Counted from the stretch's first letter, positions 1-64,000 are shown. The stretch is DNA of 64,000 nucleotides from a virus (IMGVR_UViG_3300027909_000003); one strand, 5' to 3'. Notes: generated from the sequence alone by a model not told the origin. Program-made: numbers and translations.

Positions 1-807
1 CATGACACTGCGACACAATTGATGCTCTAAAACTGCATCCTGATAGTGTCCTGAAGGCATGCGCTTGCGTTCACTTTTGTTTACCAGATATATGTAATTG
101 CGATTTAGCTCAGACATCAAATCGGCATTTGCTGTGCCATAAGCGATGTAAGCCATGAGCTTGCCAGGCCAGTCACGCCGTCCCCAAAGTTGCTCCCTAG
201 TGGGGTCACGCGCAAAGATGGTAAGATCCTTGAACGGACCCCAGTAATACCCCATCACGCCATACATCATGCCGTACAATTGATGCAGGTGTCCAATACA
301 AACCACCGGATTCTTTTCCAGCCGGGGACAAACAGAGTACAATCGCGGATTGACCCCGCCGTCCCACACGAGTACGTTACACTCCAATTTGTCCTTGGAC
401 CAGGGGCTCATGGCATAAGCGCCAAGAATGTGCGACTCGACATGGGTGAAGGAATACGCCTGCCGTCCTCGTCCCTGCAGCATAATGGGCACAGGCATAG
501 TCTGCCAGCCCCAGCAGTGCTGCTCGCTACTTATTGCGTCACCATCGTGATACGGAGCAACGCGCAATCCCTGCTCGCCTACTTTGAGAAAGCCATGCGT
601 CCAACCATCAATGGCAATCTCACAATCATCAACATTGACGCGTTCACTATGCAGAATGTCCTCAATCTCCTCCACCGATTGGCATTTGCTGTAACGAGGA
701 TTCTCATTGATCTTTTCTAGCTCTATGGAGAACTCAAGCCTGCCATCAGCAATCAATGCAACAGCAGCATCGTGCGTCAGCTTGATCCCCAAGTAGTTCT
801 TACGCAC
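1..807 (-). CDS. Carbamoyltransferase (NodU/CmcH/TobZ-like), N-terminal part; the 3' end runs off the window
   Basis: Absent from the ORF track because there is no stop in the window. Manual minus-strand translation from GTG at 807 gives VRKNYLGIKLTHDAAVALIADGRLEFSIELEKINENPRYSK... and stays open for 269 codons to position 1. The N-terminus resembles the G-x-x-HD-A-A-x-L-x-DG...EEER pattern of carbamoyltransferases. The GTG overlaps the thyX stop. Confidence 0.6.
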   Translation of the reverse strand, partial: MRKNYLGIKLTHDAAVALIADGRLEFSIELEKINENPRYSKCQSVEEIEDILHSERVNVDDCEIAIDGWTHGFLKVGEQGLRVAPYHDGDAISSEQHCWGWQTMPVPIMLQGRGRQAYSFTHVESHILGAYAMSPWSKDKLECNVLVWDGGVNPRLYSVCPRLEKNPVVCIGHLHQLYGMMYGVMGYYWGPFKDLTIFARDPTREQLWGRRDWPGKLMAYIAYGTANADLMSELNRNYIYLVNKSERKRMPSGHYQDAVLEHQLCRSVM

Positions 808-1600
808 GAGGATTCTCCTTTGGCCTTGCTTCGAACCGAATCTTCGACCAAGCCTCTTGTATCTCATCACGCGTCGCAGGACGATCTTCATCCAAGTCCC
901 ATCGCTCAGCTGTATCAGGATTGAACACCATGCCTTTGATCGGGCATTCCTTAAAGTGTGGGAAGCAACATACACCATGCCTTGCGCAGTGTACACGCAA
1001 GAACGGCTCAGCCCAAGGATGCACTTCAATCACCGCTTCGCGCATGAGCCGGAACACATCCTGGTACTCACCTTGTGTTCGTGTGCACAAACGTAAGCCT
1101 GCCATGTGACTCAAAGTGCGTAGATTGAATTTGCCAATGATCGATGTAGCCACATTCGTAGGAAGAACACCACGAGCGTCCTGTGGTGCAACACCAACAT
1201 TGATCAGATCATGATACGCATGGTTTATGTTGTGCATTGCATCGTGATAGATGCTATATGCTTCACTCTCTTTATCAGTGATCTGTTCACCAGTGCTGAT
1301 GTATTCAAATCCACTCATGTCTACTGTCCGCTGTGACTGCTGTGCGTAGCTCCCTTCACGCGAGCGAACAAACTGGTGCGTGAAGGCCCGGCTTACGCCT
1401 GTGATTAGGAAGATGTAGTCACAGAACTCCCATGAGGACTCGATCGTGCCCAGCATGTAGTTGAGCTCTGATAGCTTGCGCTCCATAGGCCAGTCGCGAA
1501 CCGCCTGCAAATCCTCAGGAGTGAAAGACAAGCGAGTCTGCTTTGTCATCACCAACATGTCTAGAGCGTCAGGATCGTACCTAATCAATTTTACGTTCAT
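800..1600 (-). CDS. thyX: Flavin-dependent thymidylate synthase ThyX
   Basis: 266-aa ORF with a ThyX-like signature region (FTHQFVRSREGSYAQQSQRTV, resembling RHRxxSxxxxSxR) and a conserved C-terminal block (LRTLSHMAGLRLCTRTQGEYQ). Start overlaps the upstream stop. Confidence 0.85.
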   Translation of the reverse strand: MNVKLIRYDPDALDMLVMTKQTRLSFTPEDLQAVRDWPMERKLSELNYMLGTIESSWEFCDYIFLITGVSRAFTHQFVRSREGSYAQQSQRTVDMSGFEYISTGEQITDKESEAYSIYHDAMHNINHAYHDLINVGVAPQDARGVLPTNVATSIIGKFNLRTLSHMAGLRLCTRTQGEYQDVFRLMREAVIEVHPWAEPFLRVHCARHGVCCFPHFKECPIKGMVFNPDTAERWDLDEDRPATRDEIQEAWSKIRFEARPKENPRA

Positions 1601-2142
1601 GGCATTTTCACCAGCTGTGTAAAGATGGCGATGTTTCTTTCCACAAGAAACATTCCGAATGTTACATGCTCACGAAATTTCCATCCTTCGCGATCCTTGG
1701 AGTAGTACGGCTGGTTCAGTAGATTACTAAAGATATCATTCGCACAAATTCTCATATGCCCAAAATCATGATACGCCATCGATCCAAGGTAGTGCGGTAC
1801 AACGATGTTTGCCACGCCACCAGGAGCTAGAACACGTTGCATCTCTCTAAGCACGCCAATCGGATTTAAAAGGTGTTCTAAGAAATGGTATGCATGAATC
1901 TCAGACACGCTTTCGTCATCTCTTGGAATGGGCATACGATCTGCATCCCACTCGGGGAAATCAAAATTTATTGCGCCTGGGATGATTGACGCGCCAGAAC
2001 CTAGATTGATCGCACACTGGACATCATCGCATTCGGGCTCATAAAACTCCGGGATGTCTCGTTTCATCCCAAGCTTGAAAAATTCCTGAATGTCTTTCAC
2101 GACTCGAGTCTCCGATGATATCCAGTACGTTGTTCGATCCAA
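1597..2142 (-). CDS. Class I SAM-dependent methyltransferase
   Basis: INLGSGASIIPGAINFD (glycine-rich SAM loop) and FLEHLLNPIGVLREMQRVLAPGGVANIVVP are typical of Methyltransf_11-type enzymes. Start is uncertain: 2142 overlaps the upstream gene by 46 nt, and an alternative Met lies at 2067. Confidence 0.7.
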   Translation of the reverse strand: MDRTTYWISSETRVVKDIQEFFKLGMKRDIPEFYEPECDDVQCAINLGSGASIIPGAINFDFPEWDADRMPIPRDDESVSEIHAYHFLEHLLNPIGVLREMQRVLAPGGVANIVVPHYLGSMAYHDFGHMRICANDIFSNLLNQPYYSKDREGWKFREHVTFGMFLVERNIAIFTQLVKMP

Positions 2143-3014
2143 CGACTAACCTTCTTGATGTCTTGTACTACATCATCAAGAAGAATTTGTCGCCAGGTGC
2201 CAAAACGACCGATGCTGTACACACGATACTCATCTGTCATGTGCAGCAGGAACTGTTGACGAACATCTTCATCAATGGGAATCAGTTTACCATACTCCTG
2301 CCGTTTGGTTCCTCCTCCGACCCACTCAATATATTCTAAACCGAAATCATAGAGAATGTTGTCAAACTCTTGATTAGTGATAGGTCCGGTCATTGACTCA
2401 ACAATCATCTGCTGTCCTGTCACGCTGACCCTGTAGTACGACTCACTACCAGGGTAGTAGATTGTCTGGTGAATGTCAACGGCACTGTCAAGCAAAATTG
2501 TCGTCGACCAAATAGGTCGCCATGCATAATGTATCTGCACATCCCAACCAACAATCCTCATCAGATCAGGCATGGGGATTGTGCTGATTACATGGTCTCC
2601 ATTCTCCTTGTGCTCAATCAGTCTTTCTAATGTCAGCTCTTCAGAAGTCCAAATCGAGACATCCCGGGCAAGAGTCTTGAGAAAATCGGGAGGTGCTATA
2701 TACCTCACGCACGGAGCAAGATTGATGATCGATCTTGATGATACTCTGCCTGTGACCTTATAGCTGTATCTGTTTGCGTCCCGCAGGGAGCACTCGGTTG
2801 AGAGCAACTGATTGGACTTAATTGCCTTGGTGACGTCCACCATTCTAAAGCGTTGGCCAGTCTCCAATTCCACTGCAGGAGTGCGAAAGCGGAGCAACGC
2901 GCCGTGATTATCGGGCAAAGAATCTTGTCGCTCTCGCACAATCGGCTGGTGCCGTCGCAGAATATTTGCTGCCAGCAGCCCTGCCATGCCTGCACCGTAG
3001 ATCATTACCCCCAT
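2097..3014 (-). CDS. FAD/NAD(P)-binding flavoenzyme (amine-oxidase or UDP-galactopyranose-mutase-like fold)
   Basis: N-terminal dinucleotide-binding motif MIYGAGMAGLLAANIL (GxGxxG). C-terminal SIGRFGTWRQILLDDVV resembles the conserved C-terminal motif of this flavoenzyme superfamily. Confidence 0.65.
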   Translation of the reverse strand: MGVMIYGAGMAGLLAANILRRHQPIVRERQDSLPDNHGALLRFRTPAVELETGQRFRMVDVTKAIKSNQLLSTECSLRDANRYSYKVTGRVSSRSIINLAPCVRYIAPPDFLKTLARDVSIWTSEELTLERLIEHKENGDHVISTIPMPDLMRIVGWDVQIHYAWRPIWSTTILLDSAVDIHQTIYYPGSESYYRVSVTGQQMIVESMTGPITNQEFDNILYDFGLEYIEWVGGGTKRQEYGKLIPIDEDVRQQFLLHMTDEYRVYSIGRFGTWRQILLDDVVQDIKKVSRWIEQRTGYHRRLES

Positions 3015-3052
3015 AAAGCACCTCTGAGTCTTTTCAACGACTTACGAAAATT

Positions 3053-3217
3053 GGTTTTGCGCGGTTTTGTTTTTTCGAAAAGTCAAAACCGTTTACGAAT
3101 AGCCCTAGTCACGCCCGAATAAGGAGTTACGGGTTTGGTTTTGAGGTTTTGAGGTTTTGAGGTCGGATCACCCATCACACCGGCGAGTTGCTCACGCCCT
3201 ATAGGGTACCCAAAACC
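3053..3217. repeat. Cluster of GGTTTTG iterons (5 direct, 2 inverted) with palindromes
   Basis: GGTTTTG at 3053, 3063, 3137, 3145 and 3153; CAAAACC at 3084 and 3211. Palindromes TTTTCGAAAA (3072-3081) and CCCTATAGGG (3198-3207). All lie in the intergenic gap between the primase stop and the flavoenzyme start. Confidence 0.85.
3137..3160 (+). repeat. Perfect 3 x 8-nt tandem repeat GGTTTTGA
   Basis: Read directly: ggttttga ggttttga ggttttga. Confidence 0.95.
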
Positions 3218-3219
3218 GC

Positions 3220-4983
3220 TCACTGGGCCTCCCCCTCATCGCCCTCGCCGGCCCCTACCCAGCCCTCGGCGCCCCCCTCGCCGGCCGCCGCTAGGGCTCG
3301 AGCCCGTAGCCGCCGGAGGGGGTAACAGTAGTAATTGCGTGTTGTTCCTCTGCTGCCCTCCAATCGAGTTTTCACAACCCTATGCACAAATCCCAATTCC
3401 ACAAGCGCGTGCACAGGGTTGGCAAGCGGTGGACACCTGCCTACTTTCATGTCGAAGTGCATGGAATCAGATCTGATGAACAGACATTCCTCTGGCTCGC
3501 CCCAGTCGGATAGACCCAGCGGACCATCATCAACTTTCAAGAACGATTGACCCTCAAGCACACTAGCATCCTTGAAATCAGGAGCAGCATCGGCAACTTC
3601 TGACAGATAAGACTCCAGCTCCTGTGAAGCACGCACACTTTGACCATTGCCTATGACTCGTAAGATTGAGCCAGAACGCTGCACAAGATCTCGAAAGTAA
3701 ACAGGTGGCTTGCTTGGCAAAGAGTCTACAGCAACGCGTGATCCGAGCACAAGCTCAACCCACCAATTCCATTGAAGAATCTTGCCACGACTTGTTGCCC
3801 TCACATCGCGCATTTCATTATCGCATTGGATCCTGACGTGCCAAGATCCCTCAATAGAATCAACAGCCCACAGGTCCACAATCTTCACACCACCGAGCAT
3901 CCCGGACATCGCGAGAAACCATTTAGCTCTGACGCTAGAATCAACGGTAGCAGATGAGTCCAATTCATCTGTTACCTCTTCAGCCAGAGTAATCGTCTCC
4001 TGCGAAATTCGATCACGATCATTGGCAGTCTTCGCTTTTCGAAGAATGCGTTCAAAGTAGCCAGGATCAGTTATGTGGAGTGGATCTTTGGATGTGCCAG
4101 GATCAGTAATCTCATTCAACCATTTTCGCCGATGGGTGATGATTGTGTCTACGATTTCCTGCGGAGTCCAATTCAGAGCATCAAGACGTGTGGCAAGGGA
4201 CAAATCATAGCCAGACAAGGAGTTATCCACAGGCATCTTGATCTTATGTTCCATGATCTGTGGAATTTCATGCTGGTTCGTAGCAGCAACGTGCCATTTG
4301 TCGAATGGCGGTTGTGCATCATCCCTCAAAGCAAACTCCAGGGTAACACTAGAGATGGCAGAATTGCGCGCCCGTGTCTCAACTTGCCATGACTGGAATG
4401 CAGAGGGCTCGTAGCGGATTTCTTCTTGCTGCAGGATGAAGACAGGCACAGGCTGTGCACGTTTGAAGTTGCTCGTTCCTGGCACTCGTAAGACTCGTGC
4501 CAGATCTGCAACAGCATCAAGTTCAGCCTTTGATTCAAGCCTGGCAACTTGCCTACAGTACTGAAGCCAGCCCAACTCAAGAGATGCTGCTCGGCTGTCT
4601 TTCGCAGACAACGACTCTTGAAACAACCAATGAGCGTGAATGCCACCCCCTGTTGAAACCAAGAGTGTCGGCCGGAGCGGCAGAGCGGCAATAAATCGCT
4701 GCACACCCTCAACATCATTAAAGCCCTTGGAGAAATCTAGATCTAGCCACAGGCCTGGAATTGCTAGTGCTGTATCAGTCGTTCCACGACCCTTTGGTAC
4801 ACGCGGCTGGGCCGCCATACCAAAGTAGACATCAACAGTCTTGCCAATCTCGAGAGCACGTTTTCCAGCCTTGTCGACGTCCGAGTAGAACTCAGACGAC
4901 ATTTTTCCTTCGCGCTTGATTGCTAAAACAAGATGGCCGCCTTCTGGCAGACCAACTGGCCACAATGTATGAAAGAATTCCAA
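3220..4983 (-). CDS. Archaeo-eukaryotic-type DNA primase-polymerase (AEP/prim-pol) with a large C-terminal domain
   Basis: AEP catalytic motifs in order: VYFGMA, LWLDLDF (DxD), STGGGIHAHWLF (sGxGxH), RVPGTSNFK. The last ~30 codons (…RARALAAAGEGGAEGWVGAGEGDEGEAQ) are encoded by a GC-rich island. Confidence 0.75.
   Translation of the reverse strand: MEFFHTLWPVGLPEGGHLVLAIKREGKMSSEFYSDVDKAGKRALEIGKTVDVYFGMAAQPRVPKGRGTTDTALAIPGLWLDLDFSKGFNDVEGVQRFIAALPLRPTLLVSTGGGIHAHWLFQESLSAKDSRAASLELGWLQYCRQVARLESKAELDAVADLARVLRVPGTSNFKRAQPVPVFILQQEEIRYEPSAFQSWQVETRARNSAISSVTLEFALRDDAQPPFDKWHVAATNQHEIPQIMEHKIKMPVDNSLSGYDLSLATRLDALNWTPQEIVDTIITHRRKWLNEITDPGTSKDPLHITDPGYFERILRKAKTANDRDRISQETITLAEEVTDELDSSATVDSSVRAKWFLAMSGMLGGVKIVDLWAVDSIEGSWHVRIQCDNEMRDVRATSRGKILQWNWWVELVLGSRVAVDSLPSKPPVYFRDLVQRSGSILRVIGNGQSVRASQELESYLSEVADAAPDFKDASVLEGQSFLKVDDGPLGLSDWGEPEECLFIRSDSMHFDMKVGRCPPLANPVHALVELGFVHRVVKTRLEGSRGTTRNYYCYPLRRLRARALAAAGEGGAEGWVGAGEGDEGEAQ
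3224..3322. repeat. GC-rich TA-punctuated island (family member A) forming the 3' end of the primase ORF
   Basis: Runs of G/C interrupted by cctac, gctaggg, cgtagcc and ggtaac. Composition contrasts sharply with the flanks. Confidence 0.55.
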
Positions 4984-4986
4984 CGA

Positions 4987-6558
4987 CTACCCTCTGACTG
5001 GAATTTCTACAGCCCAACCCTGCTGGCGCAGAATTGTCAATGTTTGCCGCGCACGAGTCATTCCAACATAGAAGGTGCGCAATACACCATCGTGATGTGC
5101 CCACCCAGGTCGGCGAAAAGTCTCCATGCCCTTCATAGAGAGATCAGGAGCAAGAATCACGTGATCAGCCTGACCACCTTTCACAGAATGAATTGTCCCA
5201 AGGATGATATTTGGTTTTGCTCGCAGTCCTTCAAGCCCAAGCCTCTTGTACACTGTGATTGGATACTGCAGTGCTCTGCGTGTTGCTGCTTGTGAGTGCT
5301 CAGCAAACCAGTCTATGTTCTTGTTTAGCATGGCTTGACAGGCCATGTCAGTAAAGATCTTTCGTATCGCTTTTTGCATTTGCTCCACTGTGGCACCATC
5401 AGACATCCAATCGATGTCATCCTGTGATACTGGTCTAGCACCAGTACGGAGCATTGTCTTTGCCAGGAGAGAAATTTGTTCTGGTGATGGTAGTGTAACA
5501 CCATCAGTCATAGCAGAAACACACGCACACCATGCCTCAATCCGATCCGTCGCTGTGCGCCTACGTTCTGTCCCGTGCTGCAGCGGGCTCCATGCAGAAT
5601 CACTACGGTAAGGATTGTGGTACGGGATGCCACGCTTGCGCAGCAATGTGATAAAAGGATTCAACATGTAGGCGCAAGTGGCCAAGAACATGACTGTTCC
5701 TTCTAGGCGATCAATCAGATTGAGAGTGCGCTCAGCTTCACTCCAACCAATATTGACAGCAACACACGACCCCTCCTCCTCGCGCGGTTTATATTCCGCG
5801 TTGAGATAGGTGCTGCTGCGCTTACCGAGCGCTACTGCTGCAGACTGCACAGCCCTGGGCACCCGGTAACTTTGTCCCAAAACTATCGTGGGGACCGCGT
5901 GCGCAGTCTCCTCTGCCGCGTGACGCCAGTGATAGATGGACTGGTTTGGGTCACCAATCAACCCAAAATGATCCACATATTGGGCCCAACTACGAAGAAG
6001 AGTCAATTCAAGCTTAGAATGGTCTTGATATTCATCAGCAATGAGAGCTGCAGGATTCCCTGGCGGCATAGGAACATCATTATAGGCATGCTCGATCATA
6101 TCGGTGAAATCTACGAGACCTTCCTGACTCTTATGATCTTCCCATGCCTCAGCAAAATTCTTGGCAGACTCCGGCACAGGCACCATGTGATGCCGCGCAC
6201 GCTCCACAAGAGCCATGAACCTATCACCCAAGGTTTCTCTTGGCGGCTGGTCGCCAGCTTCTTCACGCTCAGTGCCACTGAGCGCCCAGTCAGGGTACTC
6301 ATCATTCCACGCTGTAATCGCTGCAGCATTGACCATTTTTGGTTGGCCCAACGCTCGAAAACAATGCGAGTGAAGTGTGCCTACCATCTGGCGTGACAAT
6401 TCTGTGCGACCAGCCAACTCACGCGCAGCAGCACGCGTCAGAGAGATTGCCAAGCATCGGTCAGGCCCATACCGCTCTACATGGCGCTCAACTTGGCGTG
6501 CTGCCCAAGTTGTCTTACCACACCCAGGAGGACCTACAACGATGTGTTCCTGCATCAA
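4987..6558 (-). CDS. UvrD/Rep-like superfamily 1 DNA helicase
   Basis: Walker A GPPGCGKTT, motif II ADEYQD, motif VI-like TIHSVKGGQADHV, C-terminal YVGMTRAR. Confidence 0.85.
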   Translation of the reverse strand: MMQEHIVVGPPGCGKTTWAARQVERHVERYGPDRCLAISLTRAAARELAGRTELSRQMVGTLHSHCFRALGQPKMVNAAAITAWNDEYPDWALSGTEREEAGDQPPRETLGDRFMALVERARHHMVPVPESAKNFAEAWEDHKSQEGLVDFTDMIEHAYNDVPMPPGNPAALIADEYQDHSKLELTLLRSWAQYVDHFGLIGDPNQSIYHWRHAAEETAHAVPTIVLGQSYRVPRAVQSAAVALGKRSSTYLNAEYKPREEEGSCVAVNIGWSEAERTLNLIDRLEGTVMFLATCAYMLNPFITLLRKRGIPYHNPYRSDSAWSPLQHGTERRRTATDRIEAWCACVSAMTDGVTLPSPEQISLLAKTMLRTGARPVSQDDIDWMSDGATVEQMQKAIRKIFTDMACQAMLNKNIDWFAEHSQAATRRALQYPITVYKRLGLEGLRAKPNIILGTIHSVKGGQADHVILAPDLSMKGMETFRRPGWAHHDGVLRTFYVGMTRARQTLTILRQQGWAVEIPVRG

Positions 6559-6761
6559 CGGAATCCGACGTCGAGTGAGCGTAATCCTTCGTGCGACACT
6601 TCTACCGCATCTACCACTTGCTCATATCGCACACCACCAGTCACCCAGGCAACAGAGTATTTGATGCAACCAGCAACAAGAACTCGTGCCTCTAGAATAG
6701 TCACCTCAATCGCTCCCATGTGTGCTTTTTGTCCTGGCTCGGCGACCAGTACTGCGCTCAT
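6555..6761 (-). CDS. Hypothetical small protein
   Basis: 68-aa ORF that fills the gap exactly, with start and stop overlaps on both sides. No recognisable domain. Confidence 0.35.
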   Translation of the reverse strand: MSAVLVAEPGQKAHMGAIEVTILEARVLVAGCIKYSVAWVTGGVRYEQVVDAVEVSHEGLRSLDVGFR

Positions 6762-7168
6762 TTGCTAATCAAGCATTCGCGCCGCGAAGGAATGCGCACG
6801 CCAGGGATCAATCCTGCAAGCTTTGTTTTCATCTGTCCATCTGGCAGCAATGCTACAGCCTCAGCAATCACGGCATCACCAGCACGCTGCGCAGTCAGCA
6901 CCTTGTCCGGAACATGGAGCACAATAGCCTTGCGCATCAAAAGAACCGTCAGCAATGCATCCATAAATCCGCCAGGAGCTGATTGCTCCATGGCATTAAC
7001 AACTACAAGTGCACGGTTAAAGAACCATTCTTTTTGCGCCTCGGTATCGGCGAAAACAGGAAGATTGCCTTCATCAAAGCGAATTTCCAATTCAGGAACA
7101 TTTCTGTCACCAATTGCAGAGGCTTTTGGTGCATGCAGAACTCGTAGACCAACAGGTTGTGTTTGCAT
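6758..7168 (-). CDS. Hypothetical protein
   Basis: 136-aa ORF in operon register. No recognisable motif. Confidence 0.5.
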   Translation of the reverse strand: MQTQPVGLRVLHAPKASAIGDRNVPELEIRFDEGNLPVFADTEAQKEWFFNRALVVVNAMEQSAPGGFMDALLTVLLMRKAIVLHVPDKVLTAQRAGDAVIAEAVALLPDGQMKTKLAGLIPGVRIPSRRECLISK

Positions 7169-7534
7169 TTAGTATTCGTCCGGATAATCGTGCATTGACA
7201 TTCGTCCAAAGTCGTCTTGTGCTATTGAATGGTCATTGCTAAAGTCATCTTCAGCATTGTGAATCACGGCCATCGCCTCTTCAACTGTCTCTACCCACTC
7301 GCACACAGCACCACTTTTGCGAATTTCTTCCATGACTGCTTCTTGCAGTCGTGTTGGCTTCTTACCTGGAACCTTGAATTCTAGGTAACACGCCCGACCG
7401 CGTGGGCGCAGCAAGTGCACAAGTAGATCAGGGACTCCGGCGCGCAGGTACTGTGATGCGCCTAGGCGCAAGCACCAACGGCCGGAGTCCTTGATCTTCT
7501 TTGCGGCACGATTTTTGATGCCGCTTTCGCTCAT
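7169..7534 (-). CDS. VRR-NUC domain nuclease
   Basis: GVPDLLVH...CYLEFKVPGKKPTRLQ matches the PD-(D/E)xK-type VRR-NUC core (D...ExK followed by a Q). Confidence 0.8.
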   Translation of the reverse strand: MSESGIKNRAAKKIKDSGRWCLRLGASQYLRAGVPDLLVHLLRPRGRACYLEFKVPGKKPTRLQEAVMEEIRKSGAVCEWVETVEEAMAVIHNAEDDFSNDHSIAQDDFGRMSMHDYPDEY

Positions 7535-8272
7535 TTACTGAGCGACACCCTCGCGATACTGTACGAAAGTCTCGCGAGTTTGGATGGCGAACTGCTGAGC
7601 AGCAGCCACTTCCTCATTCGTCAGTTGACGAATAATTGACGGCTGTGCCTTGGCAAACTTGATGCCATTCTTGTTGCGCGATTCGATGAGGTTGAACCGG
7701 ACAAGGAAGCACCAATAGGGTTTTCCCTTGCCAGTTATCTGCATCAGCCACTGCTTCATAGGCTGGAGAGACGTGGGCGGGAGCGCGATGACACTAGGCA
7801 AAGCCATGCCTTCACGAAGGATGAAAACGAAGCGCTGCTGCTTGCACGCCTGACCACGCGCCTTTTCGTCACCATCACTCTCGGCGCTTCCCCACTGAGC
7901 ATATGGGCATGAAGCGCACTCTCCACCAGGATCACCAATGCCGATCAGATTGTCAGGAGAAGAGCAATCCGGCGGTACACCACCACCGCTTTCACTGAGG
8001 CTTTGCTTCCAGAAGCTGCGACCCAACTTGTGGAACATGATGATGCCTTCAACCGACTGCTCATAGGTTGGCACGCCGCTGAGCCCAGGAATCTCCCACG
8101 CCAGCATCCCGCCTGAGGGGACCTTGATCCGCTCAAGATCCCAAACAGCAATCTTCTCACCACCGAGGTTAGCTTCCAGTGCTGCAGCAACGTCACCACC
8201 GCCCATCAGTGCTGGGTACTTGCTTTGCAGCAAAGCAAGCGAATTCTCTTCGGCTTCTTCTTTCTTCGCCAT
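7535..8272 (-). CDS. Hypothetical replication/recombination-module protein with a Cys cluster
   Basis: 245-aa ORF with a cysteine cluster (PPDC...ECASC...QACK). Context lies between nuclease and helicase genes. Family not recognised. Confidence 0.55.
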   Translation of the reverse strand: MAKKEEAEENSLALLQSKYPALMGGGDVAAALEANLGGEKIAVWDLERIKVPSGGMLAWEIPGLSGVPTYEQSVEGIIMFHKLGRSFWKQSLSESGGGVPPDCSSPDNLIGIGDPGGECASCPYAQWGSAESDGDEKARGQACKQQRFVFILREGMALPSVIALPPTSLQPMKQWLMQITGKGKPYWCFLVRFNLIESRNKNGIKFAKAQPSIIRQLTNEEVAAAQQFAIQTRETFVQYREGVAQ

Positions 8273-8291
8273 GTCTTTTTACCTCTTTGTT

Positions 8292-8750
8292 TTAGGAGAC
8301 GATCTGCCCGCTGGCGATGCGATCTTCACTGAGACGTGCAATCATTTCAGACATCGTCTCTAGATTGAGATGAAGGTTCTTGACCATTGCAACATACAAA
8401 AAGAATGCCTTGTCTCGCATGCTAGAGGCAGGATGACGATAAGCAATCACCTCAAGAGCATGCATTACATGTGCGTACCAGTGCTGTGGCAAATGGCCAA
8501 ACTCACTCGGCTTGAATGGCGCAGGCGGTTCGCTCTGGAAGAACGCACCAGGGACATTCACCTCACGAGGATCATGTGGCACCATGAAGGCAAACCGAAT
8601 AAAGGAAGTCAAACGTCGTCCAGGCGAGTCAGCAACGCCGCGCGATGTCCACGGCTTAGGCTCCTCGTCGCATCCACGCACAGCAGTGAGCAATGTGCCC
8701 TGCTCACGCAGCGGCAACTCCATCACCCATGGCTGCAGAACGCTATTCAC
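8292..8750 (-). CDS. Hypothetical protein
   Basis: 152-aa ORF in operon register. Confidence 0.5.
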   Translation of the reverse strand: MNSVLQPWVMELPLREQGTLLTAVRGCDEEPKPWTSRGVADSPGRRLTSFIRFAFMVPHDPREVNVPGAFFQSEPPAPFKPSEFGHLPQHWYAHVMHALEVIAYRHPASSMRDKAFFLYVAMVKNLHLNLETMSEMIARLSEDRIASGQIVS

Positions 8751-9174
8751 GACCGCGCACTCCCACGCGATGCTTCACCTCTGCGCGCACCCACTCACCC
8801 AGAGGAGGTGGCACGTTGCCGTCGTCGTCGACGAGGTCTTTCAAAAGACCTCGTACAGACTGATGATTGTACGTGATCATCCCCTCATGTCCCATGGCAA
8901 TGAGTGTGTCCACTGCGTGCTTGCGGGCTACATCACGATCAACACCATCTGGGATGATCAGCGCAGGCCACATTTCACGACGGATGTGTACTGTGCCACC
9001 CTTGACTTTCATCGAAGATACACCACTTGCGATGAATGCTTCAGACAAACGATCTTCCAAGATCTTCAAGTTGGCTTCAACATCAGCAACTTGAGATTGC
9101 AGCTTGCGTCGTTTCTCGTGCAGCTTGGCAAACTCCGTCGCATCGCGAGCTAACTCTGATTGCGGTTGTTTCAT
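8743..9174 (-). CDS. Hypothetical coiled-coil protein
   Basis: ORF-track ORF 8743..9189 trimmed to ATG at 9174 (MKQPQSELARD...). The TTG at 9189 lies inside the terminator T-run. Confidence 0.55.
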   Translation of the reverse strand: MKQPQSELARDATEFAKLHEKRRKLQSQVADVEANLKILEDRLSEAFIASGVSSMKVKGGTVHIRREMWPALIIPDGVDRDVARKHAVDTLIAMGHEGMITYNHQSVRGLLKDLVDDDGNVPPPLGEWVRAEVKHRVGVRGRE

Positions 9175-9186
9175 TTTTTCACCATG

Positions 9187-9234
9187 CAAAAAAAGAACCG
9201 AGGGCGCCGGCAGAAAGGCCCGGCGCCCTCGGTT
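9187..9234 (-). terminator. Intrinsic (rho-independent) terminator after the H1-like gene
   Basis: Perfect 15-bp stem aaccgagggcgccgg (9196-9210) / ccggcgccctcggtt (9220-9234) with a 9-nt loop. On the minus strand it is followed by a T-run (plus-strand A-run 9188-9194). Confidence 0.8.
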
Positions 9235-9261
9235 GAGGGCCAGTTGAAATGCGGTAGGCGA

Positions 9262-9561
9262 CTACGCGGTGGGCTCGCCCTCGGCGGCGGGCGGGGCGGC
9301 CGGCGCGGCGGCCCGCTGCAGCGCCTGCGCCACCAGCGACGGCACCTGCGTGGCCAGCGCGGCCAGCTCGTTCTTCTTGGCCTGGTCGATGGCCTTCTTG
9401 GCCGCGCTCACCTGCTTGTTGATGTAGCTGGTGGGCAGCCCGGTCGCCTTGGCGACGCGCTCGACCTCGACGCGCAGCGGGCTCTTCTTGACGGGCTTCT
9501 TGGGGGCGTTGGGGTCGCGGGGCTTCTTCGGAGCCTTCGGGGCGGTGGGATCCTTGGCCAT
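9262..9561 (-). CDS. Histone-H1-like Lys/Ala/Pro-rich DNA-binding protein
   Basis: 99 aa with N-terminal KAPKKPRDPNAPKKPVKK repeats and a C-terminal AAPAAPPAA tail. Strong RBS (aggag 9 nt before ATG), its own terminator, and much higher GC than the neighbours. Confidence 0.6.
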   Translation of the reverse strand: MAKDPTAPKAPKKPRDPNAPKKPVKKSPLRVEVERVAKATGLPTSYINKQVSAAKKAIDQAKKNELAALATQVPSLVAQALQRAAAPAAPPAAEGEPTA

Positions 9562-9574
9562 GGTACCTGTCTCC

Positions 9575-9660
9575 TGAGTTGGCGGTCTCTGACCGCCGGT
9601 TTAGGGCCACCCGTTTGTCCCGGCCAGCGACAACCGCCGCCGGGCTAAGGCAACCCAAAT
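9575..9660. repeat. GC-rich island-like 5' region of the H1-like gene (weaker family member)
   Basis: Hairpin ggcggt-ctctg-accgcc plus ttaggg and ctaagg punctuations in a G/C background. Confidence 0.35.
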
Positions 9661-9690
9661 TCCAACTCCTTGAGTATACGCCAGCAGGCT

Positions 9691-9900
9691 TCATTTCGCG
9701 CCATTCAGTTGCTCGGCTGGACCACATCGCAGCTCCTCCGGCATGGGCGCGAAGCCATCCGGCGCAGGGATGCCAGCAGCCCTGAGCTCACGGATGCAGA
9801 CAGCCATACGCCGAAAGCTAAAAGGCTGCGTGCTGATCCGATTCGGATCAAGGTACGCCCAACACGCGCGCAGCCAGAGGCGATCGCCGTCGTTCAGCAT
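9691..9900 (-). CDS. Hypothetical small protein
   Basis: ORF 9691..9957 trimmed to ATG at 9900 (MLNDGDRLWL...), a 7-nt overlap with the upstream stop. Confidence 0.4.
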   Translation of the reverse strand: MLNDGDRLWLRACWAYLDPNRISTQPFSFRRMAVCIRELRAAGIPAPDGFAPMPEELRCGPAEQLNGAK

Positions 9901-10283
9901 GGCTCTTCCTTTATCTTCAGCACCTGCTGCAGCGCCGCCTGCATCGCGTCGTTCCACATGCCGTATAGTTCCTCGAACATCCCCAGCGCCTTAAGCTGAT
10001 CGTCGAGAACTCGTCCATCACCTTGTATGCGGTGCCACTTGCTGCGCGGAGGAATTGCGAGGCCGCTCCACATGCCATCAGCACAAATGGAGTATGTGGA
10101 GTAGTATCGGTCGAGCGCGCTGTCGTCGAAGTCGGTGAAAGTGCAGCTCCAAAGAAGGTCGCCTCCGGCTTCGGCAGAATCGAACCACTCAGCACGATGC
10201 GAGGCGTCAGGAGGCTGCATCTCTCCGGTCTCGAGGTAGACGTCCAGCAGCGCCTCGAAGACCTCGCGTGGCCGTTCACTCAT
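9894..10283 (-). CDS. Hypothetical acidic protein
   Basis: 129-aa ORF with an ATGA overlap to the SNF2 helicase stop. Confidence 0.55.
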   Translation of the reverse strand: MSERPREVFEALLDVYLETGEMQPPDASHRAEWFDSAEAGGDLLWSCTFTDFDDSALDRYYSTYSICADGMWSGLAIPPRSKWHRIQGDGRVLDDQLKALGMFEELYGMWNDAMQAALQQVLKIKEEPC

Positions 10284-11953
10284 TCCTTCACCAGCTCGGC
10301 CGCGACAAACGCCAGCACGTCCGCACGCTTGTTCAGTGCACGGCGAATGATCTTGTCGACTGACGCCTTGACGTCTATGTGGTAGTATGAGACTGAGCGT
10401 GTCTGATCAGGACCATGAATGCGCGTACGACTCTGCTCATAGTCAACCAGCGAGTATCCCTTGGAGAGATAGGCACAGTAGCGAGCATCGGTCATGTCGA
10501 CGCCAATGCCACCAGCTTGTGTCTGTGCTCCCAGCACTGCACCTTTGCCAGAACGACATGCTGCCTTCCATTCATCAAGCTGATGATGCCTGCCAGACAA
10601 CTCAAAGAATGGCCTGCCAGTCTTACTGGCAGAATGCTTGGCGACATCAATGTCATGATGGAACCGGCCGAACACGACCCATGGTTCCTGATCGTCACAG
10701 CTCTCCAGTAGATCAATCAAAGCCTCTTGCTTTGCTGTATGAATGATCTCTTTTTTGCCATCCTGCAGCAAGGCGTGCGGCAGGAACCCAGATGAGATCT
10801 GTGCCAGCCGCATCAGCTTTGCCAAACTGTTGCCAACAGTCAGGGTGCCACTCTGCAACTCAGCGACACACTCATCGCGCATGTCAGCATAGATCTTCAT
10901 CGCAGCAGGAGGCATCTGAACCTCTACATCGATATCTTCTGGTGGCAGCAAATTCAAGACGTCTCTAGAAGTCTTGAATGTGTACACTCTCATCCTGGCA
11001 GCGAGATCATCAAGATTCTTGTAAGACAGAACCTGATGTCCACCAAATCCACCCATCAGAGCATACTGATCACGGAAGCGAGCAAAGCTAGTGCCCCACA
11101 GCCCCACGTCAAGATAGCGAAAGACGCCATAGGCATCGAGTGGGCTGTGTGCCAGCGGAGTCCCGCTCGCACCTATACGCATAGCTGCTGTGCGAGAGAT
11201 GTAAGCAAGGGCCTGGCTCCTGCTGGAGCCAGGAGCCTTAGCAAAGTGAACTTCATCTGCCACAATGGTCAGGCCTGTGAGTGCTGCTCTGAGTGCCTTC
11301 TTCTGTGGTAGAGAGGTTCTCTCCAACACAGACCATCCCATCACAACAATGGTCGGCTTGTCTGATGTCAGGTGGTGGCAGGCAAGAGCAACACGCTCAG
11401 CAACTGTACCACCGCTGAGAGGCACAACACGCAGATGGCGGCCAGGACCACAGTGTCGCCTTGCCTGCTCTCCCCAGACGGGCACAACCACCTTGGGGCA
11501 CAACACCAAGCCTGCTCTCAGACTTGGGTCAAGGCCTGAGAAGTAATCCAGGATGCACCGAGTCTTGCCCGTGCGCATGCCCATATCAAGCAGGCCGCAA
11601 CCAAGATGGTTGCGCGCCCACATGAGGAAGTGGTAGGCCATGCGTTGGTGCGGCCAGGGGACTGTTAATGATGTGAATGGAAGTTCAGCATCATTCTCAG
11701 TTGGTCGCTGCATCGATGAAATGCGTGCCACAAGAGCATTCGCTCTTTCATCAAGCCGCGCATCAACACAGCCCATGTTCATGAATGCTATCAGCCGCAG
11801 GACAGCGCCAGCGCTGTCTGGCATGACCCAGCGCGTTGCTTCCCACTTAGCAGATGGTAGCTGTGAGTACACAGCCATCTGAACAGCCTTGTCGAAGCCG
11901 ACAGGACGAATGTGAACCGCCCCGTCAGGAGCGGTGATCTCTACGTGGCTCAC
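10280..11953 (-). CDS. SNF2/Rad54-family (SF2) helicase/translocase
   Basis: Walker A-like MGMRTGKT, DEAH-type motif II ADEVHFAK, helicase-C motifs QTQAGGIGVDMT and HGPDQTR. Confidence 0.85.
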   Translation of the reverse strand: MSHVEITAPDGAVHIRPVGFDKAVQMAVYSQLPSAKWEATRWVMPDSAGAVLRLIAFMNMGCVDARLDERANALVARISSMQRPTENDAELPFTSLTVPWPHQRMAYHFLMWARNHLGCGLLDMGMRTGKTRCILDYFSGLDPSLRAGLVLCPKVVVPVWGEQARRHCGPGRHLRVVPLSGGTVAERVALACHHLTSDKPTIVVMGWSVLERTSLPQKKALRAALTGLTIVADEVHFAKAPGSSRSQALAYISRTAAMRIGASGTPLAHSPLDAYGVFRYLDVGLWGTSFARFRDQYALMGGFGGHQVLSYKNLDDLAARMRVYTFKTSRDVLNLLPPEDIDVEVQMPPAAMKIYADMRDECVAELQSGTLTVGNSLAKLMRLAQISSGFLPHALLQDGKKEIIHTAKQEALIDLLESCDDQEPWVVFGRFHHDIDVAKHSASKTGRPFFELSGRHHQLDEWKAACRSGKGAVLGAQTQAGGIGVDMTDARYCAYLSKGYSLVDYEQSRTRIHGPDQTRSVSYYHIDVKASVDKIIRRALNKRADVLAFVAAELVKE

Positions 11954-12195
11954 AACGACGATGAGCTGTTGTTGCTGTGACGCTCTGCGACGAGCAGTTG
12001 TGCGATGAGATCGTATGTGCCGCGACTCTTTGCCAGCACAGCAACAGCAATGTCGCGCTCGGGTACGTTGTGTCGCTTTGATGCTGCTGCCAGCTCATCC
12101 TTGATGCCGTCGGAGGGTGTGACGCGCAGCGTCAAGGCGCGGGACCGGGGGTTAAGGGGCCGCCCCGGGGGGCGGCGGGGGCGGGTAGGCGTCAT
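11950..12195 (-). CDS. Ribbon-helix-helix-like small DNA-binding protein (first gene of the minus-strand block)
   Basis: 81 aa. RPPGRPLNPRSRALTLRVTPSDGIKDELAAASKRHNV resembles the CopG/Arc-type RHH N-terminus. The first ~25 codons are encoded by a GC-rich island. Confidence 0.5.
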   Translation of the reverse strand: MTPTRPRRPPGRPLNPRSRALTLRVTPSDGIKDELAAASKRHNVPERDIAVAVLAKSRGTYDLIAQLLVAERHSNNSSSSL

Positions 12196-12235
12196 GGGAG
12201 CAATTATGGGGTAACCTGGGGCGGGCGCAACGCGA
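12135..12235. repeat. GC-rich TA-punctuated island (family member B)
   Basis: gggaccgggggttaaggggccgccccggggggcggcgggggcgggtagg ... ggtaacctggggcgggcgc. Confidence 0.5.
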
Positions 12236-12304
12236 GTGGTCGTAAGTCGTTGATTCTAAAGGTGCAAGTGATATGCCCGAAATGCCTCATTTTGACCGTA
12301 TAAT

Positions 12305-12387
12305 TAGGGCCGGTTGAAAACTAGGTAGCGCCGGGGCCGCCGCTAGGGCGCCCAACCCGTGAGGGTAACCGGCCCGGAGCCTAGGGG
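12305..12387. repeat. GC-rich TA-punctuated island (family member C), contains CCTAGG
   Basis: agggccgg...ctaggtagcgccggggccgccgctagggcgcccaaccc...ggtaaccggcccggagcctagggg, with CCTAGG at 12380-12385. Confidence 0.55.
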
Positions 12388-12714
12388 TCAACTACTTGCC
12401 AACTGAATAGCGGGTAAGCAGGGACGGCGGATCAGCCAGAGAGCTGCCGCAACACCGACGCGTAGGGAGCCGAGAGCGATGGCCCGGAGACGCTGGGAGC
12501 GGGTTGTGGTAAGGGGAGCAGGGGAGCGAGAGCTTGAAAGAGGCGCTGAGGCAAACTGGACGCCACCGTCAACCAGTGATCGTCTGCGAGACGAGCACAA
12601 CACCTTAACCCCCGCGCCACCCACCAGGGGTGCGAGCAACGCCAGCCGACAACCGAGTAGCCTGCGGGCACCAACAACTCGGTCGGAGCGAAACTGCTCG
12701 CACCAGTGATACTG

Positions 12715-12786
12715 GTGGCTGTGGTGAGCGCTGTGAGGACGTAACTCCTCTAGCCGCCGTGCGCGGTCAGCGCTCACCACAGCCAC
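12715..12786. repeat. Perfect 19-bp inverted repeat (gtggctgtggtgagcgctg / cagcgctcaccacagccac), 34-nt spacer
   Basis: Read directly from the sequence. Confidence 0.95.
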
Positions 12787-12825
12787 TCGGCAATCAAGCC
12801 GATGCTGTGAACGGAGAATTGGAAC
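12726..12825 (+). promoter_or_regulatory. Upstream element copy 1 (degenerate) before gene 12826
   Basis: Shares gtgagcgctg, ctcggcaatcaagcc and ggagaattggaacATG with copies 2 and 3. Confidence 0.45.
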
Positions 12826-13077
12826 ATGCAACTACGAGACGGCGAAATGGGGTTCGAGATCGTTGGCTTCGGTAGTGCTCGCTTCAAGGCAAGCACGTTT
12901 GATGCTGCTATGAAGATGCTAGCGCGCAACACTCCCAATGGGATTGCCCGACTGATCAAAGATGCCACTGGCCAAGACTACATTGGCCAAGCGGTGAAGC
13001 GCGGCAATGCGATGATGACGAAAGCAGAAGCTGTCGCCATTTGGATCGAGGCAGTTGGTGGAGGTTCAACTCTATGA
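12826..13077 (+). CDS. Hypothetical protein, possibly Cro/YdaS-like HTH
   Basis: 83-aa first ORF of the plus block. GIARLIKDATGQDYIGQAVKRGN..AEAVAIWIEAVGGG loosely resembles YdaS/Cro-type regulators. Confidence 0.5.
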   Translation: MQLRDGEMGFEIVGFGSARFKASTFDAAMKMLARNTPNGIARLIKDATGQDYIGQAVKRGNAMMTKAEAVAIWIEAVGGGSTL

Positions 13078-13265
13078 CGCTCATTCCTGCCTACGGTCGT
13101 GACTACAAAAGCAAGGCTGCTGTGCTCGCCGACTGGAATGCCAACAAGGATTTTGTCGTTGCATCAATCGGCGGACCAGGGTGCTACATCAACAAAGAGC
13201 AAGCCGACAAACTTGAGATCTGGATCCGCTACGCCAAACGCACCAAGATCGTGAGGGCACAATGA
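13074..13265 (+). CDS. Hypothetical small protein
   Basis: ORF 13041..13265 trimmed to ATG at 13074 (ATGA overlap): MTLIPAYGRDYKSKAAVLADW... Confidence 0.5.
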   Translation: MTLIPAYGRDYKSKAAVLADWNANKDFVVASIGGPGCYINKEQADKLEIWIRYAKRTKIVRAQ

Positions 13266-13408
13266 ATTGCCAACATTGCCATCGCTAGTTCGACAATCTG
13301 CGCGTGTTCGGTTGGAGTCCCAAGTTCTGCCAGCCATTGTGTGAGAGCCTTTTCATCGACAAAGCGGCAGACGCTTTCAAAGCGTGGTGGGAGCGTTCGC
13401 GCTGAGCG

Positions 13409-13487
13409 TTGCGGGTGACGCGCTGACGGCAGTGCGCATCCCGGAGTGCTCGACAATCAAGTCGGCCCTTCAACTAGGAGCATTGGA
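13409..13487 (+). promoter_or_regulatory. Upstream element copy 2 before gene 13488
   Basis: ttgcgggtgacgcgctg...gcgcatcccggagtgctcgacaatcaagtcgg...caactaggagcattggaATG, near-identical blocks to copy 3. Confidence 0.6.
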
Positions 13488-14423
13488 ATGAACAACGACA
13501 GCATCCTTGTGGTACGCAACATCGAGCAGGCCGCAGCGTGGCTCGAGCTCGACGGTCAGATCAGCGACGGGCACTGGGAGAACTCCTCTCCCCATGAGCA
13601 CTGGGTGCCTTGGTACCACGCTCGTGTCGTGGTCGCGCAGGACGAGCAACAGGTAGGCCGCAACTTCCACACTAGGAAGGACACCTACAACTTTACCAAC
13701 ATCGATCTCCTGAAGGTCGTCGGTCTTCGCATGCTGGGCATCATCCGCATCGCCCGCAGGTTCGGCATCGAGACCGCGTCGCTCTTCGAGCACAGCGTCG
13801 AGTGCGACGCATCCTTCGAGGTTCCCACATACGAGGGCGAACGTTACGACGAGATCCGCGCCAGGGTCTATGATCTTGGCCTTGAGAACATCCAAGCTGC
13901 GCTCGCCGACGAGTCCTATACTTTCGACGCCATGAAGCGCGACCTCGTCGACCTCAAGACAATCGTCAAGACGAAGATCGACGCGATCGTAGTAAGGACC
14001 GAGGTCGCAGGCATCGTGAAGGAGGAGCTCCGGTACGGCGCGCGGGCCGAGGCCATTGCCAGCGAGCAGGAGCGTGCCCGTGAACTTCGGACCAGGAAGA
14101 ATACCGAGCGGTACGGGAAGATGTTCGCCGATGTGAACGAGACCGAGGAGCAGTTCCTCGCTATCAAGGGCTCGTCGGTGGACGAGGTCATCAACCGCGC
14201 CAAGCTCTCTCATAGGATGGAGCAGGCCGACAAGGGTTGCAAGTTGATCGAGGCCGCCGCCCTGCTCCGTGACTGCATGGACGACTTAGTAAGTAGCCTC
14301 AAAGAGCGCGGCATCAACGCTCTGCCCAACTCACTGGGAGAAGTGCAGGGCAAAGGCGCAGACGTCGACCGTCTCTGTGCTGAGTTTGCTCTCCTTCGTA
14401 GCCTCGGCGGCGGTAGTCGCTAA
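13488..14423 (+). CDS. Hypothetical protein (311 aa)
   Basis: ORF 13446..14423 trimmed to ATG at 13488, 7 nt after aggag. No recognisable domain. Confidence 0.6.
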   Translation: MNNDSILVVRNIEQAAAWLELDGQISDGHWENSSPHEHWVPWYHARVVVAQDEQQVGRNFHTRKDTYNFTNIDLLKVVGLRMLGIIRIARRFGIETASLFEHSVECDASFEVPTYEGERYDEIRARVYDLGLENIQAALADESYTFDAMKRDLVDLKTIVKTKIDAIVVRTEVAGIVKEELRYGARAEAIASEQERARELRTRKNTERYGKMFADVNETEEQFLAIKGSSVDEVINRAKLSHRMEQADKGCKLIEAAALLRDCMDDLVSSLKERGINALPNSLGEVQGKGADVDRLCAEFALLRSLGGGSR

Positions 14424-14426
14424 GCA

Positions 14427-14510
14427 TTGCGGATGACGCGCTGGTGACAGCAGCGCGCATTCCGGAGTGCTTGGACAATCAAGTCCAATCACCTCAACAC
14501 AGGAGTGTTG
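14427..14510 (+). promoter_or_regulatory. Upstream element copy 3 before gene 14513
   Basis: ttgcggatgacgcgctg...gcgcattccggagtgcttggacaatcaagtcc...caacacaggag. Confidence 0.6.
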
Positions 14511-14512
14511 AC

Positions 14513-14869
14513 GTGCAAATGACGACAAGAGATGCCGACGAGACGCCAGAGATTGCCCCAGCCTTCTACACCGTCGCCGTATACCTGGCCGACCGCGCCT
14601 TCGGCGGTCGCGAGGAGGGCGGCTGGTGGTACGACACCGGCGAGCTGGTAACGCACGCCGAGGGGGAGCCTCTGCCTGTCCCGGTCATCACCAAGACCAT
14701 CGAGGAGGCGAAAACGGCTTCCGCTGCCATGCAGGCGACGCTCAACGCCACCGTGAACGTCGGCCGACGCGGGAAGTCTTCGGTGCTCTCGCAGGGGGTC
14801 TACGAGGCGCAGATTCACGAGAACCACGCGCCTCCGTTCTACCCGGCGGTTCGGCCGCACTACGAGTGA
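14513..14869 (+). CDS. Hypothetical protein
   Basis: ORF 14444..14869 trimmed to GTG at 14513, 7 nt after aggag, the same spacing as copy 2. ATG at 14519 is the alternative. Confidence 0.55.
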   Translation: MQMTTRDADETPEIAPAFYTVAVYLADRAFGGREEGGWWYDTGELVTHAEGEPLPVPVITKTIEEAKTASAAMQATLNATVNVGRRGKSSVLSQGVYEAQIHENHAPPFYPAVRPHYE

Positions 14870-14877
14870 GAAACCAA

Positions 14878-15084
14878 ATGGAAACAATCAAAGCAGCAGA
14901 CTACGCCAAGGTTGACGACGCCATTCAGTTTGCCAAACACCTCTGCCGTCAATCGTTGCGGCGCCGACTAGGTTACAGAATCGTTGATGCGGTCGGCTCC
15001 ACTCTGGCAGAGGTGACCAAGACGAACGGCATCATTCGCATCAAAGACGAACGTGGCGGCCGACGCGTTGCTGGAGGATACTGA
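14878..15084 (+). CDS. Hypothetical small protein
   Basis: Internal ATG at 14878 of ORF 14626..15084 (METIKAADYAKVDD...). The upstream part of that ORF overlaps the previous gene. Confidence 0.5.
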   Translation: METIKAADYAKVDDAIQFAKHLCRQSLRRRLGYRIVDAVGSTLAEVTKTNGIIRIKDERGGRRVAGGY

Positions 15085-15085
15085 G

Positions 15086-15490
15086 ATGCTCACATTCACC
15101 GATCATGGTGACCGCACGGGACACTACTACGGTTGCGATGACGAAGGCGATGAGGAAGCCACCGCGTTCGAAGTCCAACTGCCAGTGAAGTACGAAGTTT
15201 GCTGGCGATGTGATGGTGCTGGTGTTCACGACCACCCTGCATTCTCCAACGGCATTACCAGTAGCGAGTGGGTCGAGTGGGACGACGACGAGCAGCAAGC
15301 CTACATGAATGGTCGCTACGACGTACAGTGCGAGGAGTGCAAAGGCCTGCGTGTTGTGCAGGTTGTTGATGAAGAAAAAATTCCAGAAGAGTACAAAGAG
15401 GCATGGGCCCAGAGGGCAAAAGAAGAGCAGGAGTACAGAAACGAAATTGCGTACGAACGTCGGTGCCGCGAACGCGGCATTGAATACTAG
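15086..15490 (+). CDS. Acidic protein with two DnaJ-type CxxCxGxG-like zinc-finger motifs
   Basis: Trimmed to ATG at 15086, 1 nt after the upstream TGA. Motifs CWRCDGAG and CEECKGLR. Confidence 0.6.
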   Translation: MLTFTDHGDRTGHYYGCDDEGDEEATAFEVQLPVKYEVCWRCDGAGVHDHPAFSNGITSSEWVEWDDDEQQAYMNGRYDVQCEECKGLRVVQVVDEEKIPEEYKEAWAQRAKEEQEYRNEIAYERRCRERGIEY

Positions 15491-15501
15491 GAGTTCAATT
15501 C

Positions 15502-15828
15502 ATGAAACGCATCGCCACACTCATAGCCCTCGCCATCTCAACTTCCATCGCCGCACACGCTGACGTCAACATGGGCGTCTTCACCGCGTCTGGCAACTTC
15601 GAGTTCTCCTCAACTGTCACAGGAGCCAACGGCACCGTGACTGCCTTCTCAATCACCAAGCACTTCGAGGACGATGATGGCCGCATGGTAATCGAATGTG
15701 CTAGCGTGCAGTGCGAGGTCGCTGTGAGCACGCTCAAGCCTGGTCAGTATGTCGGCGTTGCTGGCGTCATCGACGCGGACAAGGACGGCGCCGTGACGCT
15801 CCGCGCTATGGACGTGATGAGGCAGTGA
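15502..15828 (+). CDS. Small secreted protein (signal peptide)
   Basis: N-terminus MKRIATLIALAISTSIAAHA is a typical Sec signal peptide with an AHA cleavage motif. Confidence 0.6.
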   Translation: MKRIATLIALAISTSIAAHADVNMGVFTASGNFEFSSTVTGANGTVTAFSITKHFEDDDGRMVIECASVQCEVAVSTLKPGQYVGVAGVIDADKDGAVTLRAMDVMRQ

Positions 15829-15829
15829 A

Positions 15830-16036
15830 ATGATCAAAGACGTTGTGGCAGCATTTCGCTTTCCAAACAACATGGTTGCTGTGACTGATCGCAACGGCGA
15901 ACAGATCCCAGAACTGCAAGGGCCATACACTATCGAGTTACACAGACTCATTCAAGCGAGAGCGACGCCGCAATGTGAGTGGAATGGTTATTGGCCATTG
16001 CAATTCAGCAATGGTGAATCGAAGGAGTCAGTATGA
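15830..16036 (+). CDS. Hypothetical small protein
   Basis: 68-aa ORF that starts 2 nt after the upstream stop. Confidence 0.5.
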   Translation: MIKDVVAAFRFPNNMVAVTDRNGEQIPELQGPYTIELHRLIQARATPQCEWNGYWPLQFSNGESKESV

Positions 16037-16206
16037 CGTTGTCGGAGTATGCAAAGCTTCCTGGCGTGGTGGACTTGCCCATGCGCGTGCGCGCCAAATT
16101 CATCGCTGCCATCAAGGCAGAGGATGAAGGCAACCACGAGCTGGCAGCAAGCAAGCTGGAGGAAGCGGTCACGATCGAGCAGGAGCTGAAGCTGGCCGCC
16201 AAGTAA
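16033..16206 (+). CDS. Hypothetical small helical protein (57 aa)
   Basis: Below the ORF-track size cut-off. Manual translation: MTLSEYAKLPGVVDLPMRVRAKFIAAIKAEDEGNHELAASKLEEAVTIEQELKLAAK. ATGA overlap, with aaggag 6 nt upstream. Confidence 0.5.
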   Translation: MTLSEYAKLPGVVDLPMRVRAKFIAAIKAEDEGNHELAASKLEEAVTIEQELKLAAK

Positions 16207-16270
16207 ACGGCGCTCGGTGAAGCTAGGACCCAATGTCAGCAAAACAACACCGGCTGGCATTGGTGCCGAA

Positions 16271-16294
16271 ACGAGTGGGGCAGTTCCCACTCGT
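16271..16294 (+). other. Perfect 9-bp hairpin in a 165-nt intergenic gap
   Basis: acgagtggg-gcagtt-cccactcgt with no following T-run. This is the only sizeable gap inside the plus block. Confidence 0.6.
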
Positions 16295-16371
16295 CCGCAC
16301 AGTTGGCTACTGTGTGCTGATGAGGCAGCTACAACGACAATTTCGTCGTTGATTGATGAAGGAGAATCGCG

Positions 16372-16662
16372 ATGCGAGGGAATCGTGAAAGGTATCACAA
16401 AGGCATGTGTCCAGTCTGGCGCGTAGTCGAGATCAGGAAAGGCACGCTCAACATCGACACTGGTGAAGTGAAAATGAATCCCAGCCGGACAGAAACCGTT
16501 CTTCAGCAATGCTGCGTCCCTCTGTTCGATAGAGACGCGAAGATTTGCAGCAGTTGTGCCAGTGGATGGGAAACGGAAAAGAACGCGCTCGCTACAGGCG
16601 CCATCCTTCGTGAGCATGGCATCGACCCAGCAACCGAAGACATCACAGCATACTTCAAATGA
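16372..16662 (+). CDS. Hypothetical Cys-rich small protein
   Basis: 96-aa ORF with aggag upstream of the ATG. Confidence 0.55.
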   Translation: MRGNRERYHKGMCPVWRVVEIRKGTLNIDTGEVKMNPSRTETVLQQCCVPLFDRDAKICSSCASGWETEKNALATGAILREHGIDPATEDITAYFK

Positions 16663-17078
16663 TCGAATACAAGGAGCACTCCATCACGCCGGAGGGCGAA
16701 GGATTTCGTGTACGCAAGGGCGAGTTTGAAATGGCTCTGTGCCCAAACATGCCCGCGGCATACGAGTACATTGACGCACTCGAGATGATCGCGCGCTCCA
16801 TCGCGAAGCCACTTCGTGATGAGCCGGAGCGTTACGTCACCACGTCCTATGTGCGACAGTTCTTGACTCCAGCCGAGCAACGTGCTGCTGATCGTGCGGC
16901 ACACGAGAAGATCAACGCAGCTCTAGATCGCTGCGGCATTGAGCGCTTCAGCTTCTTGAATAAACCGCTGCCACGCGTCTTGTGTGCGTGGTGTAAGATG
17001 GTGATGGCCGAGGGTGTTGAGCCTGTGAGCCACGGAATTTGCCAAATATGTTTGGCAAGGCAACTGGAGGAACTGTGA
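16659..17078 (+). CDS. Hypothetical protein with a C-terminal Cys4-like motif
   Basis: 139 aa with an ATGA overlap. CAWCKMV...HGICQIC near the C-terminus. Confidence 0.55.
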   Translation: MIEYKEHSITPEGEGFRVRKGEFEMALCPNMPAAYEYIDALEMIARSIAKPLRDEPERYVTTSYVRQFLTPAEQRAADRAAHEKINAALDRCGIERFSFLNKPLPRVLCAWCKMVMAEGVEPVSHGICQICLARQLEEL

Positions 17079-17578
17079 ACTATCGTGGCGTCGGCAGTGG
17101 CCTAGCACAAGATCACGCTAAGGTTTGTGCCCAACTACTCGGCGTTGGTTTCCCAGCGCAGGAGGATGAACTCAAGCGAGCGTACCGTGAAAAGGCACGC
17201 GAGCACCATCCAGACAAGGGCGGCGACAGCCACATGTTTCGTCGCGTGAAGGAAGCATATGACTTTCTCAAGAACAACTCCTACCTGTGCATCGCTCCGC
17301 ACGCATCAGGCTGCGCAGGCAGAACAATTCAAGGAGACTTTCTGAGTGAGTTAGGCAAGGGTCTGGGACCACGAGTCAATGGCACAACATGTACAATGTG
17401 CGAAGGGCGTGGTTACTCGCAAGACCGTTGGTATGAGAAAATAACATACTACACTTGCTTCAAATGCAACGGCACGGGTGAAGTCGAGATGTTCAATCCA
17501 GTGCTACCCAAGTGGCGTCTTGGTCGCACAAAGCAAGGCAGCAAGCCACGAGAGAAGAAGCGACATGGACGATCTTGA
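17075..17578 (+). CDS. J-domain (DnaJ-like) co-chaperone with a CxxCxGxG zinc-finger region
   Basis: LKRAYREKAREHHPDKGGDSHMFRRVKEAYDFL carries the HPD tripeptide. Zinc-finger motifs CTMCEGRG and CFKCNGTG. Start trimmed to GTG at 17075 (GTGA overlap, ggagg upstream). Confidence 0.8.
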   Translation: MNYRGVGSGLAQDHAKVCAQLLGVGFPAQEDELKRAYREKAREHHPDKGGDSHMFRRVKEAYDFLKNNSYLCIAPHASGCAGRTIQGDFLSELGKGLGPRVNGTTCTMCEGRGYSQDRWYEKITYYTCFKCNGTGEVEMFNPVLPKWRLGRTKQGSKPREKKRHGRS

Positions 17579-17843
17579 TCTCATTCGTGAGCTGCTTGCT
17601 AATACCAATGTGCGAGTAGCTATCCGCCAATCCAATTCAGCGCTCAAGGCACAACGCGCCATTGGCAAGCCATTCATGATCCGAACCGAGAAGCGACGCA
17701 ATCGCTTCCAGTCAATCGCTCTTGTGAGCGGCACAATCGAGCGATGTGAAGTCATTGCGCCGTCTCAGTGGCACGTCTGGTTGAGATCGCCCAATGGCAA
17801 AGTCCTTCACGGTCCATTCGTCGTTCGTCAATTGCCGAGGTGA
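17565..17843 (+). CDS. Hypothetical small protein
   Basis: ORF 17478..17843 trimmed to ATG at 17565 (MDDLDLIRELL...). Confidence 0.5.
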   Translation: MDDLDLIRELLANTNVRVAIRQSNSALKAQRAIGKPFMIRTEKRRNRFQSIALVSGTIERCEVIAPSQWHVWLRSPNGKVLHGPFVVRQLPR

Positions 17844-18115
17844 TGATGCAACACAAAGTTGGAGATCGTGTTAGCCGTGAGGTCTACATGGACGATGGAA
17901 CATGGGCGCGCGAGGGGGATCAATGCCTGCCGCGCTCCCCACTCCGCTTCGGCACGATCATTTCAGTCGAGGTAGAAGGCTACTGGAGATATAGTGACAA
18001 CAGAGGATGGAGCAACATTCTCATGTACCGCGTTGCGTGGGATGATGGCCACCGTAGCGGTCGCTACTTCGAGCACGGAGTAACCGTATGTTCAGAACCC
18101 ACTGCGACACTGTGA
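17843..18115 (+). CDS. Hypothetical small protein
   Basis: ORF 17768..18115 trimmed to ATG at 17843 (TGATG overlap): MMQHKVGDRVS... Confidence 0.5.
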   Translation: MMQHKVGDRVSREVYMDDGTWAREGDQCLPRSPLRFGTIISVEVEGYWRYSDNRGWSNILMYRVAWDDGHRSGRYFEHGVTVCSEPTATL

Positions 18116-18297
18116 GGTGCAAGAACAAACCATCGTGGCGCGTCGTTCGTCACTACACAATCAAGTGCAGCACTGGTCGTGTCAAAGAGCTTCACACAGA
18201 CAAGGAACTGTGCAACGAACCAGGTTGCATCGGACACGCTCTTGATCAGATGTACGAACCAGAAACGATTCGCGGCACATGGGAGCGCATTCCATGA
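18088..18297 (+). CDS. Hypothetical Cys-rich small protein
   Basis: 69-aa ORF in operon register. Confidence 0.45.
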   Translation: MFRTHCDTVRCKNKPSWRVVRHYTIKCSTGRVKELHTDKELCNEPGCIGHALDQMYEPETIRGTWERIP

Positions 18298-19268
18298 GCA
18301 TACTGCGCGAAATTATGAGAGGTGTGCGTCTCGATCCGCGCAGTCTGTTTGATGGTGGCTTAGCAGAGACGCAGCAACTGCTTAATCAATCTCCGATCTG
18401 CATGGACGTCAGCAGACTCGTCCTGGCAGGAATCAACCTCACAGTTGGCGAGGAAAATGCCAAGCCACCATACCCGTTGGTCTGGCTCGAGGACATGCAC
18501 CCAGACGGTCCTTTCGTGTCTGAGGATTCAGAGAAACGAGTACAAGCAGGAACAACATTTGGTGCACTCATTCAAGCAGAGAATCAATCAATGTCTCAGC
18601 TCCGGGTCAGAGAGATTCTACACACCGCTCGCAGACTTGGAGAAGAGACATACCGCCGTCTGTCAGACATCCAACGCATAGCAGAACAACTAGACTGTGG
18701 CCTGTGGATTCGTGGCTACGTGGCCCGCGACAACGCACGCTTCATTGTCGAGTTGGGGCAGTGTTGGATCCCGCTCGACAGCAAAGGCAATGGCTTCCGT
18801 CGTGCCAATGGATATGTCGACAGTGAGCCTCAACTGTCAGAAGGTGCACTGCGTGCAATTGCTGTCAGTAGGAACATAGAGAAGCGTGACATCAACGACG
18901 AGCGTGCAGAGCACAATCTTGGCGTCATGGGTTCACGCGCACTGATTGCATTCTCTCTTCTCAATTGCAAGAATATCACGTTGCAGAAACGTGATGTGAA
19001 TGTGCGGCGCAATCGCAGACACGGCAAGACTGGCATCGAGTGGCGCGTGCTCCACATCAAGCATGGTGGAAGTAAGCGCACAACCGTTGCAGCAACTGTT
19101 GAGAGTGATCGCCTCACACGCGCACACCTTGTACGCGGACACTTCAAAACATACACAGAGGACAAGCCGCTGCTCGGGCATGCAGTGGGGAGGTTTTGGT
19201 GGTCGCCAAATGTGCGTGGCAATCCTGAGCGTGGCGCCATCATCAAAGACTACGAGATTGGCAAATGA
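18294..19268 (+). CDS. Hypothetical protein (324 aa)
   Basis: ORF trimmed to ATG at 18294 (ATGA overlap). Basic C-terminal region (RRNRRHGKTGIEWRVLHIKHGG...HLVRGHFKTY...WWSPNVRG); family not recognised. Confidence 0.6.
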   Translation: MSILREIMRGVRLDPRSLFDGGLAETQQLLNQSPICMDVSRLVLAGINLTVGEENAKPPYPLVWLEDMHPDGPFVSEDSEKRVQAGTTFGALIQAENQSMSQLRVREILHTARRLGEETYRRLSDIQRIAEQLDCGLWIRGYVARDNARFIVELGQCWIPLDSKGNGFRRANGYVDSEPQLSEGALRAIAVSRNIEKRDINDERAEHNLGVMGSRALIAFSLLNCKNITLQKRDVNVRRNRRHGKTGIEWRVLHIKHGGSKRTTVAATVESDRLTRAHLVRGHFKTYTEDKPLLGHAVGRFWWSPNVRGNPERGAIIKDYEIGK

Positions 19269-19555
19269 GGTACACACTAGACCGATTGCGTTGCTTCGGA
19301 GAGTCTTGTTTCGTTCAAGCGGTGAACGGAGCACGAACATTTGAAGATGGCGGCCCAGCATACTTCATCACCTTGATTGAGAAGCGTGACAATGTGCCAC
19401 TGTTCCGCGTCTCATATAGCGACGGCATCAATGGTCCATTGCAAAAAGATGGTTCATGGTTGCTGCTTGGTGAGAATGTAAATTTCCTACCAGCACGCAG
19501 TATCATACGCAGTCACTTTCAATCCACGTACGAAGAGTTGAACAAGAGGACCTGA
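19265..19555 (+). CDS. Hypothetical protein
   Basis: 96-aa ORF with an ATGA overlap. Confidence 0.5.
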   Translation: MRYTLDRLRCFGESCFVQAVNGARTFEDGGPAYFITLIEKRDNVPLFRVSYSDGINGPLQKDGSWLLLGENVNFLPARSIIRSHFQSTYEELNKRT

Positions 19556-19731
19556 TGGACGCTGCAGTACTGATGGCAAAGAAGGGTCACGACGCAGACA
19601 TCGGCTACACGAATGATGATGATGGTCTTCACATTTGGTGCTCTTGTGGAGAAGACATCCCCATGGGGCATGACTATGGGCTAGACACAATCATAGCAAC
19701 TTACAACAAGCACGTAGAAGAGAAGCAATGA
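19555..19731 (+). CDS. Hypothetical small protein (58 aa)
   Basis: Below the ORF-track cut-off. Manual translation: MDAAVLMAKKGHDADIGYTNDDDGLHIWCSCGEDIPMGHDYGLDTIIATYNKHVEEKQ. TGATG and ATGA overlaps at the two ends. Confidence 0.5.
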   Translation: MDAAVLMAKKGHDADIGYTNDDDGLHIWCSCGEDIPMGHDYGLDTIIATYNKHVEEKQ

Positions 19732-20501
19732 TTCACATCACTCATGACGGCTTCCACACTCTGTGTGGCATGACCCAGTTCAAAGTCGGCACAATCATCA
19801 TGGTGGCCATGGTGACACCGAAGGAAGCATTCGCTGTTGCACAGCACACAGATCACGGTGAGCATATTTTTCCCAGCGACGTCTGGTGCCAGAACTGCAT
19901 TGGCTCCATGACGGGTGACAGCCCTAGGCGCGCGGAACCGGCCCAGCCCCTACCGGCGCCCCCGCCGGCCGCCGTAGCGGGCCTACCGGCGCCGGCTATA
20001 GGCCCCGGCGCTGGCGCCCCGGTAGGCCCTACGCCCACGCGGCCGACGCCGCCCTTACCCGGCGCCCCCCTATGGCCCGCCGGCCAGCCGGCGCCCCCGC
20101 CGGGCGAGGCTTCTGTCTTGGGTGGCGTGCTGCGCTTTGTGTTCGACGAGGATTGGGGGCCAGCAGGACCTCGACTGATTGAAGTTGAGGATGGGCATGG
20201 ACGTGGCATCAATGCTGGTGAGTGGCGCCACGAGCCTCCCTACTGGGTGCTCTACATTCCAGATTCTGCGCCGGCAGAATGGCAAGCCGAAATTGAAGAG
20301 ATTCGTCGTGATGAATTTCAACGGAGAGAAGAATATCAACGAGCACTCGCGCCTTGCGCACAATTGCTGCTGAGAGCAGAAGAGCTACTCGCCAGTGCAC
20401 AGCATGGCAATGCAGACGATAAGTGGCGGCGCGATGTGAGCGACTACTTCTCTGATCACGAGCGTGGCGTTGTGATCAAGACTATCAGAGAATCTACATG
20501 A
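19728..20501 (+). CDS. Hypothetical protein with an internal Pro/Ala/Gly low-complexity insert
   Basis: 257-aa ORF. Residues ~65-128 (SPRRAEPAQPLPAPPPAAVAGLPAPAIGPGAGAPVGPTPTRPTPPLPGAPLWPAGQPAPPPGEA) are encoded by a GC-rich island. Confidence 0.6.
   Translation: MIHITHDGFHTLCGMTQFKVGTIIMVAMVTPKEAFAVAQHTDHGEHIFPSDVWCQNCIGSMTGDSPRRAEPAQPLPAPPPAAVAGLPAPAIGPGAGAPVGPTPTRPTPPLPGAPLWPAGQPAPPPGEASVLGGVLRFVFDEDWGPAGPRLIEVEDGHGRGINAGEWRHEPPYWVLYIPDSAPAEWQAEIEEIRRDEFQRREEYQRALAPCAQLLLRAEELLASAQHGNADDKWRRDVSDYFSDHERGVVIKTIREST
19918..20109. repeat. GC-rich TA-punctuated island (family member D), in frame inside a CDS
   Basis: gccctaggcgcgcgg...cccctaccgg...cgtagcgggcctaccgg...ctataggcc...ggtaggccctacgcc..., with CCTAGG at 19923-19928. 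Shares the 12-mer gccctaggcgcg with island E. Confidence 0.6.
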
Positions 20502-20695
20502 GCGATCAGAAACTTCCAAAGAAGATGAATCGTCGTGATGCGCTCACAGAGCTAAAGCGCATCAACATTCAGATGCGCTGCGATCCAGAGTCTGCACACT
20601 TTTACGCAGATCGAGTTCTCATGGCGCTGTTGCTTGACTTTGGTTGCCGAGCAGTGGTGAATGAATTCAATTCAATCAAGAAGTATTATGCATGA
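20498..20695 (+). CDS. Hypothetical small protein
   Basis: 65-aa ORF with an ATGA overlap. Confidence 0.5.
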   Translation: MSDQKLPKKMNRRDALTELKRINIQMRCDPESAHFYADRVLMALLLDFGCRAVVNEFNSIKKYYA

Positions 20696-20865
20696 AAATT
20701 CCTGCAAACACAACTACGGATGATCTTCTGGAATGGCTAGAGAGCCTTGACTTTGAAGATCTTGTGCTCATTCTCCAGGTCATAGATTCCAACTACTGCA
20801 TGAGTTGCTACGACGAAAGAGAGCGCGATACTGGAAAATGCTTCACGTGTGGAGCACCAATATGA
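20692..20865 (+). CDS. Hypothetical small protein (57 aa) with CxxC...CxxC
   Basis: Below the cut-off. Manual translation: MKIPANTTTDDLLEWLESLDFEDLVLILQVIDSNYCMSCYDERERDTGKCFTCGAPI. ATGA overlaps at both ends. Confidence 0.5.
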   Translation: MKIPANTTTDDLLEWLESLDFEDLVLILQVIDSNYCMSCYDERERDTGKCFTCGAPI

Positions 20866-21074
20866 GTGGATGGAATCTTCCACCCGGAGTATCGGTTCAT
20901 GATATTCCTGGCAACGAAGTCGACGACGATGGCGACTTCTGTAACCACTGCGGCAGTGATTTGCGACCGCAATCCCCCGAGTCACTCAAGGCACAACTTG
21001 ACGAATTGCTCACAGCACCACTCCATCGTGTGCTTGAGCTGAGAGCGAACCACAGGAACAAACGATGCGAATAA
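20862..21074 (+). CDS. Hypothetical small protein
   Basis: ORF 20805..21074 trimmed to ATG at 20862 (MSGWNLPPGVS...CNHCG...). Confidence 0.5.
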   Translation: MSGWNLPPGVSVHDIPGNEVDDDGDFCNHCGSDLRPQSPESLKAQLDELLTAPLHRVLELRANHRNKRCE

Positions 21075-21298
21075 TCCAACGCAGAGAGCTGATCAAGACT
21101 TATGCGTATTCGATTCAAGACGTCAATGAAGAGTCGATCGAACCAATGATGAGACAGATCATCAAAGAGAGCAAAGATAGCGTAGAGACGGAAACAGGAT
21201 TCGTTTCTGCATACATCGGCAGGAAGTCTGCACAGATCCAAACCACAGGACTCTACCTTTACAGTGTTACTATTGAAGTGTGGCGAACGATACCATGA
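21065..21298 (+). CDS. Hypothetical small protein
   Basis: 77-aa ORF in register. Confidence 0.45.
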   Translation: MRIIQRRELIKTYAYSIQDVNEESIEPMMRQIIKESKDSVETETGFVSAYIGRKSAQIQTTGLYLYSVTIEVWRTIP

Positions 21299-21846
21299 GC
21301 AAGTACAGCAATCTGATCTTTGTCGACTGCGAGGCTATCGGTCTAGGCTGCCCAAGCATGGGGCTGATGACCGAGTTCGGTGCAGTGCACTATGATACGC
21401 GCTTCGCCCATCACGGAATCGTGATGCCCCACAAGGAGCACGAGCATCTAGTCGGCGAGCCCGTACCGGAAATCCTGCGGACGAAGCACACACATGATCT
21501 TCCCATTCACATGATCGCTTTCAACCAGTGGCTTCACTCCCTGTCAACAGGCGCCATGCCGGCAAAGTGGGATCGTGGTAGACCATGGCGCTGGACTCTT
21601 GTAAGCGACAACCCTGCGTTCGATTGGCAATGGATCAACGATGCATTCTTGCGATGCTTTGGACACAATCCGTTCGGCTTCTCCGCCAGGCGCATTGGCG
21701 ATTTCTACGCAGGCCTCGCCAATGACTTCTCCAAGGCGACCGACTGGAAGTCTCTTCGCGTCACAAAGCACGATCACAATCCTGTCAACGATGCCATGGG
21801 TAACTGCGAAGCATTCGAGCGAATGCTGAATGGAGAGCGAGTATGA
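21295..21846 (+). CDS. DEDDh-type 3'-5' exonuclease-like protein
   Basis: Trimmed to ATG at 21295. Exo motifs LIFVDCEAIG (DxE), VSDNPAFDWQWI and HNPVNDAMGN (H-x4-D). Confidence 0.6.
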   Translation: MSKYSNLIFVDCEAIGLGCPSMGLMTEFGAVHYDTRFAHHGIVMPHKEHEHLVGEPVPEILRTKHTHDLPIHMIAFNQWLHSLSTGAMPAKWDRGRPWRWTLVSDNPAFDWQWINDAFLRCFGHNPFGFSARRIGDFYAGLANDFSKATDWKSLRVTKHDHNPVNDAMGNCEAFERMLNGERV

Positions 21847-22595
21847 TTCCTGCTTCAAAGTTTGAAATTGGTCAAACAGTTTTCAAGAGTGGCATACAGT
21901 CTTACACCGAGGGAACCATTTGCCCAGATTGCAAGGGCAGCGGTCAGTGGAAGGTTATGACTCCTGCCGGCGACGAATTCAACACAGTGTGCCAACGGTG
22001 CAGTAGTTTTTCACGAGCCGAATTGCCCCCGCTGGGGCGCACTGTATGGGTCCCCCTCGTCAGACAATTGACCATCGGATCAATCAAGATGGACACCGCA
22101 GTGCAGCCCGACTGGGGCAACAGAGAACTCTTCTCGTACATGTGCGAGGAGACTGGTGTTGGTAGTGGCAGCATCTACTGGGAGTCTCAACTACACGCTA
22201 CTGAGGAAGAGGCACAAAGAACGTCTGAAATAGAAGTAGCACTCAAGCAACAAGAGCAAGACGCAAAGCAAGACGAACAGATCATTCGAAACTTCAGCCA
22301 TCTAACAATTCGTGATGCCACAATCGAATCCGCTAAGCACGCCATCTGGGACTCATGGTATGCTTACCATGCTCTCTACGAAGATGTGGAGGCAGCCGCA
22401 AAAGACGATCAAAAGTTAAGGGATGTGCTTGATGCTCGTCGTTTCAGAACTGCCACCCTTGGTGAACGGCTTGTCAATGCAGTTGATGCAGTTCTCAGGA
22501 GCGATTCTGATGTCCAGACAGCAGCGATGGAAGAATTGATCGCTGCACGAGGAGAACTAGCAAAGGCACTGGAAAGGAAAACCAATGCCCAGTGA
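21843..22595 (+). CDS. Hypothetical protein with an N-terminal zinc ribbon (CPDCKGSG...CQRC) and a coiled-coil C-terminus
   Basis: 250-aa ORF with an ATGA overlap and a CxxCxGxG-type motif. Confidence 0.6.
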   Translation: MIPASKFEIGQTVFKSGIQSYTEGTICPDCKGSGQWKVMTPAGDEFNTVCQRCSSFSRAELPPLGRTVWVPLVRQLTIGSIKMDTAVQPDWGNRELFSYMCEETGVGSGSIYWESQLHATEEEAQRTSEIEVALKQQEQDAKQDEQIIRNFSHLTIRDATIESAKHAIWDSWYAYHALYEDVEAAAKDDQKLRDVLDARRFRTATLGERLVNAVDAVLRSDSDVQTAAMEELIAARGELAKALERKTNAQ

Positions 22596-22851
22596 GTATG
22601 GTCCCATCCCACAAGATTGGACTTCGCATCCTCGTCGACCGCTAGAGGTCGGCATGGAGATTCGCGTTGGCAACGCAAAGCCGATGGTCGTGGTACGAGT
22701 CAGTCCTGCTGGTACCACAGTCGAGCTAGCAAACGGGTGGCACGCTGTTATCTCTACACACTCAGAAGTGGAGTATAGGCAAGCAACCAAACGCCCATCT
22801 GAAGTTGCAGTAACTTCAGAGGAGGATCAAGATGCTCGCGAAGCTATTTGA
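22585..22851 (+). CDS. Hypothetical small protein
   Basis: 88-aa ORF in register. Confidence 0.5.
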   Translation: MPSEYGPIPQDWTSHPRRPLEVGMEIRVGNAKPMVVVRVSPAGTTVELANGWHAVISTHSEVEYRQATKRPSEVAVTSEEDQDAREAI

Positions 22852-23224
22852 GGTTAGAGACAGGGCAACATTCATTCCGGTCATCGCAGTGCATCTTGCG
22901 CCGACAACGCCAATCATATGCAACCGTAACTTGCTTGAACTGCCATCTGACCATCCAGCAGAACTCTATCTACTCAATGTGTTGGGCTACAGTGGCGGTC
23001 AACGAACCGACTTCACTCCATACATTCTCTTAGCAAGAGCGAGTTGCGGAGACGCACATTACGATCCAAACCATTGGATGGATCGTACAATGAAGACGGC
23101 ACACAAATACATCACAGAGAACTGGATCCAGATCAACTCAGGAGACGTGGTCGACGTTGAATTCATTCTAGGAGAAACTACAGAACCAAAAAAGTCTCAA
23201 CGCCATGAGCAATTTTTCGTCTAG
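22832..23224 (+). CDS. Hypothetical protein
   Basis: 130-aa ORF in register. Confidence 0.5.
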   Translation: MLAKLFEVRDRATFIPVIAVHLAPTTPIICNRNLLELPSDHPAELYLLNVLGYSGGQRTDFTPYILLARASCGDAHYDPNHWMDRTMKTAHKYITENWIQINSGDVVDVEFILGETTEPKKSQRHEQFFV

Positions 23225-23326
23225 AAAGGAGAAGTCAATGCGGTACGTCGCAGCAGTGGTCGTCGGTAGAGGCGCAGTTGTAACGCGCGCCTGGTTCGCT
23301 CTAGCCGCGAAGAAGTGGAGCACTAA

Positions 23327-23698
23327 GTGAACGCCGCAATCCTAGTTGCCATCGCTGTCGTCGTCGCGGCTATAGTGGTCGACATAATCAGAGACGCCAC
23401 GAGGAAGCTGCCGCCAGAGCTGCCACCAGGCGACAACACATACAGCTCAGTCATGCGCCGATGCTCCATCAAGAGCTGCGGCGCCCTCTACACACACCCA
23501 AACCCGCGCGTCAAGCGCTGCGCCATCCACGCCGGCACCGCGTGCCGCTGCGGCTACGCCAAGCAGAAGTGGCAACCTGACTGCGGCAGAATCGGTGACT
23601 CAGGCGACAGCAGGGATTCTTGTGATTACGCAGTGGCGAACCGAAACAAGATGTCAAAGTCCAAAGTCGTAACCAACTTTAGAAAGGCGGCAAAATGA
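23327..23698 (+). CDS. Membrane-anchored Cys-rich small protein
   Basis: N-terminal TM segment (NAAILVAIAVVVAAIVVDII) followed by a Cys-rich region. GTG start. Confidence 0.5.
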   Translation: MNAAILVAIAVVVAAIVVDIIRDATRKLPPELPPGDNTYSSVMRRCSIKSCGALYTHPNPRVKRCAIHAGTACRCGYAKQKWQPDCGRIGDSGDSRDSCDYAVANRNKMSKSKVVTNFRKAAK

Positions 23699-24696
23699 TG
23701 CGAAGGAAAATCGTCACTCCAATCTACAGCGAGGGGAGCGAGCAACTGATGAATAGCAAGAAGTCGTACAGGTCGCCGTGGCCTCTGATCGCCATCGCGG
23801 CGTTCTTCGCGCTGCTCTCGATCTGCATGTTGGTTGCCATCGCACGAGCACAGGCGACGCTGCAGCCGACACAGGGCCACGCCGTTTACGCGCAAGGATT
23901 CAAGTGGGCGCTGTGTGTCGATCACTTCGAGGATCGACCAGTCGGGTGCGACCCATCAGTACAACGAGGTCAAGGGCTGCCCAATGCGTGTACGGGTACG
24001 GTGACGTTCTATGTCTCGCGACCGGCCAACCCTAACGCGGTGCTGGCGGACGATAGGTACGGCAAGCCGTGTAAAGGGAGTCGTGGAGGTGAGATCGCAT
24101 CGTGCGCCGATATCGAACCATGGGGAAGGTCAACTGAGAACCCATTGAACCTTGTCAACAACACGCACTGGAACTGCGACAAGAACGACCTACCCTACTT
24201 CTACAACAGTCCACAACCGTCGATACCTAGCCCCAATGCGTCTGGTAGCACAGCGTACGAGCACTATGACAGGATCGCGCGGGCATGGGCGGCGAGCCAG
24301 CAACCGCCGACTAACCCGACGCCTACGCCGACGACATCGCCTACACCGCCGCCAAACGTCTGCCTGACCGGGCAGTGTATACCTGAGTGCCCGCAGAACT
24401 GCCCGCCAGCGACTACGCCATCGCCATCGCTGCCACCACCGCAACCAACCCCTACGGCGACCCCTGTGACGACACCGCCAACGGTAGTCTGCCCTTCACC
24501 TACACCGTGCCCGGCTTGCCCCCAGCCATTGCCGTGTCCTGTGTTCGACGCCATGCCGGCAAAGGTGCGTGCGACGATCAACAGGGGCTTGAACCAGATC
24601 GGCAAGGGGCACGCGGCAGACAGGGACGCGGCGAAAGCGTGGATGGCAGCACACCCGGATATCAGGACGCCGAGAAGCAGTGGCGGTGGACAGTGA
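23695..24696 (+). CDS. Secreted or membrane-anchored protein with a Cys-rich domain and Pro/Thr-rich linkers
   Basis: Signal anchor WPLIAIAAFFALLSICMLVAIARAQA, 10+ Cys, and PTNPTPTPTTSPTPPPN and PPPQPTPTATPVTTPPT tracts. Confidence 0.65.
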   Translation: MMRRKIVTPIYSEGSEQLMNSKKSYRSPWPLIAIAAFFALLSICMLVAIARAQATLQPTQGHAVYAQGFKWALCVDHFEDRPVGCDPSVQRGQGLPNACTGTVTFYVSRPANPNAVLADDRYGKPCKGSRGGEIASCADIEPWGRSTENPLNLVNNTHWNCDKNDLPYFYNSPQPSIPSPNASGSTAYEHYDRIARAWAASQQPPTNPTPTPTTSPTPPPNVCLTGQCIPECPQNCPPATTPSPSLPPPQPTPTATPVTTPPTVVCPSPTPCPACPQPLPCPVFDAMPAKVRATINRGLNQIGKGHAADRDAAKAWMAAHPDIRTPRSSGGGQ

Positions 24697-25231
24697 GCGC
24701 CTCGGCGCGGGGCCGGGGGTGCGCGCCGTGAGCCATCCAGTATTCGCGCTGCCGAAGCGAGCGCGCTACGTGGACGCCGAGAGCAACGCCGGCATGGTGA
24801 TCTGCGTCAGCGGCGCCGTGCTGGCTGGCCCGCTCGGCTGGGTCGGCCCGCTCGTGGCGGCCCTAGGCGTCCTGATCGTCGCGCACGCGAACGAGCGGTG
24901 GTGGCTGTGGTATCGAGCTGCCAACCGCGCAGTTCGTGAGGCCACGCCCGCCTCGCCGAAGGGAGGGCCGAATAGCCCGCCCGCGCTTCCGTCTCAAGAG
25001 CGGGAGCTAATCGAGTTGATGTTCAGGTGCTTCGACGCACTGCGCCGCGCGGGCTGGATGGATGCCATGTACGCGCCGAGAGATGGGAGCGAATTGGAAG
25101 TGATCGAAGCGGGGTCAACCGGGATTCACAAGGCCACGCGAGACGGCATGGGGGCCTTTTGGGTCGCTGACGAGTTCGACCTTTGGCCATCGCGACCGGT
25201 GCTCTTCAGAGCGAAGGCAAAGTCAACTTGA
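24680..25231 (+). CDS. Hypothetical membrane protein (start uncertain)
   Basis: Two hydrophobic segments (GMVICVSGAVLAGPLGWVGPLVAALGVLIVAHA). GC-rich; alternative GTG starts at 24686 and 24728. Confidence 0.45.
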   Translation: MAVDSERLGAGPGVRAVSHPVFALPKRARYVDAESNAGMVICVSGAVLAGPLGWVGPLVAALGVLIVAHANERWWLWYRAANRAVREATPASPKGGPNSPPALPSQERELIELMFRCFDALRRAGWMDAMYAPRDGSELEVIEAGSTGIHKATRDGMGAFWVADEFDLWPSRPVLFRAKAKST

Positions 25232-25245
25232 GGCCCCAGGCCGGC

Positions 25246-25665
25246 ATGCTGTCCGACTCCCGCGCCAACGAAATGTCGAGACACTGGAGCAAGCAAGCGA
25301 TGAGCGACGAGTACACACTGCACGATGCCCTGCGCGCGAGCGCCGGTCTGCCGCCGAAGAAGCCAGAGGCGAGCGCGCCCGCACTGACCGCCGCCCGCCG
25401 CGAGGAGCTGATCGCAACCATCGAGGAGTGGGCGCACAACTTCCCCGACGGCAGCCAGCGGCCGATCACGCGCGAGGAGCTGCACGCGGCGCTGCTGGCG
25501 CACCGTGAGCTCTCGCGCGAGGGCGAGCGCGAGCCGGCGAGTAGCGGGCAGATCCAAACGGCGTGGTGGCGAAGTAACGCGTGTAGTCCTGAAAGGGCAT
25601 TCACCGAAGGCGCCCGCTGGGCCGAGTCTCGCCTGGGCGTCGGCGCGAAGGAGCCGCGCTCGTGA
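25246..25665 (+). CDS. Hypothetical protein (GC-rich block)
   Basis: ORF 25183..25665 trimmed to ATG at 25246. The plus strand is preferred because of the chain of coupled starts downstream. Confidence 0.45.
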   Translation: MLSDSRANEMSRHWSKQAMSDEYTLHDALRASAGLPPKKPEASAPALTAARREELIATIEEWAHNFPDGSQRPITREELHAALLAHRELSREGEREPASSGQIQTAWWRSNACSPERAFTEGARWAESRLGVGAKEPRS

Positions 25666-26264
25666 GCGAGCAAGAAAAGGGGCTGTGGTGGTGCTGCGCC
25701 GCTGAGTTCGGCCACCACGAATCGGCATGTCCCAACTACGAACCCGAGCCGAGCGAGCCCCACAAGCAGCCCGCCCCGCCCGTGAGCGAGGCGCGCGAGG
25801 GCGGCAGCCCGCTTGCTCAACTCGACCACCACGGCACCGAGTGGCGGCTGATCCCCTGGGACCAGCACTTCACAGGTGACCCGACATGGCAGGTACGAGA
25901 CACTGTACATCGCGACCGCTGGCACGACCGCTACCGCGCCGACGGGAACCACGTAGAGCTCGCCCGCCAGCTCGCCGCCGTCACGGCTGAGCGGGACGCG
26001 CTGCGCAGTGCGTTGCTCGGCGTAGAGGAGTTGCACTTCCGTGAAGGCGAGAATGCCAACGCTCGATTCGAGCGCATCGGCGAGGTGTTCTATCGCGAGA
26101 CAGGCTACCTACGACCAGGGAAGAGCGAGTCGCCGCATACGTGGCACCCCGGAAAAGACGAAGAGCGCGAGGCGGCCTTCACAGACTGGACGAAGAAGAG
26201 AATCAACGCTGCCCGTGCCGCCCTGGCCGCCCCCGCTGCCGCCGGGCGAGAGGAGGGCGAATGA
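25662..26264 (+). CDS. Hypothetical protein (GC-rich block)
   Basis: 200-aa ORF with a GTGA overlap. Confidence 0.5.
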   Translation: MSEQEKGLWWCCAAEFGHHESACPNYEPEPSEPHKQPAPPVSEAREGGSPLAQLDHHGTEWRLIPWDQHFTGDPTWQVRDTVHRDRWHDRYRADGNHVELARQLAAVTAERDALRSALLGVEELHFREGENANARFERIGEVFYRETGYLRPGKSESPHTWHPGKDEEREAAFTDWTKKRINAARAALAAPAAAGREEGE

Positions 26265-26839
26265 GCGAGCTTGCACGCTGGAGCGAAGGCCGACTCGTTG
26301 CCACCGACGACACCGGAGCGGTTCTCTCGCGCTTTGGGGGCTGTGCTGGCTACGCGCCCGCGCACGACGCCTGCGAACTATGGGAAGCCATCATTCATCT
26401 TGACGCCACCGTTAGAGAGCGGGAAGCCACCATCGCCGCCCACGAGGCCGAGCTTGCGCGCGTGCGTGCCGCCGTCCCGCCAACGAGCCTGGACTACACG
26501 ATGCCGCCCGACGAGTGGATCGGGTGGCTGACGCAACGGGTGGCGTGGCTGGAAGGCAAGATCGACTCGATTGTGACGGCACAAGACGCCGCGCGCGAGG
26601 CGATGCGTTGCAGCTACGCCGACGAAGGGCGCAGCGTCGCCGCCATCGTTGAACTGGTCAAGGGTCCGGTTGCGAAGCGCGACGAAGCGATAGAGATGGC
26701 CAGAGCAGCTGTGCGAGGCGATACGACCACCGCGCCCGGCGAGCGGCGCGGCGAGGGGGCGAAACGAAATGAGCGAATCCGTATTCGAGGAACGCATGAG
26801 ACTCAAGAGAGCGTGCGGTACTTGGAACCGCAGCCATGA
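26261..26839 (+). CDS. Hypothetical protein (GC-rich block)
   Basis: ORF 26141..26839 trimmed to ATG at 26261 (aggaggg upstream, ATGA overlap): MSELARWSEGRLVATDD... Confidence 0.5.
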   Translation: MSELARWSEGRLVATDDTGAVLSRFGGCAGYAPAHDACELWEAIIHLDATVREREATIAAHEAELARVRAAVPPTSLDYTMPPDEWIGWLTQRVAWLEGKIDSIVTAQDAAREAMRCSYADEGRSVAAIVELVKGPVAKRDEAIEMARAAVRGDTTTAPGERRGEGAKRNERIRIRGTHETQESVRYLEPQP

Positions 26840-26868
26840 GCGCGACCCGCCACGAGCGCGACCGCCAC
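26838..26868 (+). repeat. Imperfect tandem duplication gagcgcgac(c)cgccac x2
   Basis: Read directly; lies in the 57-nt gap before gene 26897. Confidence 0.8.
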
Positions 26869-26896
26869 GGCGTGCCCGTAGACGACAGGAGACCAC

Positions 26897-27097
26897 ATGA
26901 CCACCGATAGCACCGAGCGCCTCGCCGGCATCCGCGCCGAGCGACGCGCACTCGATCACTCGCTCACCGACCACGGCGACCAGCGAGCCTTTCAAGCCGA
27001 GTGTTCGGTGTGCGGTCGCGTCGTCGCAGTCGGTTACCCACACACCAGCAAGGACGGAAGAGGATTGTGCCCAGTTGGTCAGAAAGAGGTGATATGA
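26897..27097 (+). CDS. Hypothetical small protein
   Basis: 66 aa, with aggag 6 nt upstream of the ATG. Confidence 0.5.
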   Translation: MTTDSTERLAGIRAERRALDHSLTDHGDQRAFQAECSVCGRVVAVGYPHTSKDGRGLCPVGQKEVI

Positions 27098-27987
27098 AGA
27101 AGTCAAATGATGGCAAGGCGCACGGAATAAATGTTCACATCGCTATGGAGTGGTTGCTGAACATAGTATTCCTCCGCAAGCAAGTTACCACTCCGCAACC
27201 ACAAGTCGAAGTTGTAGATCCTGGACACTTCGGCGGCGGCTCGCCGAACATGAAGTTGCTCTACAGTCTGCTCTGGTATGCGTGGGCATGGCTCACAGAC
27301 TCGCGCAACATGTCTGTGCATCGTGAGCGCATGCGGCGCATCATCAACCGTGAAAGAAGTTTCTACGGAAATGTCGAGCCAACCACAAGCTCACACGGTC
27401 AGCTTTGGCTCGCTGTAATGACAGGCGCGCTCTATGTCGCGCTCCAATGCGAACACGATGATGTACGTGATGAAGCTGTGTGGTGGCTTCGCATCGATCA
27501 TGCAATCCACTGGGTCACAGAGGCTGATGGCGCCATGTGGGCCCCAGGAGGACGCTGCACAGACAAGCCCAAGAACATGGGCGGTAAGCTACTCGGCAGC
27601 AACCCAACAAGGCCAAAGTACCTGCAAGCCTTACAGACTGGCAAGACCAAAGGCAAGGCCAATCAGTACGACATCGGAGCATGGTTCATGACGCGTGTAC
27701 CGCAGGCCTGGCGGGAAGAAATTCAGCGTTGGCCTCAGTCATTCCCACCCATGGCTGGTGGGTTTCACGCTCGTCGCTATGCCAATGGAGACTTCATAGC
27801 TTGGTATGAAGATCTGGAAGGTGTAGCAGACACCACATATGCAACAGGAAGATTTGAAGGAGCCCTTTGGATCAGTGAATCGCCCATAGACGACGACGAC
27901 AAGAACCACCACATCAATCTACTCGACGCACATGAGGGTGAGACCCCAGAGCTGTCAATCGATGCACCTGCTGCAGTAACCGCCTAA
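27094..27987 (+). CDS. Hypothetical protein (297 aa), last gene of the plus block
   Basis: ORF 27001..27987 trimmed to ATG at 27094 (ATGA overlap). No recognisable domain. Confidence 0.6.
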   Translation: MKKSNDGKAHGINVHIAMEWLLNIVFLRKQVTTPQPQVEVVDPGHFGGGSPNMKLLYSLLWYAWAWLTDSRNMSVHRERMRRIINRERSFYGNVEPTTSSHGQLWLAVMTGALYVALQCEHDDVRDEAVWWLRIDHAIHWVTEADGAMWAPGGRCTDKPKNMGGKLLGSNPTRPKYLQALQTGKTKGKANQYDIGAWFMTRVPQAWREEIQRWPQSFPPMAGGFHARRYANGDFIAWYEDLEGVADTTYATGRFEGALWISESPIDDDDKNHHINLLDAHEGETPELSIDAPAAVTA

Positions 27988-28233
27988 CCCCCCTGCCAGG
28001 ACCCCCCTAACCGCCGCCCTAACCGGCCCCCGCCTAGGGAGCCTACGGTCGCCGCCGGGCGGCCCCTAGGCCCTACGGGGGCCGGTTAGCGGCCCCTACC
28101 GGGCGCCCTAGGCGCGTAACGTGGCCGCCGGGCCTACTAGCGCCGGTTCTACGGGCCTAGGGGGCCCGCCCCCCGCCTCCCCTTTACCGCGCCCGCCCGC
28201 CCCTACTCCTCGCCGGCCGGCCGCCGGCCGCTC
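27985..28233. repeat. GC-rich TA-punctuated island (family member E), convergent intergenic region
   Basis: About 250 nt with no ORF. Four CCTAGG sites (28033, 28065, 28107, 28156) plus cctaac, cctacgg, ggttagc, cctacc, cctactag and ccctact punctuations. Shares ggcgcgtaac and cccctaggcc with island F. Confidence 0.7.
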
Positions 28234-28890
28234 TTAGCCGCCCGGCGGGAGCTGCGCAGAGGCAGGCCACTCAGCACGACCCTCGAATGCCTCGCGCAGT
28301 TGTGTAGTGCCTAGCCCAAGAGCAAGTTGATAGTGTGGCTGATCGCCAAGATCACCCGGCCAGTCCCCGCCCCACTCCACACCCGCCGGTTTCCAAATTC
28401 CCCCTAGCCTACCATAGTCGTCGTCGTGGCGATCCTCACGATCGAACGTGAGGTATGTGCCATCGGCAGCAAACAATCCAAGATCCCACGCAATGCCGAA
28501 GTTGTGTCGGCTCTGCCCACCGCGCGCATTAGTCACCACGCCTTTTCGCGTCTTGCGGTTACCAATAGCGTACAGCGCATCTTGTTCGGCATAGGTCCGG
28601 GTCCCGCCGACCACACGCGGATGCAAGCCAGCAGCGTGCACAGCGAGCAGGCAGGCACGCGCCTGCTTGTGGGCTACCGGCAGTAACGTGCGCAGCAATG
28701 GCGTAGTGCGGCCGCCCCACTCAGCGAAGGCGAACGATCGAGCTACTGCATTGTGCTGAGTGTCCCAGGCTAGCTCCGCCGCATAGGTCTTCGGACCGAA
28801 CACGCCGTCCAGCTTGCCAGTGTACAGTCCTGCGGCGCGGTAATAGCGCTGGTCGCTAAGCACTTGCGCCGGCAGCAATGGCGCGCTCAC
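28234..28890 (-). CDS. Endolysin: peptidoglycan-binding domain plus M15-family zinc peptidase (VanY or L-Ala-D-Glu peptidase type)
   Basis: PG_binding_1-like YYRAAGLYTGKLDGVFGPKTYAAELAW. M15 motifs RTYAEQDALY, SRHNFGIAWDL (H-x6-D), WGGDW and DQPHYQL. Confidence 0.85.
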   Translation of the reverse strand: MSAPLLPAQVLSDQRYYRAAGLYTGKLDGVFGPKTYAAELAWDTQHNAVARSFAFAEWGGRTTPLLRTLLPVAHKQARACLLAVHAAGLHPRVVGGTRTYAEQDALYAIGNRKTRKGVVTNARGGQSRHNFGIAWDLGLFAADGTYLTFDREDRHDDDYGRLGGIWKPAGVEWGGDWPGDLGDQPHYQLALGLGTTQLREAFEGRAEWPASAQLPPGG

Positions 28891-29138
28891 TCACCGTCTC
28901 CTGGCGGCCGCTCGCCCACGTCGGGCAACTCCTCTGCATTGATGCGCACGATCTCAGTTTCGATCTCCTCTCGCGTCATTGTTTCAATCTTGTCACCGTG
29001 CTTAGCGATCATTCGATCCGCAGTCGACGAGGCCAGCTCGAAAGCCGTCGCGGCGAGCGGCCCACCGTAGACGCCGACGGCGACCTGGAGCAGAGCCTTG
29101 AGTTTGGGGTCGAGAGTCTTCACGATTTGCTCCTCCAC
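28887..29138 (-). CDS. Hypothetical small protein (lysis cassette)
   Basis: 83-aa ORF with an ATGA-type overlap to the endolysin. Confidence 0.45.
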   Translation of the reverse strand: MEEQIVKTLDPKLKALLQVAVGVYGGPLAATAFELASSTADRMIAKHGDKIETMTREEIETEIVRINAEELPDVGERPPGDGE

Positions 29139-29494
29139 GGCGTCGCCTCTGCCAGCTGCGCGAGCAGCGCGTCCAGCTGCGCCGACAGTGCCAGGACCTC
29201 GGTGGCGTCAGTTTCGTCGTTGGTCAGGTAGTTCTCCAGCGCGAGGCCGGCGGCCACGACCACTGGCTTCATCACACGCAGGACAGTGCGCGCCTTGTCG
29301 AGCTTGTCCTCACTGACGGCGTGCGCTGCGCTGGCCGCGTCGACAGCCTTGACGGCATCCTTGTAGATGCTGCGGGCAGTGGTAATGGTGATGAGCGCCT
29401 TTTGCTCTGTGCTGAGATGATGGCGCGGAGCCTCGGCGCAGGCGGCAGCCAGGAGAGCCACCGCGAGGAGTGGAGCGAGAGAGCGCAGCTTCAA
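29120..29494 (-). CDS. Lipoprotein (possible outer-membrane spanin component)
   Basis: MKLRSLAPLLAVALLAAAC has a lipobox LAAC. The rest is helical and Ala-rich. Confidence 0.6.
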   Translation of the reverse strand: MKLRSLAPLLAVALLAAACAEAPRHHLSTEQKALITITTARSIYKDAVKAVDAASAAHAVSEDKLDKARTVLRVMKPVVVAAGLALENYLTNDETDATEVLALSAQLDALLAQLAEATPWRSKS

Positions 29495-29784
29495 GGCCTC
29501 TCCTCCTTGGCCGCCTCGACCTTGGCGATATCGGCGTTGGTCATACTGGCGGCTTTGGCGAGCGTCGGCTCGCTGAGCTTGACAGCAGGGACCACATTGT
29601 CCCTGGTTGCGACTGTGCCGGCACCGGCGATAGCCAGTAGGATGATATCAAGGAAGGTCTTCCACTCCGCTGCGATGTCGACGCCATACTTGTGCAGCGT
29701 GACGCCGAGCGCGATGAGGAAAGCGTCGAGCAAGCGCGTCGCGAGAACCGGCTGTCGCTTGACCCAGTCTGTAAGCCACTTCAT
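29491..29784 (-). CDS. Holin-like small membrane protein
   Basis: 97 aa with two hydrophobic segments (LLDAFLIALGVTL; FLDIILLAIAGAGTVA) and a charged C-terminus. Lies next to the endolysin. Confidence 0.5.
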   Translation of the reverse strand: MKWLTDWVKRQPVLATRLLDAFLIALGVTLHKYGVDIAAEWKTFLDIILLAIAGAGTVATRDNVVPAVKLSEPTLAKAASMTNADIAKVEAAKEERP

Positions 29785-30242
29785 TACCTCTCCTTCTCGA
29801 TTGTTGGCAATGCTTCATCAACCTTAGCCGCCAGCTTCTCGATTGCCTTGCCGCGATTACCAGCCTGCTCAGTCTGAATCTGCACCCTCCCAGCCAGATC
29901 AGCTAGCCGCTGATCGATTCTGGCAGCCCTGTCGCGATCCTCCTCGTCTCTCTTCTCCATTGTGCCTGCTTTACCTTCCAGCAACTTTAAGGAAGCTTCG
30001 ATTCTGCCAATAACATCGTGCAGTGATGTGCCCTTGTTAGGCCGGAACTGTTCTGCTATTTCGTTGAGCGTTGAGAACACTCCTGGTGTGTCCTCAAATT
30101 GTTTCACCATCTGTATTAGTAGAGGCAGCAAACGATTGTGGAGCGTAATGAGCATGGCGATTGGACGCACCAGCTTAGTCCAAATGATTCCTGAGGCTAC
30201 TATCAATGTAGATGCCAGTACGATCCCTTCGACCAAATGCAT
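29784..30242 (-). CDS. N-terminal TM plus coiled-coil protein (possible inner-membrane spanin or holin partner)
   Basis: ORF 29784..30398 trimmed to ATG at 30242 (MHLVEGIVLASTLIVASGIIW...), then a long charged helical region. Confidence 0.5.
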   Translation of the reverse strand: MHLVEGIVLASTLIVASGIIWTKLVRPIAMLITLHNRLLPLLIQMVKQFEDTPGVFSTLNEIAEQFRPNKGTSLHDVIGRIEASLKLLEGKAGTMEKRDEEDRDRAARIDQRLADLAGRVQIQTEQAGNRGKAIEKLAAKVDEALPTIEKER

Positions 30243-30276
30243 CAAGCTCTCCTTCAAGTAATTGCTACGTTTCTTT

Positions 30277-30513
30277 TTAGTCTCGCTTTGCCTCGTGATC
30301 AAGCGCCAGCTTAGCGACAGCCTCGTACAGTTTCCCCGTCGTTCCGAATGGCGCGAGGTCGTAGTTGTCCAGTAGCCAATCGGCGTACTTCTTGGCATCC
30401 TCGAAAGAGCAGCCCATGCCCTTCACCATGTCGGTTGCAAGGGCCTCCTTCGCGGCAGCCCCGTTGGGAGGGCAGCAGACCCCAGTCGCACAGTTGCGCA
30501 GTCCGTTGCTCAT
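30277..30513 (-). CDS. Hypothetical Cys-containing small protein
   Basis: ORF 30277..30609 trimmed to ATG at 30513 (ATGA overlap): MSNGLRNCATGVCCPPNG... Confidence 0.45.
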   Translation of the reverse strand: MSNGLRNCATGVCCPPNGAAAKEALATDMVKGMGCSFEDAKKYADWLLDNYDLAPFGTTGKLYEAVAKLALDHEAKRD

Positions 30514-31019
30514 CGCTTCTCTTCTCCTTTTGGTAACTGGTTTGGGCGAGGGCTGACAGCCAACGGGACAGTACCTGTTCCGACTGGAGGATTGATTGAG
30601 CCATTCCAAAGTCCCGCACGCGCAAGCGCAATCTTAATGTCATAGAGATCGTATTGCTGCATTAACCACTTACCATCAAACTTGTCGTTGAACTCTTTGA
30701 GCTGCTCGCGTAGTTCTCCAGATTGCTTGGCCTGCTCACCCTGAGCACGCTTAATGTCGCGAAGCTCAGAGACAATCCCCCAGTAAGCGAAGGCTGCCAA
30801 GATAATAGCCCCTACAACTTTGATAAAGTCGCCAAGAGCTATTTGAATGACCATTCCGTCGCCAGCTTTTATCATTGTAGGCTTACGTTGAGCTTCAGCC
30901 ACTGTGCTCACCTCGCCAGATTGGAAACGACGAGTCGTGGATTCAGCACCAGCAGCGAGGTGGATCTCATTAGCGAGACGAACCCCTGAATCGTTATCTC
31001 CTGATCCCTTCTGTTCCAT
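30510..31019 (-). CDS. Hypothetical membrane protein
   Basis: 169 aa with a central TM segment (FIKVVGAIILAAFAYWGIV) followed by a coiled coil. Confidence 0.5.
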   Translation of the reverse strand: MEQKGSGDNDSGVRLANEIHLAAGAESTTRRFQSGEVSTVAEAQRKPTMIKAGDGMVIQIALGDFIKVVGAIILAAFAYWGIVSELRDIKRAQGEQAKQSGELREQLKEFNDKFDGKWLMQQYDLYDIKIALARAGLWNGSINPPVGTGTVPLAVSPRPNQLPKGEEKR

Positions 31020-31058
31020 CCGTTGTGCTCCATACTTCTCTCACCCCGTCTGAAAAAG

Positions 31059-31466
31059 TTAGCGAACAGCGTTTCTGTTCCTTCCACGCTCCCTAGGTGG
31101 CAACTTCGCCACTGCTGCCGAAGGTGTCGGCGCAGGCTCCATTTCGACTCCGTTACGATCCCTCGCCACCCAATCCCCGTTTGGCCTGCGATCCAATCTT
31201 TGCTCAGCCATCACCAAGTCCAAATCAGCGAGCGTCTCAATAACAACCACCTCTGCTCGCGCTGCGATGAGTGCAGTCAACCTAGTATCAGTGTCCTGAG
31301 CTGCCTCCAACGGGGTCGGGAAGCCAGCGTGCGCAGCTCGCAGTGACGACCACGGTGCTGAGTCGGTCTCTCTTACCGAGCAGCGCCACATGCCGCCAGG
31401 CAGTGGCTCTACCCTAATCTGCCAGCCTTCAGCGCGACGACGCAACAGAATTTCGTCTGTAGGCAC
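31059..31466 (-). CDS. Hypothetical protein
   Basis: 135-aa ORF downstream of the fibre genes. Confidence 0.45.
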   Translation of the reverse strand: MPTDEILLRRRAEGWQIRVEPLPGGMWRCSVRETDSAPWSSLRAAHAGFPTPLEAAQDTDTRLTALIAARAEVVVIETLADLDLVMAEQRLDRRPNGDWVARDRNGVEMEPAPTPSAAVAKLPPRERGRNRNAVR

Positions 31467-31467
31467 T

Positions 31468-32100
31468 CTATGTCACCTTCAGTCCGCCACCCGAGGTGGG
31501 CAGAACGATCGTCCCAGTTCCCTCTGTACCAGCGCTGCGAATCAGACCGGAGTCAGAGGCCTGCAGAATATTTCCGGAATCGGCCGCTGCATTGATAAGA
31601 CCTGAGTTTGAAATGTCCATGTGCTTGAAGCCTGGCACTTGGAAATGAGCATGATAAACGCGAAGATCAAAGTCCAGCTCTGTGATCTTAAGTCCTTCGA
31701 CTGTGAGCGACAATCCACCATAGTTCGTGATCGCGTCAGCCTCACCACTAGACAATGTCAAAGTGTACGTGATCGTAGTGTTGTTAGTCAGTGATTGATT
31801 GCCGGTGGCAATGAGAGTTGCTCCCTGCTTTAGCTTAAAGATGAGAACATTCTGAACCCCAGGGCAGTTCAGTTGTGCAGCTGTGACTGTGAGTATGTGT
31901 CCTGTGCTGACCAGTGGGTCGGCGACAGCCGACAATCCAGCCTGATAGACAAATGGCACATCCTGAACAAGCGTCTTAATGTAGTCGCTGAGATTCTCAA
32001 CAGCCTCATCGATTGACTGGAATATGTTCGTTGTCCCGCCTGACTGGTCGGACCAGCCAGAGGAAGCGATGTCGCTATTGGGTCGTGCGAAGATAGGCAT
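31468..32100 (-). CDS. Tail fibre/spike-associated protein
   Basis: 210 aa; position and Gly/Ser/Thr/Asn-rich beta-type composition. Confidence 0.45.
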   Translation of the reverse strand: MPIFARPNSDIASSGWSDQSGGTTNIFQSIDEAVENLSDYIKTLVQDVPFVYQAGLSAVADPLVSTGHILTVTAAQLNCPGVQNVLIFKLKQGATLIATGNQSLTNNTTITYTLTLSSGEADAITNYGGLSLTVEGLKITELDFDLRVYHAHFQVPGFKHMDISNSGLINAAADSGNILQASDSGLIRSAGTEGTGTIVLPTSGGGLKVT

Positions 32101-32840
32101 TAGCCACCAATCGCAATCGACTGAACAATTGCCAACTCGGTCGTGTTAATCGCTACTCCCAGCATACGTCGCCGCACTGAGGAAGATGGAGTAGGAGCTG
32201 TGATCGTAAATCCTCCAGCCGTTGATAGATAGTAGGGCGACCCTGCTGTAAGGCTGGACAATGTAACACGGCCGCTTAGTACATACACTCCAGTAGCCTC
32301 TTTGAAAGCGACCAATGCGAGTTGATCATTTGTATCAGCTTGCGAAGCGTCAGTCCATGTATTCGCTGTTGTTGTCATGCGCACAAACTTGCCGACTGTG
32401 CCACCGGTCTGGCTCACATTCAAAGTAGTGCGCGCGTCATTCTTTACGCCGAGATTAACAACAGCTGTTGCAATAGAATTGAGGTCGCTGAGATTGTTCG
32501 CTGCAAGCAAGTACAGCGTCGGATTGTGCACAATGTACACATCACGTGTACCAGCACCCCAATTTACTGCTGCGCCGTTTGGCTGCAGAACAGTAGCTCG
32601 CGTCAGAGTCTTGGCTGTGTTGTTCCAGACACCAGTGCCAACCTCACAGAGCTTTGGACCACCGACCACTGTGGTGTCGACCACGATGTAGGCGACGGTG
32701 TCTCCGTCGGCTAGATCTCCGTCTGTAACGGCGCGAGTCAAATTGCGCCAACCAGCCGAGGTTGGCTCAGACAGAGTGTACGTGCCTGTGCCTGTTGTAG
32801 ATGAAGTGCTCTTACACCTGAAAGGAAAACGAAACGCCAT
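32100..32840 (-). CDS. Tail fibre-like protein
   Basis: 246 aa, Thr/Gly/Ala/Asn-rich, immediately after the distal tail genes. Confidence 0.45.
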   Translation of the reverse strand: MAFRFPFRCKSTSSTTGTGTYTLSEPTSAGWRNLTRAVTDGDLADGDTVAYIVVDTTVVGGPKLCEVGTGVWNNTAKTLTRATVLQPNGAAVNWGAGTRDVYIVHNPTLYLLAANNLSDLNSIATAVVNLGVKNDARTTLNVSQTGGTVGKFVRMTTTANTWTDASQADTNDQLALVAFKEATGVYVLSGRVTLSSLTAGSPYYLSTAGGFTITAPTPSSSVRRRMLGVAINTTELAIVQSIAIGG

Positions 32841-32845
32841 TTGTC

Positions 32846-33697
32846 TTACCTCATCTCTGTGATACCAAGCTCAGTTACTGTGAATCCTGTCTGTCGATAT
32901 TCGGTAGGGATATGCTTGACGGAGACATCCTCTTTCACGCGACCAACATACAGAACATCCATTGGATAGATCAATTCAGATGTATCAACACACACCACTA
33001 TGTCGTGCGATGAGCCACGCTCCAAAAGCATGTCCTTGATATTTGCTCCATCAGCCTTTGTCAATGCACCAGGCTGCCATCCGAAAGACACTCTACGACG
33101 CGCACCGCACGGCCTGGTACTCTCTCCTCCATCCATATCCTCTGTCCCCACAACATTCTCGCCATGGATCATCTCCCACCCAGGCTCTGCCGAATGGACA
33201 GGAGTGATGGGCGTTCCTAGAATTAGACGCGATCCACGAACGAAACCATCACTGTTCGAATTCCACTGGAAGTCAACTCGCCACCAACGCGCACCAGATG
33301 TGCCGAATGTGTATAGGCGGTGGGGACGACGATACTTAACCATCGAAAGTTCACTACCAGCCGGGTAGAATGGAATCATGCCAGAGTCAAACGATGGATT
33401 AGCTGTGAGATCCACCTCTGAACTTGCTGATCTCAGTCTGAATTCATCGCTGTCCTCACCGTTAAAGTAGCCTAGAAAAAGTGCACGCCAATTGACTACT
33501 GCTCCCGCATCGACTGTGATAAATGGAGTCGTCGTCGTTGACTGCCAAACCAACTTTGTGCGCTGGTTCCGAAGATACGCGGCAGCAGTCCCTCCGACAG
33601 AATTGCTAGCCACCATCTCATGAATGGCGTCAGATTCCTTCGGACTAACGAGTGTTGTTAAACTACCCAAAGAGATCCACCTCCACACGGTCGGCAC
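32846..33697 (-). CDS. Distal tail/baseplate protein
   Basis: 283 aa; assigned by position. Start uncertain: 35-nt overlap with the upstream gene, alternative Met at 33616. Confidence 0.45.
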   Translation of the reverse strand: MPTVWRWISLGSLTTLVSPKESDAIHEMVASNSVGGTAAAYLRNQRTKLVWQSTTTTPFITVDAGAVVNWRALFLGYFNGEDSDEFRLRSASSEVDLTANPSFDSGMIPFYPAGSELSMVKYRRPHRLYTFGTSGARWWRVDFQWNSNSDGFVRGSRLILGTPITPVHSAEPGWEMIHGENVVGTEDMDGGESTRPCGARRRVSFGWQPGALTKADGANIKDMLLERGSSHDIVVCVDTSELIYPMDVLYVGRVKEDVSVKHIPTEYRQTGFTVTELGITEMR

Positions 33698-35909
33698 TTG
33701 AGCTGTCGCCGTAGAATTCAGACAACTTTACCACCATGTAATTCTTACCAGGACCGAGAGCGTAGCGTGCTAGTACGAAATTAACAATCGTCCCGATGAA
33801 GTAACTTAGTATGCCTGCCTCCAGAGTTATTTTTAGCAACCGACGATCCAGCTTCAGAATGTCAAGAACTAGTTGTGCCAATGCTTGAGCAGCAGCCTGC
33901 TCGTCGATATTGGTAACAATCTCCAGCTCGTCGGCATCAACACTGCGCAACGGGTCTAAGGCTCGTGCCACACGGTGAGGCTTTCCGTAGTCGTTGCGCG
34001 TTGCGAGCGGAACAATTCCAGCAATGTCAGTCGGACTCAGGACTGTGTGATAAGGACGATAGAGCACACGCACCTCACCCACGCGCACACCCATAGGATC
34101 ATCGCGGAACCGACCACCCTTAGTCGGCTCAATTACATCAGTCTTGGTTAGGAATACAGTTGCTGTCTTGCTCTCCGGTGCAGGCGTGCGCCCACAAGTG
34201 ATAGCGCCCACACGGTTCGGCCCCCACCAGGACCAAATGCTTAGGAACACTTCTTGTAGCGCTGCGTCGCGGTTAATCTCGGAATCCCAATAGAATCCAT
34301 TCACAGAACTGTCTGCAGCCAGCAGCGCTGCAAAAGCAGCATCGTCAATATCGCCTGCTGACCAAGAGCAGTACTGTAGAAGGATTTTCTTAGCGATGCC
34401 TGTGACTGTGTGCTGATAGCCGCCAGCTCCGGCGTTATCTCCCTTGATGTCTCCAGTGATTGTGCCAACCGGAGTTGACCCAAGTCTCACCAAACCTTGA
34501 GCAAGACAAGTGTTGTAAGTGCCAGCAGACGGAGCAGAAGCGTAAATGTCAGACACATCGCTGCCAAAAGTAATTGGGTCTCCCTTGTCTCGCATCGCGT
34601 CTACCGCCTGCAGCGGACCGTCACTAAACTGCCAGACGCCATTTTGTGTATCAACCCAGGTCGGAGCAACTTGGCGCCTTACGCCAAATGCTAGAGGCTT
34701 TGGCTTACCCGCTAGGCTGGCATCACCCTCTAGTGTGCCAACCCATTTGATGGCTGCACCGCCAGTGAGTGTGAGCGTACCAGTACCCACTGTCGGAACA
34801 GCCGACGTGCCAGAACCCTCGTTTACTGGATTGTAGTAAGTCAGTCCAGTTTCTGTGGTGTTGAGAATGCTGTTGTAAGCTGAGAGTATTTGATCTGCCG
34901 TGCGAACAACAGACCAAATTCTGATCTCGTCGACCTCGGCATTCAGAAATGTCGCCAGATCTGCGTAGCGCAGTACTCCCATTGTACTCAATACTGTGTT
35001 GAACGTGCCCGTCACCGCCAGCGATCCGTCTAGCACTCCGTCTACGTAGACTTTGAGCAACAGGTTCGGCACATCAAGCGTCATCGACACCATGTGTGCA
35101 GTGCCGAACGTGAATGTAGTAGAACCATCTAGGACGTAGATAGTGCCTGCGTCGTTGCGCACTACCGCCGAAAACTTGTTTGCACCGCCACCCTCAGCTA
35201 CTCCAATCTCCCGGAAGCCAGCGCCTGCTCCATTGCGCCAGCTCACAATCGGACGACCAGCAGTGATGCTTGCCCGCGTCCTGACTCGAGCCTCCAACGT
35301 CATGGACCCTGCTGGCGGTGTAACAGTGCCTGTCATGTAGCCGGCTGTGCCGTCACCACGCACAGCGGCTCCAAAGCCGCCATACTTATGAGGTTGCAGC
35401 GCGCGTTGCAGTTTGAACTTGGCATCACGGAACACAACCAGTGCATCGTCGAGACCTCGAGACACGCCAGAGCCAGAGCCGCGCAGAATTGGAGTGAACT
35501 CCGAGAGTGAGCCATCCTTGGGGCCTAGTAGTACCTGTGTGTCGATGCCGAGCCAATCCAGACCCATGTCCACATCTCGCAAAGCGTCGCCATTATTCAA
35601 CACAACAGCACCGATGCCAGCTTGCGTACTCCCTGCCAGCGTCGGTACTGAGAGACTAACAGTGAAGTCTCCTGGGCGACGAATCGCTGGATGAAAATGC
35701 TTGTAAGGACTATCAGTTGGTAGAGAAACGTAGCCACCACCAGAGAGATCAACAGGATTTCCAAATCCGAGCGCATCCTTTGGTTCTGCACGTAGCAAGA
35801 ACTCGCGCTTGGCCTCTGGGTCAGAGAGCAGACCAGTCAAAGGATCTGCGACCGACAATGACCCAGTAAACCCTCCGAGTGGAAACTCGCCAAGAGCTCC
35901 GTCTGCCAT
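33663..35909 (-). CDS. Large distal tail (host-specificity-type) protein with a LamG/concanavalin-like lectin domain
   Basis: 748 aa immediately after the tape measure. The central block (…MTLEARVRT…IVSWRNG…HMVSMTLD…LKVYVDGVLDG…VDEIRIWSVVRTADQI) is typical of Laminin_G_3/LamG domains. Confidence 0.6.
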   Translation of the reverse strand: MADGALGEFPLGGFTGSLSVADPLTGLLSDPEAKREFLLRAEPKDALGFGNPVDLSGGGYVSLPTDSPYKHFHPAIRRPGDFTVSLSVPTLAGSTQAGIGAVVLNNGDALRDVDMGLDWLGIDTQVLLGPKDGSLSEFTPILRGSGSGVSRGLDDALVVFRDAKFKLQRALQPHKYGGFGAAVRGDGTAGYMTGTVTPPAGSMTLEARVRTRASITAGRPIVSWRNGAGAGFREIGVAEGGGANKFSAVVRNDAGTIYVLDGSTTFTFGTAHMVSMTLDVPNLLLKVYVDGVLDGSLAVTGTFNTVLSTMGVLRYADLATFLNAEVDEIRIWSVVRTADQILSAYNSILNTTETGLTYYNPVNEGSGTSAVPTVGTGTLTLTGGAAIKWVGTLEGDASLAGKPKPLAFGVRRQVAPTWVDTQNGVWQFSDGPLQAVDAMRDKGDPITFGSDVSDIYASAPSAGTYNTCLAQGLVRLGSTPVGTITGDIKGDNAGAGGYQHTVTGIAKKILLQYCSWSAGDIDDAAFAALLAADSSVNGFYWDSEINRDAALQEVFLSIWSWWGPNRVGAITCGRTPAPESKTATVFLTKTDVIEPTKGGRFRDDPMGVRVGEVRVLYRPYHTVLSPTDIAGIVPLATRNDYGKPHRVARALDPLRSVDADELEIVTNIDEQAAAQALAQLVLDILKLDRRLLKITLEAGILSYFIGTIVNFVLARYALGPGKNYMVVKLSEFYGDSSSADRVEVDLFG

Positions 35910-35910
35910 C

Positions 35911-38900
35911 TTACCTGCTGTCCATCACAGTTCTTTTGGTTGTCATCATAGTGGTTTCCATCAACTGAAGACGCTCATTCAAAATTTGCTGATGAGTTGA
36001 AATGTTCCCTAGTTCGTCTACCATTGCGTGCATTGTTGTGAGCTGTTCTGTGCCAACCGCGACGGTTGCCGCGAACCCAGTGTTAGTCGCCTGAATCTGC
36101 TGCTGTGTGCCAGCGTTGAATAGGGTGCTTGTAAGCAAGTTGTCGTCATGCGCAGTTGTTATACCAAGCAAACCTTGCAAGTCGGTCTGAATGTTCGGGA
36201 ATTCTGCAGCGAGCAGCGCTGGTGAGAAGCTAGCCAACGCAGCAAGGTAGTCGCGGCCGACATCATCGATTGCTTCCATAGCAAATATGTCGCCAGTGCG
36301 GGCAAGATCTCGCGTCTGCTGGTACAGTGCTTGCTGTGCCTCGAATGCCTGCCTAGCAGAGACTACGCCATGGGCGCCAGTGGCCATTTCATTGAGCAGG
36401 TCACGGATGCCATCTTGGGCCTCGATCAATCTGCGCGCAAGATCGCTGAGCCCAGTTGCCACTTCACCGACAGCACTGCTAAAGTCTTCCATCTGCGGGA
36501 AGAACGTACTGCCCTCAAAGCTGGCGTCACGGATCCATCCAAGAAGATCAGACAGCGTGAACGAGAGACCTTCGAATGCGCCTGCCGCAGCCAGGGCCAA
36601 TGCGGCAGACATTGCCTGCGCCTGTGCCAGTGCGAACTGGGCGTGCGCCAATTCAAGCACCACCTTAGTCGGTAGTCGCACACCGAGAGACTCCAACGAG
36701 CCAAGGAACTCGGCACCGATTTGACGTGCCGCGATGCTTTGTGCCTTGTCAAGCTTTTCGATATCCTCAGCTAGGAAGTCAGTCGACCGCCCTGCAGCGC
36801 GAGCCTCGTCGGCGAGCTTGCGCAACGCCTCGCGGCTCTTCTCGAACGCGGCCAGCATGTCGATAAGTCCACGCTGCGAGCTGCCGATACCGGCAGCTGC
36901 GTCAAGCGCTGCACGGTGGGGGGCCATTGCAGCATCGCGGCCCTGCTCAATGAGTTGATCAGCTTGCTTCTCATATTCTGCAGTGAGAGATGCTATCATG
37001 CCAGCAGCAACATCAGCCGCAAATCCCCCGTCTGCAACCTCCTTGAGCAATATCTCCAGACTCTTGCTGAGCTGTGCCAGAGGATCCTGACCCACACCAA
37101 GGAATTGATTGACGCGATCACGAATCCCCTGCCTGATCTCTGCTTGCCGACGCGCCACCTCTGCCAAACCTTGCGCTATGAGCGCGGCAGACTGCGCTGC
37201 ACTGAACCCAGCATCCTTGACTCGTTTCTTGAATTCCTCCAACCAGAAGCCGGTGTCTGCGAGTTGGCGCGTAATGTCGCTGGCGCCAAACAATCCTGCC
37301 TCTTGCAGGATGTCAGCGCGCGATTGGCGTTGTGCATCGCCTCGCCCAGATCTAGGACCACGTCCTGCGTCTCTGCGCGCAGCCGCCAACGCATCGTCGA
37401 ACATCGTGGCGAACTCTTCCCACTTACCAAGAGCGACCAACTGCGCCTTGATGGCTGCGAATTCAATCTCCACCTTCATCAAGGCGTACTTGTGAGCTTC
37501 TGCTGCATATTTTCCGCTGCTCTGCAAGTATTTGTACAGAGCATCAAAGATGCCCATGTTAATCTCTTGATCAGAGAGTGCAACAGGGATCTTATCTAGC
37601 TCTGCAACGTAGCGGTCAACCTCGGCCTGCAATCGAGCGATAGCAGCATCAAACTCCTCCTGAGTCTGAATGTGCGATTCGCCAAGCGCGCGATTGACAG
37701 TGGTCCGTGGGCCTGCAGCAACAGCAGCTTCCAGATCGGCGCGAGCACGGTCTACTGCCTGGCTTGCAATGGCTCCAGCAGTATCACCCAGCTCAGCGAT
37801 GCCGCGCTGGAAGCTAGCTAGATTAGCGATGGCATCTGACGCCGCAGTATCAACACCCAGCAGGTTATTCTTGAGTGCTGCAGCCTCACGATCTCGCTTC
37901 GCAATTGTGGCATCAATCGAAAGACCCAATGCTTGCAGAGAAGCGACCTCAGCAACAGACGAACGGAAGATATCATACAATGCGCTACCAGATTCGCCGA
38001 GCCTCGCGTGAACAGCAGCCAATGCTGTGTCAATGTTCTTTTGGAATTCGTCCAGCTTCGTAGCTGTCGAATTCTTAATGGCGGTTACTATCTCAGAGCT
38101 GAGTCCGATGTTCGGTGCAGCCTTAATCGCTTGGATGGTAGCGAATTCGAACGCTGCCTCCATGTCCTTGCCGAAATTGACAACAGCACCATCGATCAAC
38201 CTGACTAGCCACTGTGTATGCTTACCCTGACCCTTCTTGGTGATGGACATATTGCCCATCTCCTGCTTGGTCAGGTCCAACTCACCTCCGAGCGCAGTCA
38301 GGAAGTCGCGGACGTTCTTCATCACCCCCTGAATCTGAGAAAGCACCACAGCCATCGAGTGCGACGCATTTGCCGAGCTGCCGCCCTGCGGATTGGTCAT
38401 CGAGCCGGGCATGCCTGAGGTATACATGCCCTGCGGACCGCCGAAGAAGATGTCCTGTGAGGCGCGCGGCGTGCCAGCTTTCGCCATTTTATTGAAGGCG
38501 ATGAGAGCGACAGCCAGGAACGCTGCTGCCCAGCCTGCACCAGCTGCAGCTCCGCTGCTACTGCCTCCCGCCGCTACAGCGCCGGAAGAACTTGTACCTG
38601 AGGCTCCTAGGCCTGAGTAACCAGCAGTGCCAAACCCAGTACTGCCGCCCACTGCCCCGCCGCCGGCAGAGCCGCCGCCGAACATCCGCATGATGCTGCT
38701 CATCCACCCGCCGCCACCTCCGCCGCCGCCGCCACTACCACTGTCCGCCGCCTTGCGAATTGCAGCTTGCTGAATGGTGATCGCGGTCTTTAGCAACTCG
38801 CCCTTCAGCCAATTCGTGACGATCTCCGCCACCATGTTCGCGATGATGTTGATGAGTCGATCGACAAGGGACTCCATGATTGCTTCGCCATCAATGGCCC

Positions 38901-40611
38901 CTTCCTTAAGGCCCTGTGCGATGGCATCGCCGAACGCGTCTCCAACTGCTCCCGCAGCTGCCATCCCAGCCTGCATATATGACTGGAAGACATTATCGAC
39001 CAACACCTCCTGCGCCATGATCATCTGGTTCAGGTGATCCTGCGCCGATCCTGCCTTGACAATCTCCTCTGTGATGTCGGCCTGTATGCGATTGTTCTTT
39101 GCGAGCCATGCATCCATGACCTCGGTGGACACACCGAGCTTGATCATTCTCTGCCTAGCCAACTCGATGTTGACTGCAAACTGCTCGCTGTCACTCAAGC
39201 TCTCAAACCAGAAGTCGAATTTGCTCTTAGCTAGCTCCTTGCTCACGCCGGTGAGAGATGCAATGTCTACTCCCTTACCAGCCTTTTCAATGAAATCCTT
39301 CAGACGGGCGAATTTGTCACCGGCCAGTTTCGCATTTAGAGCCAGCTGCACAAGCTGTGCAATTGTCTTTGCTGAAGCGTCAGGGAACTGCTTCATTACA
39401 GCTACAAGAGCTTCAGAGAATTCAACCGACTTGCCACTAGCTAATGACTCAAGCCCAGCATTTATCGCCACTACCTCAGCAGAAGCTTGCTTGAAAGCTG
39501 CAGCAAGCGCTTCACCTGCAGCCTTCTCTTCCTCGGAGAGTCGAACAAGACCATCACCAGTGATGTTGGCTGCCCTGCCAAGGGCTAGCTGCGCATCAAC
39601 TTGCGCAAGTATTTGCTTGACGATATCAGACCCAATAGTTCGTTCCATTGCATTGAAGGACGCGTCCAGTGCAGAACGTGTCTTTCGTTGCGCACCCTCC
39701 ATCTTATCAAACATGGCCACAAGCGCCAGCCCCGCAGGGCCGGCGAGAATGGCCATTGACTTGCCCGCGTTCAGAATCTGCAAATCAAGATCGATCCACG
39801 CGTCAACAAGACTATGAATCTTCTTTACAATATCCAGCACACCAACATCAACCGTCATCCAGAATTTGTGCCAGTTATCGTTGATCTTGTCAATAGCTTT
39901 GACCGCTAACTCAACTCCTGCACGAAATTGTCCTGTGGAATCTTTTCCAATAGTCTCGAGCAGTCTATCCCATGAATTCTTTAGCGCAGTTAAGGATCCT
40001 CCCATTGTGTTACGCATGGCAGCTGCAGCGCCAGCGTATTTAACAGCAAGTGCATCGAGCAATACTCCTTGCGCCTTGATGAGCTCCCCATGGGCCATCA
40101 AGTGCTTAACCTGCTCTTTTTGCTCGTCAGTTAAAGTGACGTTCGTTCTGCGCAGCAATGTGAGCCCACGAATTGGGTCGTCTATCGAACGACCTAGACT
40201 TTCCATCGCGCTAGCAACATCACTACCAGTAGCAGCAGCCATATCCATGGCCGCTTGTGTTACGCGCGGGAAGACCTCGTTTCCTATGTGGGTGAATCGC
40301 AGCGCTATTGTTTGTGCCTGAACAATCGCATTGTCTGTAAATGTAGAAACGCGAGACAATGCATCTGCTTGGCCTTCCAAAGCCTCAGCAACACCTTCAC
40401 TTGCATTCCGGGTAGAATGAAGAACTGCTACCAATCTGGCATGGTCATTAGCATCCTCGATCACCTCCTGAGAGATGTCGTTGAACAATTTGATCGTGGC
40501 ACCTGCAACAGCAGCAAACGACAGCATGCCGCTGATAGTCTTCGCCATGTTCGCCGTGAACTGATCATTCAGGCGAATTGTTCCTTCGATTATGCCAATG
40601 CTAGTGCTCAT
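35911..40611 (-). CDS. Tail tape measure protein (1566 aa)
   Basis: Size, position after the G/T chaperones, Ala-rich helical composition, internal hydrophobic and Gly-rich segment (SGSGGGGGGGGWMSSIMRMFGGGSAGGG). Confidence 0.85.
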   Translation of the reverse strand: MSTSIGIIEGTIRLNDQFTANMAKTISGMLSFAAVAGATIKLFNDISQEVIEDANDHARLVAVLHSTRNASEGVAEALEGQADALSRVSTFTDNAIVQAQTIALRFTHIGNEVFPRVTQAAMDMAAATGSDVASAMESLGRSIDDPIRGLTLLRRTNVTLTDEQKEQVKHLMAHGELIKAQGVLLDALAVKYAGAAAAMRNTMGGSLTALKNSWDRLLETIGKDSTGQFRAGVELAVKAIDKINDNWHKFWMTVDVGVLDIVKKIHSLVDAWIDLDLQILNAGKSMAILAGPAGLALVAMFDKMEGAQRKTRSALDASFNAMERTIGSDIVKQILAQVDAQLALGRAANITGDGLVRLSEEEKAAGEALAAAFKQASAEVVAINAGLESLASGKSVEFSEALVAVMKQFPDASAKTIAQLVQLALNAKLAGDKFARLKDFIEKAGKGVDIASLTGVSKELAKSKFDFWFESLSDSEQFAVNIELARQRMIKLGVSTEVMDAWLAKNNRIQADITEEIVKAGSAQDHLNQMIMAQEVLVDNVFQSYMQAGMAAAGAVGDAFGDAIAQGLKEGAIDGEAIMESLVDRLINIIANMVAEIVTNWLKGELLKTAITIQQAAIRKAADSGSGGGGGGGGGWMSSIMRMFGGGSAGGGAVGGSTGFGTAGYSGLGASGTSSSGAVAAGGSSSGAAAGAGWAAAFLAVALIAFNKMAKAGTPRASQDIFFGGPQGMYTSGMPGSMTNPQGGSSANASHSMAVVLSQIQGVMKNVRDFLTALGGELDLTKQEMGNMSITKKGQGKHTQWLVRLIDGAVVNFGKDMEAAFEFATIQAIKAAPNIGLSSEIVTAIKNSTATKLDEFQKNIDTALAAVHARLGESGSALYDIFRSSVAEVASLQALGLSIDATIAKRDREAAALKNNLLGVDTAASDAIANLASFQRGIAELGDTAGAIASQAVDRARADLEAAVAAGPRTTVNRALGESHIQTQEEFDAAIARLQAEVDRYVAELDKIPVALSDQEINMGIFDALYKYLQSSGKYAAEAHKYALMKVEIEFAAIKAQLVALGKWEEFATMFDDALAAARRDAGRGPRSGRGDAQRQSRADILQEAGLFGASDITRQLADTGFWLEEFKKRVKDAGFSAAQSAALIAQGLAEVARRQAEIRQGIRDRVNQFLGVGQDPLAQLSKSLEILLKEVADGGFAADVAAGMIASLTAEYEKQADQLIEQGRDAAMAPHRAALDAAAGIGSSQRGLIDMLAAFEKSREALRKLADEARAAGRSTDFLAEDIEKLDKAQSIAARQIGAEFLGSLESLGVRLPTKVVLELAHAQFALAQAQAMSAALALAAAGAFEGLSFTLSDLLGWIRDASFEGSTFFPQMEDFSSAVGEVATGLSDLARRLIEAQDGIRDLLNEMATGAHGVVSARQAFEAQQALYQQTRDLARTGDIFAMEAIDDVGRDYLAALASFSPALLAAEFPNIQTDLQGLLGITTAHDDNLLTSTLFNAGTQQQIQATNTGFAATVAVGTEQLTTMHAMVDELGNISTHQQILNERLQLMETTMMTTKRTVMDSR

Positions 40612-40907
40612 GCGACTGGCTTTCTACCTTCTTTCATCATTGCCTTGAATGAATCAAATCTCTCACGTGCTTGTAGCGCAGCTTCTTCTGGGGACAGTGG
40701 TTTCTTATTTTCTACTTCCTTCGGCACAAACTTGAGTGCACAGTCCTGTGGTGTAAGTTGCTTGGCTCCTCGTCGAGCATTGACGTTATAGATTGCTGCA
40801 GCAATGCTCCCAGACCGCAAGTCGTCGCGCTCCTCGCCGAATGGTTCCAACTGAAAGTATTCCAACCATGATAGCAATTGATCTAATGAGCCAGGCTCAG
40901 CCAACAA
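40608..40907 (-). CDS. Tail assembly chaperone T-segment (probably expressed as a G-T fusion by -1 frameshifting)
   Basis: This reading frame is the -1 frame relative to the upstream chaperone ORF. By my manual translation it stays open upstream of 40907 through the stop of ORF 40928..41365. Confidence 0.55.
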   Translation of the reverse strand: MLAEPGSLDQLLSWLEYFQLEPFGEERDDLRSGSIAAAIYNVNARRGAKQLTPQDCALKFVPKEVENKKPLSPEEAALQARERFDSFKAMMKEGRKPVA

Positions 40908-40927
40908 TTTTTCAACGTGCCATATTC

Positions 40928-41365
40928 CTAGCTGGGCGCAGGCTCGGTATGCGAAGCGGAGGAGTCCGCTTCGCGCGATGCGTTTGGGAGCTCAACACCT
41001 CCGCTGCTAGTAATCGCCTTCATGATTGCAACCAACTGAAACGAAGGTGCCTTCTGTAGCTCATCGACGCTGCTGAACATCGGAGACCCATCAGGGTTAA
41101 CCAGATGCTTTTGAAGAAACTCCACCATACGCTCGATGTGCTTTCCGTTTCCTCCAGCTGCGTCAATTTGCTGAGCCTCGGCATGTTCACTCTGAAACTT
41201 GATCATTGCTGCTGCCGAGATAGGAGTAAAGCAGACCATACCGGTCTGACCATTCTTGAAGAATCCTGGCACCTCCACCTGGCGGACATCGCTATCACCA
41301 CCACGAATGATGTCTGCTGCAGAGAGCATGGGATTCGTGCGGTCTTGAGACTTCTTGTTAGACAT
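40928..41365 (-). CDS. Tail assembly chaperone (gpG-like)
   Basis: 145 aa between the major tail protein and the tape measure, with an acidic C-terminus. Confidence 0.6.
   Translation of the reverse strand: MSNKKSQDRTNPMLSAADIIRGGDSDVRQVEVPGFFKNGQTGMVCFTPISAAAMIKFQSEHAEAQQIDAAGGNGKHIERMVEFLQKHLVNPDGSPMFSSVDELQKAPSFQLVAIMKAITSSGGVELPNASREADSSASHTEPAPS
40982..40988 (-). promoter_or_regulatory. Candidate -1 programmed frameshift slippery heptamer C CCA AAC
   Basis: Plus-strand gtttggg is CCCAAAC on the minus strand, in register X XXY YYZ with the chaperone frame (ctc cca aac), 17 codons before its stop. Confidence 0.5.
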
Positions 41366-41394
41366 TACCTTTTGTTCCTGTACTAGCAGGTTAC

Positions 41395-41877
41395 TTAGGA
41401 GAACAGCACGCCATCAATCTTGACGAACGGCTCGGTGAAAGACACCGTAACATCAACCTTGCGAACGCCAGCACCCTCAGGAGCACTGTCCTTCCATGAA
41501 GTGATCTCGCCGGTCTGGATCACCTCATCTACGCCAGCCGCTCCACTCGGCCCCCAGTAGCGCCAGCCACGACGACGAAGCGCCGTGGTATTCGCAAGGT
41601 ATGCCGCGCGCATCGCTACATGCACAGCAACCGAAGGGTCGTAGTTGATCGAGAAGGTCTGATCTTCTCGCTCAACAGGACCGGTGACTGCACTGTTGAT
41701 GTTCGCGCCGTGCGGCGTGAACTTGGTGGTGGCTCGCGTGCCAGAGAATCCAAGGATGTCGCCCTGGATACCTGGAACACTTGTGAATGTGCCACTCACA
41801 GGTGCTGCGATTACTCCTGCGACTACAGATCCTGACTCGAAAGCCAGTGTCGCATAGTGGCCAGATTCCACGCTCAT
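41395..41877 (-). CDS. Major tail (tube) protein
   Basis: 160 aa; canonical position upstream of the chaperones, with beta-rich composition. Confidence 0.6.
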   Translation of the reverse strand: MSVESGHYATLAFESGSVVAGVIAAPVSGTFTSVPGIQGDILGFSGTRATTKFTPHGANINSAVTGPVEREDQTFSINYDPSVAVHVAMRAAYLANTTALRRRGWRYWGPSGAAGVDEVIQTGEITSWKDSAPEGAGVRKVDVTVSFTEPFVKIDGVLFS

Positions 41878-41896
41878 AGCTCTCTCCTTTCGTGGC

Positions 41897-42310
41897 TCAT
41901 GCGGCCACTGTTATATTGAAATTTCCATCAAGCGCAGCATATACGGCATTTGCTCGCGCTTCTGCGACAGCATAGTTTGTTGCTGTAATGACCAACTGTG
42001 CTGACAATCGTTTGAATTTAGTTGCACCAATTCCATGCGGCCTAATTGGTGCAGTACCACCAGTATTGATCACAGAAATGAATGGTCCTGCGCCAGCAGG
42101 GAGTGCGACACCAGGGCCGGAGAAGATGTCTGTTCCAAAAGTGCCTAGACCAGCAGTGTTAAGTATCTTCACGATACACAGCACCCAAGAGGCTACTGGC
42201 TCTTGAGCCACAGCACTAAAGTTGACAGAAAACTGATTACGATTTTGCCCATCAAGCCCAATTGGAAATGGTTCCTGGTTTGCAGTGATAGAGAGGAAGC
42301 GAGTGCTCAT
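41897..42310 (-). CDS. Tail terminator / head-tail joining protein (DUF3168-like)
   Basis: 137 aa; assigned by position between the gp10-like and tail tube genes. Confidence 0.45.
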   Translation of the reverse strand: MSTRFLSITANQEPFPIGLDGQNRNQFSVNFSAVAQEPVASWVLCIVKILNTAGLGTFGTDIFSGPGVALPAGAGPFISVINTGGTAPIRPHGIGATKFKRLSAQLVITATNYAVAEARANAVYAALDGNFNITVAA

Positions 42311-42759
42311 TCTTCCACCTCGACACTAGCTTTTTCCTTCGCAACGCGCGCAGCAACTCGCTCAGCCATACCAGGTATGGCTTCCATGAGTGGACGCTCT
42401 AGGTACTTCGGACCAGTACCAGGAGGATTGAATGTGATTGTCTTTCCTTCCCAGCTAGGAGGACTGGAACCAGAAGGGTGTTCATGAACTGCAGTCGCAT
42501 AAGCTGCTGCCGCACCACCGAAACCCAACACAACAGAGAAAGCAGTACCTCTACGCGCTGGCTTAGACACAAAGCCGCTGTTGCGCAATGTGCCACCCAT
42601 CTCCTCTGCGACCGGTGTTACTTTTTTTGCGGCTGTCATTACGAACTGTGCTTCCTTATATAACGCGCGCTCGATCTTGTCAGGGAACTCTTTTTGTATT
42701 GCCTTGATCTTCGCGCGCATCTCCTTGATGCCTTTGAAGACGATGCTAGCAGCCCCCAC
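42307..42759 (-). CDS. HK97 gp10-family head-tail joining protein
   Basis: KEFPDKIERALYKEAQFVMTAAKKVTPV..GTLRNSG resembles HK97 gp10-family N-termini. Confidence 0.55.
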   Translation of the reverse strand: MGAASIVFKGIKEMRAKIKAIQKEFPDKIERALYKEAQFVMTAAKKVTPVAEEMGGTLRNSGFVSKPARRGTAFSVVLGFGGAAAAYATAVHEHPSGSSPPSWEGKTITFNPPGTGPKYLERPLMEAIPGMAERVAARVAKEKASVEVEE

Positions 42760-43994
42760 TAGGCCATCACCTCATCAGTCACGGCTGCTCCAGCAATGAC
42801 AGCTTCCAACTGCAGGCGGAATGCTTCGCCAATTGCCGACCACTGTAACGATGGACGAGCAGTAAGTGCCAGTCCACGCTCGCTGAATTCTCGGCGCAGT
42901 TCCTTATAGGCGTACATGCGCCACAAAGCTCTGACCGTCTCGTCCCTATCTGGCACTCCACCAATGGTGTACGGAAACATATTCAATGGAGCTGAGAGCG
43001 CTGTTGCTGTGCAAGGCACCTTCATCACTGCATCTTCTGGCCACTCTCCTAGTGCGCTCCAATCTGGAACGATGCAAGGAATCCCACAGGCCATGGCTTC
43101 ATGCGTTGTCAGGCCCCAACCTTCGCCTTGTGTCGTGGTAAGGACGACGTCGAACGCTCTATACACTTCTGCCATCGTATGCTCGCTGAGCTCATTGCCA
43201 ATGCTCGGCACATTCATCATGATCCGATTCTTCAGAACAGAGCCATAGTATGCAGCCACCGCTCTGACATCGCACGCCTTTTCACCAGTCGCAGCGATGT
43301 GCAAAAAGAGATGAGCATCCGGGACATTGTGCCTTTCAATGAACTCAGCAAAGTAAGCTATGGCCAAATCGATCCTTTTACGAGGCTGATTTCGCCCAAC
43401 GACGCCGACGATGAATGCATTCATCGGCACTTCCGGCGGGCAAATTAGCAGACGAGCCTCATTGCGATCGCCAGGCTTGAACACAGAAGTATCCACACCT
43501 AGCGGAACGATTGAGGAAGTGCCGGTGTAGCCGCCCTTACGCAGCTCATCGATAGCAAATTGCGTCCATGTAACGATGTGTGCAAGTTGATTCAATTCAT
43601 CACTCATCGGATGATTTTTTGCATCAACTGCAAGCCACCCCACGACCGGAATTCCTTCAACTCCTTTTTCCTTGAGAGAGTCAAAGTACTCGTCAACGTT
43701 CCATGGATCCTGAAGCAGCACAATCACGTCAGGCTGGAGATCAGAGGCGAGCACCGCCAAGCGCTGTGCCCCAAACAAGTCACCCTTGCCGCGTCGTTGT
43801 GCCACATAGATCGGATATGGATATCGTTGCTGTAGTTGCCATCCACTTGCATCTGCTTGCGAGTCTCCAGACTCGTTAATACCAAGTACAGCAACCTGAT
43901 GCCCTGCAGCATGCAATGCACCGCATGCCGCACGCGTACAGCGAGCAAACCCTGTGCTCACAGTCGGCGCGTCACCAACCCAGAGGACCTTCAA
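42759..43994 (-). CDS. GT-B glycosyltransferase (GT4/GT1-like)
   Basis: N-terminus (M)KVLWVGDAPTVSTGF and EX7E motif region TTQGEGWGLTTHEAMACGIPCIV. TTG start coupled (TTGA) to the upstream small ORF. Confidence 0.8.
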   Translation of the reverse strand: MKVLWVGDAPTVSTGFARCTRAACGALHAAGHQVAVLGINESGDSQADASGWQLQQRYPYPIYVAQRRGKGDLFGAQRLAVLASDLQPDVIVLLQDPWNVDEYFDSLKEKGVEGIPVVGWLAVDAKNHPMSDELNQLAHIVTWTQFAIDELRKGGYTGTSSIVPLGVDTSVFKPGDRNEARLLICPPEVPMNAFIVGVVGRNQPRKRIDLAIAYFAEFIERHNVPDAHLFLHIAATGEKACDVRAVAAYYGSVLKNRIMMNVPSIGNELSEHTMAEVYRAFDVVLTTTQGEGWGLTTHEAMACGIPCIVPDWSALGEWPEDAVMKVPCTATALSAPLNMFPYTIGGVPDRDETVRALWRMYAYKELRREFSERGLALTARPSLQWSAIGEAFRLQLEAVIAGAAVTDEVMA

Positions 43995-44197
43995 TGTCTT
44001 ACCTCGCCAACTTCGCCGACAGATACGCCGAATGCACTACGCTTTACATTGTGAATCTGTCCATTGCTTATCTTGACGCGAATCCTGTTTGGAGTCTTAT
44101 TGTCGAGCAGCACGACAGTCTCACCAGCCCTGAGCAATATGTCGCAGCACAACACACGCAGATCGCTTCTGAGGGTATAAGTCTTACCGATTTTCAC
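43991..44197 (-). CDS. Hypothetical small protein within the glyco-cassette
   Basis: ORF 43991..44311 trimmed to GTG at 44197 (GTGA overlap with the methyltransferase stop): VKIGKTYTLRSDLRVLCCDILLRAGETVVLLDNK... Confidence 0.4.
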   Translation of the reverse strand: MKIGKTYTLRSDLRVLCCDILLRAGETVVLLDNKTPNRIRVKISNGQIHNVKRSAFGVSVGEVGEVRH

Positions 44198-45441
44198 GCC
44201 GCCACTTCCTTCTCGCCAATCTGCACGACGCCTGGGAGAGGGAACAGCAAGTTGCCACCAGCTCTGAGGAACTCGCGCTCGCGCGCGATGATAGAGTCGC
44301 GGAAGTGCCACGGCATTACTAGAAACTGGTCTGGCCTCATAGCGTGCGCTTCTCGTTCTGAGATAATTGGGATCATCGACCCAGGAGTGAAGCAGCCAAA
44401 CTTCTCCTCATTCACCTCCGCGAAATACGGAAGCTCACGGCTAGTCAGGCCACAGTACTGCAGGATTACATTACCCTTGGTTGATGCTCCGTATCCGAAA
44501 GTCCTGGTCCCACGAGCTGAAGAGCGAGACAAAGCAGAACACAAAGAGTCGCGATGCGAAGCAACAGAGGAGGCGAACCGACTGTAAGTGCTAGCTGTGA
44601 TCGATTCTTCTTCGCGAAGCAATTCGTACACAGCCGGTTCCGTTCGATAATTTGACGCAGCGTGAGCCATCACGACTGCAAAACTACCACCATTCGCATT
44701 CGTTCTCGTTACATCAATCACGCGCAGGCCTACACAACGCGCAATATATGCAATTTGCCGCAATCCGTAATATTCCACGTGCTCGTGGCATACAGTATCG
44801 TAGGAGTTCTGATACATCATCGCTGGCATGTAGCTCTGTTCGGAGACCCAAATTCCATCGTCAGCAAGTACATCTGCAACATCACGAGCAAACCCCACAG
44901 GGTCAACCAAATCGTAGAACATCGCGATGGATGTAACTAGCTTCGCCTTCTTACTCCCGAAGCAACGTTGCCAGAGTGCTTCTGTGAAAAAGTCAGGAAT
45001 TTTCTCAATGTGATCAGGATAGTAGTGACCGAATTTACGAATGGTTGGATCCACTCCAACCAGAGTCACTCCTGGCGCAAAAAAAGACAACAAGGTCCCA
45101 TCATTACTGCCAATGTCCAGAACAATGTCGGGCTCTTGCAGTGTATCAACATGGGACATTGCGAATGAACAAACATGACGTAAGTGCTCGATCATCGCCT
45201 TGTTCAATCCAGAACGATATCCGTATCCATCACCATAAAGCAAGTGTGCCGGATAAACATGCCGCAATTGAACAAGCCCGCAATCGCCAACACATCGCAC
45301 AAGCCGTAACGGGCCTTCAGGAACAGCTTCATCAAGACTCGCAGGGAACAATCCTGTCAATGACTGCACACCCAAATCGAGCACTGGAATTAGGTCATTA
45401 CAACCACATACCAGACACCCAGCTGTGAGCGTGCCGATCAC
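44194..45441 (-). CDS. Sugar C-methyltransferase-type enzyme (zinc-ribbon N-domain, class I SAM MTase, C-methyltransferase C-domain)
   Basis: CLVCGCNDLIPVLDLGVQSLTGLF...PLRLVRCVGDCGLVQL matches the Methyltransf_13 zinc-binding N-domain. VLDIGSNDGTLL is the SAM loop. Start trimmed to GTG at 45441 (GTGA overlap with the GT2 stop). Confidence 0.75.
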   Translation of the reverse strand: MIGTLTAGCLVCGCNDLIPVLDLGVQSLTGLFPASLDEAVPEGPLRLVRCVGDCGLVQLRHVYPAHLLYGDGYGYRSGLNKAMIEHLRHVCSFAMSHVDTLQEPDIVLDIGSNDGTLLSFFAPGVTLVGVDPTIRKFGHYYPDHIEKIPDFFTEALWQRCFGSKKAKLVTSIAMFYDLVDPVGFARDVADVLADDGIWVSEQSYMPAMMYQNSYDTVCHEHVEYYGLRQIAYIARCVGLRVIDVTRTNANGGSFAVVMAHAASNYRTEPAVYELLREEESITASTYSRFASSVASHRDSLCSALSRSSARGTRTFGYGASTKGNVILQYCGLTSRELPYFAEVNEEKFGCFTPGSMIPIISEREAHAMRPDQFLVMPWHFRDSIIAREREFLRAGGNLLFPLPGVVQIGEKEVAA

Positions 45442-46238
45442 AGCGCCACCATAGCTTCTTGATTTACCCTGTCGTACTGTGGACCATAAGGTGAATGCCT
45501 CGTCTCTGGAGCAATCCGAAGAGAAAGACCTGGATTGTTCCATGGCAAAGTAAGCGTCTCTTCGCCATTAGGACCGCCCCACTTTCGACAGTAGTAATTC
45601 CTATTGCGCACAAAGGTGTCGTGGTTGCGACGATTCACCTCTGGGTCACGATAGATAGTGCCACTCCCGACGTGAGAGACAGAGGTTCCCTCGCACACTG
45701 TCTGGCCCAAGCCTGACAGAGTCGCGCGTCGACCATAGTCGCAGTCTTCAAAATATGCAGGGAACAGATTTTCATCGAAGCAACCAAGAACCTCAAGTGC
45801 AAGTGGCTGTAGTGCGAAGCATGAATAGCCATGAGAAGAAACGGCCCTCTTGGCGCGCTCATGGTATCCACCGCACACAACTATGAAACCATCACGATGG
45901 TTCACTGCGTGCTCTGCCATGCGCCTCAGGTCACCAGCTCCAAACACAATGTCGTCATTAGCGATGATCACGACATCTGCACCATCTTCATAGCAGGCAA
46001 GCACACCTTCGTTCCAAGCACGTGCGAGACCTGCATTGTGCCGAATATCGCGCAATTGACACGCCGAGCCGTACCGCGCCGCAACATCATGGCAAGCCTG
46101 CACAGTTTCCTCATCGTTGGAGTGTAGGAACAATTCAAAACGCAAGGCATCGCTGAGAGTGAAACCATCAGCGCTATCAACCAAACGAACCAAGTCACGT
46201 CCAGAATTGTACGCTGCGATTACCAATCCGATGTTCAT
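45438..46238 (-). CDS. GT-A glycosyltransferase (family 2-like)
   Basis: GLVIAAYNSGRDLVRLVDS and the DxD region VVIIANDDIVF. Confidence 0.75.
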   Translation of the reverse strand: MNIGLVIAAYNSGRDLVRLVDSADGFTLSDALRFELFLHSNDEETVQACHDVAARYGSACQLRDIRHNAGLARAWNEGVLACYEDGADVVIIANDDIVFGAGDLRRMAEHAVNHRDGFIVVCGGYHERAKRAVSSHGYSCFALQPLALEVLGCFDENLFPAYFEDCDYGRRATLSGLGQTVCEGTSVSHVGSGTIYRDPEVNRRNHDTFVRNRNYYCRKWGGPNGEETLTLPWNNPGLSLRIAPETRHSPYGPQYDRVNQEAMVAL

Positions 46239-47641
46239 GCCTGTACCTTTTTCAATACTAGTGATGCAAACGTATAACCGTGCACGTGTGCTCCGCGATC
46301 AGTATAGTCTGGCGTCCCGAGCAATTCAAACCCAGGCGCATCGTTGATCAAGCGGCTCAAACGCGCGACATTATACGTTCGCAGATGCCCAGATACTTGT
46401 GGAACTCCGTCTGGCCAAAAGTCCACAGTAAGGATAAGCAGACCGCCTGGCCGCACGAAGCTCTGCAAGCGACGAAAGAAATCGCGATCTTCCTCGATGT
46501 GTTCCAATACTGATAGACATGTTACTGCATCGTAAGTCCTCCGATCATCATAACTCATGATGTCTTGCTGATGATAAACCAAAGGACGCCCAAGCGTCCA
46601 GGCTTGATGAGCGACCCATTCCAAACAATCGCCAGGGTCAACCTGGACCACAGTAATTCCAAGCGACGCGGCAGCGGGAGCGAAGACAGAGCCGCCACCA
46701 CCCACATCTAACACCGAGAAGCACTCACGCGATCGCAGCACATTGAGCGCCAGTCCATACTCCCATGCGCGTAGAGGGTGCTCAAAGCGGTGGGCGACGC
46801 TGGCGAGTTGCTCGTTGATGTTAAGGACGATTGCAGACTCCTCGAAGTTGTCTGCAGGATCATATGTCTTCGAGTAAATGATAGGCTGCCTGGCATTGAT
46901 GCCAAGAGAGTACAGAATATCGATCGCCGACGGGTTAACAAGATAGTGGTTATACGGTGACTGCACCCAATGTCGCTCGTCCCAAGAGCGCCCGTCGTGT
47001 GGCACCACCTTCGGCATTGAGAAGCCATTAGCAAGCACGAGCATTGCCGAAGACAACCCAAAAAACCCGCCGGAATCGGCAAGCCACGGCAAGATCTCTA
47101 ACATGTCAAGGCCCGTCAGATCGAGGCTGCGCCCTCTGCCAATATACTCACCAAATGCGCCAATTTCGACGACTGGTATAGGACTCAGGCCAATTACCTC
47201 ACGGAACAAATCCGCATAGCTCGTCTCGCCACGAGCTGCCAACACTGTGTACGATCCGCTGCCAAGCGTCGCACGCTGATAGAAGTCGTAGCGAACATCG
47301 CAGCCTCGCCAGTCAATTCCAGACTGAGAGGCAATGAACTCATTGAGTGGCCGATCAGGAATCGTCCTAAACCCCAGGTGATGCACAGCGTCATAGCCAT
47401 CTGGCACTGGCATTTGCCATGGCTGAACGCCGCAATCAGCGCGCTCAGGAATGTAGTCGCCAGCTACTATAGCGTGTCGTATATAAGGTTGTGCTTGTAC
47501 AAGATCGAGAATGGGCCGGCAATACTCGCTCGTGTAGAAGTCAGCCTTACAACCATGAATTTGGCACAGCGCACGCACTGTAGGCAATGCGTAGAGCGCG
47601 TCGCCAATCTTACCAGGATGGGTGCAAGCAATCACTCGCAA
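46235..47641 (-). CDS. Fusion protein: GT9 (heptosyltransferase-like) glycosyltransferase plus class I SAM methyltransferase
   Basis: N-terminus MRVIACTHPGKIGDALYALPTVRAL is GT9-like. C-terminal VLDVGGGGSVFAPAAASLG...LSVLEHIEEDRDFFRRLQSFVRPGGLLILTVD is a SAM MTase. Confidence 0.7.
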   Translation of the reverse strand: MRVIACTHPGKIGDALYALPTVRALCQIHGCKADFYTSEYCRPILDLVQAQPYIRHAIVAGDYIPERADCGVQPWQMPVPDGYDAVHHLGFRTIPDRPLNEFIASQSGIDWRGCDVRYDFYQRATLGSGSYTVLAARGETSYADLFREVIGLSPIPVVEIGAFGEYIGRGRSLDLTGLDMLEILPWLADSGGFFGLSSAMLVLANGFSMPKVVPHDGRSWDERHWVQSPYNHYLVNPSAIDILYSLGINARQPIIYSKTYDPADNFEESAIVLNINEQLASVAHRFEHPLRAWEYGLALNVLRSRECFSVLDVGGGGSVFAPAAASLGITVVQVDPGDCLEWVAHQAWTLGRPLVYHQQDIMSYDDRRTYDAVTCLSVLEHIEEDRDFFRRLQSFVRPGGLLILTVDFWPDGVPQVSGHLRTYNVARLSRLINDAPGFELLGTPDYTDRGAHVHGYTFASLVLKKVQA

Positions 47642-48006
47642 CCTCGATCATAGGTCTTGGTGATGACTGTGATTCCATCCTCACCAAAAAGTTGGTCGAT
47701 GTGTTGCACCAATCTTGTCCTGTGAGCATTCAATCGCTGCGCTTGACGTGCTGCGGCAGCAGTTGTCTTATCGTCTTGATCAGACATGACGATTTCCTGC
47801 GCCAACCAAGTAGCACGAAGAACAATGGCGAGATCGAAAATGAGGACACCGGCACCATCGCCCAAGTGACGATCGAGTGCATCAACGAGCATCCACATGC
47901 GCGCGGCAAGCTGTGCGTCACCATCTGGTTTCTCTGAAATGCGAAACGCCAGCGTCGCAGCCTCATCCACTAACTGTCCTGTGCTCTTTACCTCGATGCT
48001 GCTCAT
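47632..48006 (-). CDS. Hypothetical protein (between the connector genes and the glyco-cassette)
   Basis: 124-aa ORF in register. Confidence 0.5.
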   Translation of the reverse strand: MSSIEVKSTGQLVDEAATLAFRISEKPDGDAQLAARMWMLVDALDRHLGDGAGVLIFDLAIVLRATWLAQEIVMSDQDDKTTAAAARQAQRLNAHRTRLVQHIDQLFGEDGITVITKTYDRGCE

Positions 48007-48386
48007 CCGAGAAACACCTCTGTGGCAACAGGGATGCCAGTCACTGCATCAATGAATCCTGCCATATCAAGAATTGGCCCAGTAGTCCCGTCAGGAAGCG
48101 TGATCTTGTCGTCGTCACCGATGCCTGCGCCACCAGTGGCTGCCACAAGCGCATCGATGTCGAGGAATGTCACTGCAGCGCGGCTGACAGTAAGCAACCC
48201 TGTGGTCGTGCGCACTTGTGTTTGCTTCCAATCCACGATTGCTTTTAGATCAACTGCTGCTGCGTATGTTTTGTCGCCAAATCCATCTTGCCCAGTGAAT
48301 CTTTCGTAAGAGACTGAAGGTTGCAGATCCTTTGTTACCTTATCGGCAACCTTTACGCCCGAGCGAATGACACCTAGCAAACCCAT
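48003..48386 (-). CDS. Head-tail adaptor / head closure protein
   Basis: 127 aa; assigned by position after the gp6-like connector. Confidence 0.45.
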   Translation of the reverse strand: MGLLGVIRSGVKVADKVTKDLQPSVSYERFTGQDGFGDKTYAAAVDLKAIVDWKQTQVRTTTGLLTVSRAAVTFLDIDALVAATGGAGIGDDDKITLPDGTTGPILDMAGFIDAVTGIPVATEVFLG

Positions 48387-48389
48387 TGG

Positions 48390-48995
48390 CTACATAGCAC
48401 TCAAAGACGCACGGAGCGCCGGAGTGATGACCTCATCAGTAAGCCAACTGGGCACCAGCAATTCCATAACAGCATCAGGCAACACCTGCCGCTCGATCAT
48501 TTCCTTGAATGTCACAGCCACCGAACCTGCACGCACAGAAGTGATTCCCTGAAGCGACACATCATTATCAAGCGTGCGATCAACGATGAGCAATTGCCCA
48601 GCCAACTCAAATTGAGCTTCCTTTAAGGATTGCGGAATTGATGTAGAGCCAGTGCTTGGAATAGCCCTTCCAAGTCGATCAAACATTCCCTCGCGCCCCC
48701 ACGCCAGCGCCTGTGTCGCTGTGGCCACTGTGCCTGTCCACGCGCGTGAAGTAATGTAATACGGGTATCCCTTTGGTCCACCTGCCTTATCGCGGTGCAG
48801 TCTCTTGCGTGCCACCGCGAAAGAATCCAGCACGCGTGTGGCCATGATCAATGCTGCCTTTTTCGGCTCACCAGTACCTGTTGGCCATGGCGTTGCTAGT
48901 GGCACACGAGCCTCAAAATAGAGGTCTGCCTCTGCCAATGTCCCGTAGGAATTTGCAGCCGCGTGCCCAGGCGTCGCTTCAATGGTCAATGCCAC
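48390..48995 (-). CDS. gp6-like head-tail connector protein
   Basis: N-terminus ...AAANSYGTLAEADLYFEAR is typical of the phage gp6-like head-tail connector family. Confidence 0.6.
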   Translation of the reverse strand: MALTIEATPGHAAANSYGTLAEADLYFEARVPLATPWPTGTGEPKKAALIMATRVLDSFAVARKRLHRDKAGGPKGYPYYITSRAWTGTVATATQALAWGREGMFDRLGRAIPSTGSTSIPQSLKEAQFELAGQLLIVDRTLDNDVSLQGITSVRAGSVAVTFKEMIERQVLPDAVMELLVPSWLTDEVITPALRASLSAM

Positions 48996-49001
48996 AGCAG
49001 T

Positions 49002-49355
49002 CTACCCTTTCAGCTCTGCGCGCTTTGCATCGAGAGAGTCGAGCACACCCTTGCGATTCTTGCCATCTTCCTCGGCCTTGGCCACGGCATCAACCTGTGC
49101 GACCGTAGTGAGGTTGGCAATTTCAGCAACTGCGTCAGCTACCGTGCCTTCCAGAAAACCGAATGTCTGAGGCAACTGTGACTGCTGTGGTTGCTGAGAC
49201 GTGTCGACAGGCCGCTTCTGCCAGACCAACTCGAATCGATCCAGAAGACCCGCAGCACGATCATCATCCATTTCCAACTCATCACCAGCCTTCAACACCT
49301 TGCCACCTTCGTAGTGCTCGTTGCCAGGCTTCAGTCTATATGTGCCCTTATTCAT
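49002..49355 (-). CDS. Hypothetical head-associated protein with a C-terminal HeH/SAP-like motif
   Basis: ORF 49002..49412 trimmed to ATG at 49355 (ATGA overlap). C-terminus TVADAVAEIANLTTVAQVDAVAKAEEDGKNRKGVLDSL. Confidence 0.5.
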   Translation of the reverse strand: MNKGTYRLKPGNEHYEGGKVLKAGDELEMDDDRAAGLLDRFELVWQKRPVDTSQQPQQSQLPQTFGFLEGTVADAVAEIANLTTVAQVDAVAKAEEDGKNRKGVLDSLDAKRAELKG

Positions 49356-49642
49356 CTTGTAGCCTCCTTCGTAACTCGGATCACTCGTTCGCTTTCTCTC
49401 GGCGGCCACCACTTGATGCTATCTGTCGTATTCCCGAGCGCATCTTCTAGATAGAGCACATCTCCGGCCTGCAGCAACTTGATTATAACAGACTGCAAAG
49501 GCGAGTCATAATGCAGTTCAACTTGCCGACCAATGTCTGCTCCTTCATCATCAAGCAAACGCGTAACTGTGAATTTGGAACAAGGAGGAATCTCCTCCTT
49601 GGTCCATTCACCACCGGAGTTGCGAACTACCTTAACAAACAT
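49352..49642 (-). CDS. Hypothetical small protein downstream of the capsid gene
   Basis: 96-aa ORF in register. Confidence 0.5.
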   Translation of the reverse strand: MFVKVVRNSGGEWTKEEIPPCSKFTVTRLLDDEGADIGRQVELHYDSPLQSVIIKLLQAGDVLYLEDALGNTTDSIKWWPPRESERVIRVTKEATR

Positions 49643-49657
49643 ACCTATTCCAATGCT

Positions 49658-50686
49658 TTACGAAATGACGTAGATGCCGCTGCGATCAGCCGCCGTGGCC
49701 CGGACCACTGGCACCTGAATGGCGAACACCTTCATCGCCACTGCCATACCGCCGTAGATGTCCCACTGAATGGTCTGAATGCCCTCGCCGTCGGCGATGG
49801 CGACCACGTCACGGGTGGCCTGGAACACTGTGATCGTGTTGGCCGGCTGCTGATCAGCAATGATGATCTTCTGCAGACCCTTGATCTTCATGATGCGATC
49901 GTTGATCGTGACGCCAGGATACAGCGTGCTGTAATCGACGTCGACTACATCACCATAGGCGCCAGGGAGCAGAACCCAATACGGACCATAGAACCGCTTG
50001 GTCCGCAGCACGGCGACCGCCGTGCGAATGTCGTTGAACATGTCGAGGCCGGTCTTGGCGACCTGTGCCCAGTTGCCGTTGGTGCCGAAACCACCGGTGT
50101 TGCGCTTGGGGTGGTTGTTGAGGCCATAGACTGTCTGACCACCATAGGTCGGACCACCGATGATTGTCATCTCCTCAATCTTCTCACCAACCAGCCCGCC
50201 CGACAGGCCGACCTGCAGCGTGTCGAGCGGCTCGCCACTATCACGGCTCGCCTCCAGAGAACGCAGGCCGATATTGAAGTCCTTGTGTGTGATGGGAAGC
50301 GGCACACCGAGGTGGTCGAACTCGGTGCGATCATTGTCGCTGCGAGCCAATCCGTCAAGCGACACGATGGCAGGAGTCATGTTGGTGATCCTGTCCCACT
50401 GGAACACAGTCTTGCCCATCGCGTTGGGGATGGGGATTCGCAGGCCTGCAGCCAACAGGTCGGTGACGAGCGGAGAGCGGACCAACCCCTCGCGCACCGC
50501 TACCTTATCGAACTCAATCCATGCATTGAACGGAAGTGTGTCGAGGGTGCGCAGCTCCTTGGGGCTGAGCTTACGCCCTTCCTTCAGGGCCTTGAGCAGC
50601 TGCTCGCCGGCCCACCGACCGCCGGTATCGCCGCTGCTCATGAATGCGTTGGCGCCATCGACGCGCGCCGGAGTAGCTTCGGACAT
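49658..50686 (-). CDS. Major capsid protein (HK97 fold, encapsulin-like family)
   Basis: 342 aa after the scaffold and decoration genes. The N-terminal region (…LDTLPFNAWIEFDKVAVREGLVRSPLVTDLLAAGL…) resembles encapsulin/Linocin-type capsid proteins. Confidence 0.75.
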   Translation of the reverse strand: MSEATPARVDGANAFMSSGDTGGRWAGEQLLKALKEGRKLSPKELRTLDTLPFNAWIEFDKVAVREGLVRSPLVTDLLAAGLRIPIPNAMGKTVFQWDRITNMTPAIVSLDGLARSDNDRTEFDHLGVPLPITHKDFNIGLRSLEASRDSGEPLDTLQVGLSGGLVGEKIEEMTIIGGPTYGGQTVYGLNNHPKRNTGGFGTNGNWAQVAKTGLDMFNDIRTAVAVLRTKRFYGPYWVLLPGAYGDVVDVDYSTLYPGVTINDRIMKIKGLQKIIIADQQPANTITVFQATRDVVAIADGEGIQTIQWDIYGGMAVAMKVFAIQVPVVRATAADRSGIYVIS

Positions 50687-50714
50687 CTCAGGTTCTCCTT
50701 GCGCTCTGGCGCGG

Positions 50715-51149
50715 TTAGAGGATAATCACAACGAGGCGGTCGCCGCCAGCAGCACTCGACGGAGACTTGTCGTATGCAGCACGTGCGATGGGCTTGGTGG
50801 TACCAGCCTTCAGGCGCCCGGCACCGTCCGACTCCAGCTCAGCACCATCAACGAAGGTGCTGCCCGAGTCGACGATGGCATTGACGCGTTCCCCAGTCTT
50901 GAAGAAGCCGGCCTTGATGTAATCGAGCGCAGCGTATGCCACGTCGATGCCCTGGCCAAGCTCATCGCGCTCCAGCGCGAACCAGGGACCAGCAGCGCCA
51001 GACGCCGTGGCATGCTTGCGCCACTTGCCGGCGTTGACCTCGATGAGATGGCCAGGCGTGATCGCAGCGCTGGCCTGCTTCTGCTCGTCGACATTCGGCT
51101 CGCCGCGCACTGCGATGACGCGGCTGCCGGTCTTTTCGCTTCCAGCCAT
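50715..51149 (-). CDS. Head decoration / DUF2190-like protein
   Basis: 144 aa between the scaffold and the capsid gene; Gly/Ala-rich beta-type sequence. Confidence 0.45.
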   Translation of the reverse strand: MAGSEKTGSRVIAVRGEPNVDEQKQASAAITPGHLIEVNAGKWRKHATASGAAGPWFALERDELGQGIDVAYAALDYIKAGFFKTGERVNAIVDSGSTFVDGAELESDGAGRLKAGTTKPIARAAYDKSPSSAAGGDRLVVIIL

Positions 51150-51185
51150 GGTTATTGTTCTCCTTGTACTTTCTTGTCGTTTTTC

Positions 51186-52724
51186 TTATGCCTCGTTGGA
51201 GAGCCCACGCATGGCACGTGCCGACTTCTCCATCGAGGGCGGCGGCGGAATTACCTGCGGCTCACCCTCGGGTGCCAGCGACGGAACGAATCGCGCGCTG
51301 TGATCCTTGGGTGTGGCCTTGGCCAACTTGGCCACGCGCTCGAGCTCGGACACCTTCATAGCCTTCAGATCGGCATCACTGTAGGCGTCCTGCTTGGTAG
51401 CCTTGATGGCCACGAGCAACTCGGCATGGCGAGCACGATCACGCTCCTGCTCGCGCGCGGCCATCGCACGCAACGCCTGAAGCTCCTCAGCCTGAATCGC
51501 CACCACGCCCTCGGGCAGCTTCGGCTCAGCCGGTGGATCCTTCTTTTCATCGTCCTTCTTCTCGTCGTCCTTCTTCTCAGTATCAGCAACCGATGCCTCC
51601 AGCACTGCGAGTCGCTCTGCGGGCACGGCAGTCAACCATGCGCGATCGCCTTCGTTGAACTTGCCAGACTTGATGAGCGCCGCGACGCGCTCTTCGGGCT
51701 TGTCCATCTTCGTCTCCTTATTTGCGTCGTCGACGCGGTTATGAGCACAGCCGCACGATGCGGCTTTCGGTTCCTTCTGTGCACATTCAGCACCCAAGCT
51801 AACTGCATGATCGTGGACCGTCTGAAGCATCTTCTGGTCGCTCGCTGAGTGGCGCTTGCCTGCAGCAGCGATCAGTTCTGTAACCAGCTCCAGTTCCTCA
51901 ACTTGCTCCACATCTACTTCCGCTGCAATTTCGCGCGATGTATCATCCTCTGTGCCAACATCAGCCACTGTGAGCTTGGCAAGCAGAGCCTTGAGTCGGT
52001 CAGCAACTGTCATGGCAGACTCCTTTGAAGACGATGGCGGAGGCGGCTTTTCGTGGACAATGGTTGAAGGCGGTGTGACCGGAGTCGTAACCGCCGGCTC
52101 GTCCACGAGAGACAGACCCTCCGCCGAAACCATATGACGCATGGCTCGAACGCCACACCCCATTTTGTTTGAGCATGCGCCGGTAGCGCCAGGAGGCAAT
52201 AGCGCAATATGGTCGCCTTGAAGATCGCGCCAAATGCCGACATACTTTTTGCCGTTGGGAGCAACACCGCTCTTGTCTTCGACCTCAACCTCTACACCAA
52301 CACTCACTTCAATGGGCTCGTTTTTCTCTGCCCGCTGCAGAGCACTCAAGGCGTCACCGCCGAGCCGCTCGGCACGTGCACGGTCGATCCATGCATCCAG
52401 GATCATGCGCCCATCAATGAAACGAGGATTATCAATACGGCCGAACGCGTGGCGATCAGCAATATGCGCAGGATTGGCCGAGACGTAACGGCCATCTACC
52501 TGCGGATGATCCCCAACAACAGGGCGCCCACACCAACTCATGTAACCACGCCGAATCTCTTCAGCAGGTACAAATTCTGGAGTATCACTGTTAGCTGCGT
52601 GCACCACCTCATCACCGATTAGCACTGTCAAGGGAACAATCAGGTGTGGGCGTTCCTGGAACAGTGCAGTACGCAACTGCGAGCCAACAGCATTGACGAG
52701 TGTGAGGTAGCGAAGCTCGCTCAT
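51186..52724 (-). CDS. Prohead scaffold/protease-like protein (DUF2213-like N-domain plus acidic coiled-coil C-region)
   Basis: 512 aa. The N-terminal ~200 aa resemble DUF2213 proteins. The C-terminus has a KKDDEKKDDEKKD repeat and coiled coils. Confidence 0.5.
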   Translation of the reverse strand: MSELRYLTLVNAVGSQLRTALFQERPHLIVPLTVLIGDEVVHAANSDTPEFVPAEEIRRGYMSWCGRPVVGDHPQVDGRYVSANPAHIADRHAFGRIDNPRFIDGRMILDAWIDRARAERLGGDALSALQRAEKNEPIEVSVGVEVEVEDKSGVAPNGKKYVGIWRDLQGDHIALLPPGATGACSNKMGCGVRAMRHMVSAEGLSLVDEPAVTTPVTPPSTIVHEKPPPPSSSKESAMTVADRLKALLAKLTVADVGTEDDTSREIAAEVDVEQVEELELVTELIAAAGKRHSASDQKMLQTVHDHAVSLGAECAQKEPKAASCGCAHNRVDDANKETKMDKPEERVAALIKSGKFNEGDRAWLTAVPAERLAVLEASVADTEKKDDEKKDDEKKDPPAEPKLPEGVVAIQAEELQALRAMAAREQERDRARHAELLVAIKATKQDAYSDADLKAMKVSELERVAKLAKATPKDHSARFVPSLAPEGEPQVIPPPPSMEKSARAMRGLSNEA

Positions 52725-53311
52725 AGTTGTGCCTCAACTAGTCCGACGCTGCAGCGACAGCGCGGATGCGCACCATCACCAGGCTCGATCTCAGTGCCGT
52801 CTTCTGTCACGAAATTCTCGCCTATGGGCACTTTCTGCCCAGCAAGAAACTCGCAGATATCGCAAGAGACCTCGTCATCAGTGAAGATCCACTCCATCAT
52901 CTCCTGCCCTGAGAGCAAGCCTGCCTCGCGTGCCTGGTTCCACAGCTCAACTTGCCCTGCGCGCGCAGAGTTAAGACTTTCAGTCTGAGCAATCATGTCA
53001 GCACGGTCTGCAATGAGCTCACGAGTGTACCGTTCGGCAGCCTTGTCGATCTTCTCACGACTAGCGCCATCCTCGGCCATCTCAGCCCGCAGCCGTGCCA
53101 CTGCGCCGGCGCCTTGCTCGGTGAGGCCGATCATGGCGCGAATCAGTTTTGCTGTTTCGCGTGGCGGTCGACCCTCAGTGAAGGCTTCAGCGATGATCTG
53201 CCGAATGCCTGCGCGTGTAGCTTTGTTGATGTCTGTGATGAGTGTGGCGCTGTGCTTGAGCGCGTGGCGCACGGCCATTGGATTGGTGCGGTCGAAGGAT
53301 GCAAGAATCAT
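52721..53311 (-). CDS. Head morphogenesis protein (SPP1 gp7 / Mu F family)
   Basis: ADRADMIAQTESLNSARAGQ...DDEVSCDICEFLAGQKV...HPRCRCSV are hallmark MuF/gp7 motifs. Confidence 0.8.
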   Translation of the reverse strand: MILASFDRTNPMAVRHALKHSATLITDINKATRAGIRQIIAEAFTEGRPPRETAKLIRAMIGLTEQGAGAVARLRAEMAEDGASREKIDKAAERYTRELIADRADMIAQTESLNSARAGQVELWNQAREAGLLSGQEMMEWIFTDDEVSCDICEFLAGQKVPIGENFVTEDGTEIEPGDGAHPRCRCSVGLVEAQL

Positions 53312-53505
53312 TTCTTCACCGTCTGTCGCCGCACTGCGTTGGCGCCGTCTTCCATGATGTCGAGAAGGGTGCCTGCCAGTCCGTGCCGTGGTGCTGGCTT
53401 GAAGAGCTTGGCGTGGCGCTCGCGCGCCTCAAACCCAACCGCGACAGCCACGGCGCAGAGGGCGCGGATGCGCGAGAGGCGGGCATGGTCCATCAGGGAG
53501 TCCAC
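53308..53505 (-). CDS. Hypothetical small protein
   Basis: 65-aa ORF in register. Confidence 0.35.
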   Translation of the reverse strand: MDSLMDHARLSRIRALCAVAVAVGFEARERHAKLFKPAPRHGLAGTLLDIMEDGANAVRRQTVKK

Positions 53506-53720
53506 TCTTGCTTGAAGATTGCGAAGATCAGGTAATCAGGAGTGTTGTCTGAATAGCGCTCAAACTTCATCTGCCAAGATTCGAGCACTCGGCCTTGCTG
53601 GCGATGCTCCGAGATGGCCGTCTGGAAGTTTGATGCAAGCTCAATGTCGTAGCCGCCGCCTATCAAGACAACCACCTGAGAACCAATAGCAAGCAGTCCG
53701 CCGACGTGATCGCTCGCCAC
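53493..53720 (-). CDS. Hypothetical small protein
   Basis: 75-aa ORF that starts at the portal stop. Confidence 0.4.
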   Translation of the reverse strand: MASDHVGGLLAIGSQVVVLIGGGYDIELASNFQTAISEHRQQGRVLESWQMKFERYSDNTPDYLIFAIFKQEWTP

Positions 53721-55918
53721 TATAGGCCCCCACCCACAAGCTGGATAACGGATTTGTTGCTATCGGCATCGCTGAAGACAACTTCAGAAACAGAAGCCAT
53801 CAGTCCTTCGAACCGAGCATCGCCGATATAGTTCTTTCCAAGCCCAGGCTTGAGGTATGCAACACACGCATGTGGAATGTACGTTGGATGTGTGTCTGTT
53901 GTGACGAGCGCTGAAGCAATCTTCTTGTTAAGTCTCTCAAGGTCCATACTGGTGACTGAAACATACAGCACGTCGTACTCTTCAGATGCAAAAATTGCAG
54001 TCTTACCGAGCTTCAGTGCTGCTGGTGCTTGACCCGCGAGAGCAGAGCGAACCTCATCGGCATCTTGGGTGTGCAACCCGTACTTCACTGTGACATGCGG
54101 ATCGTTCTCACGTCCATCGGCAGCAAGTGCAGCATCAGGAATCGTGAGACTATATGCTAGCAACTTTTTAGCAATTTCAGGGGGCAGCTGCACTTGCGTA
54201 GAGGAGAACTTTCGCTCCTTGTCGATTGCTCTTCGCTCGCTTGCGACAGCAAACAGCGTCGCCGCCTGCGCCGGCAACTCCTCGTCCAGTAGCTCTCCGA
54301 ACAGTGCGACAGCTGCGGCGAGTAGCTCCTCGGCCTTAACGCGGTTGCCCTCTAGCGCAGCCTGCTCTAGCGCCTCCATGTCTACTTTGTCACGTACACG
54401 ATCAAACGCAGAACGAAATGCTGCTTCCAATCGTGGCGCGTAAGCATCGGCAACCTTATGTGTTGCCTTCCATGCAGGCTCGGCGGCAGCACGCTGCGCA
54501 TCTTCTTCCGTTGCATTATCGTCTTCAGCGCCAGGAAGAGGCACACCAGGCAGAACAGGAGCAGGAGGTGGCTTAGGTAGTTCTTCCTCTGGTATGGGAT
54601 CGAGCCCCCATATGCGATTACGAATCTCAGCAGAGGTCATGATCGGATCGCCACCAGCATTCTTTTGTGCTTGATTAGCAGTGGCAATCGCACCAGCAGC
54701 TGCAGTCTTCTCCGACTCGGACATTTCCTCTTCTACAGGCCACTCAATCTCGTATTTGCCATCCTTCGGCTCTGGCAGTTGGCCAACCTCAATAAAGTGA
54801 TCCACGAGTTTGCGCAACGCCGGCTCTGCGACCGATGTGCGGCGCGTAGCAACCTCATCATTGAAGTTGTCGTCCTCACTCTTGCCGGTCATCTCGCCGA
54901 TGCCGCTACCCAGTAGCTTGCGCTGCGGAATCCCCTTGGCTGCGGCAATCAACGCAATGACCAACTTGGCACTACTGTCGAAGGGGAATGGGCCACCGCT
55001 CAGCGCGTCTAATTCCACGCCTACAGTCTGAAACAATCGGCGCTGATTATGCTCGTACTCCGCATATTGCTCACTGATCTTCTCCTTGAGCGCTGCTAGA
55101 TCAGAGTCAGACATACCAGCAGCCATCTCAGGATCGAACTTCGCGTTCATCCCGGGATGCGCCCGATGCCACGCAGCCTCGCCACCACCACCAACGAGCT
55201 TGTCTAGATCATCAAGCTTGTTCCACACAGAGCGAAGACGAGGCTCGCCGAAGATATCATCGGCAAGATTTCCCTCAACAAAATGAATGATGTGAGAATG
55301 ATGAACGCGACGGGTCAAACCAGCAACAGAACCAGGCACTGGAATGCCTGTCACTGTACCTAACCTTACTTGATAGAACAACGGTTGCCCGAAGCGCTCG
55401 CTCTCCTTGTCTGCGTCCAGTGACTCGACTGTGCACTGCTCTTCACCCAGAGGCTGCAGAGACAGAACGGGCAACTTGCCATCACGCTCTTGTTCTAGGT
55501 TTTGTGCGGAACCGAGCAGCATCACTCCATAGCGCCCAAGCCCAGCGAGGACATCAAGCCGCAGCATGCGAGGCCACACCTGTAGCTGCTTGAACAGCTC
55601 CTTGGCAGCAGTCTCAAATGGCGTCTCGGTCTCTGTGTCATCGTCATCATAGACACAGCCCTTGGCACCCCAAGTCGCCTTGGGGAATGCCTCGACGATA
55701 GACTCAGCAATATCGCCGCGCTCGTAGCGCGTGCGATACATGGCTGGCGTAATGAAGTCAGCGTAGCCTAGCGCCTTGCTAACGTTGCGCTGGCCACCGA
55801 AGGTAAGGTTAGCACGCTCGGCCCATTGTGCGCGGCCAGCGATGGCAGATGCTGCAGCGCGCAACCACGCAAGCATGCCGTGGTCGCTGCCGTTTTGCTC
55901 CGACGAGGCTCTTGCCAC
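53720..55918 (-). CDS. Portal-like protein (DUF1073 type) fused to a C-terminal 2H-phosphoesterase (Acb1/LigT-like) domain
   Basis: 732 aa after TerL. The N-terminal ~470 aa are portal-like. The C-terminal ~160 aa carry two H-x-(T/S/C)-x motifs, HVTV (codon at 54095-54097) and HACV (53870-53872), spaced ~75 aa apart with flanking hydrophobic beta-strands. Confidence 0.7.
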   Translation of the reverse strand: MARASSEQNGSDHGMLAWLRAAASAIAGRAQWAERANLTFGGQRNVSKALGYADFITPAMYRTRYERGDIAESIVEAFPKATWGAKGCVYDDDDTETETPFETAAKELFKQLQVWPRMLRLDVLAGLGRYGVMLLGSAQNLEQERDGKLPVLSLQPLGEEQCTVESLDADKESERFGQPLFYQVRLGTVTGIPVPGSVAGLTRRVHHSHIIHFVEGNLADDIFGEPRLRSVWNKLDDLDKLVGGGGEAAWHRAHPGMNAKFDPEMAAGMSDSDLAALKEKISEQYAEYEHNQRRLFQTVGVELDALSGGPFPFDSSAKLVIALIAAAKGIPQRKLLGSGIGEMTGKSEDDNFNDEVATRRTSVAEPALRKLVDHFIEVGQLPEPKDGKYEIEWPVEEEMSESEKTAAAGAIATANQAQKNAGGDPIMTSAEIRNRIWGLDPIPEEELPKPPPAPVLPGVPLPGAEDDNATEEDAQRAAAEPAWKATHKVADAYAPRLEAAFRSAFDRVRDKVDMEALEQAALEGNRVKAEELLAAAVALFGELLDEELPAQAATLFAVASERRAIDKERKFSSTQVQLPPEIAKKLLAYSLTIPDAALAADGRENDPHVTVKYGLHTQDADEVRSALAGQAPAALKLGKTAIFASEEYDVLYVSVTSMDLERLNKKIASALVTTDTHPTYIPHACVAYLKPGLGKNYIGDARFEGLMASVSEVVFSDADSNKSVIQLVGGGL

Positions 55919-56098
55919 CCTTGCCGGGCTCCACTTCCTCGGTGGGAGTCCTGGGCCGGTCCCCGCGCGCCGGGGACGGGGCGGCCGGCGCGTAACAGCC
56001 GCCCCTAGGCCGCTAAGTATGGGGCCAACGGGGCGGGGGCCAACGCGGGTGGGCCTAAGTCGCTGAGGCTACGGGCGGTTCCCACCCGCCGTCGGGGA
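55919..56098. repeat. GC-rich TA-punctuated island (family member F) between a small ORF and the portal gene, running into the small ORF's 3' end
   Basis: ggccggtccccgcgcgccggggacggggcggccggcgcgtaacagccgcccctaggccgctaag...ggcctaagtcgctgaggctacgggcgg, with CCTAGG at 56004-56009. Confidence 0.6.
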
Positions 56099-56300
56099 AC
56101 ACGTACAGCGAAAGATCGGAATCACGCACATGTGCACGAATATTGTAAATTGATTCATCTGGTGCCCAACCACGTGCAGGACCGATGACGAAGCGCTCTT
56201 CAATATGAAGATGTCGCATTGACTCTGCGATATATTGACTGCGAGCGAGTTGACCTGCGAGAGCTTTTGCTTCTTCTATTGCTCTTTGCCATGTAAACAT
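56055..56300 (-). CDS. Hypothetical small protein
   Basis: ORF 56055..56366 trimmed to ATG at 56300, 1 nt after the TerL stop: MFTWQRAIEEAKALAGQ... Confidence 0.5.
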   Translation of the reverse strand: MFTWQRAIEEAKALAGQLARSQYIAESMRHLHIEERFVIGPARGWAPDESIYNIRAHVRDSDLSLYVFPDGGWEPPVASAT

Positions 56301-56301
56301 G

Positions 56302-57693
56302 TCAATCCCCAATCCAAACGCGCTTGCCACTGCGCACACGCTCAACCGCATAACGCAGCGAATCAATCACGTGATTCTTCTTGTCCTCAAGCACAGGAGT
56401 AACAAGACCAGTCATCTTGTCTGTCTTATACGAGTACATGGTGAGTTCATCAATCGTATGCTTACATCGTGGGTGAACAATGATGTCATAATTCTGAAGA
56501 AAGATGACACCTTCTTTAACGCTGTTCGGCCCCTTGATTGCTGCTGTGATCTTGGGATAGCCATGCTTCTGTAGATACGAGATCGTTTCTGGTCGTGCGC
56601 TATCTGCAGTGATTGTCCATTGTCTAGCCATGCCGTGTGCTGGAAGATCTCTACACCACACAGGGATCTCACACCCACAGGCATAGAAGCGATTCGGTCC
56701 AGGCTTGCCATGCTTCGCTATGCTCGTACATGGAACATTGGGTATCTCACAACCACAGGTAGCACGATCAAACAGATCAGGCAGATCATCAATCTCACAT
56801 CCTATCTTGTATGCCTCTCGATCGATGAACAGCTGATTGCCTACTACAAAGCAGCGAATAAGAACAGAAGGATCAATCGAGAATCCCCAGTCACCACCAA
56901 ACAGGAATACAGAATTCTCTGGTGTGTCGAATTCCTGCACCGTCCAATTCTTAAAGACGCGCGACTCGGCATGCTTCTCATACTCACCACGCCAGATGTG
57001 CGCATACTTTTCTGGGTCGCGCCTCTGGTCCCACTCCATCTCCTGTCGCAGCACTTCCGGGAACCACGGATTGTCAGTGTAGTTAACCTTGATGACCACA
57101 GCATCTGGAGGCAGGTCTGTGCCACGAAGAAGCACATCAACAGGATCTGTCGCATGTTTTGGATTCCAAGAAAACCACAATTCCGAGTCAGGCAAACGAA
57201 TCGTAGGGCGAAGCAATGTCAGTGAGCGATCAGAAAGTGACTGCGCTTCCTCTACCCACGCAATATTGAATCCTTCGAGCGACTTGATTGACTCGGCCGT
57301 CTGCTGATGCATGCCTTGAAAAATGATGATGCCACCACCAGGCGTGGCGATGTGTGTATTCATGATGCGGAATTCTTTGTGAAGCGCATACTTAGCGATC
57401 TTGTCTTCCAGCAACCGCTTCACAGACTGTTCCAATGATCTCTGGTATTCACGGATACAAACCGCCCTCACGGTCTGCTCCATACATCGCTTGATCAGCA
57501 ACTCAGCGAAGAAATGACTCTTGGCCGAACCGCGCCCTCCGTGCGCACCCTTGTAGCGACTGGGCGTCAGCAATGGCTTATAGGCATCTGGAAATGTGAT
57601 GTCTAACTGACGATGAGCTGCTGTAGTGTCCGTGAGGCCATCGCCCCACTTCTGTAGCATGCGAGCCCAGGCTGACTGCTGCTGATTAGGCAT
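56302..57693 (-). CDS. terL: Terminase large subunit (PBSX/terminase_6-like)
   Basis: Walker A GGRGSAKSHF, Walker B-like IAWVEEAQ, and C-terminal RNase-H-like nuclease motifs (GGDWGFSIDPS...HVIDSLRYA). Confidence 0.85.
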   Translation of the reverse strand: MPNQQQSAWARMLQKWGDGLTDTTAAHRQLDITFPDAYKPLLTPSRYKGAHGGRGSAKSHFFAELLIKRCMEQTVRAVCIREYQRSLEQSVKRLLEDKIAKYALHKEFRIMNTHIATPGGGIIIFQGMHQQTAESIKSLEGFNIAWVEEAQSLSDRSLTLLRPTIRLPDSELWFSWNPKHATDPVDVLLRGTDLPPDAVVIKVNYTDNPWFPEVLRQEMEWDQRRDPEKYAHIWRGEYEKHAESRVFKNWTVQEFDTPENSVFLFGGDWGFSIDPSVLIRCFVVGNQLFIDREAYKIGCEIDDLPDLFDRATCGCEIPNVPCTSIAKHGKPGPNRFYACGCEIPVWCRDLPAHGMARQWTITADSARPETISYLQKHGYPKITAAIKGPNSVKEGVIFLQNYDIIVHPRCKHTIDELTMYSYKTDKMTGLVTPVLEDKKNHVIDSLRYAVERVRSGKRVWIGD

Positions 57694-57904
57694 GCTTGAT
57701 CAACAGAGCTGTATAGTAACGCTCACCTTCATCTGCCGTATGCGAGACAACTGTCCAGCCTTGATCACGCAGCATCTCTAACAATCCAACAAACTCCTCG
57801 CGATCCTTGGATTCAACCAGCCCTGTGTTACCAGAACCTGTGACAAGGCTACACAAACCGTACTTCATGGTGTTCTTGCTAATTAGCGGCATCACAGACC
57901 ACAT
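57686..57904 (-). CDS. Hypothetical small protein
   Basis: 72-aa ORF that overlaps the TerL start by 8 nt. Confidence 0.45.
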   Translation of the reverse strand: MWSVMPLISKNTMKYGLCSLVTGSGNTGLVESKDREEFVGLLEMLRDQGWTVVSHTADEGERYYTALLIKHA

Positions 57905-57907
57905 CCT

Positions 57908-58663
57908 TTATGTATCATTGCCATGGTCAATCCCTTGCATGTATGCAATGCAATCACGCGCAACTATCGATCCAATTTTGAATAGCAAGCGACGTGCCAC
58001 TTCAAGATTGTTCTTAACATCAACAAGAGCATCGTGTGCGCTGCCATCATACTTAATGCCGAATCGTTCCAGCAGTGCTGGCATGTTAAGGGGAATATTA
58101 TCCATACCATGCTCCATAAACATGACCCAGCAAGCAAGATGGTATGTGTCCAGGCATCGATACTCACAAGGAAAGAAGCGGTCTGGACCGTACAGCGCGC
58201 GCAAGTGTGGAATGTCAAATGCTGCGATGTTATGCCCTGCCAGGCGAGCAACAGAATACTTCTTGTGTGGAGGTTTCTTTCCAACCATGGGCACCGACTT
58301 ATGCCGATTGAGGAATGCGTCGATTAAGGATTGTGCCTGTGCGCGTGACTTGATGTTGGACCGTTTGTTCCAGACATCAACACACTTGATAAACTCTTCA
58401 CGATCTGGGACAAGCTTCTCTTCAACAGCAACCATATTGCCCGTGTACCCCGTCAGATGTGCGAACACATTGCCTCTCATTGCCTCGATCTCCCAAGGAT
58501 CGTCAAGGACATGAAAGGCAATCTTGTACTCTACTTGCTCTACAGAAACAAGCGTCTTTGCGTCAACTGCAATGGCAGCAAACTGAAGAATGTGATGCTT
58601 ACCTGGCTCTCTGCCTGAGGTCTCAAGATCGAAGAAGACTAGATGGCCATTATTGCTGGTCAT
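57908..58663 (-). CDS. DEDDh 3'-5' exonuclease (DnaQ/RNase T-like)
   Basis: LVFFDLETSG (Exo I), GHNIAAFDIPHL (Exo II), HDALVDV (Exo III). Confidence 0.8.
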   Translation of the reverse strand: MTSNNGHLVFFDLETSGREPGKHHILQFAAIAVDAKTLVSVEQVEYKIAFHVLDDPWEIEAMRGNVFAHLTGYTGNMVAVEEKLVPDREEFIKCVDVWNKRSNIKSRAQAQSLIDAFLNRHKSVPMVGKKPPHKKYSVARLAGHNIAAFDIPHLRALYGPDRFFPCEYRCLDTYHLACWVMFMEHGMDNIPLNMPALLERFGIKYDGSAHDALVDVKNNLEVARRLLFKIGSIVARDCIAYMQGIDHGNDT

Positions 58664-58937
58664 AATTGCCCTTCAATACAGAAAGGATTACTTGTCTAGC
58701 ACCTTCCACATCACCACTCTCAAACATCCTTCGAGCCTCGGCCACCTCATTAGGCCAAACAGGTCTTGTCTCCATGAATCGAATGGCACCATTAACAGAG
58801 TTCACCGAAATCTCATTGAGGCGATCGAGAAGTTCGTTAGCTTCTCCTCTCAGTTGACGCCGTCTTTGCCGGTAGCAGCACTCAATCTCATAGGCGATGC
58901 GCTTCTTCTCTTCTGAGACGCTGCGAGGTCCACTCAT
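58650..58937 (-). CDS. Hypothetical small protein
   Basis: 95-aa ORF in register. Confidence 0.45.
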   Translation of the reverse strand: MSGPRSVSEEKKRIAYEIECCYRQRRRQLRGEANELLDRLNEISVNSVNGAIRFMETRPVWPNEVAEARRMFESGDVEGARQVILSVLKGNYDQQ

Positions 58938-59689
58938 GACTGCTCTCCCTCTACAATCTCTGCATCGACTGTGTCTGGCAGCAAGCTGTGCCCAATGGCG
59001 CCACTGCCAAGTTCCTGCACGCGCCTCACATAAGCACTCAGCTTCTGCTTGTCGTCTGTGAGGCTCTTCGCCTCTGCAATCAGAGCTTGAATGAAGGCGT
59101 CAATGTGCTCAATCAAGATGCGCTCACTGAGAAGCTTCTGCCATGCCAGCTCTGCTTGACTGAGCTTGGCCCGCGTGGCCAGCAGGCGGTGGACCTCGTC
59201 CCAGGCGTTGTTAATCAAGGCCTGCTGCTCTACTATAGCGGCCAAGGCCTCGTACCCCCGCTTAACCCCCTGGAGGTTTTCCCTATCCAGCTCCATGAGG
59301 ACCACACCCAACGCTGCACGAAAACTGATAGTCACGCCCGTGGGTTTTCCTGCAGTGATATTGCTCAAGACTTCTGCTGTTCGGGCATCGACCAGGGCCA
59401 GCTCCTCGCGGCAACTAGCAGCCTCCTCTAGCTTACTGAGGTCGAAATGCTCACGGAGCCCCTGAGGGAGCACTGCACTGTACTTACTTGCGCGGCCTGT
59501 CTTCCAGTTTTTGCTAGCTGGCCCGACCAGAGACTTGCCACCGTGCCGTCGGCAACGGTTAGATCCCTTGATTGGATGTACGCAACAATAGCGCGGAGGA
59601 TCACTATTCCTGAGCTTTGCACCGCACCGTCCAGGTGTAGGATCTGCGCTACCGCGATCCTGCTTGTTAGGATCATTGAGTGTGTTCAT
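58934..59689 (-). CDS. Zinc-ribbon (C..C..H...C..HGG) DNA-binding protein; possible terminase small subunit
   Basis: RCGAKLRNSDPPRYCCVHPIKGSNRCRRHGGKS followed by a helical region. The TerS idea rests only on the motif type and on proximity to terL. Confidence 0.35.
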   Translation of the reverse strand: MNTLNDPNKQDRGSADPTPGRCGAKLRNSDPPRYCCVHPIKGSNRCRRHGGKSLVGPASKNWKTGRASKYSAVLPQGLREHFDLSKLEEAASCREELALVDARTAEVLSNITAGKPTGVTISFRAALGVVLMELDRENLQGVKRGYEALAAIVEQQALINNAWDEVHRLLATRAKLSQAELAWQKLLSERILIEHIDAFIQALIAEAKSLTDDKQKLSAYVRRVQELGSGAIGHSLLPDTVDAEIVEGEQS

Positions 59690-59704
59690 AGGGCAGCATT
59701 CATC

Positions 59705-62560
59705 TCATGCAGTAGCAAACGGTTTGTACAATGGACTGACTTCCTCGAGACAGCGCCAACGTTTGATGTAGATCAGTCGGAATCCGTCCTCCTTGATTGA
59801 TCCCTTCCACATGAACCACTGTCCAGCTCTGCCATGTTCGATGATCGGTTTTCCCCACTGCTGGTAGTCCCACCTCTGTACCCGCGTAATGATACTCCCA
59901 GTATCATCCTCCAGGGTCATGTTCAGGAACAAAGGGTCTTTATCAATCAGCTTTCCCCCTCGCTTCACTACGTTACCATACTCATTCAGATCACGCAAAT
60001 TGAGATCAGCAATCTTAGCAAGAAAGACATAGTCTCCCTGGCCCTCGATATCCTTCACACGATAGATCTTCCCACTGATAACATTGAAGTCTTCAGGACG
60101 ATCATAGATCATCTTGAATCGTCGCTCTCCCTCAAAGATGTCATCATACGGAGTTTTTGCCTCACTTAGCAACTTGCGTTGCCCCGGGAGCAGGGCACGT
60201 CCTGAGGAACGACGTGCGATGATGTCTTCAGCCTTCTTCGGTCCAACTCCCTTGATGTTCGTGAGACCACCGATCAACTTACCATCAACAACAGACCACT
60301 CTAGACCAGACCTCTCTGCGTCCACAGGAGTGTACGCAAAGCCTTCCTGCACGAGATCGCGCAATACGTTCACGCCTTGCGCTTCATCCTTTTCGTGCCT
60401 CAAGCAAGCGGCGGCAAACTCCAACGGCCAATGGGCTTTGAGGACGCAGCACCAGTAGCTGATGATTCCATAACTGATGCCGTGACTCTTGTTGAATGCC
60501 CACGAGCCAAACGTGCACATGTTCTCCCAGATCTTCCTTGACTCTTCCTCGTCAATGCCATTCTCAATGGCACCATCACGAAACCGTTCCCAGTACTTGT
60601 TGAAGAACTCCTCGCCCATGCTCTTGCTCATGGCCTTACGAAGCTCACTGACATCTTCCCAAGACAGACGACCAACATCCCTACCGATCGCCATGACCTG
60701 TTCCTGGTAGATCACCACACCATAGGTCATTGCCGTAATCGGTTCTAGCATCGGATGCATATACCGAACGGGTTCCTTTCCAATGCGTCGCTGAATGAAC
60801 GCTGTAGCAGCGCCACAGTGTAGCGGCCCAGGGCGGGCCAGCGCACCAATCACTGCAAGATCATCAAACGTCTCAACCTTCATCTGCCGACACAAGGCCT
60901 GTAGCGCGTAGCCCTCAAATTGGAAAATGCCGCTGTAGCGCTGTGTATTCAATATGCTGAATGCTGCCTCATCATCTAGAGGATATTCTAGCAACCACTT
61001 ACGCGTCTTGCCAATCTGATCAAGGCAATCCTGAAGCACGCTCAAGACGCGCAATCCCAGTGCGTCAATCTTGAGCATGTTCAGTGCTTCAGCATCCTTC
61101 TTGTCCAATTGCACCGCGCCGGAATTGTCGATGGTGCAATAACCGACGATAGGCTCTTGACATACCAGCACACCAGCAGCGTGCTTACCAGTGTGCTGCG
61201 CGTGGCCTTCGAGTATCCCTGCGATGCTCATCGCAGGATACTTTTCCAACAAGGCCTTTCCCACTTCGAGCGTCTCCAACGCATCTTTAACGCAGAACTG
61301 AGCGCGAGCATCACCGGTACTCCGCTCAATGACCGCGTCCTGCACCTTGCGCACTTCCCAAGATGGAATGCTGAGGCCCTTTGCAGTGTCACCCAACGCG
61401 CTCTTTGACTTCAGTCTAGACACAGTACCAATACGGCCAACACGATTCTCTCCATATTTATCACATAGATATGTGATAACCATGTCGCGTCGCGTGTCCT
61501 GGAAGTCAATATCAACATCAGGCAAATCAGCACGCGTCACATCAATGAATCGTTCAAACATCAAGTCGTGCTTTAGAGGATCGACCTCAGTGATTCCCAG
61601 CAAGTAGCAGACCAAACTACCAGCACTAGAACCGCGAGCAGGCCCGACCAGCATGTTGTCCTTTGCCCACACTAACAGGTCAGCAAGCATGAAGAAGTAG
61701 TCTTCGAACTTCTTCTCAGCTATCATGTCGAGCTCGCGTTTCATTCGCTCAAGATAGACATCATCTAGCGTGAGACCGCGTTTCATTGCACCGTCACGAC
61801 ACAGTTGAAGAAGCGACAACTGTGAGGCAATCTTGATGTTCTCAGCACGAGGCAATTCAGCATTACACAGCTTTGCTATCCTGCCAATGTTAACAAATTC
61901 CTCTTCACCTGCCTGCGGAACTGCTAGACATAATTCATCCTCTGCTAGAAGATGCATTGGCGTCGTTCTAGTCAGCTTGTCTCGCTGAGACAAGATCTCA
62001 TAGGCCACCTGATCTTCGAGTCGAGGGTAATGGTTGTCACAAACAACAGTATGCTGGAACCGCACGTCACGAGCAACAGTGTTATTCCATACCATGTTTG
62101 TCGGGCACATTGCCAGGTACACATCATCACTCGGATCAAGCAAATTGGTGTTTGTGCCGTGCCCCATTAGCACAATTACATCTTCACTTAGGTCGTTGAT
62201 GTGCCCATAGCTTACGCGTGGGTAGTAGTAGAAGCCGTGCTTGTTGGCCATGCTAAGCACCACGTACATTTCCTGCAGGCCGTCAGAATTCTTCGCCAGC
62301 AGAGTTGCTAAGCCTCCCGGCTGCCGCTCACGCTTCAAGCAATCAGAAACAACGGGCACTGCCACGCCGTAGATGGGTTTCACATCATGCTTCTTGCATG
62401 CCTTTGTGAATGCGACATAGCCCCAGGTACCTGTATCGGTGATGACAGCACAACGTTCGTCGTGATGAGACAAATGTCTCAACAGCACACTCAGAACGTC
62501 ATCGATTCGACCGAACGCTTTCCTGAACGAGTACTCTGTACGCACCCGTAGCTGAATCAC
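59705..62560 (-). CDS. dnaE: DNA polymerase III alpha subunit (DnaE-type C-family replicase)
   Basis: 951 aa. N-terminal PHP domain (LRVRTEYSF), polymerase core motifs (GPARGSSAGSLVCYLLGIT, DIDIDF), HhH region (GVGPKKAEDI) and a C-terminal OB-like region. GTG start coupled to the upstream ORF. Confidence 0.9.
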   Translation of the reverse strand: MIQLRVRTEYSFRKAFGRIDDVLSVLLRHLSHHDERCAVITDTGTWGYVAFTKACKKHDVKPIYGVAVPVVSDCLKRERQPGGLATLLAKNSDGLQEMYVVLSMANKHGFYYYPRVSYGHINDLSEDVIVLMGHGTNTNLLDPSDDVYLAMCPTNMVWNNTVARDVRFQHTVVCDNHYPRLEDQVAYEILSQRDKLTRTTPMHLLAEDELCLAVPQAGEEEFVNIGRIAKLCNAELPRAENIKIASQLSLLQLCRDGAMKRGLTLDDVYLERMKRELDMIAEKKFEDYFFMLADLLVWAKDNMLVGPARGSSAGSLVCYLLGITEVDPLKHDLMFERFIDVTRADLPDVDIDFQDTRRDMVITYLCDKYGENRVGRIGTVSRLKSKSALGDTAKGLSIPSWEVRKVQDAVIERSTGDARAQFCVKDALETLEVGKALLEKYPAMSIAGILEGHAQHTGKHAAGVLVCQEPIVGYCTIDNSGAVQLDKKDAEALNMLKIDALGLRVLSVLQDCLDQIGKTRKWLLEYPLDDEAAFSILNTQRYSGIFQFEGYALQALCRQMKVETFDDLAVIGALARPGPLHCGAATAFIQRRIGKEPVRYMHPMLEPITAMTYGVVIYQEQVMAIGRDVGRLSWEDVSELRKAMSKSMGEEFFNKYWERFRDGAIENGIDEEESRKIWENMCTFGSWAFNKSHGISYGIISYWCCVLKAHWPLEFAAACLRHEKDEAQGVNVLRDLVQEGFAYTPVDAERSGLEWSVVDGKLIGGLTNIKGVGPKKAEDIIARRSSGRALLPGQRKLLSEAKTPYDDIFEGERRFKMIYDRPEDFNVISGKIYRVKDIEGQGDYVFLAKIADLNLRDLNEYGNVVKRGGKLIDKDPLFLNMTLEDDTGSIITRVQRWDYQQWGKPIIEHGRAGQWFMWKGSIKEDGFRLIYIKRWRCLEEVSPLYKPFATA

Positions 62561-62730
62561 GACTTGCCCTTTCGCAGCTTTAGTCGAATAGCGAAAATTC
62601 GCTCTCGTTCATTGGCAACAAGAGAATCATTAATCAAATTCATTGTAGACAAAGATGTCAACGCTTCGTCATACAATCCCAAGCCGACCAAGACGCGCCT
62701 GATTTCTTTGTCGTTCAGAAAGACTCTCAT
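62557..62730 (-). CDS. Hypothetical small protein (57 aa)
   Basis: Below the cut-off. Manual translation: MRVFLNDKEIRRVLVGLGLYDEALTSLSTMNLINDSLVANERERIFAIRLKLRKGKS. ATGA and GTGA overlaps at the two ends. Confidence 0.5.
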   Translation of the reverse strand: MRVFLNDKEIRRVLVGLGLYDEALTSLSTMNLINDSLVANERERIFAIRLKLRKGKS

Positions 62731-63287
62731 ATGCGATTGTCCTTGGTCCGCAGCCAGCGAAGAATGGTCGCGAGACTACGAGCATCGTCTAACGCACGAT
62801 GTGTGACAGGAGGTTTCTCACCTATCACGCGAGCATATAAATCTTCTTGCTTGAGACGATCTGATTTCTGTCGAGGAACCTCAAGATCCATCGTGAGCTC
62901 AACTGTGCAGATAGGCTCTGGCGGCCAGGGAAACCGCATCAGCATATTCACCCGTGCCAGCTCCCAGTACATGACGCCAAGATCATAGCTGATGTTATGT
63001 GCTAACCATCTACGTTCGCCCAGCACAAAGGTTGTGATAGCCCTCAGCACGCCAGCAAAAGAAGGTGCATCCTGCAGCATCTCAGTAGTGATATTGTTCC
63101 ACTCAGTTACCTGTGCAGGAATAGGCCAGAGAATTTTCGGCTTGATCAAGAAGTGTATGTGATCTTTTTCCTCGAGTGTCTCATCATCCAGCTTCACTGC
63201 GCCAAACTCCATCATCTCTGGCTGCTGGTCCATCGGCACAGTGCTCGGTTTCAACCCACCAGTTGCTTCGGTATCCCAAACGATCAT
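62727..63287 (-). CDS. DEDDh 3'-5' exonuclease (Pol III epsilon-like proofreader candidate)
   Basis: MIVWDTEATG (Exo I), LAHNISYDLGVM (Exo II), HRALDDARSL (Exo III). Lies immediately upstream of dnaE. Confidence 0.8.
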   Translation of the reverse strand: MIVWDTEATGGLKPSTVPMDQQPEMMEFGAVKLDDETLEEKDHIHFLIKPKILWPIPAQVTEWNNITTEMLQDAPSFAGVLRAITTFVLGERRWLAHNISYDLGVMYWELARVNMLMRFPWPPEPICTVELTMDLEVPRQKSDRLKQEDLYARVIGEKPPVTHRALDDARSLATILRWLRTKDNRI

Positions 63288-63619
63288 GGCTGTTTCTCAC
63301 TGATCCTTCGATCCTCTGCCTCAAGCATGAAGCTATACACACCCAGATCGTGTATGCTGTCTACATGCCCAGCGTAAGGCATGGTGACATAGCGCACCAG
63401 CTTACCAACAACCTGCGTTATCAGTCCATATCGTACGAAGTCATCGTGCGTCTGAAGATGAATTCCATTTGGAAACAGAACAATCATCGCATCAGCAAAT
63501 CGCTTTTCGCTATCGCCGTAGTCGCTACGACGATCTTTGTACGTTTGTACAGCTTGCTTGAGAAGTTTCTCTGCCGGTCCTGATTTCATCCCAGCCTCCT
63601 GCTGCGTGGTTGCAGGCAA
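63284..63619 (-). CDS. Hypothetical protein
   Basis: 111-aa ORF in register. Confidence 0.5.
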   Translation of the reverse strand: MPATTQQEAGMKSGPAEKLLKQAVQTYKDRRSDYGDSEKRFADAMIVLFPNGIHLQTHDDFVRYGLITQVVGKLVRYVTMPYAGHVDSIHDLGVYSFMLEAEDRRISEKQP

Positions 63620-64000
63620 ACAATTCCATTCTCTCGGTACATGGCAACAACATCATCATCATCATCCATAGCAAAAGCAATCTTGTTCCCTTGTGCAATC
63701 AAATTGAGCAAGACCTCATTCTTGATAAGCGCTGCCGGTCTACGATCACGTGTGAATCTCATGAATATTAAACCAAAAGGAAGATCGTGCTTACTTAGCC
63801 AATGCTCTGTGATCTGTCTTTTTGAGGAATATCTGCCTGTGCTGTACACAATGCCACCGCCGCGTTGCGACCATGCACGAACCAGCTCTGCTTCAACCAT
63901 ATGAGGGCTATCCAGGTCGCAGAGCCTGTGATACAGCTCATATTCACCTGAATTTGCATAATGTACACGATGCCCATCATCGCACAATGTGCCATCAAGA
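63586..64000 (-). CDS. HAD-superfamily phosphatase (PNK-phosphatase / nucleotidase-like); the 5' end runs off the window
   Basis: The frame is open to the window edge. Manual translation upstream of the track start gives LDGTLCDD (HAD motif I tail DGTL), and a C-terminal AFAMDDDDDVVAMYRENGIVCLQ (motif IV-like). Confidence 0.55.
   Translation of the reverse strand, partial: LDGTLCDDGHRVHYANSGEYELYHRLCDLDSPHMVEAELVRAWSQRGGGIVYSTGRYSSKRQITEHWLSKHDLPFGLIFMRFTRDRRPAALIKNEVLLNLIAQGNKIAFAMDDDDDVVAMYRENGIVCLQPRSRRLG

Follow-up and report, generated by a model that had tools for sequence, protein, structure and literature searches.

Phage DNA passes into and out of the capsid through a ring of portal proteins, whose C-termini make up the crown and point into the capsid. 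Effectors that are attached to proteins inside the head, or packaged together with them, include the MuF-anchored polymorphic toxins (SPP1 gp7-type), DarA and DarB of phage P1, and Alt and IPI of phage T4. CBASS, type III CRISPR and OAS-like systems signal through messengers with 3'-5' or 2'-5' linkages. Fusions of 2H phosphoesterase domains to portal proteins and to MuF proteins have already been reported from computational analysis, with an RNase role or the degradation of defence nucleotides proposed as their function, and the 2H clade concerned was never seen with RNA ligases (Iyer et al. 2017, J Bacteriol, PMC5512222). A phage 2H enzyme which defeats CBASS is Acb1 (T4 gp57B and its counterpart in Erwinia phage FBB1; PDB 7T26/7T27) (Hobbs et al. 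2022, PMC9117128). The FBB1 enzyme has a tetrad of H44, T46, H113 and T115, a C-terminal lid and an aromatic clamp formed by Y12, W74, F107 and W147 (PMC9117128). No experimental work, biochemical or proteomic, on portal-2H fusions was found in the literature, nor was a paper found for the solved phosphodiesterase of phage BCSR5 (9Q2Y).

The gene described here lies in a window (the whole stretch of DNA analysed) of 64,000 nucleotides from the virus IMGVR_UViG_3300027909_000003. It is located on the minus strand (53720..55918) and encodes a portal-2H fusion of 732 amino acids. The ORF has a GTG start codon, which is preceded by GGAG, and the stop codon TAG (53720-53722); an alternative ATG is present at codon 15. 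Portal homology stops at approximately amino acid 560 and the 2H domain begins at approximately amino acid 569. The segment to which the initial annotation had assigned the 2H domain (53720-54208) corresponds to amino acids 571-732 and the stop codon.

The portal region covers amino acids 9-560 (54239..55894, minus strand) on the basis of Pfam, PHROG and fold matches. Its core, amino acids 65-414 (54677..55726, minus strand), scored 79.3 bits with the Pfam family Phage_portal_3 (PF06381, formerly DUF1073), for which the cut-off is 33.8, over profile positions 7-354 of 357, and PHROG 146, 'portal protein', was matched with an E value of 5e-52. In the full-length AlphaFold2 model, of which the portal part alone was interpreted, the 2H part being poorly predicted, pLDDT values were 70-95 across amino acids 50-440. 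The best fold match of the portal in Foldseek was the portal of Sf11 (9yin, E 7e-18, TM 0.80), followed by those of Pam3, FCWL1, E217, T1, HFTV1, G20c and lambda. The 732-amino-acid protein is thus the phage's portal by both profile and fold. It had been described as the only portal candidate, and no second portal was found in the ~65-kb genome among the Pfam families of called genes over ~46 kb and 10 further ORFs, apart from a few ORFs of medium length between 12 and 24 kb.

The portal core is followed by a Pro-rich segment predicted to be disordered (amino acids 447-481, 54476..54580, minus strand; the full-length model has pLDDT values under 50 here), with the sequence PKPPPAPVLPGVPLPG, and by a C-terminal helical extension of the portal subfamily (amino acids 482-571, 54206..54475, minus strand), the last residues of which reach into the 2H junction. 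Helices were predicted in the extension at 482-511, 514-522 and 526-571, with pLDDT values of 76-90 over amino acids 491-560 of the full-length model. The initial annotation had likened amino acids 480-560 to the N-terminal helices of MuF proteins. This was rejected: homology to stand-alone portals of 550-588 amino acids extends to amino acids 546-560, the stretch aligns to the extreme C-termini of these unfused portals, no match of the portal-2H protein to PF04233 (MuF) was found in Pfam at E values up to 0.1, and MuF is encoded in separate ORFs. The helical extension is conserved in the unfused portals P0002-P0008. The closest portals (40-54 % identity) have no 2H domain, and the domain is therefore dispensable for assembly; any advantage it gives may vary with the host.

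The C-terminal module, amino acids ~569-728 (53735..54214, minus strand), is a 2H phosphoesterase domain by both profile and fold, as had been proposed from its two histidine motifs. The family 2_5_RNA_ligase2 (PF13563) was matched with 30.7 bits by the whole protein and 33.7 bits by the domain alone (gathering cut-off 27), so that profiles of both halves of the fusion, PF06381 and PF13563, were above their cut-offs. PHROG 755 was matched with an E value of 5e-7, and matches to stand-alone 2H homologues had E values down to 5e-47. An AlphaFold2 model of the domain had a mean pLDDT of 93.4, and the 47 best PDB matches of this model in Foldseek were all 2H phosphoesterase-fold proteins or domains; matches in BFVD were likewise 2H enzymes. 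A Foldseek probability of 1.0 was obtained for drCPDase, TT0787, YjcG, LigT, Usb1, AKAP18, plant CPDase and Acb1. Searching the PDB by sequence gave only a marginal match to YjcG (E 0.11), and among NCBIfam models no family was above its cut-off, the best being PRK13679/YjcG-like with 24 bits against 129. Both motifs are at the positions given earlier: the canonical H608-V-T610-V at amino acids 608-611 (54086..54097, minus strand) and H683-A-C685-V at amino acids 683-686 (53861..53872, minus strand), where the codon TGT encodes a cysteine in place of the usual threonine.

The domain shares with Acb1 a phage-encoded 2H fold with two histidine motifs, of which the first is H-x-T and the second, in this domain, H-x-C, and metal-independent phosphodiesterase chemistry is predicted for it. 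Three of the four tetrad residues of Acb1 are present and the fourth is Cys685 (HxT/HxC compared to HxT/HxT). Membership of the Acb1 type, which the initial annotation had considered, was not supported: the Pfam family Acb1 (PF23474) was matched with 15.5 bits, below its cut-off of 27, and the solved Acb1 (7T26) was ranked 20 in Foldseek (TM 0.48/0.59), behind drCPDase, TT0787, YjcG, LigT, Usb1 and plant CPDase. Other members of the clade, P0026 (30.3 bits), P0045 (43.6 bits) and L085 (35.3 bits), do pass the Acb1 cut-off. Acb1 is also a stand-alone protein of ~150 amino acids, whereas the 2H domain here is fused to a portal. The best structural and sequence matches were LigT, YjcG and the bacterial and plant CPDases (5H7E, 1IUH, 2D4G, 5LDM and 1JH6, TM 0.58-0.67), to which the domain is nearer than to Acb1. 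These enzymes have only 13-17 % identity with the domain, and are cellular, stand-alone and not virion-associated, whereas the clade found here has its own signature (FSSTQ, HVTVKYG).

Most members of this clade lie within giant polyvalent proteins of phages, of which the 2H domain is a standard module, and fusions of the clade to portals recur. A search with the family profile against 1.84 billion representatives resulted in 5,813 clusters at 50 % identity. Among the best 142 new matches, 81 had at least 2,000 amino acids and three had fewer than 300, and domains of the clade were found inside proteins of 1,500-5,700 amino acids with E values of 1e-66 to 1e-78; one match carries ART-PolyVal and GGDEF domains. 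An N-terminal portal was present in 25 of 54 distinct proteins from IMG/VR (Phage_portal_3 in 14, Phage_portal in six, Portal_Mu in four and Phage_portal_2 in one). P0172 consists of Portal_Mu and 2H, P0136 of Phage_portal and 2H, and L068 of Portal_Mu, 2H and MuF. Solo 2H relatives also occur in head modules, adjoining portals, and many of the fusions come from soil Acidobacteriota and Planctomycetota contexts. The assignment of DUF1073 as the N-terminal domain of long Acb1-family proteins, mentioned in the initial annotation, is compatible with these data in so far as PF06381 portals are fused to the 2H clade in 14 of the 54 proteins, although no paper was found giving such an annotation.

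The portal-2H protein resembles the polyvalent proteins (PMC5512222) in its N-terminal portal and C-terminal 2H domain, in the clade to which the latter belongs, the family profile matching giant multidomain proteins with E values of ~1e-70, and in its occurrence in a phage with terminase and portal in which no RNA ligase was found among the Pfam-annotated genes. As in the definition of polyvalent proteins, an effector and a virion anchor are joined in one polypeptide, here 2H and portal in a phage with terL. The fusion is thus a further example of an architecture described in 2017 and common in metagenomes. It differs from other polyvalent proteins in its minimal two-domain form, in that the closest members of its portal subfamily are unfused, in the position of the junction after an extra helical extension, in the H-x-C of motif 2, and in that MuF is a separate gene, itself split. 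The 2H domains of L006 (60 % identity by BLAST, 55 % in the profile alignment) and of the partial protein P0119 (60 %) are among the closest. L006 (IMG/VR, 1,267 amino acids) consists of Phage_portal_3, 2H and a Zeta toxin domain; P0119 has a portal of the same Pfam family and likewise has H-A-C at motif 2. Their portals are, however, only 36-39 % identical to the portal described here, their linkers are short (~50 amino acids), and both proteins run beyond 2H via GGPGSGNFGHxGRPG motifs to more domains, whereas the present protein ends at 2H.

The gene for the large terminase, terL (56302..57693, minus strand; Terminase_3 and Terminase_3C), is located upstream of the portal gene. The portal gene had been placed directly after terL; strictly, an ORF of 81 amino acids (56055..56300) intervenes. 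Downstream, an ORF of 75 amino acids (53493..53720, minus strand) has a GTG start codon that overlaps the portal stop codon (TAGTG). A homologue search with this ORF gave none, and an unrelated ORF of 67 amino acids stands in its place in the related locus L002; the 75-amino-acid ORF was rejected as a conserved immunity gene for lack of homologues. It is followed by a 61-amino-acid ORF (53308..53493, minus strand) corresponding to the N-terminal part of MuF (52 % identity with amino acids 1-57 of the 254-amino-acid MuF of L002, E 2e-15) and by a MuF (SPP1 gp7-like) head morphogenesis protein of 196 amino acids (52721..53311, minus strand; PF04233 with 35.2 bits, PHROG 3517 with E 3e-35). The latter aligns to amino acids 60-246 of the L002 MuF, the counterpart of which is split over two ORFs here. 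A 512-amino-acid DUF2213 protein (51186..52724, minus strand; PF09979), with weak matches to PHROG 'head maturation protease' families, is a candidate prohead protease or scaffold, and a candidate major capsid protein (49658..50686, minus strand) matched DUF6260 and Linocin_M18 (HK97-fold). The gene order, from terL through the 81-amino-acid ORF, portal, MuF and protease or scaffold candidate to the capsid protein, is syntenic with L002. The genome also encodes a HAD_PNKP-like phosphatase of 149 amino acids. Exact-protein look-ups for the window ORFs at 13446 and 18279 gave no match.

On balance we lean towards a structural portal with a C-terminal, probably active 2H enzyme which would be located inside the head and act on a host defence molecule; the domain is most likely a candidate capsid-internal cargo enzyme for counter-defence. 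Portal C-termini face the capsid interior, and twelve copies of the 2H domain should therefore sit inside the head, where they would lie beside the DNA end that exits first. The disordered Pro-rich segment and the helical extension would tether the domain. Either freed by a maturation protease or still on its tether, it would act as a metal-independent phosphodiesterase on the host molecule. The most likely substrates are predicted to be nucleotide second messengers with 3'-5' or 2'-5' linkages, which would make the domain Acb1-like in effect; RNA 2',3'-cyclic-phosphate ends or RNA 3' tails are second. What makes the counter-defence role plausible is Acb1, a 2H enzyme by which phages overcome CBASS (PMC9117128).

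By analogy, the arrangement would follow the same logic as the MuF toxins, DarA and DarB, and Alt and IPI, in which the effector is present at DNA entry, and this suggests that the 2H domain works like packaged anti-defence cargo and not like stand-alone Acb1. The carrier here is instead the portal, an essential 12-copy ring, and release would need proteolysis. In the most specific form of the proposal, twelve copies of an active cyclic- or 2'-5'-oligonucleotide phosphodiesterase on the inward-facing side of the portal would be released at head maturation and exit with the leading DNA end, destroying the immune signals of CBASS, type III CRISPR or OAS-like systems before phage gene expression. 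This we consider possible but doubtful. As long as it is covalently part of the portal, the 2H domain cannot pass into the host, and there is no known site at which it would be cut free, which counts against the cargo reading as a whole. The H-x-C motif might hold the enzyme quiescent in an oxidised form in the virion and allow it to become active once reduced in the cytoplasm.

Among the alternatives, it is rather unlikely that the domain is not delivered at all and works at a late stage within the cell that makes the virions, the fusion ensuring late co-expression when assembly triggers CBASS-type immunity and the virion copies being incidental. Mutations by which phages escape type I CBASS are found in prohead protease, capsid and tail fibre genes, pointing to a late-assembly trigger (bioRxiv 10.1101/2023.05.21.541620), and the genes of solo 2H relatives likewise lie in late head modules. 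The clade is, however, embedded in giant portal- or MuF-anchored polyvalent proteins with ART, Zeta toxin and GGDEF domains, which fits packaged cargo, and covalent fusion to a 12-copy structural protein would provide little enzyme per cell.

Two further alternatives involve RNA. The best fold matches, of the CPDase/LigT/YjcG type, and the HAD_PNKP-like phosphatase are consistent with a function in RNA end-healing, in which the 2H domain, within an RNA repair pathway, would open the 2',3'-cyclic phosphates that host anticodon nucleases or HEPN RNases leave at RNA ends. This is nevertheless distinctly unlikely, since the Pfam-annotated genes yielded neither an RNA ligase (Rnl, RtcB) nor a polynucleotide kinase domain, in line with the clade never having been associated with RNA ligases (Iyer et al. 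2017, PMC5512222), and a portal fusion would be an odd place for a repair enzyme; an RNA repair operon was rejected on the same lack of ligase and kinase. The possibility that Iyer et al. 2017 (PMC5512222) put forward first, from the parallel architectures of PBECR RNase domains on MuF and portal proteins, was an injected RNase effector, which would trim or cleave host RNAs in the manner of Usb1/Mpn1; Usb1 is among the fold matches. The similarity to Usb1 is no better than that to CPDases, and no conserved immunity-like gene is adjacent, given the 75-amino-acid ORF without homologues and its unrelated counterpart in L002, so that we regard this function too as quite improbable.

The Thr-to-Cys change in the HxT motif could reduce activity, and threonine is present at this position in 218 of 225 distinct domains of the family (cysteine in four and serine in two). 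The domain might on this account be catalytically dead and serve the portal crown as an appendage with a structural or nucleic-acid-binding role, which appears very unlikely. In motif 1, H is present in 224 and T in 223 of the 225 domains, and the protein described here has both catalytic histidines and every other signature residue (SSTQ, HVTVKYG, LN, Y-PH-x-AY-KPG). Cysteine at motif 2 recurs in four lineages, is common to the nearest relative P0119 (60 % identity), also a portal fusion, and has been kept across the 40 % divergence between the two. The codon route Thr (ACT) to Ser (AGT) to Cys (TGT) consists of single steps via an allowed residue. From these comparisons Cys685 is read as a tolerated variant, not a mark of decay, and the modelled domain as folded and probably active.

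An artefact of frameshift or chimeric assembly has a negligible chance and was rejected, since the 732-amino-acid product is identical on at least five contigs of ~65 kb each from three sources (ENA, Logan and JGI), the ORF is without interruption and the architecture is common elsewhere; a word-indexed homologue search with the full protein had given no other fusion, with one 90 %-identity cluster alone having the exact architecture, and this apparent uniqueness did not survive a scan of IMG/VR and an exhaustive search with the profile.

The known phage neutralisers of immune nucleotide signals (Acb1, Apyc1, Acb2 and Tad1/2) are, to our knowledge, described as made after infection. The portal-2H protein alone is not a new kind of system, and such fusions are widespread, occurring in four portal families and within a clade of thousands of clusters. 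The compact two-domain protein is a convenient test case for the prediction made in 2017 (PMC5512222). Virion delivery, if true, would make it the first demonstrated virion-delivered anti-signalling enzyme. A phosphodiesterase built into the portal would, if true, be present ahead of any phage gene expression, and the timing of signalling-based immunity and of its evasion would then be seen differently.

The portal-2H fusion gene (53720..55918, minus strand) encodes a predicted protein of 732 amino acids. Its start codon is GTG, with GGAG just upstream, and codon 15 is an in-frame ATG which lies near the point where the homologue in L006 starts to align. The segment 53720-54208, in which the initial annotation had placed a C-terminal 2H phosphoesterase module, corresponds to aa 571-732 and the stop codon, and both motifs, HVTV (aa 608-611) and HACV (aa 683-686, Cys codon TGT at 53864-53866), were found at the claimed positions in the translated ORF. 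At least five ~65-kb contigs, drawn from ENA, Logan and JGI samples, encode the identical product, so neither the fusion nor the cysteine is an accident of assembly or sequencing.

The N-terminal three quarters of the protein are a real portal. Amino acids 65-414 matched the Pfam family Phage_portal_3 (PF06381, formerly DUF1073) with 79.3 bits (cut-off 33.8), and the protein matched PHROG 146, 'portal protein', at 5e-52. The full-length AlphaFold2 model was confident over aa 50-440, and the portal model had the Sf11 portal as its top PDB fold match (E 7e-18, TM 0.80), followed in order by the Pam3, FCWL1, E217, T1, HFTV1, G20c and lambda portals. The head module, with the gene order terL, 81-aa ORF, portal, 75-aa ORF, MuF, DUF2213 protein, 144-aa ORF and HK97-like capsid protein, is syntenic with that of a related phage, the portals being 54 % identical. 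The Pfam gene lists, which were read from further contigs of this phage and cover ~46 kb of the ~65-kb genome, contained no second portal, nor did a Pfam scan of 10 further ORFs reveal one, in agreement with the claim that this is the only portal. These contigs are circular permutations of one another, and one of them joins the two ends of the window, which indicates a complete, circularly permuted genome of ~65 kb.

The C-terminal ~160 amino acids are a 2H phosphoesterase domain. PF13563 matched with 30.7 bits in the whole protein and 33.7 bits in the isolated domain (cut-off 27), and the best, marginal, PDB sequence match was the 2H protein YjcG. The domain model, built from an alignment of 21 homologues, had a pLDDT of 93.4, and every one of its 47 best Foldseek PDB matches was a 2H-fold protein or domain, including drCPDase, TT0787, YjcG, LigT, Usb1, AKAP18, plant CPDase, the phage BCSR5 phosphodiesterase, Acb1 and the viral 2',5'-phosphodiesterases ns2 and VP3. 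In the viral structure library the best match was a domain of a 1,030-aa 'uncultured Caudovirales' protein (TM 0.88, 38 % identity), and the first annotated Acb1 protein appeared at rank 22.

The more specific assignment to the Acb1 type was not supported. The Pfam Acb1 family (PF23474) scored 15.5 bits, below its cut-off of 27, and solved Acb1 ranked only 20 among the PDB matches (TM 0.48/0.59). Acb1 is defined by an HxT/HxT tetrad, an aromatic clamp (Y12, W74, F107, W147) and a C-terminal lid (Hobbs et al. 2022, PMC9117128), whereas the domain studied here has HxT/HxC. Some members of its clade score above the Acb1 cut-off, so the clade borders on Acb1.

The suggestion of a MuF-like linker at aa 480-560 was not supported either; the portal with its C-terminal 2H domain and motifs is confirmed, and its interpretation is supported in part. 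BLAST homology to unfused portals of 550-588 amino acids extends to aa 546-560, which align with the very C-termini of those portals, and in the model aa 447-481 are disordered and proline-rich and aa 482-571 form confident helices. The region is therefore a C-terminal extension of the portal's own subfamily, MuF being encoded separately. The MuF gene is split (52721..53493, minus strand) into ORFs of 61 amino acids (53308..53493; matching aa 1-57 of the relative's MuF, 52 % identity, E 2e-15) and 196 amino acids (52721..53311; matching aa 60-246), overlapping by ATGA with the second in the -1 frame, whereas the related phage L002 has a single MuF of 254 amino acids. A genuine pair of cistrons, a frameshift site or a mutation could account for the split. 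MuF begins ~37 amino acids after the portal in the portal-MuF fusion relatives P0017 and P0018; compared with these, the phage studied here has the 2H domain and the 75-aa ORF as insertions at the portal-MuF junction. The 75-aa ORF (53493..53720, minus strand) starts with a GTG that overlaps the stop codon of the portal gene (TAGTG). It matched no family, and none of the fetched loci contained a homologue; at this position the related phage has a 67-aa ORF that is unrelated to it.

A word-indexed search with the whole protein returned no other portal-2H fusion, but exhaustive profile searching gave a very different picture, with 5,813 clusters of the 2H clade at 50 % identity. Among the 142 newly returned top matches, 81 had at least 2,000 amino acids and only 3 fewer than 300; mid-sized matches include Portal_Mu + 2H and Phage_portal + 2H. 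Relatives are encoded in 436 IMG/VR stretches. Few of the best 80 of these loci have a solo 2H gene; in most, the domain lies at aa ~470-700 of a 640-880-aa protein or deeper in a protein of 2,000-5,000 amino acids. A Pfam scan of the N-terminal parts found a portal in 25 of 54 distinct IMG/VR proteins (Phage_portal_3 in 14, Phage_portal in 6, Portal_Mu in 4, Phage_portal_2 in 1). Among the full architectures are Phage_portal_3 + 2H + Zeta toxin (L006) and Portal_Mu + 2H + MuF (L068), and the solo relatives examined are in head modules, adjoining portals. Other members of the clade, among representative proteins, are fusions of histidine phosphatase (His_Phos_1) + 2H (P0078), sigma-70 region 2 + 2H (P0107), which also has H-V-C, and 2H + GGDEF + ART-PolyVal (P0088). 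Among bacterial genomes (loci L088-L132), it is chiefly MAGs of Acidobacteriota (Blastocatellia, Pyrinomonadaceae and Vicinamibacterales) and Planctomycetota that carry the clade, a taxonomy that hints at soil hosts for this phage group.

All of the closest 2H domains (60 and 55 % identity) belong to fusions with PF06381 portals (P0119, L006 and L008), whose portals are only 35-39 % identical to the portal studied here; its closest portals (40-54 % identity) are unfused. The portal-2H linker is ~50 amino acids in these fusions versus ~120, including the helical extension, in the 732-aa protein. The simplest reading of these comparisons is that C-terminal cargo is exchanged as a module from one portal gene to another. 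The motif GGPGSGNFGHxGRPG and further domains come after the 2H domain in the nearest fusions, and the 732-aa protein ends (LVGGGL) where this motif would begin. The form GGPGSGNFGH[AES]GRPG is kept in L006 (537-4340), P0119, L008, L018, L020 and L062, also separating later domains, and may be a linker or processing site.

Both motif histidines are essentially invariant among 225 distinct 2H domains. Motif 2 has Thr at its third position in 218 of them, Cys in 4, Ser in 2 and Asp in 1, confirming that the cysteine replaces the usual residue. Despite 40 % divergence, H-A-C is shared by the nearest relative, P0119, and single codon steps (ACT, AGT, TGT) lead from Thr through the permitted Ser to Cys, which argues for a tolerated or adaptive variant rather than decay.

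Elsewhere in the genome, a gene cluster for two glycosyltransferases (GT2, GT4) and two large methyltransferases lies between head and tail genes (42759..47635, minus strand), suggesting that components of the virion or the host are glycosylated or otherwise modified. A replication and nucleotide module (1..1600 and 57900..64000) encodes DNA polymerase III alpha (951 aa, 59705..62560), ThyX (800..1600), two RNase_T-like exonucleases, a carbamoyltransferase and a 149-aa HAD_PNKP-like phosphatase running off the window end. The block 24000..30000 has raised G+C (0.60-0.665 versus 0.50-0.55 elsewhere) and strong AT skew, and the ORFs tested from it had no Pfam match.

A flexible segment and the helical extension join the portal to the 2H domain, which retains both catalytic histidines. 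The C-terminal crown of a portal faces the capsid interior, so 12 copies of the 2H domain would be inside the head. The domain would then be a cargo, freed by maturation proteolysis or working tethered; delivery to the host would require a putative cleavage from the portal. We infer that it may counter host defence at entry from three observations: the clade occurs in polyvalent proteins anchored by a portal or MuF, the Pfam gene lists and scanned ORFs of this genome showed neither an RNA ligase nor a kinase, and the phage 2H enzyme Acb1 can defeat CBASS (PMC9117128). A serious rival reading has the enzyme act late, inside the cell that produces the virions, as their assembly sets off CBASS. 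Candidate substrates are, in descending order, nucleotide immune signals, RNA>p ends and RNA 3' tails.

The portal-2H architecture and the anti-signal hypothesis have already been published, on computational grounds only. Iyer et al. (2017, PMC5512222) treat the 2H domain found in polyvalent proteins in a section of its own and describe its fusions to portals and to MuF. In their account, neither these domains nor the solo forms are ever associated with RNA ligases, and they may be Usb1-like RNases or degrade 2'-5' oligoadenylate or cyclic-nucleotide defence signals; a literature search found no experimental follow-up of portal-2H fusions. Given this literature the fusion is not surprising and is of moderate interest, as a compact example tractable for testing virion-delivered anti-signalling.
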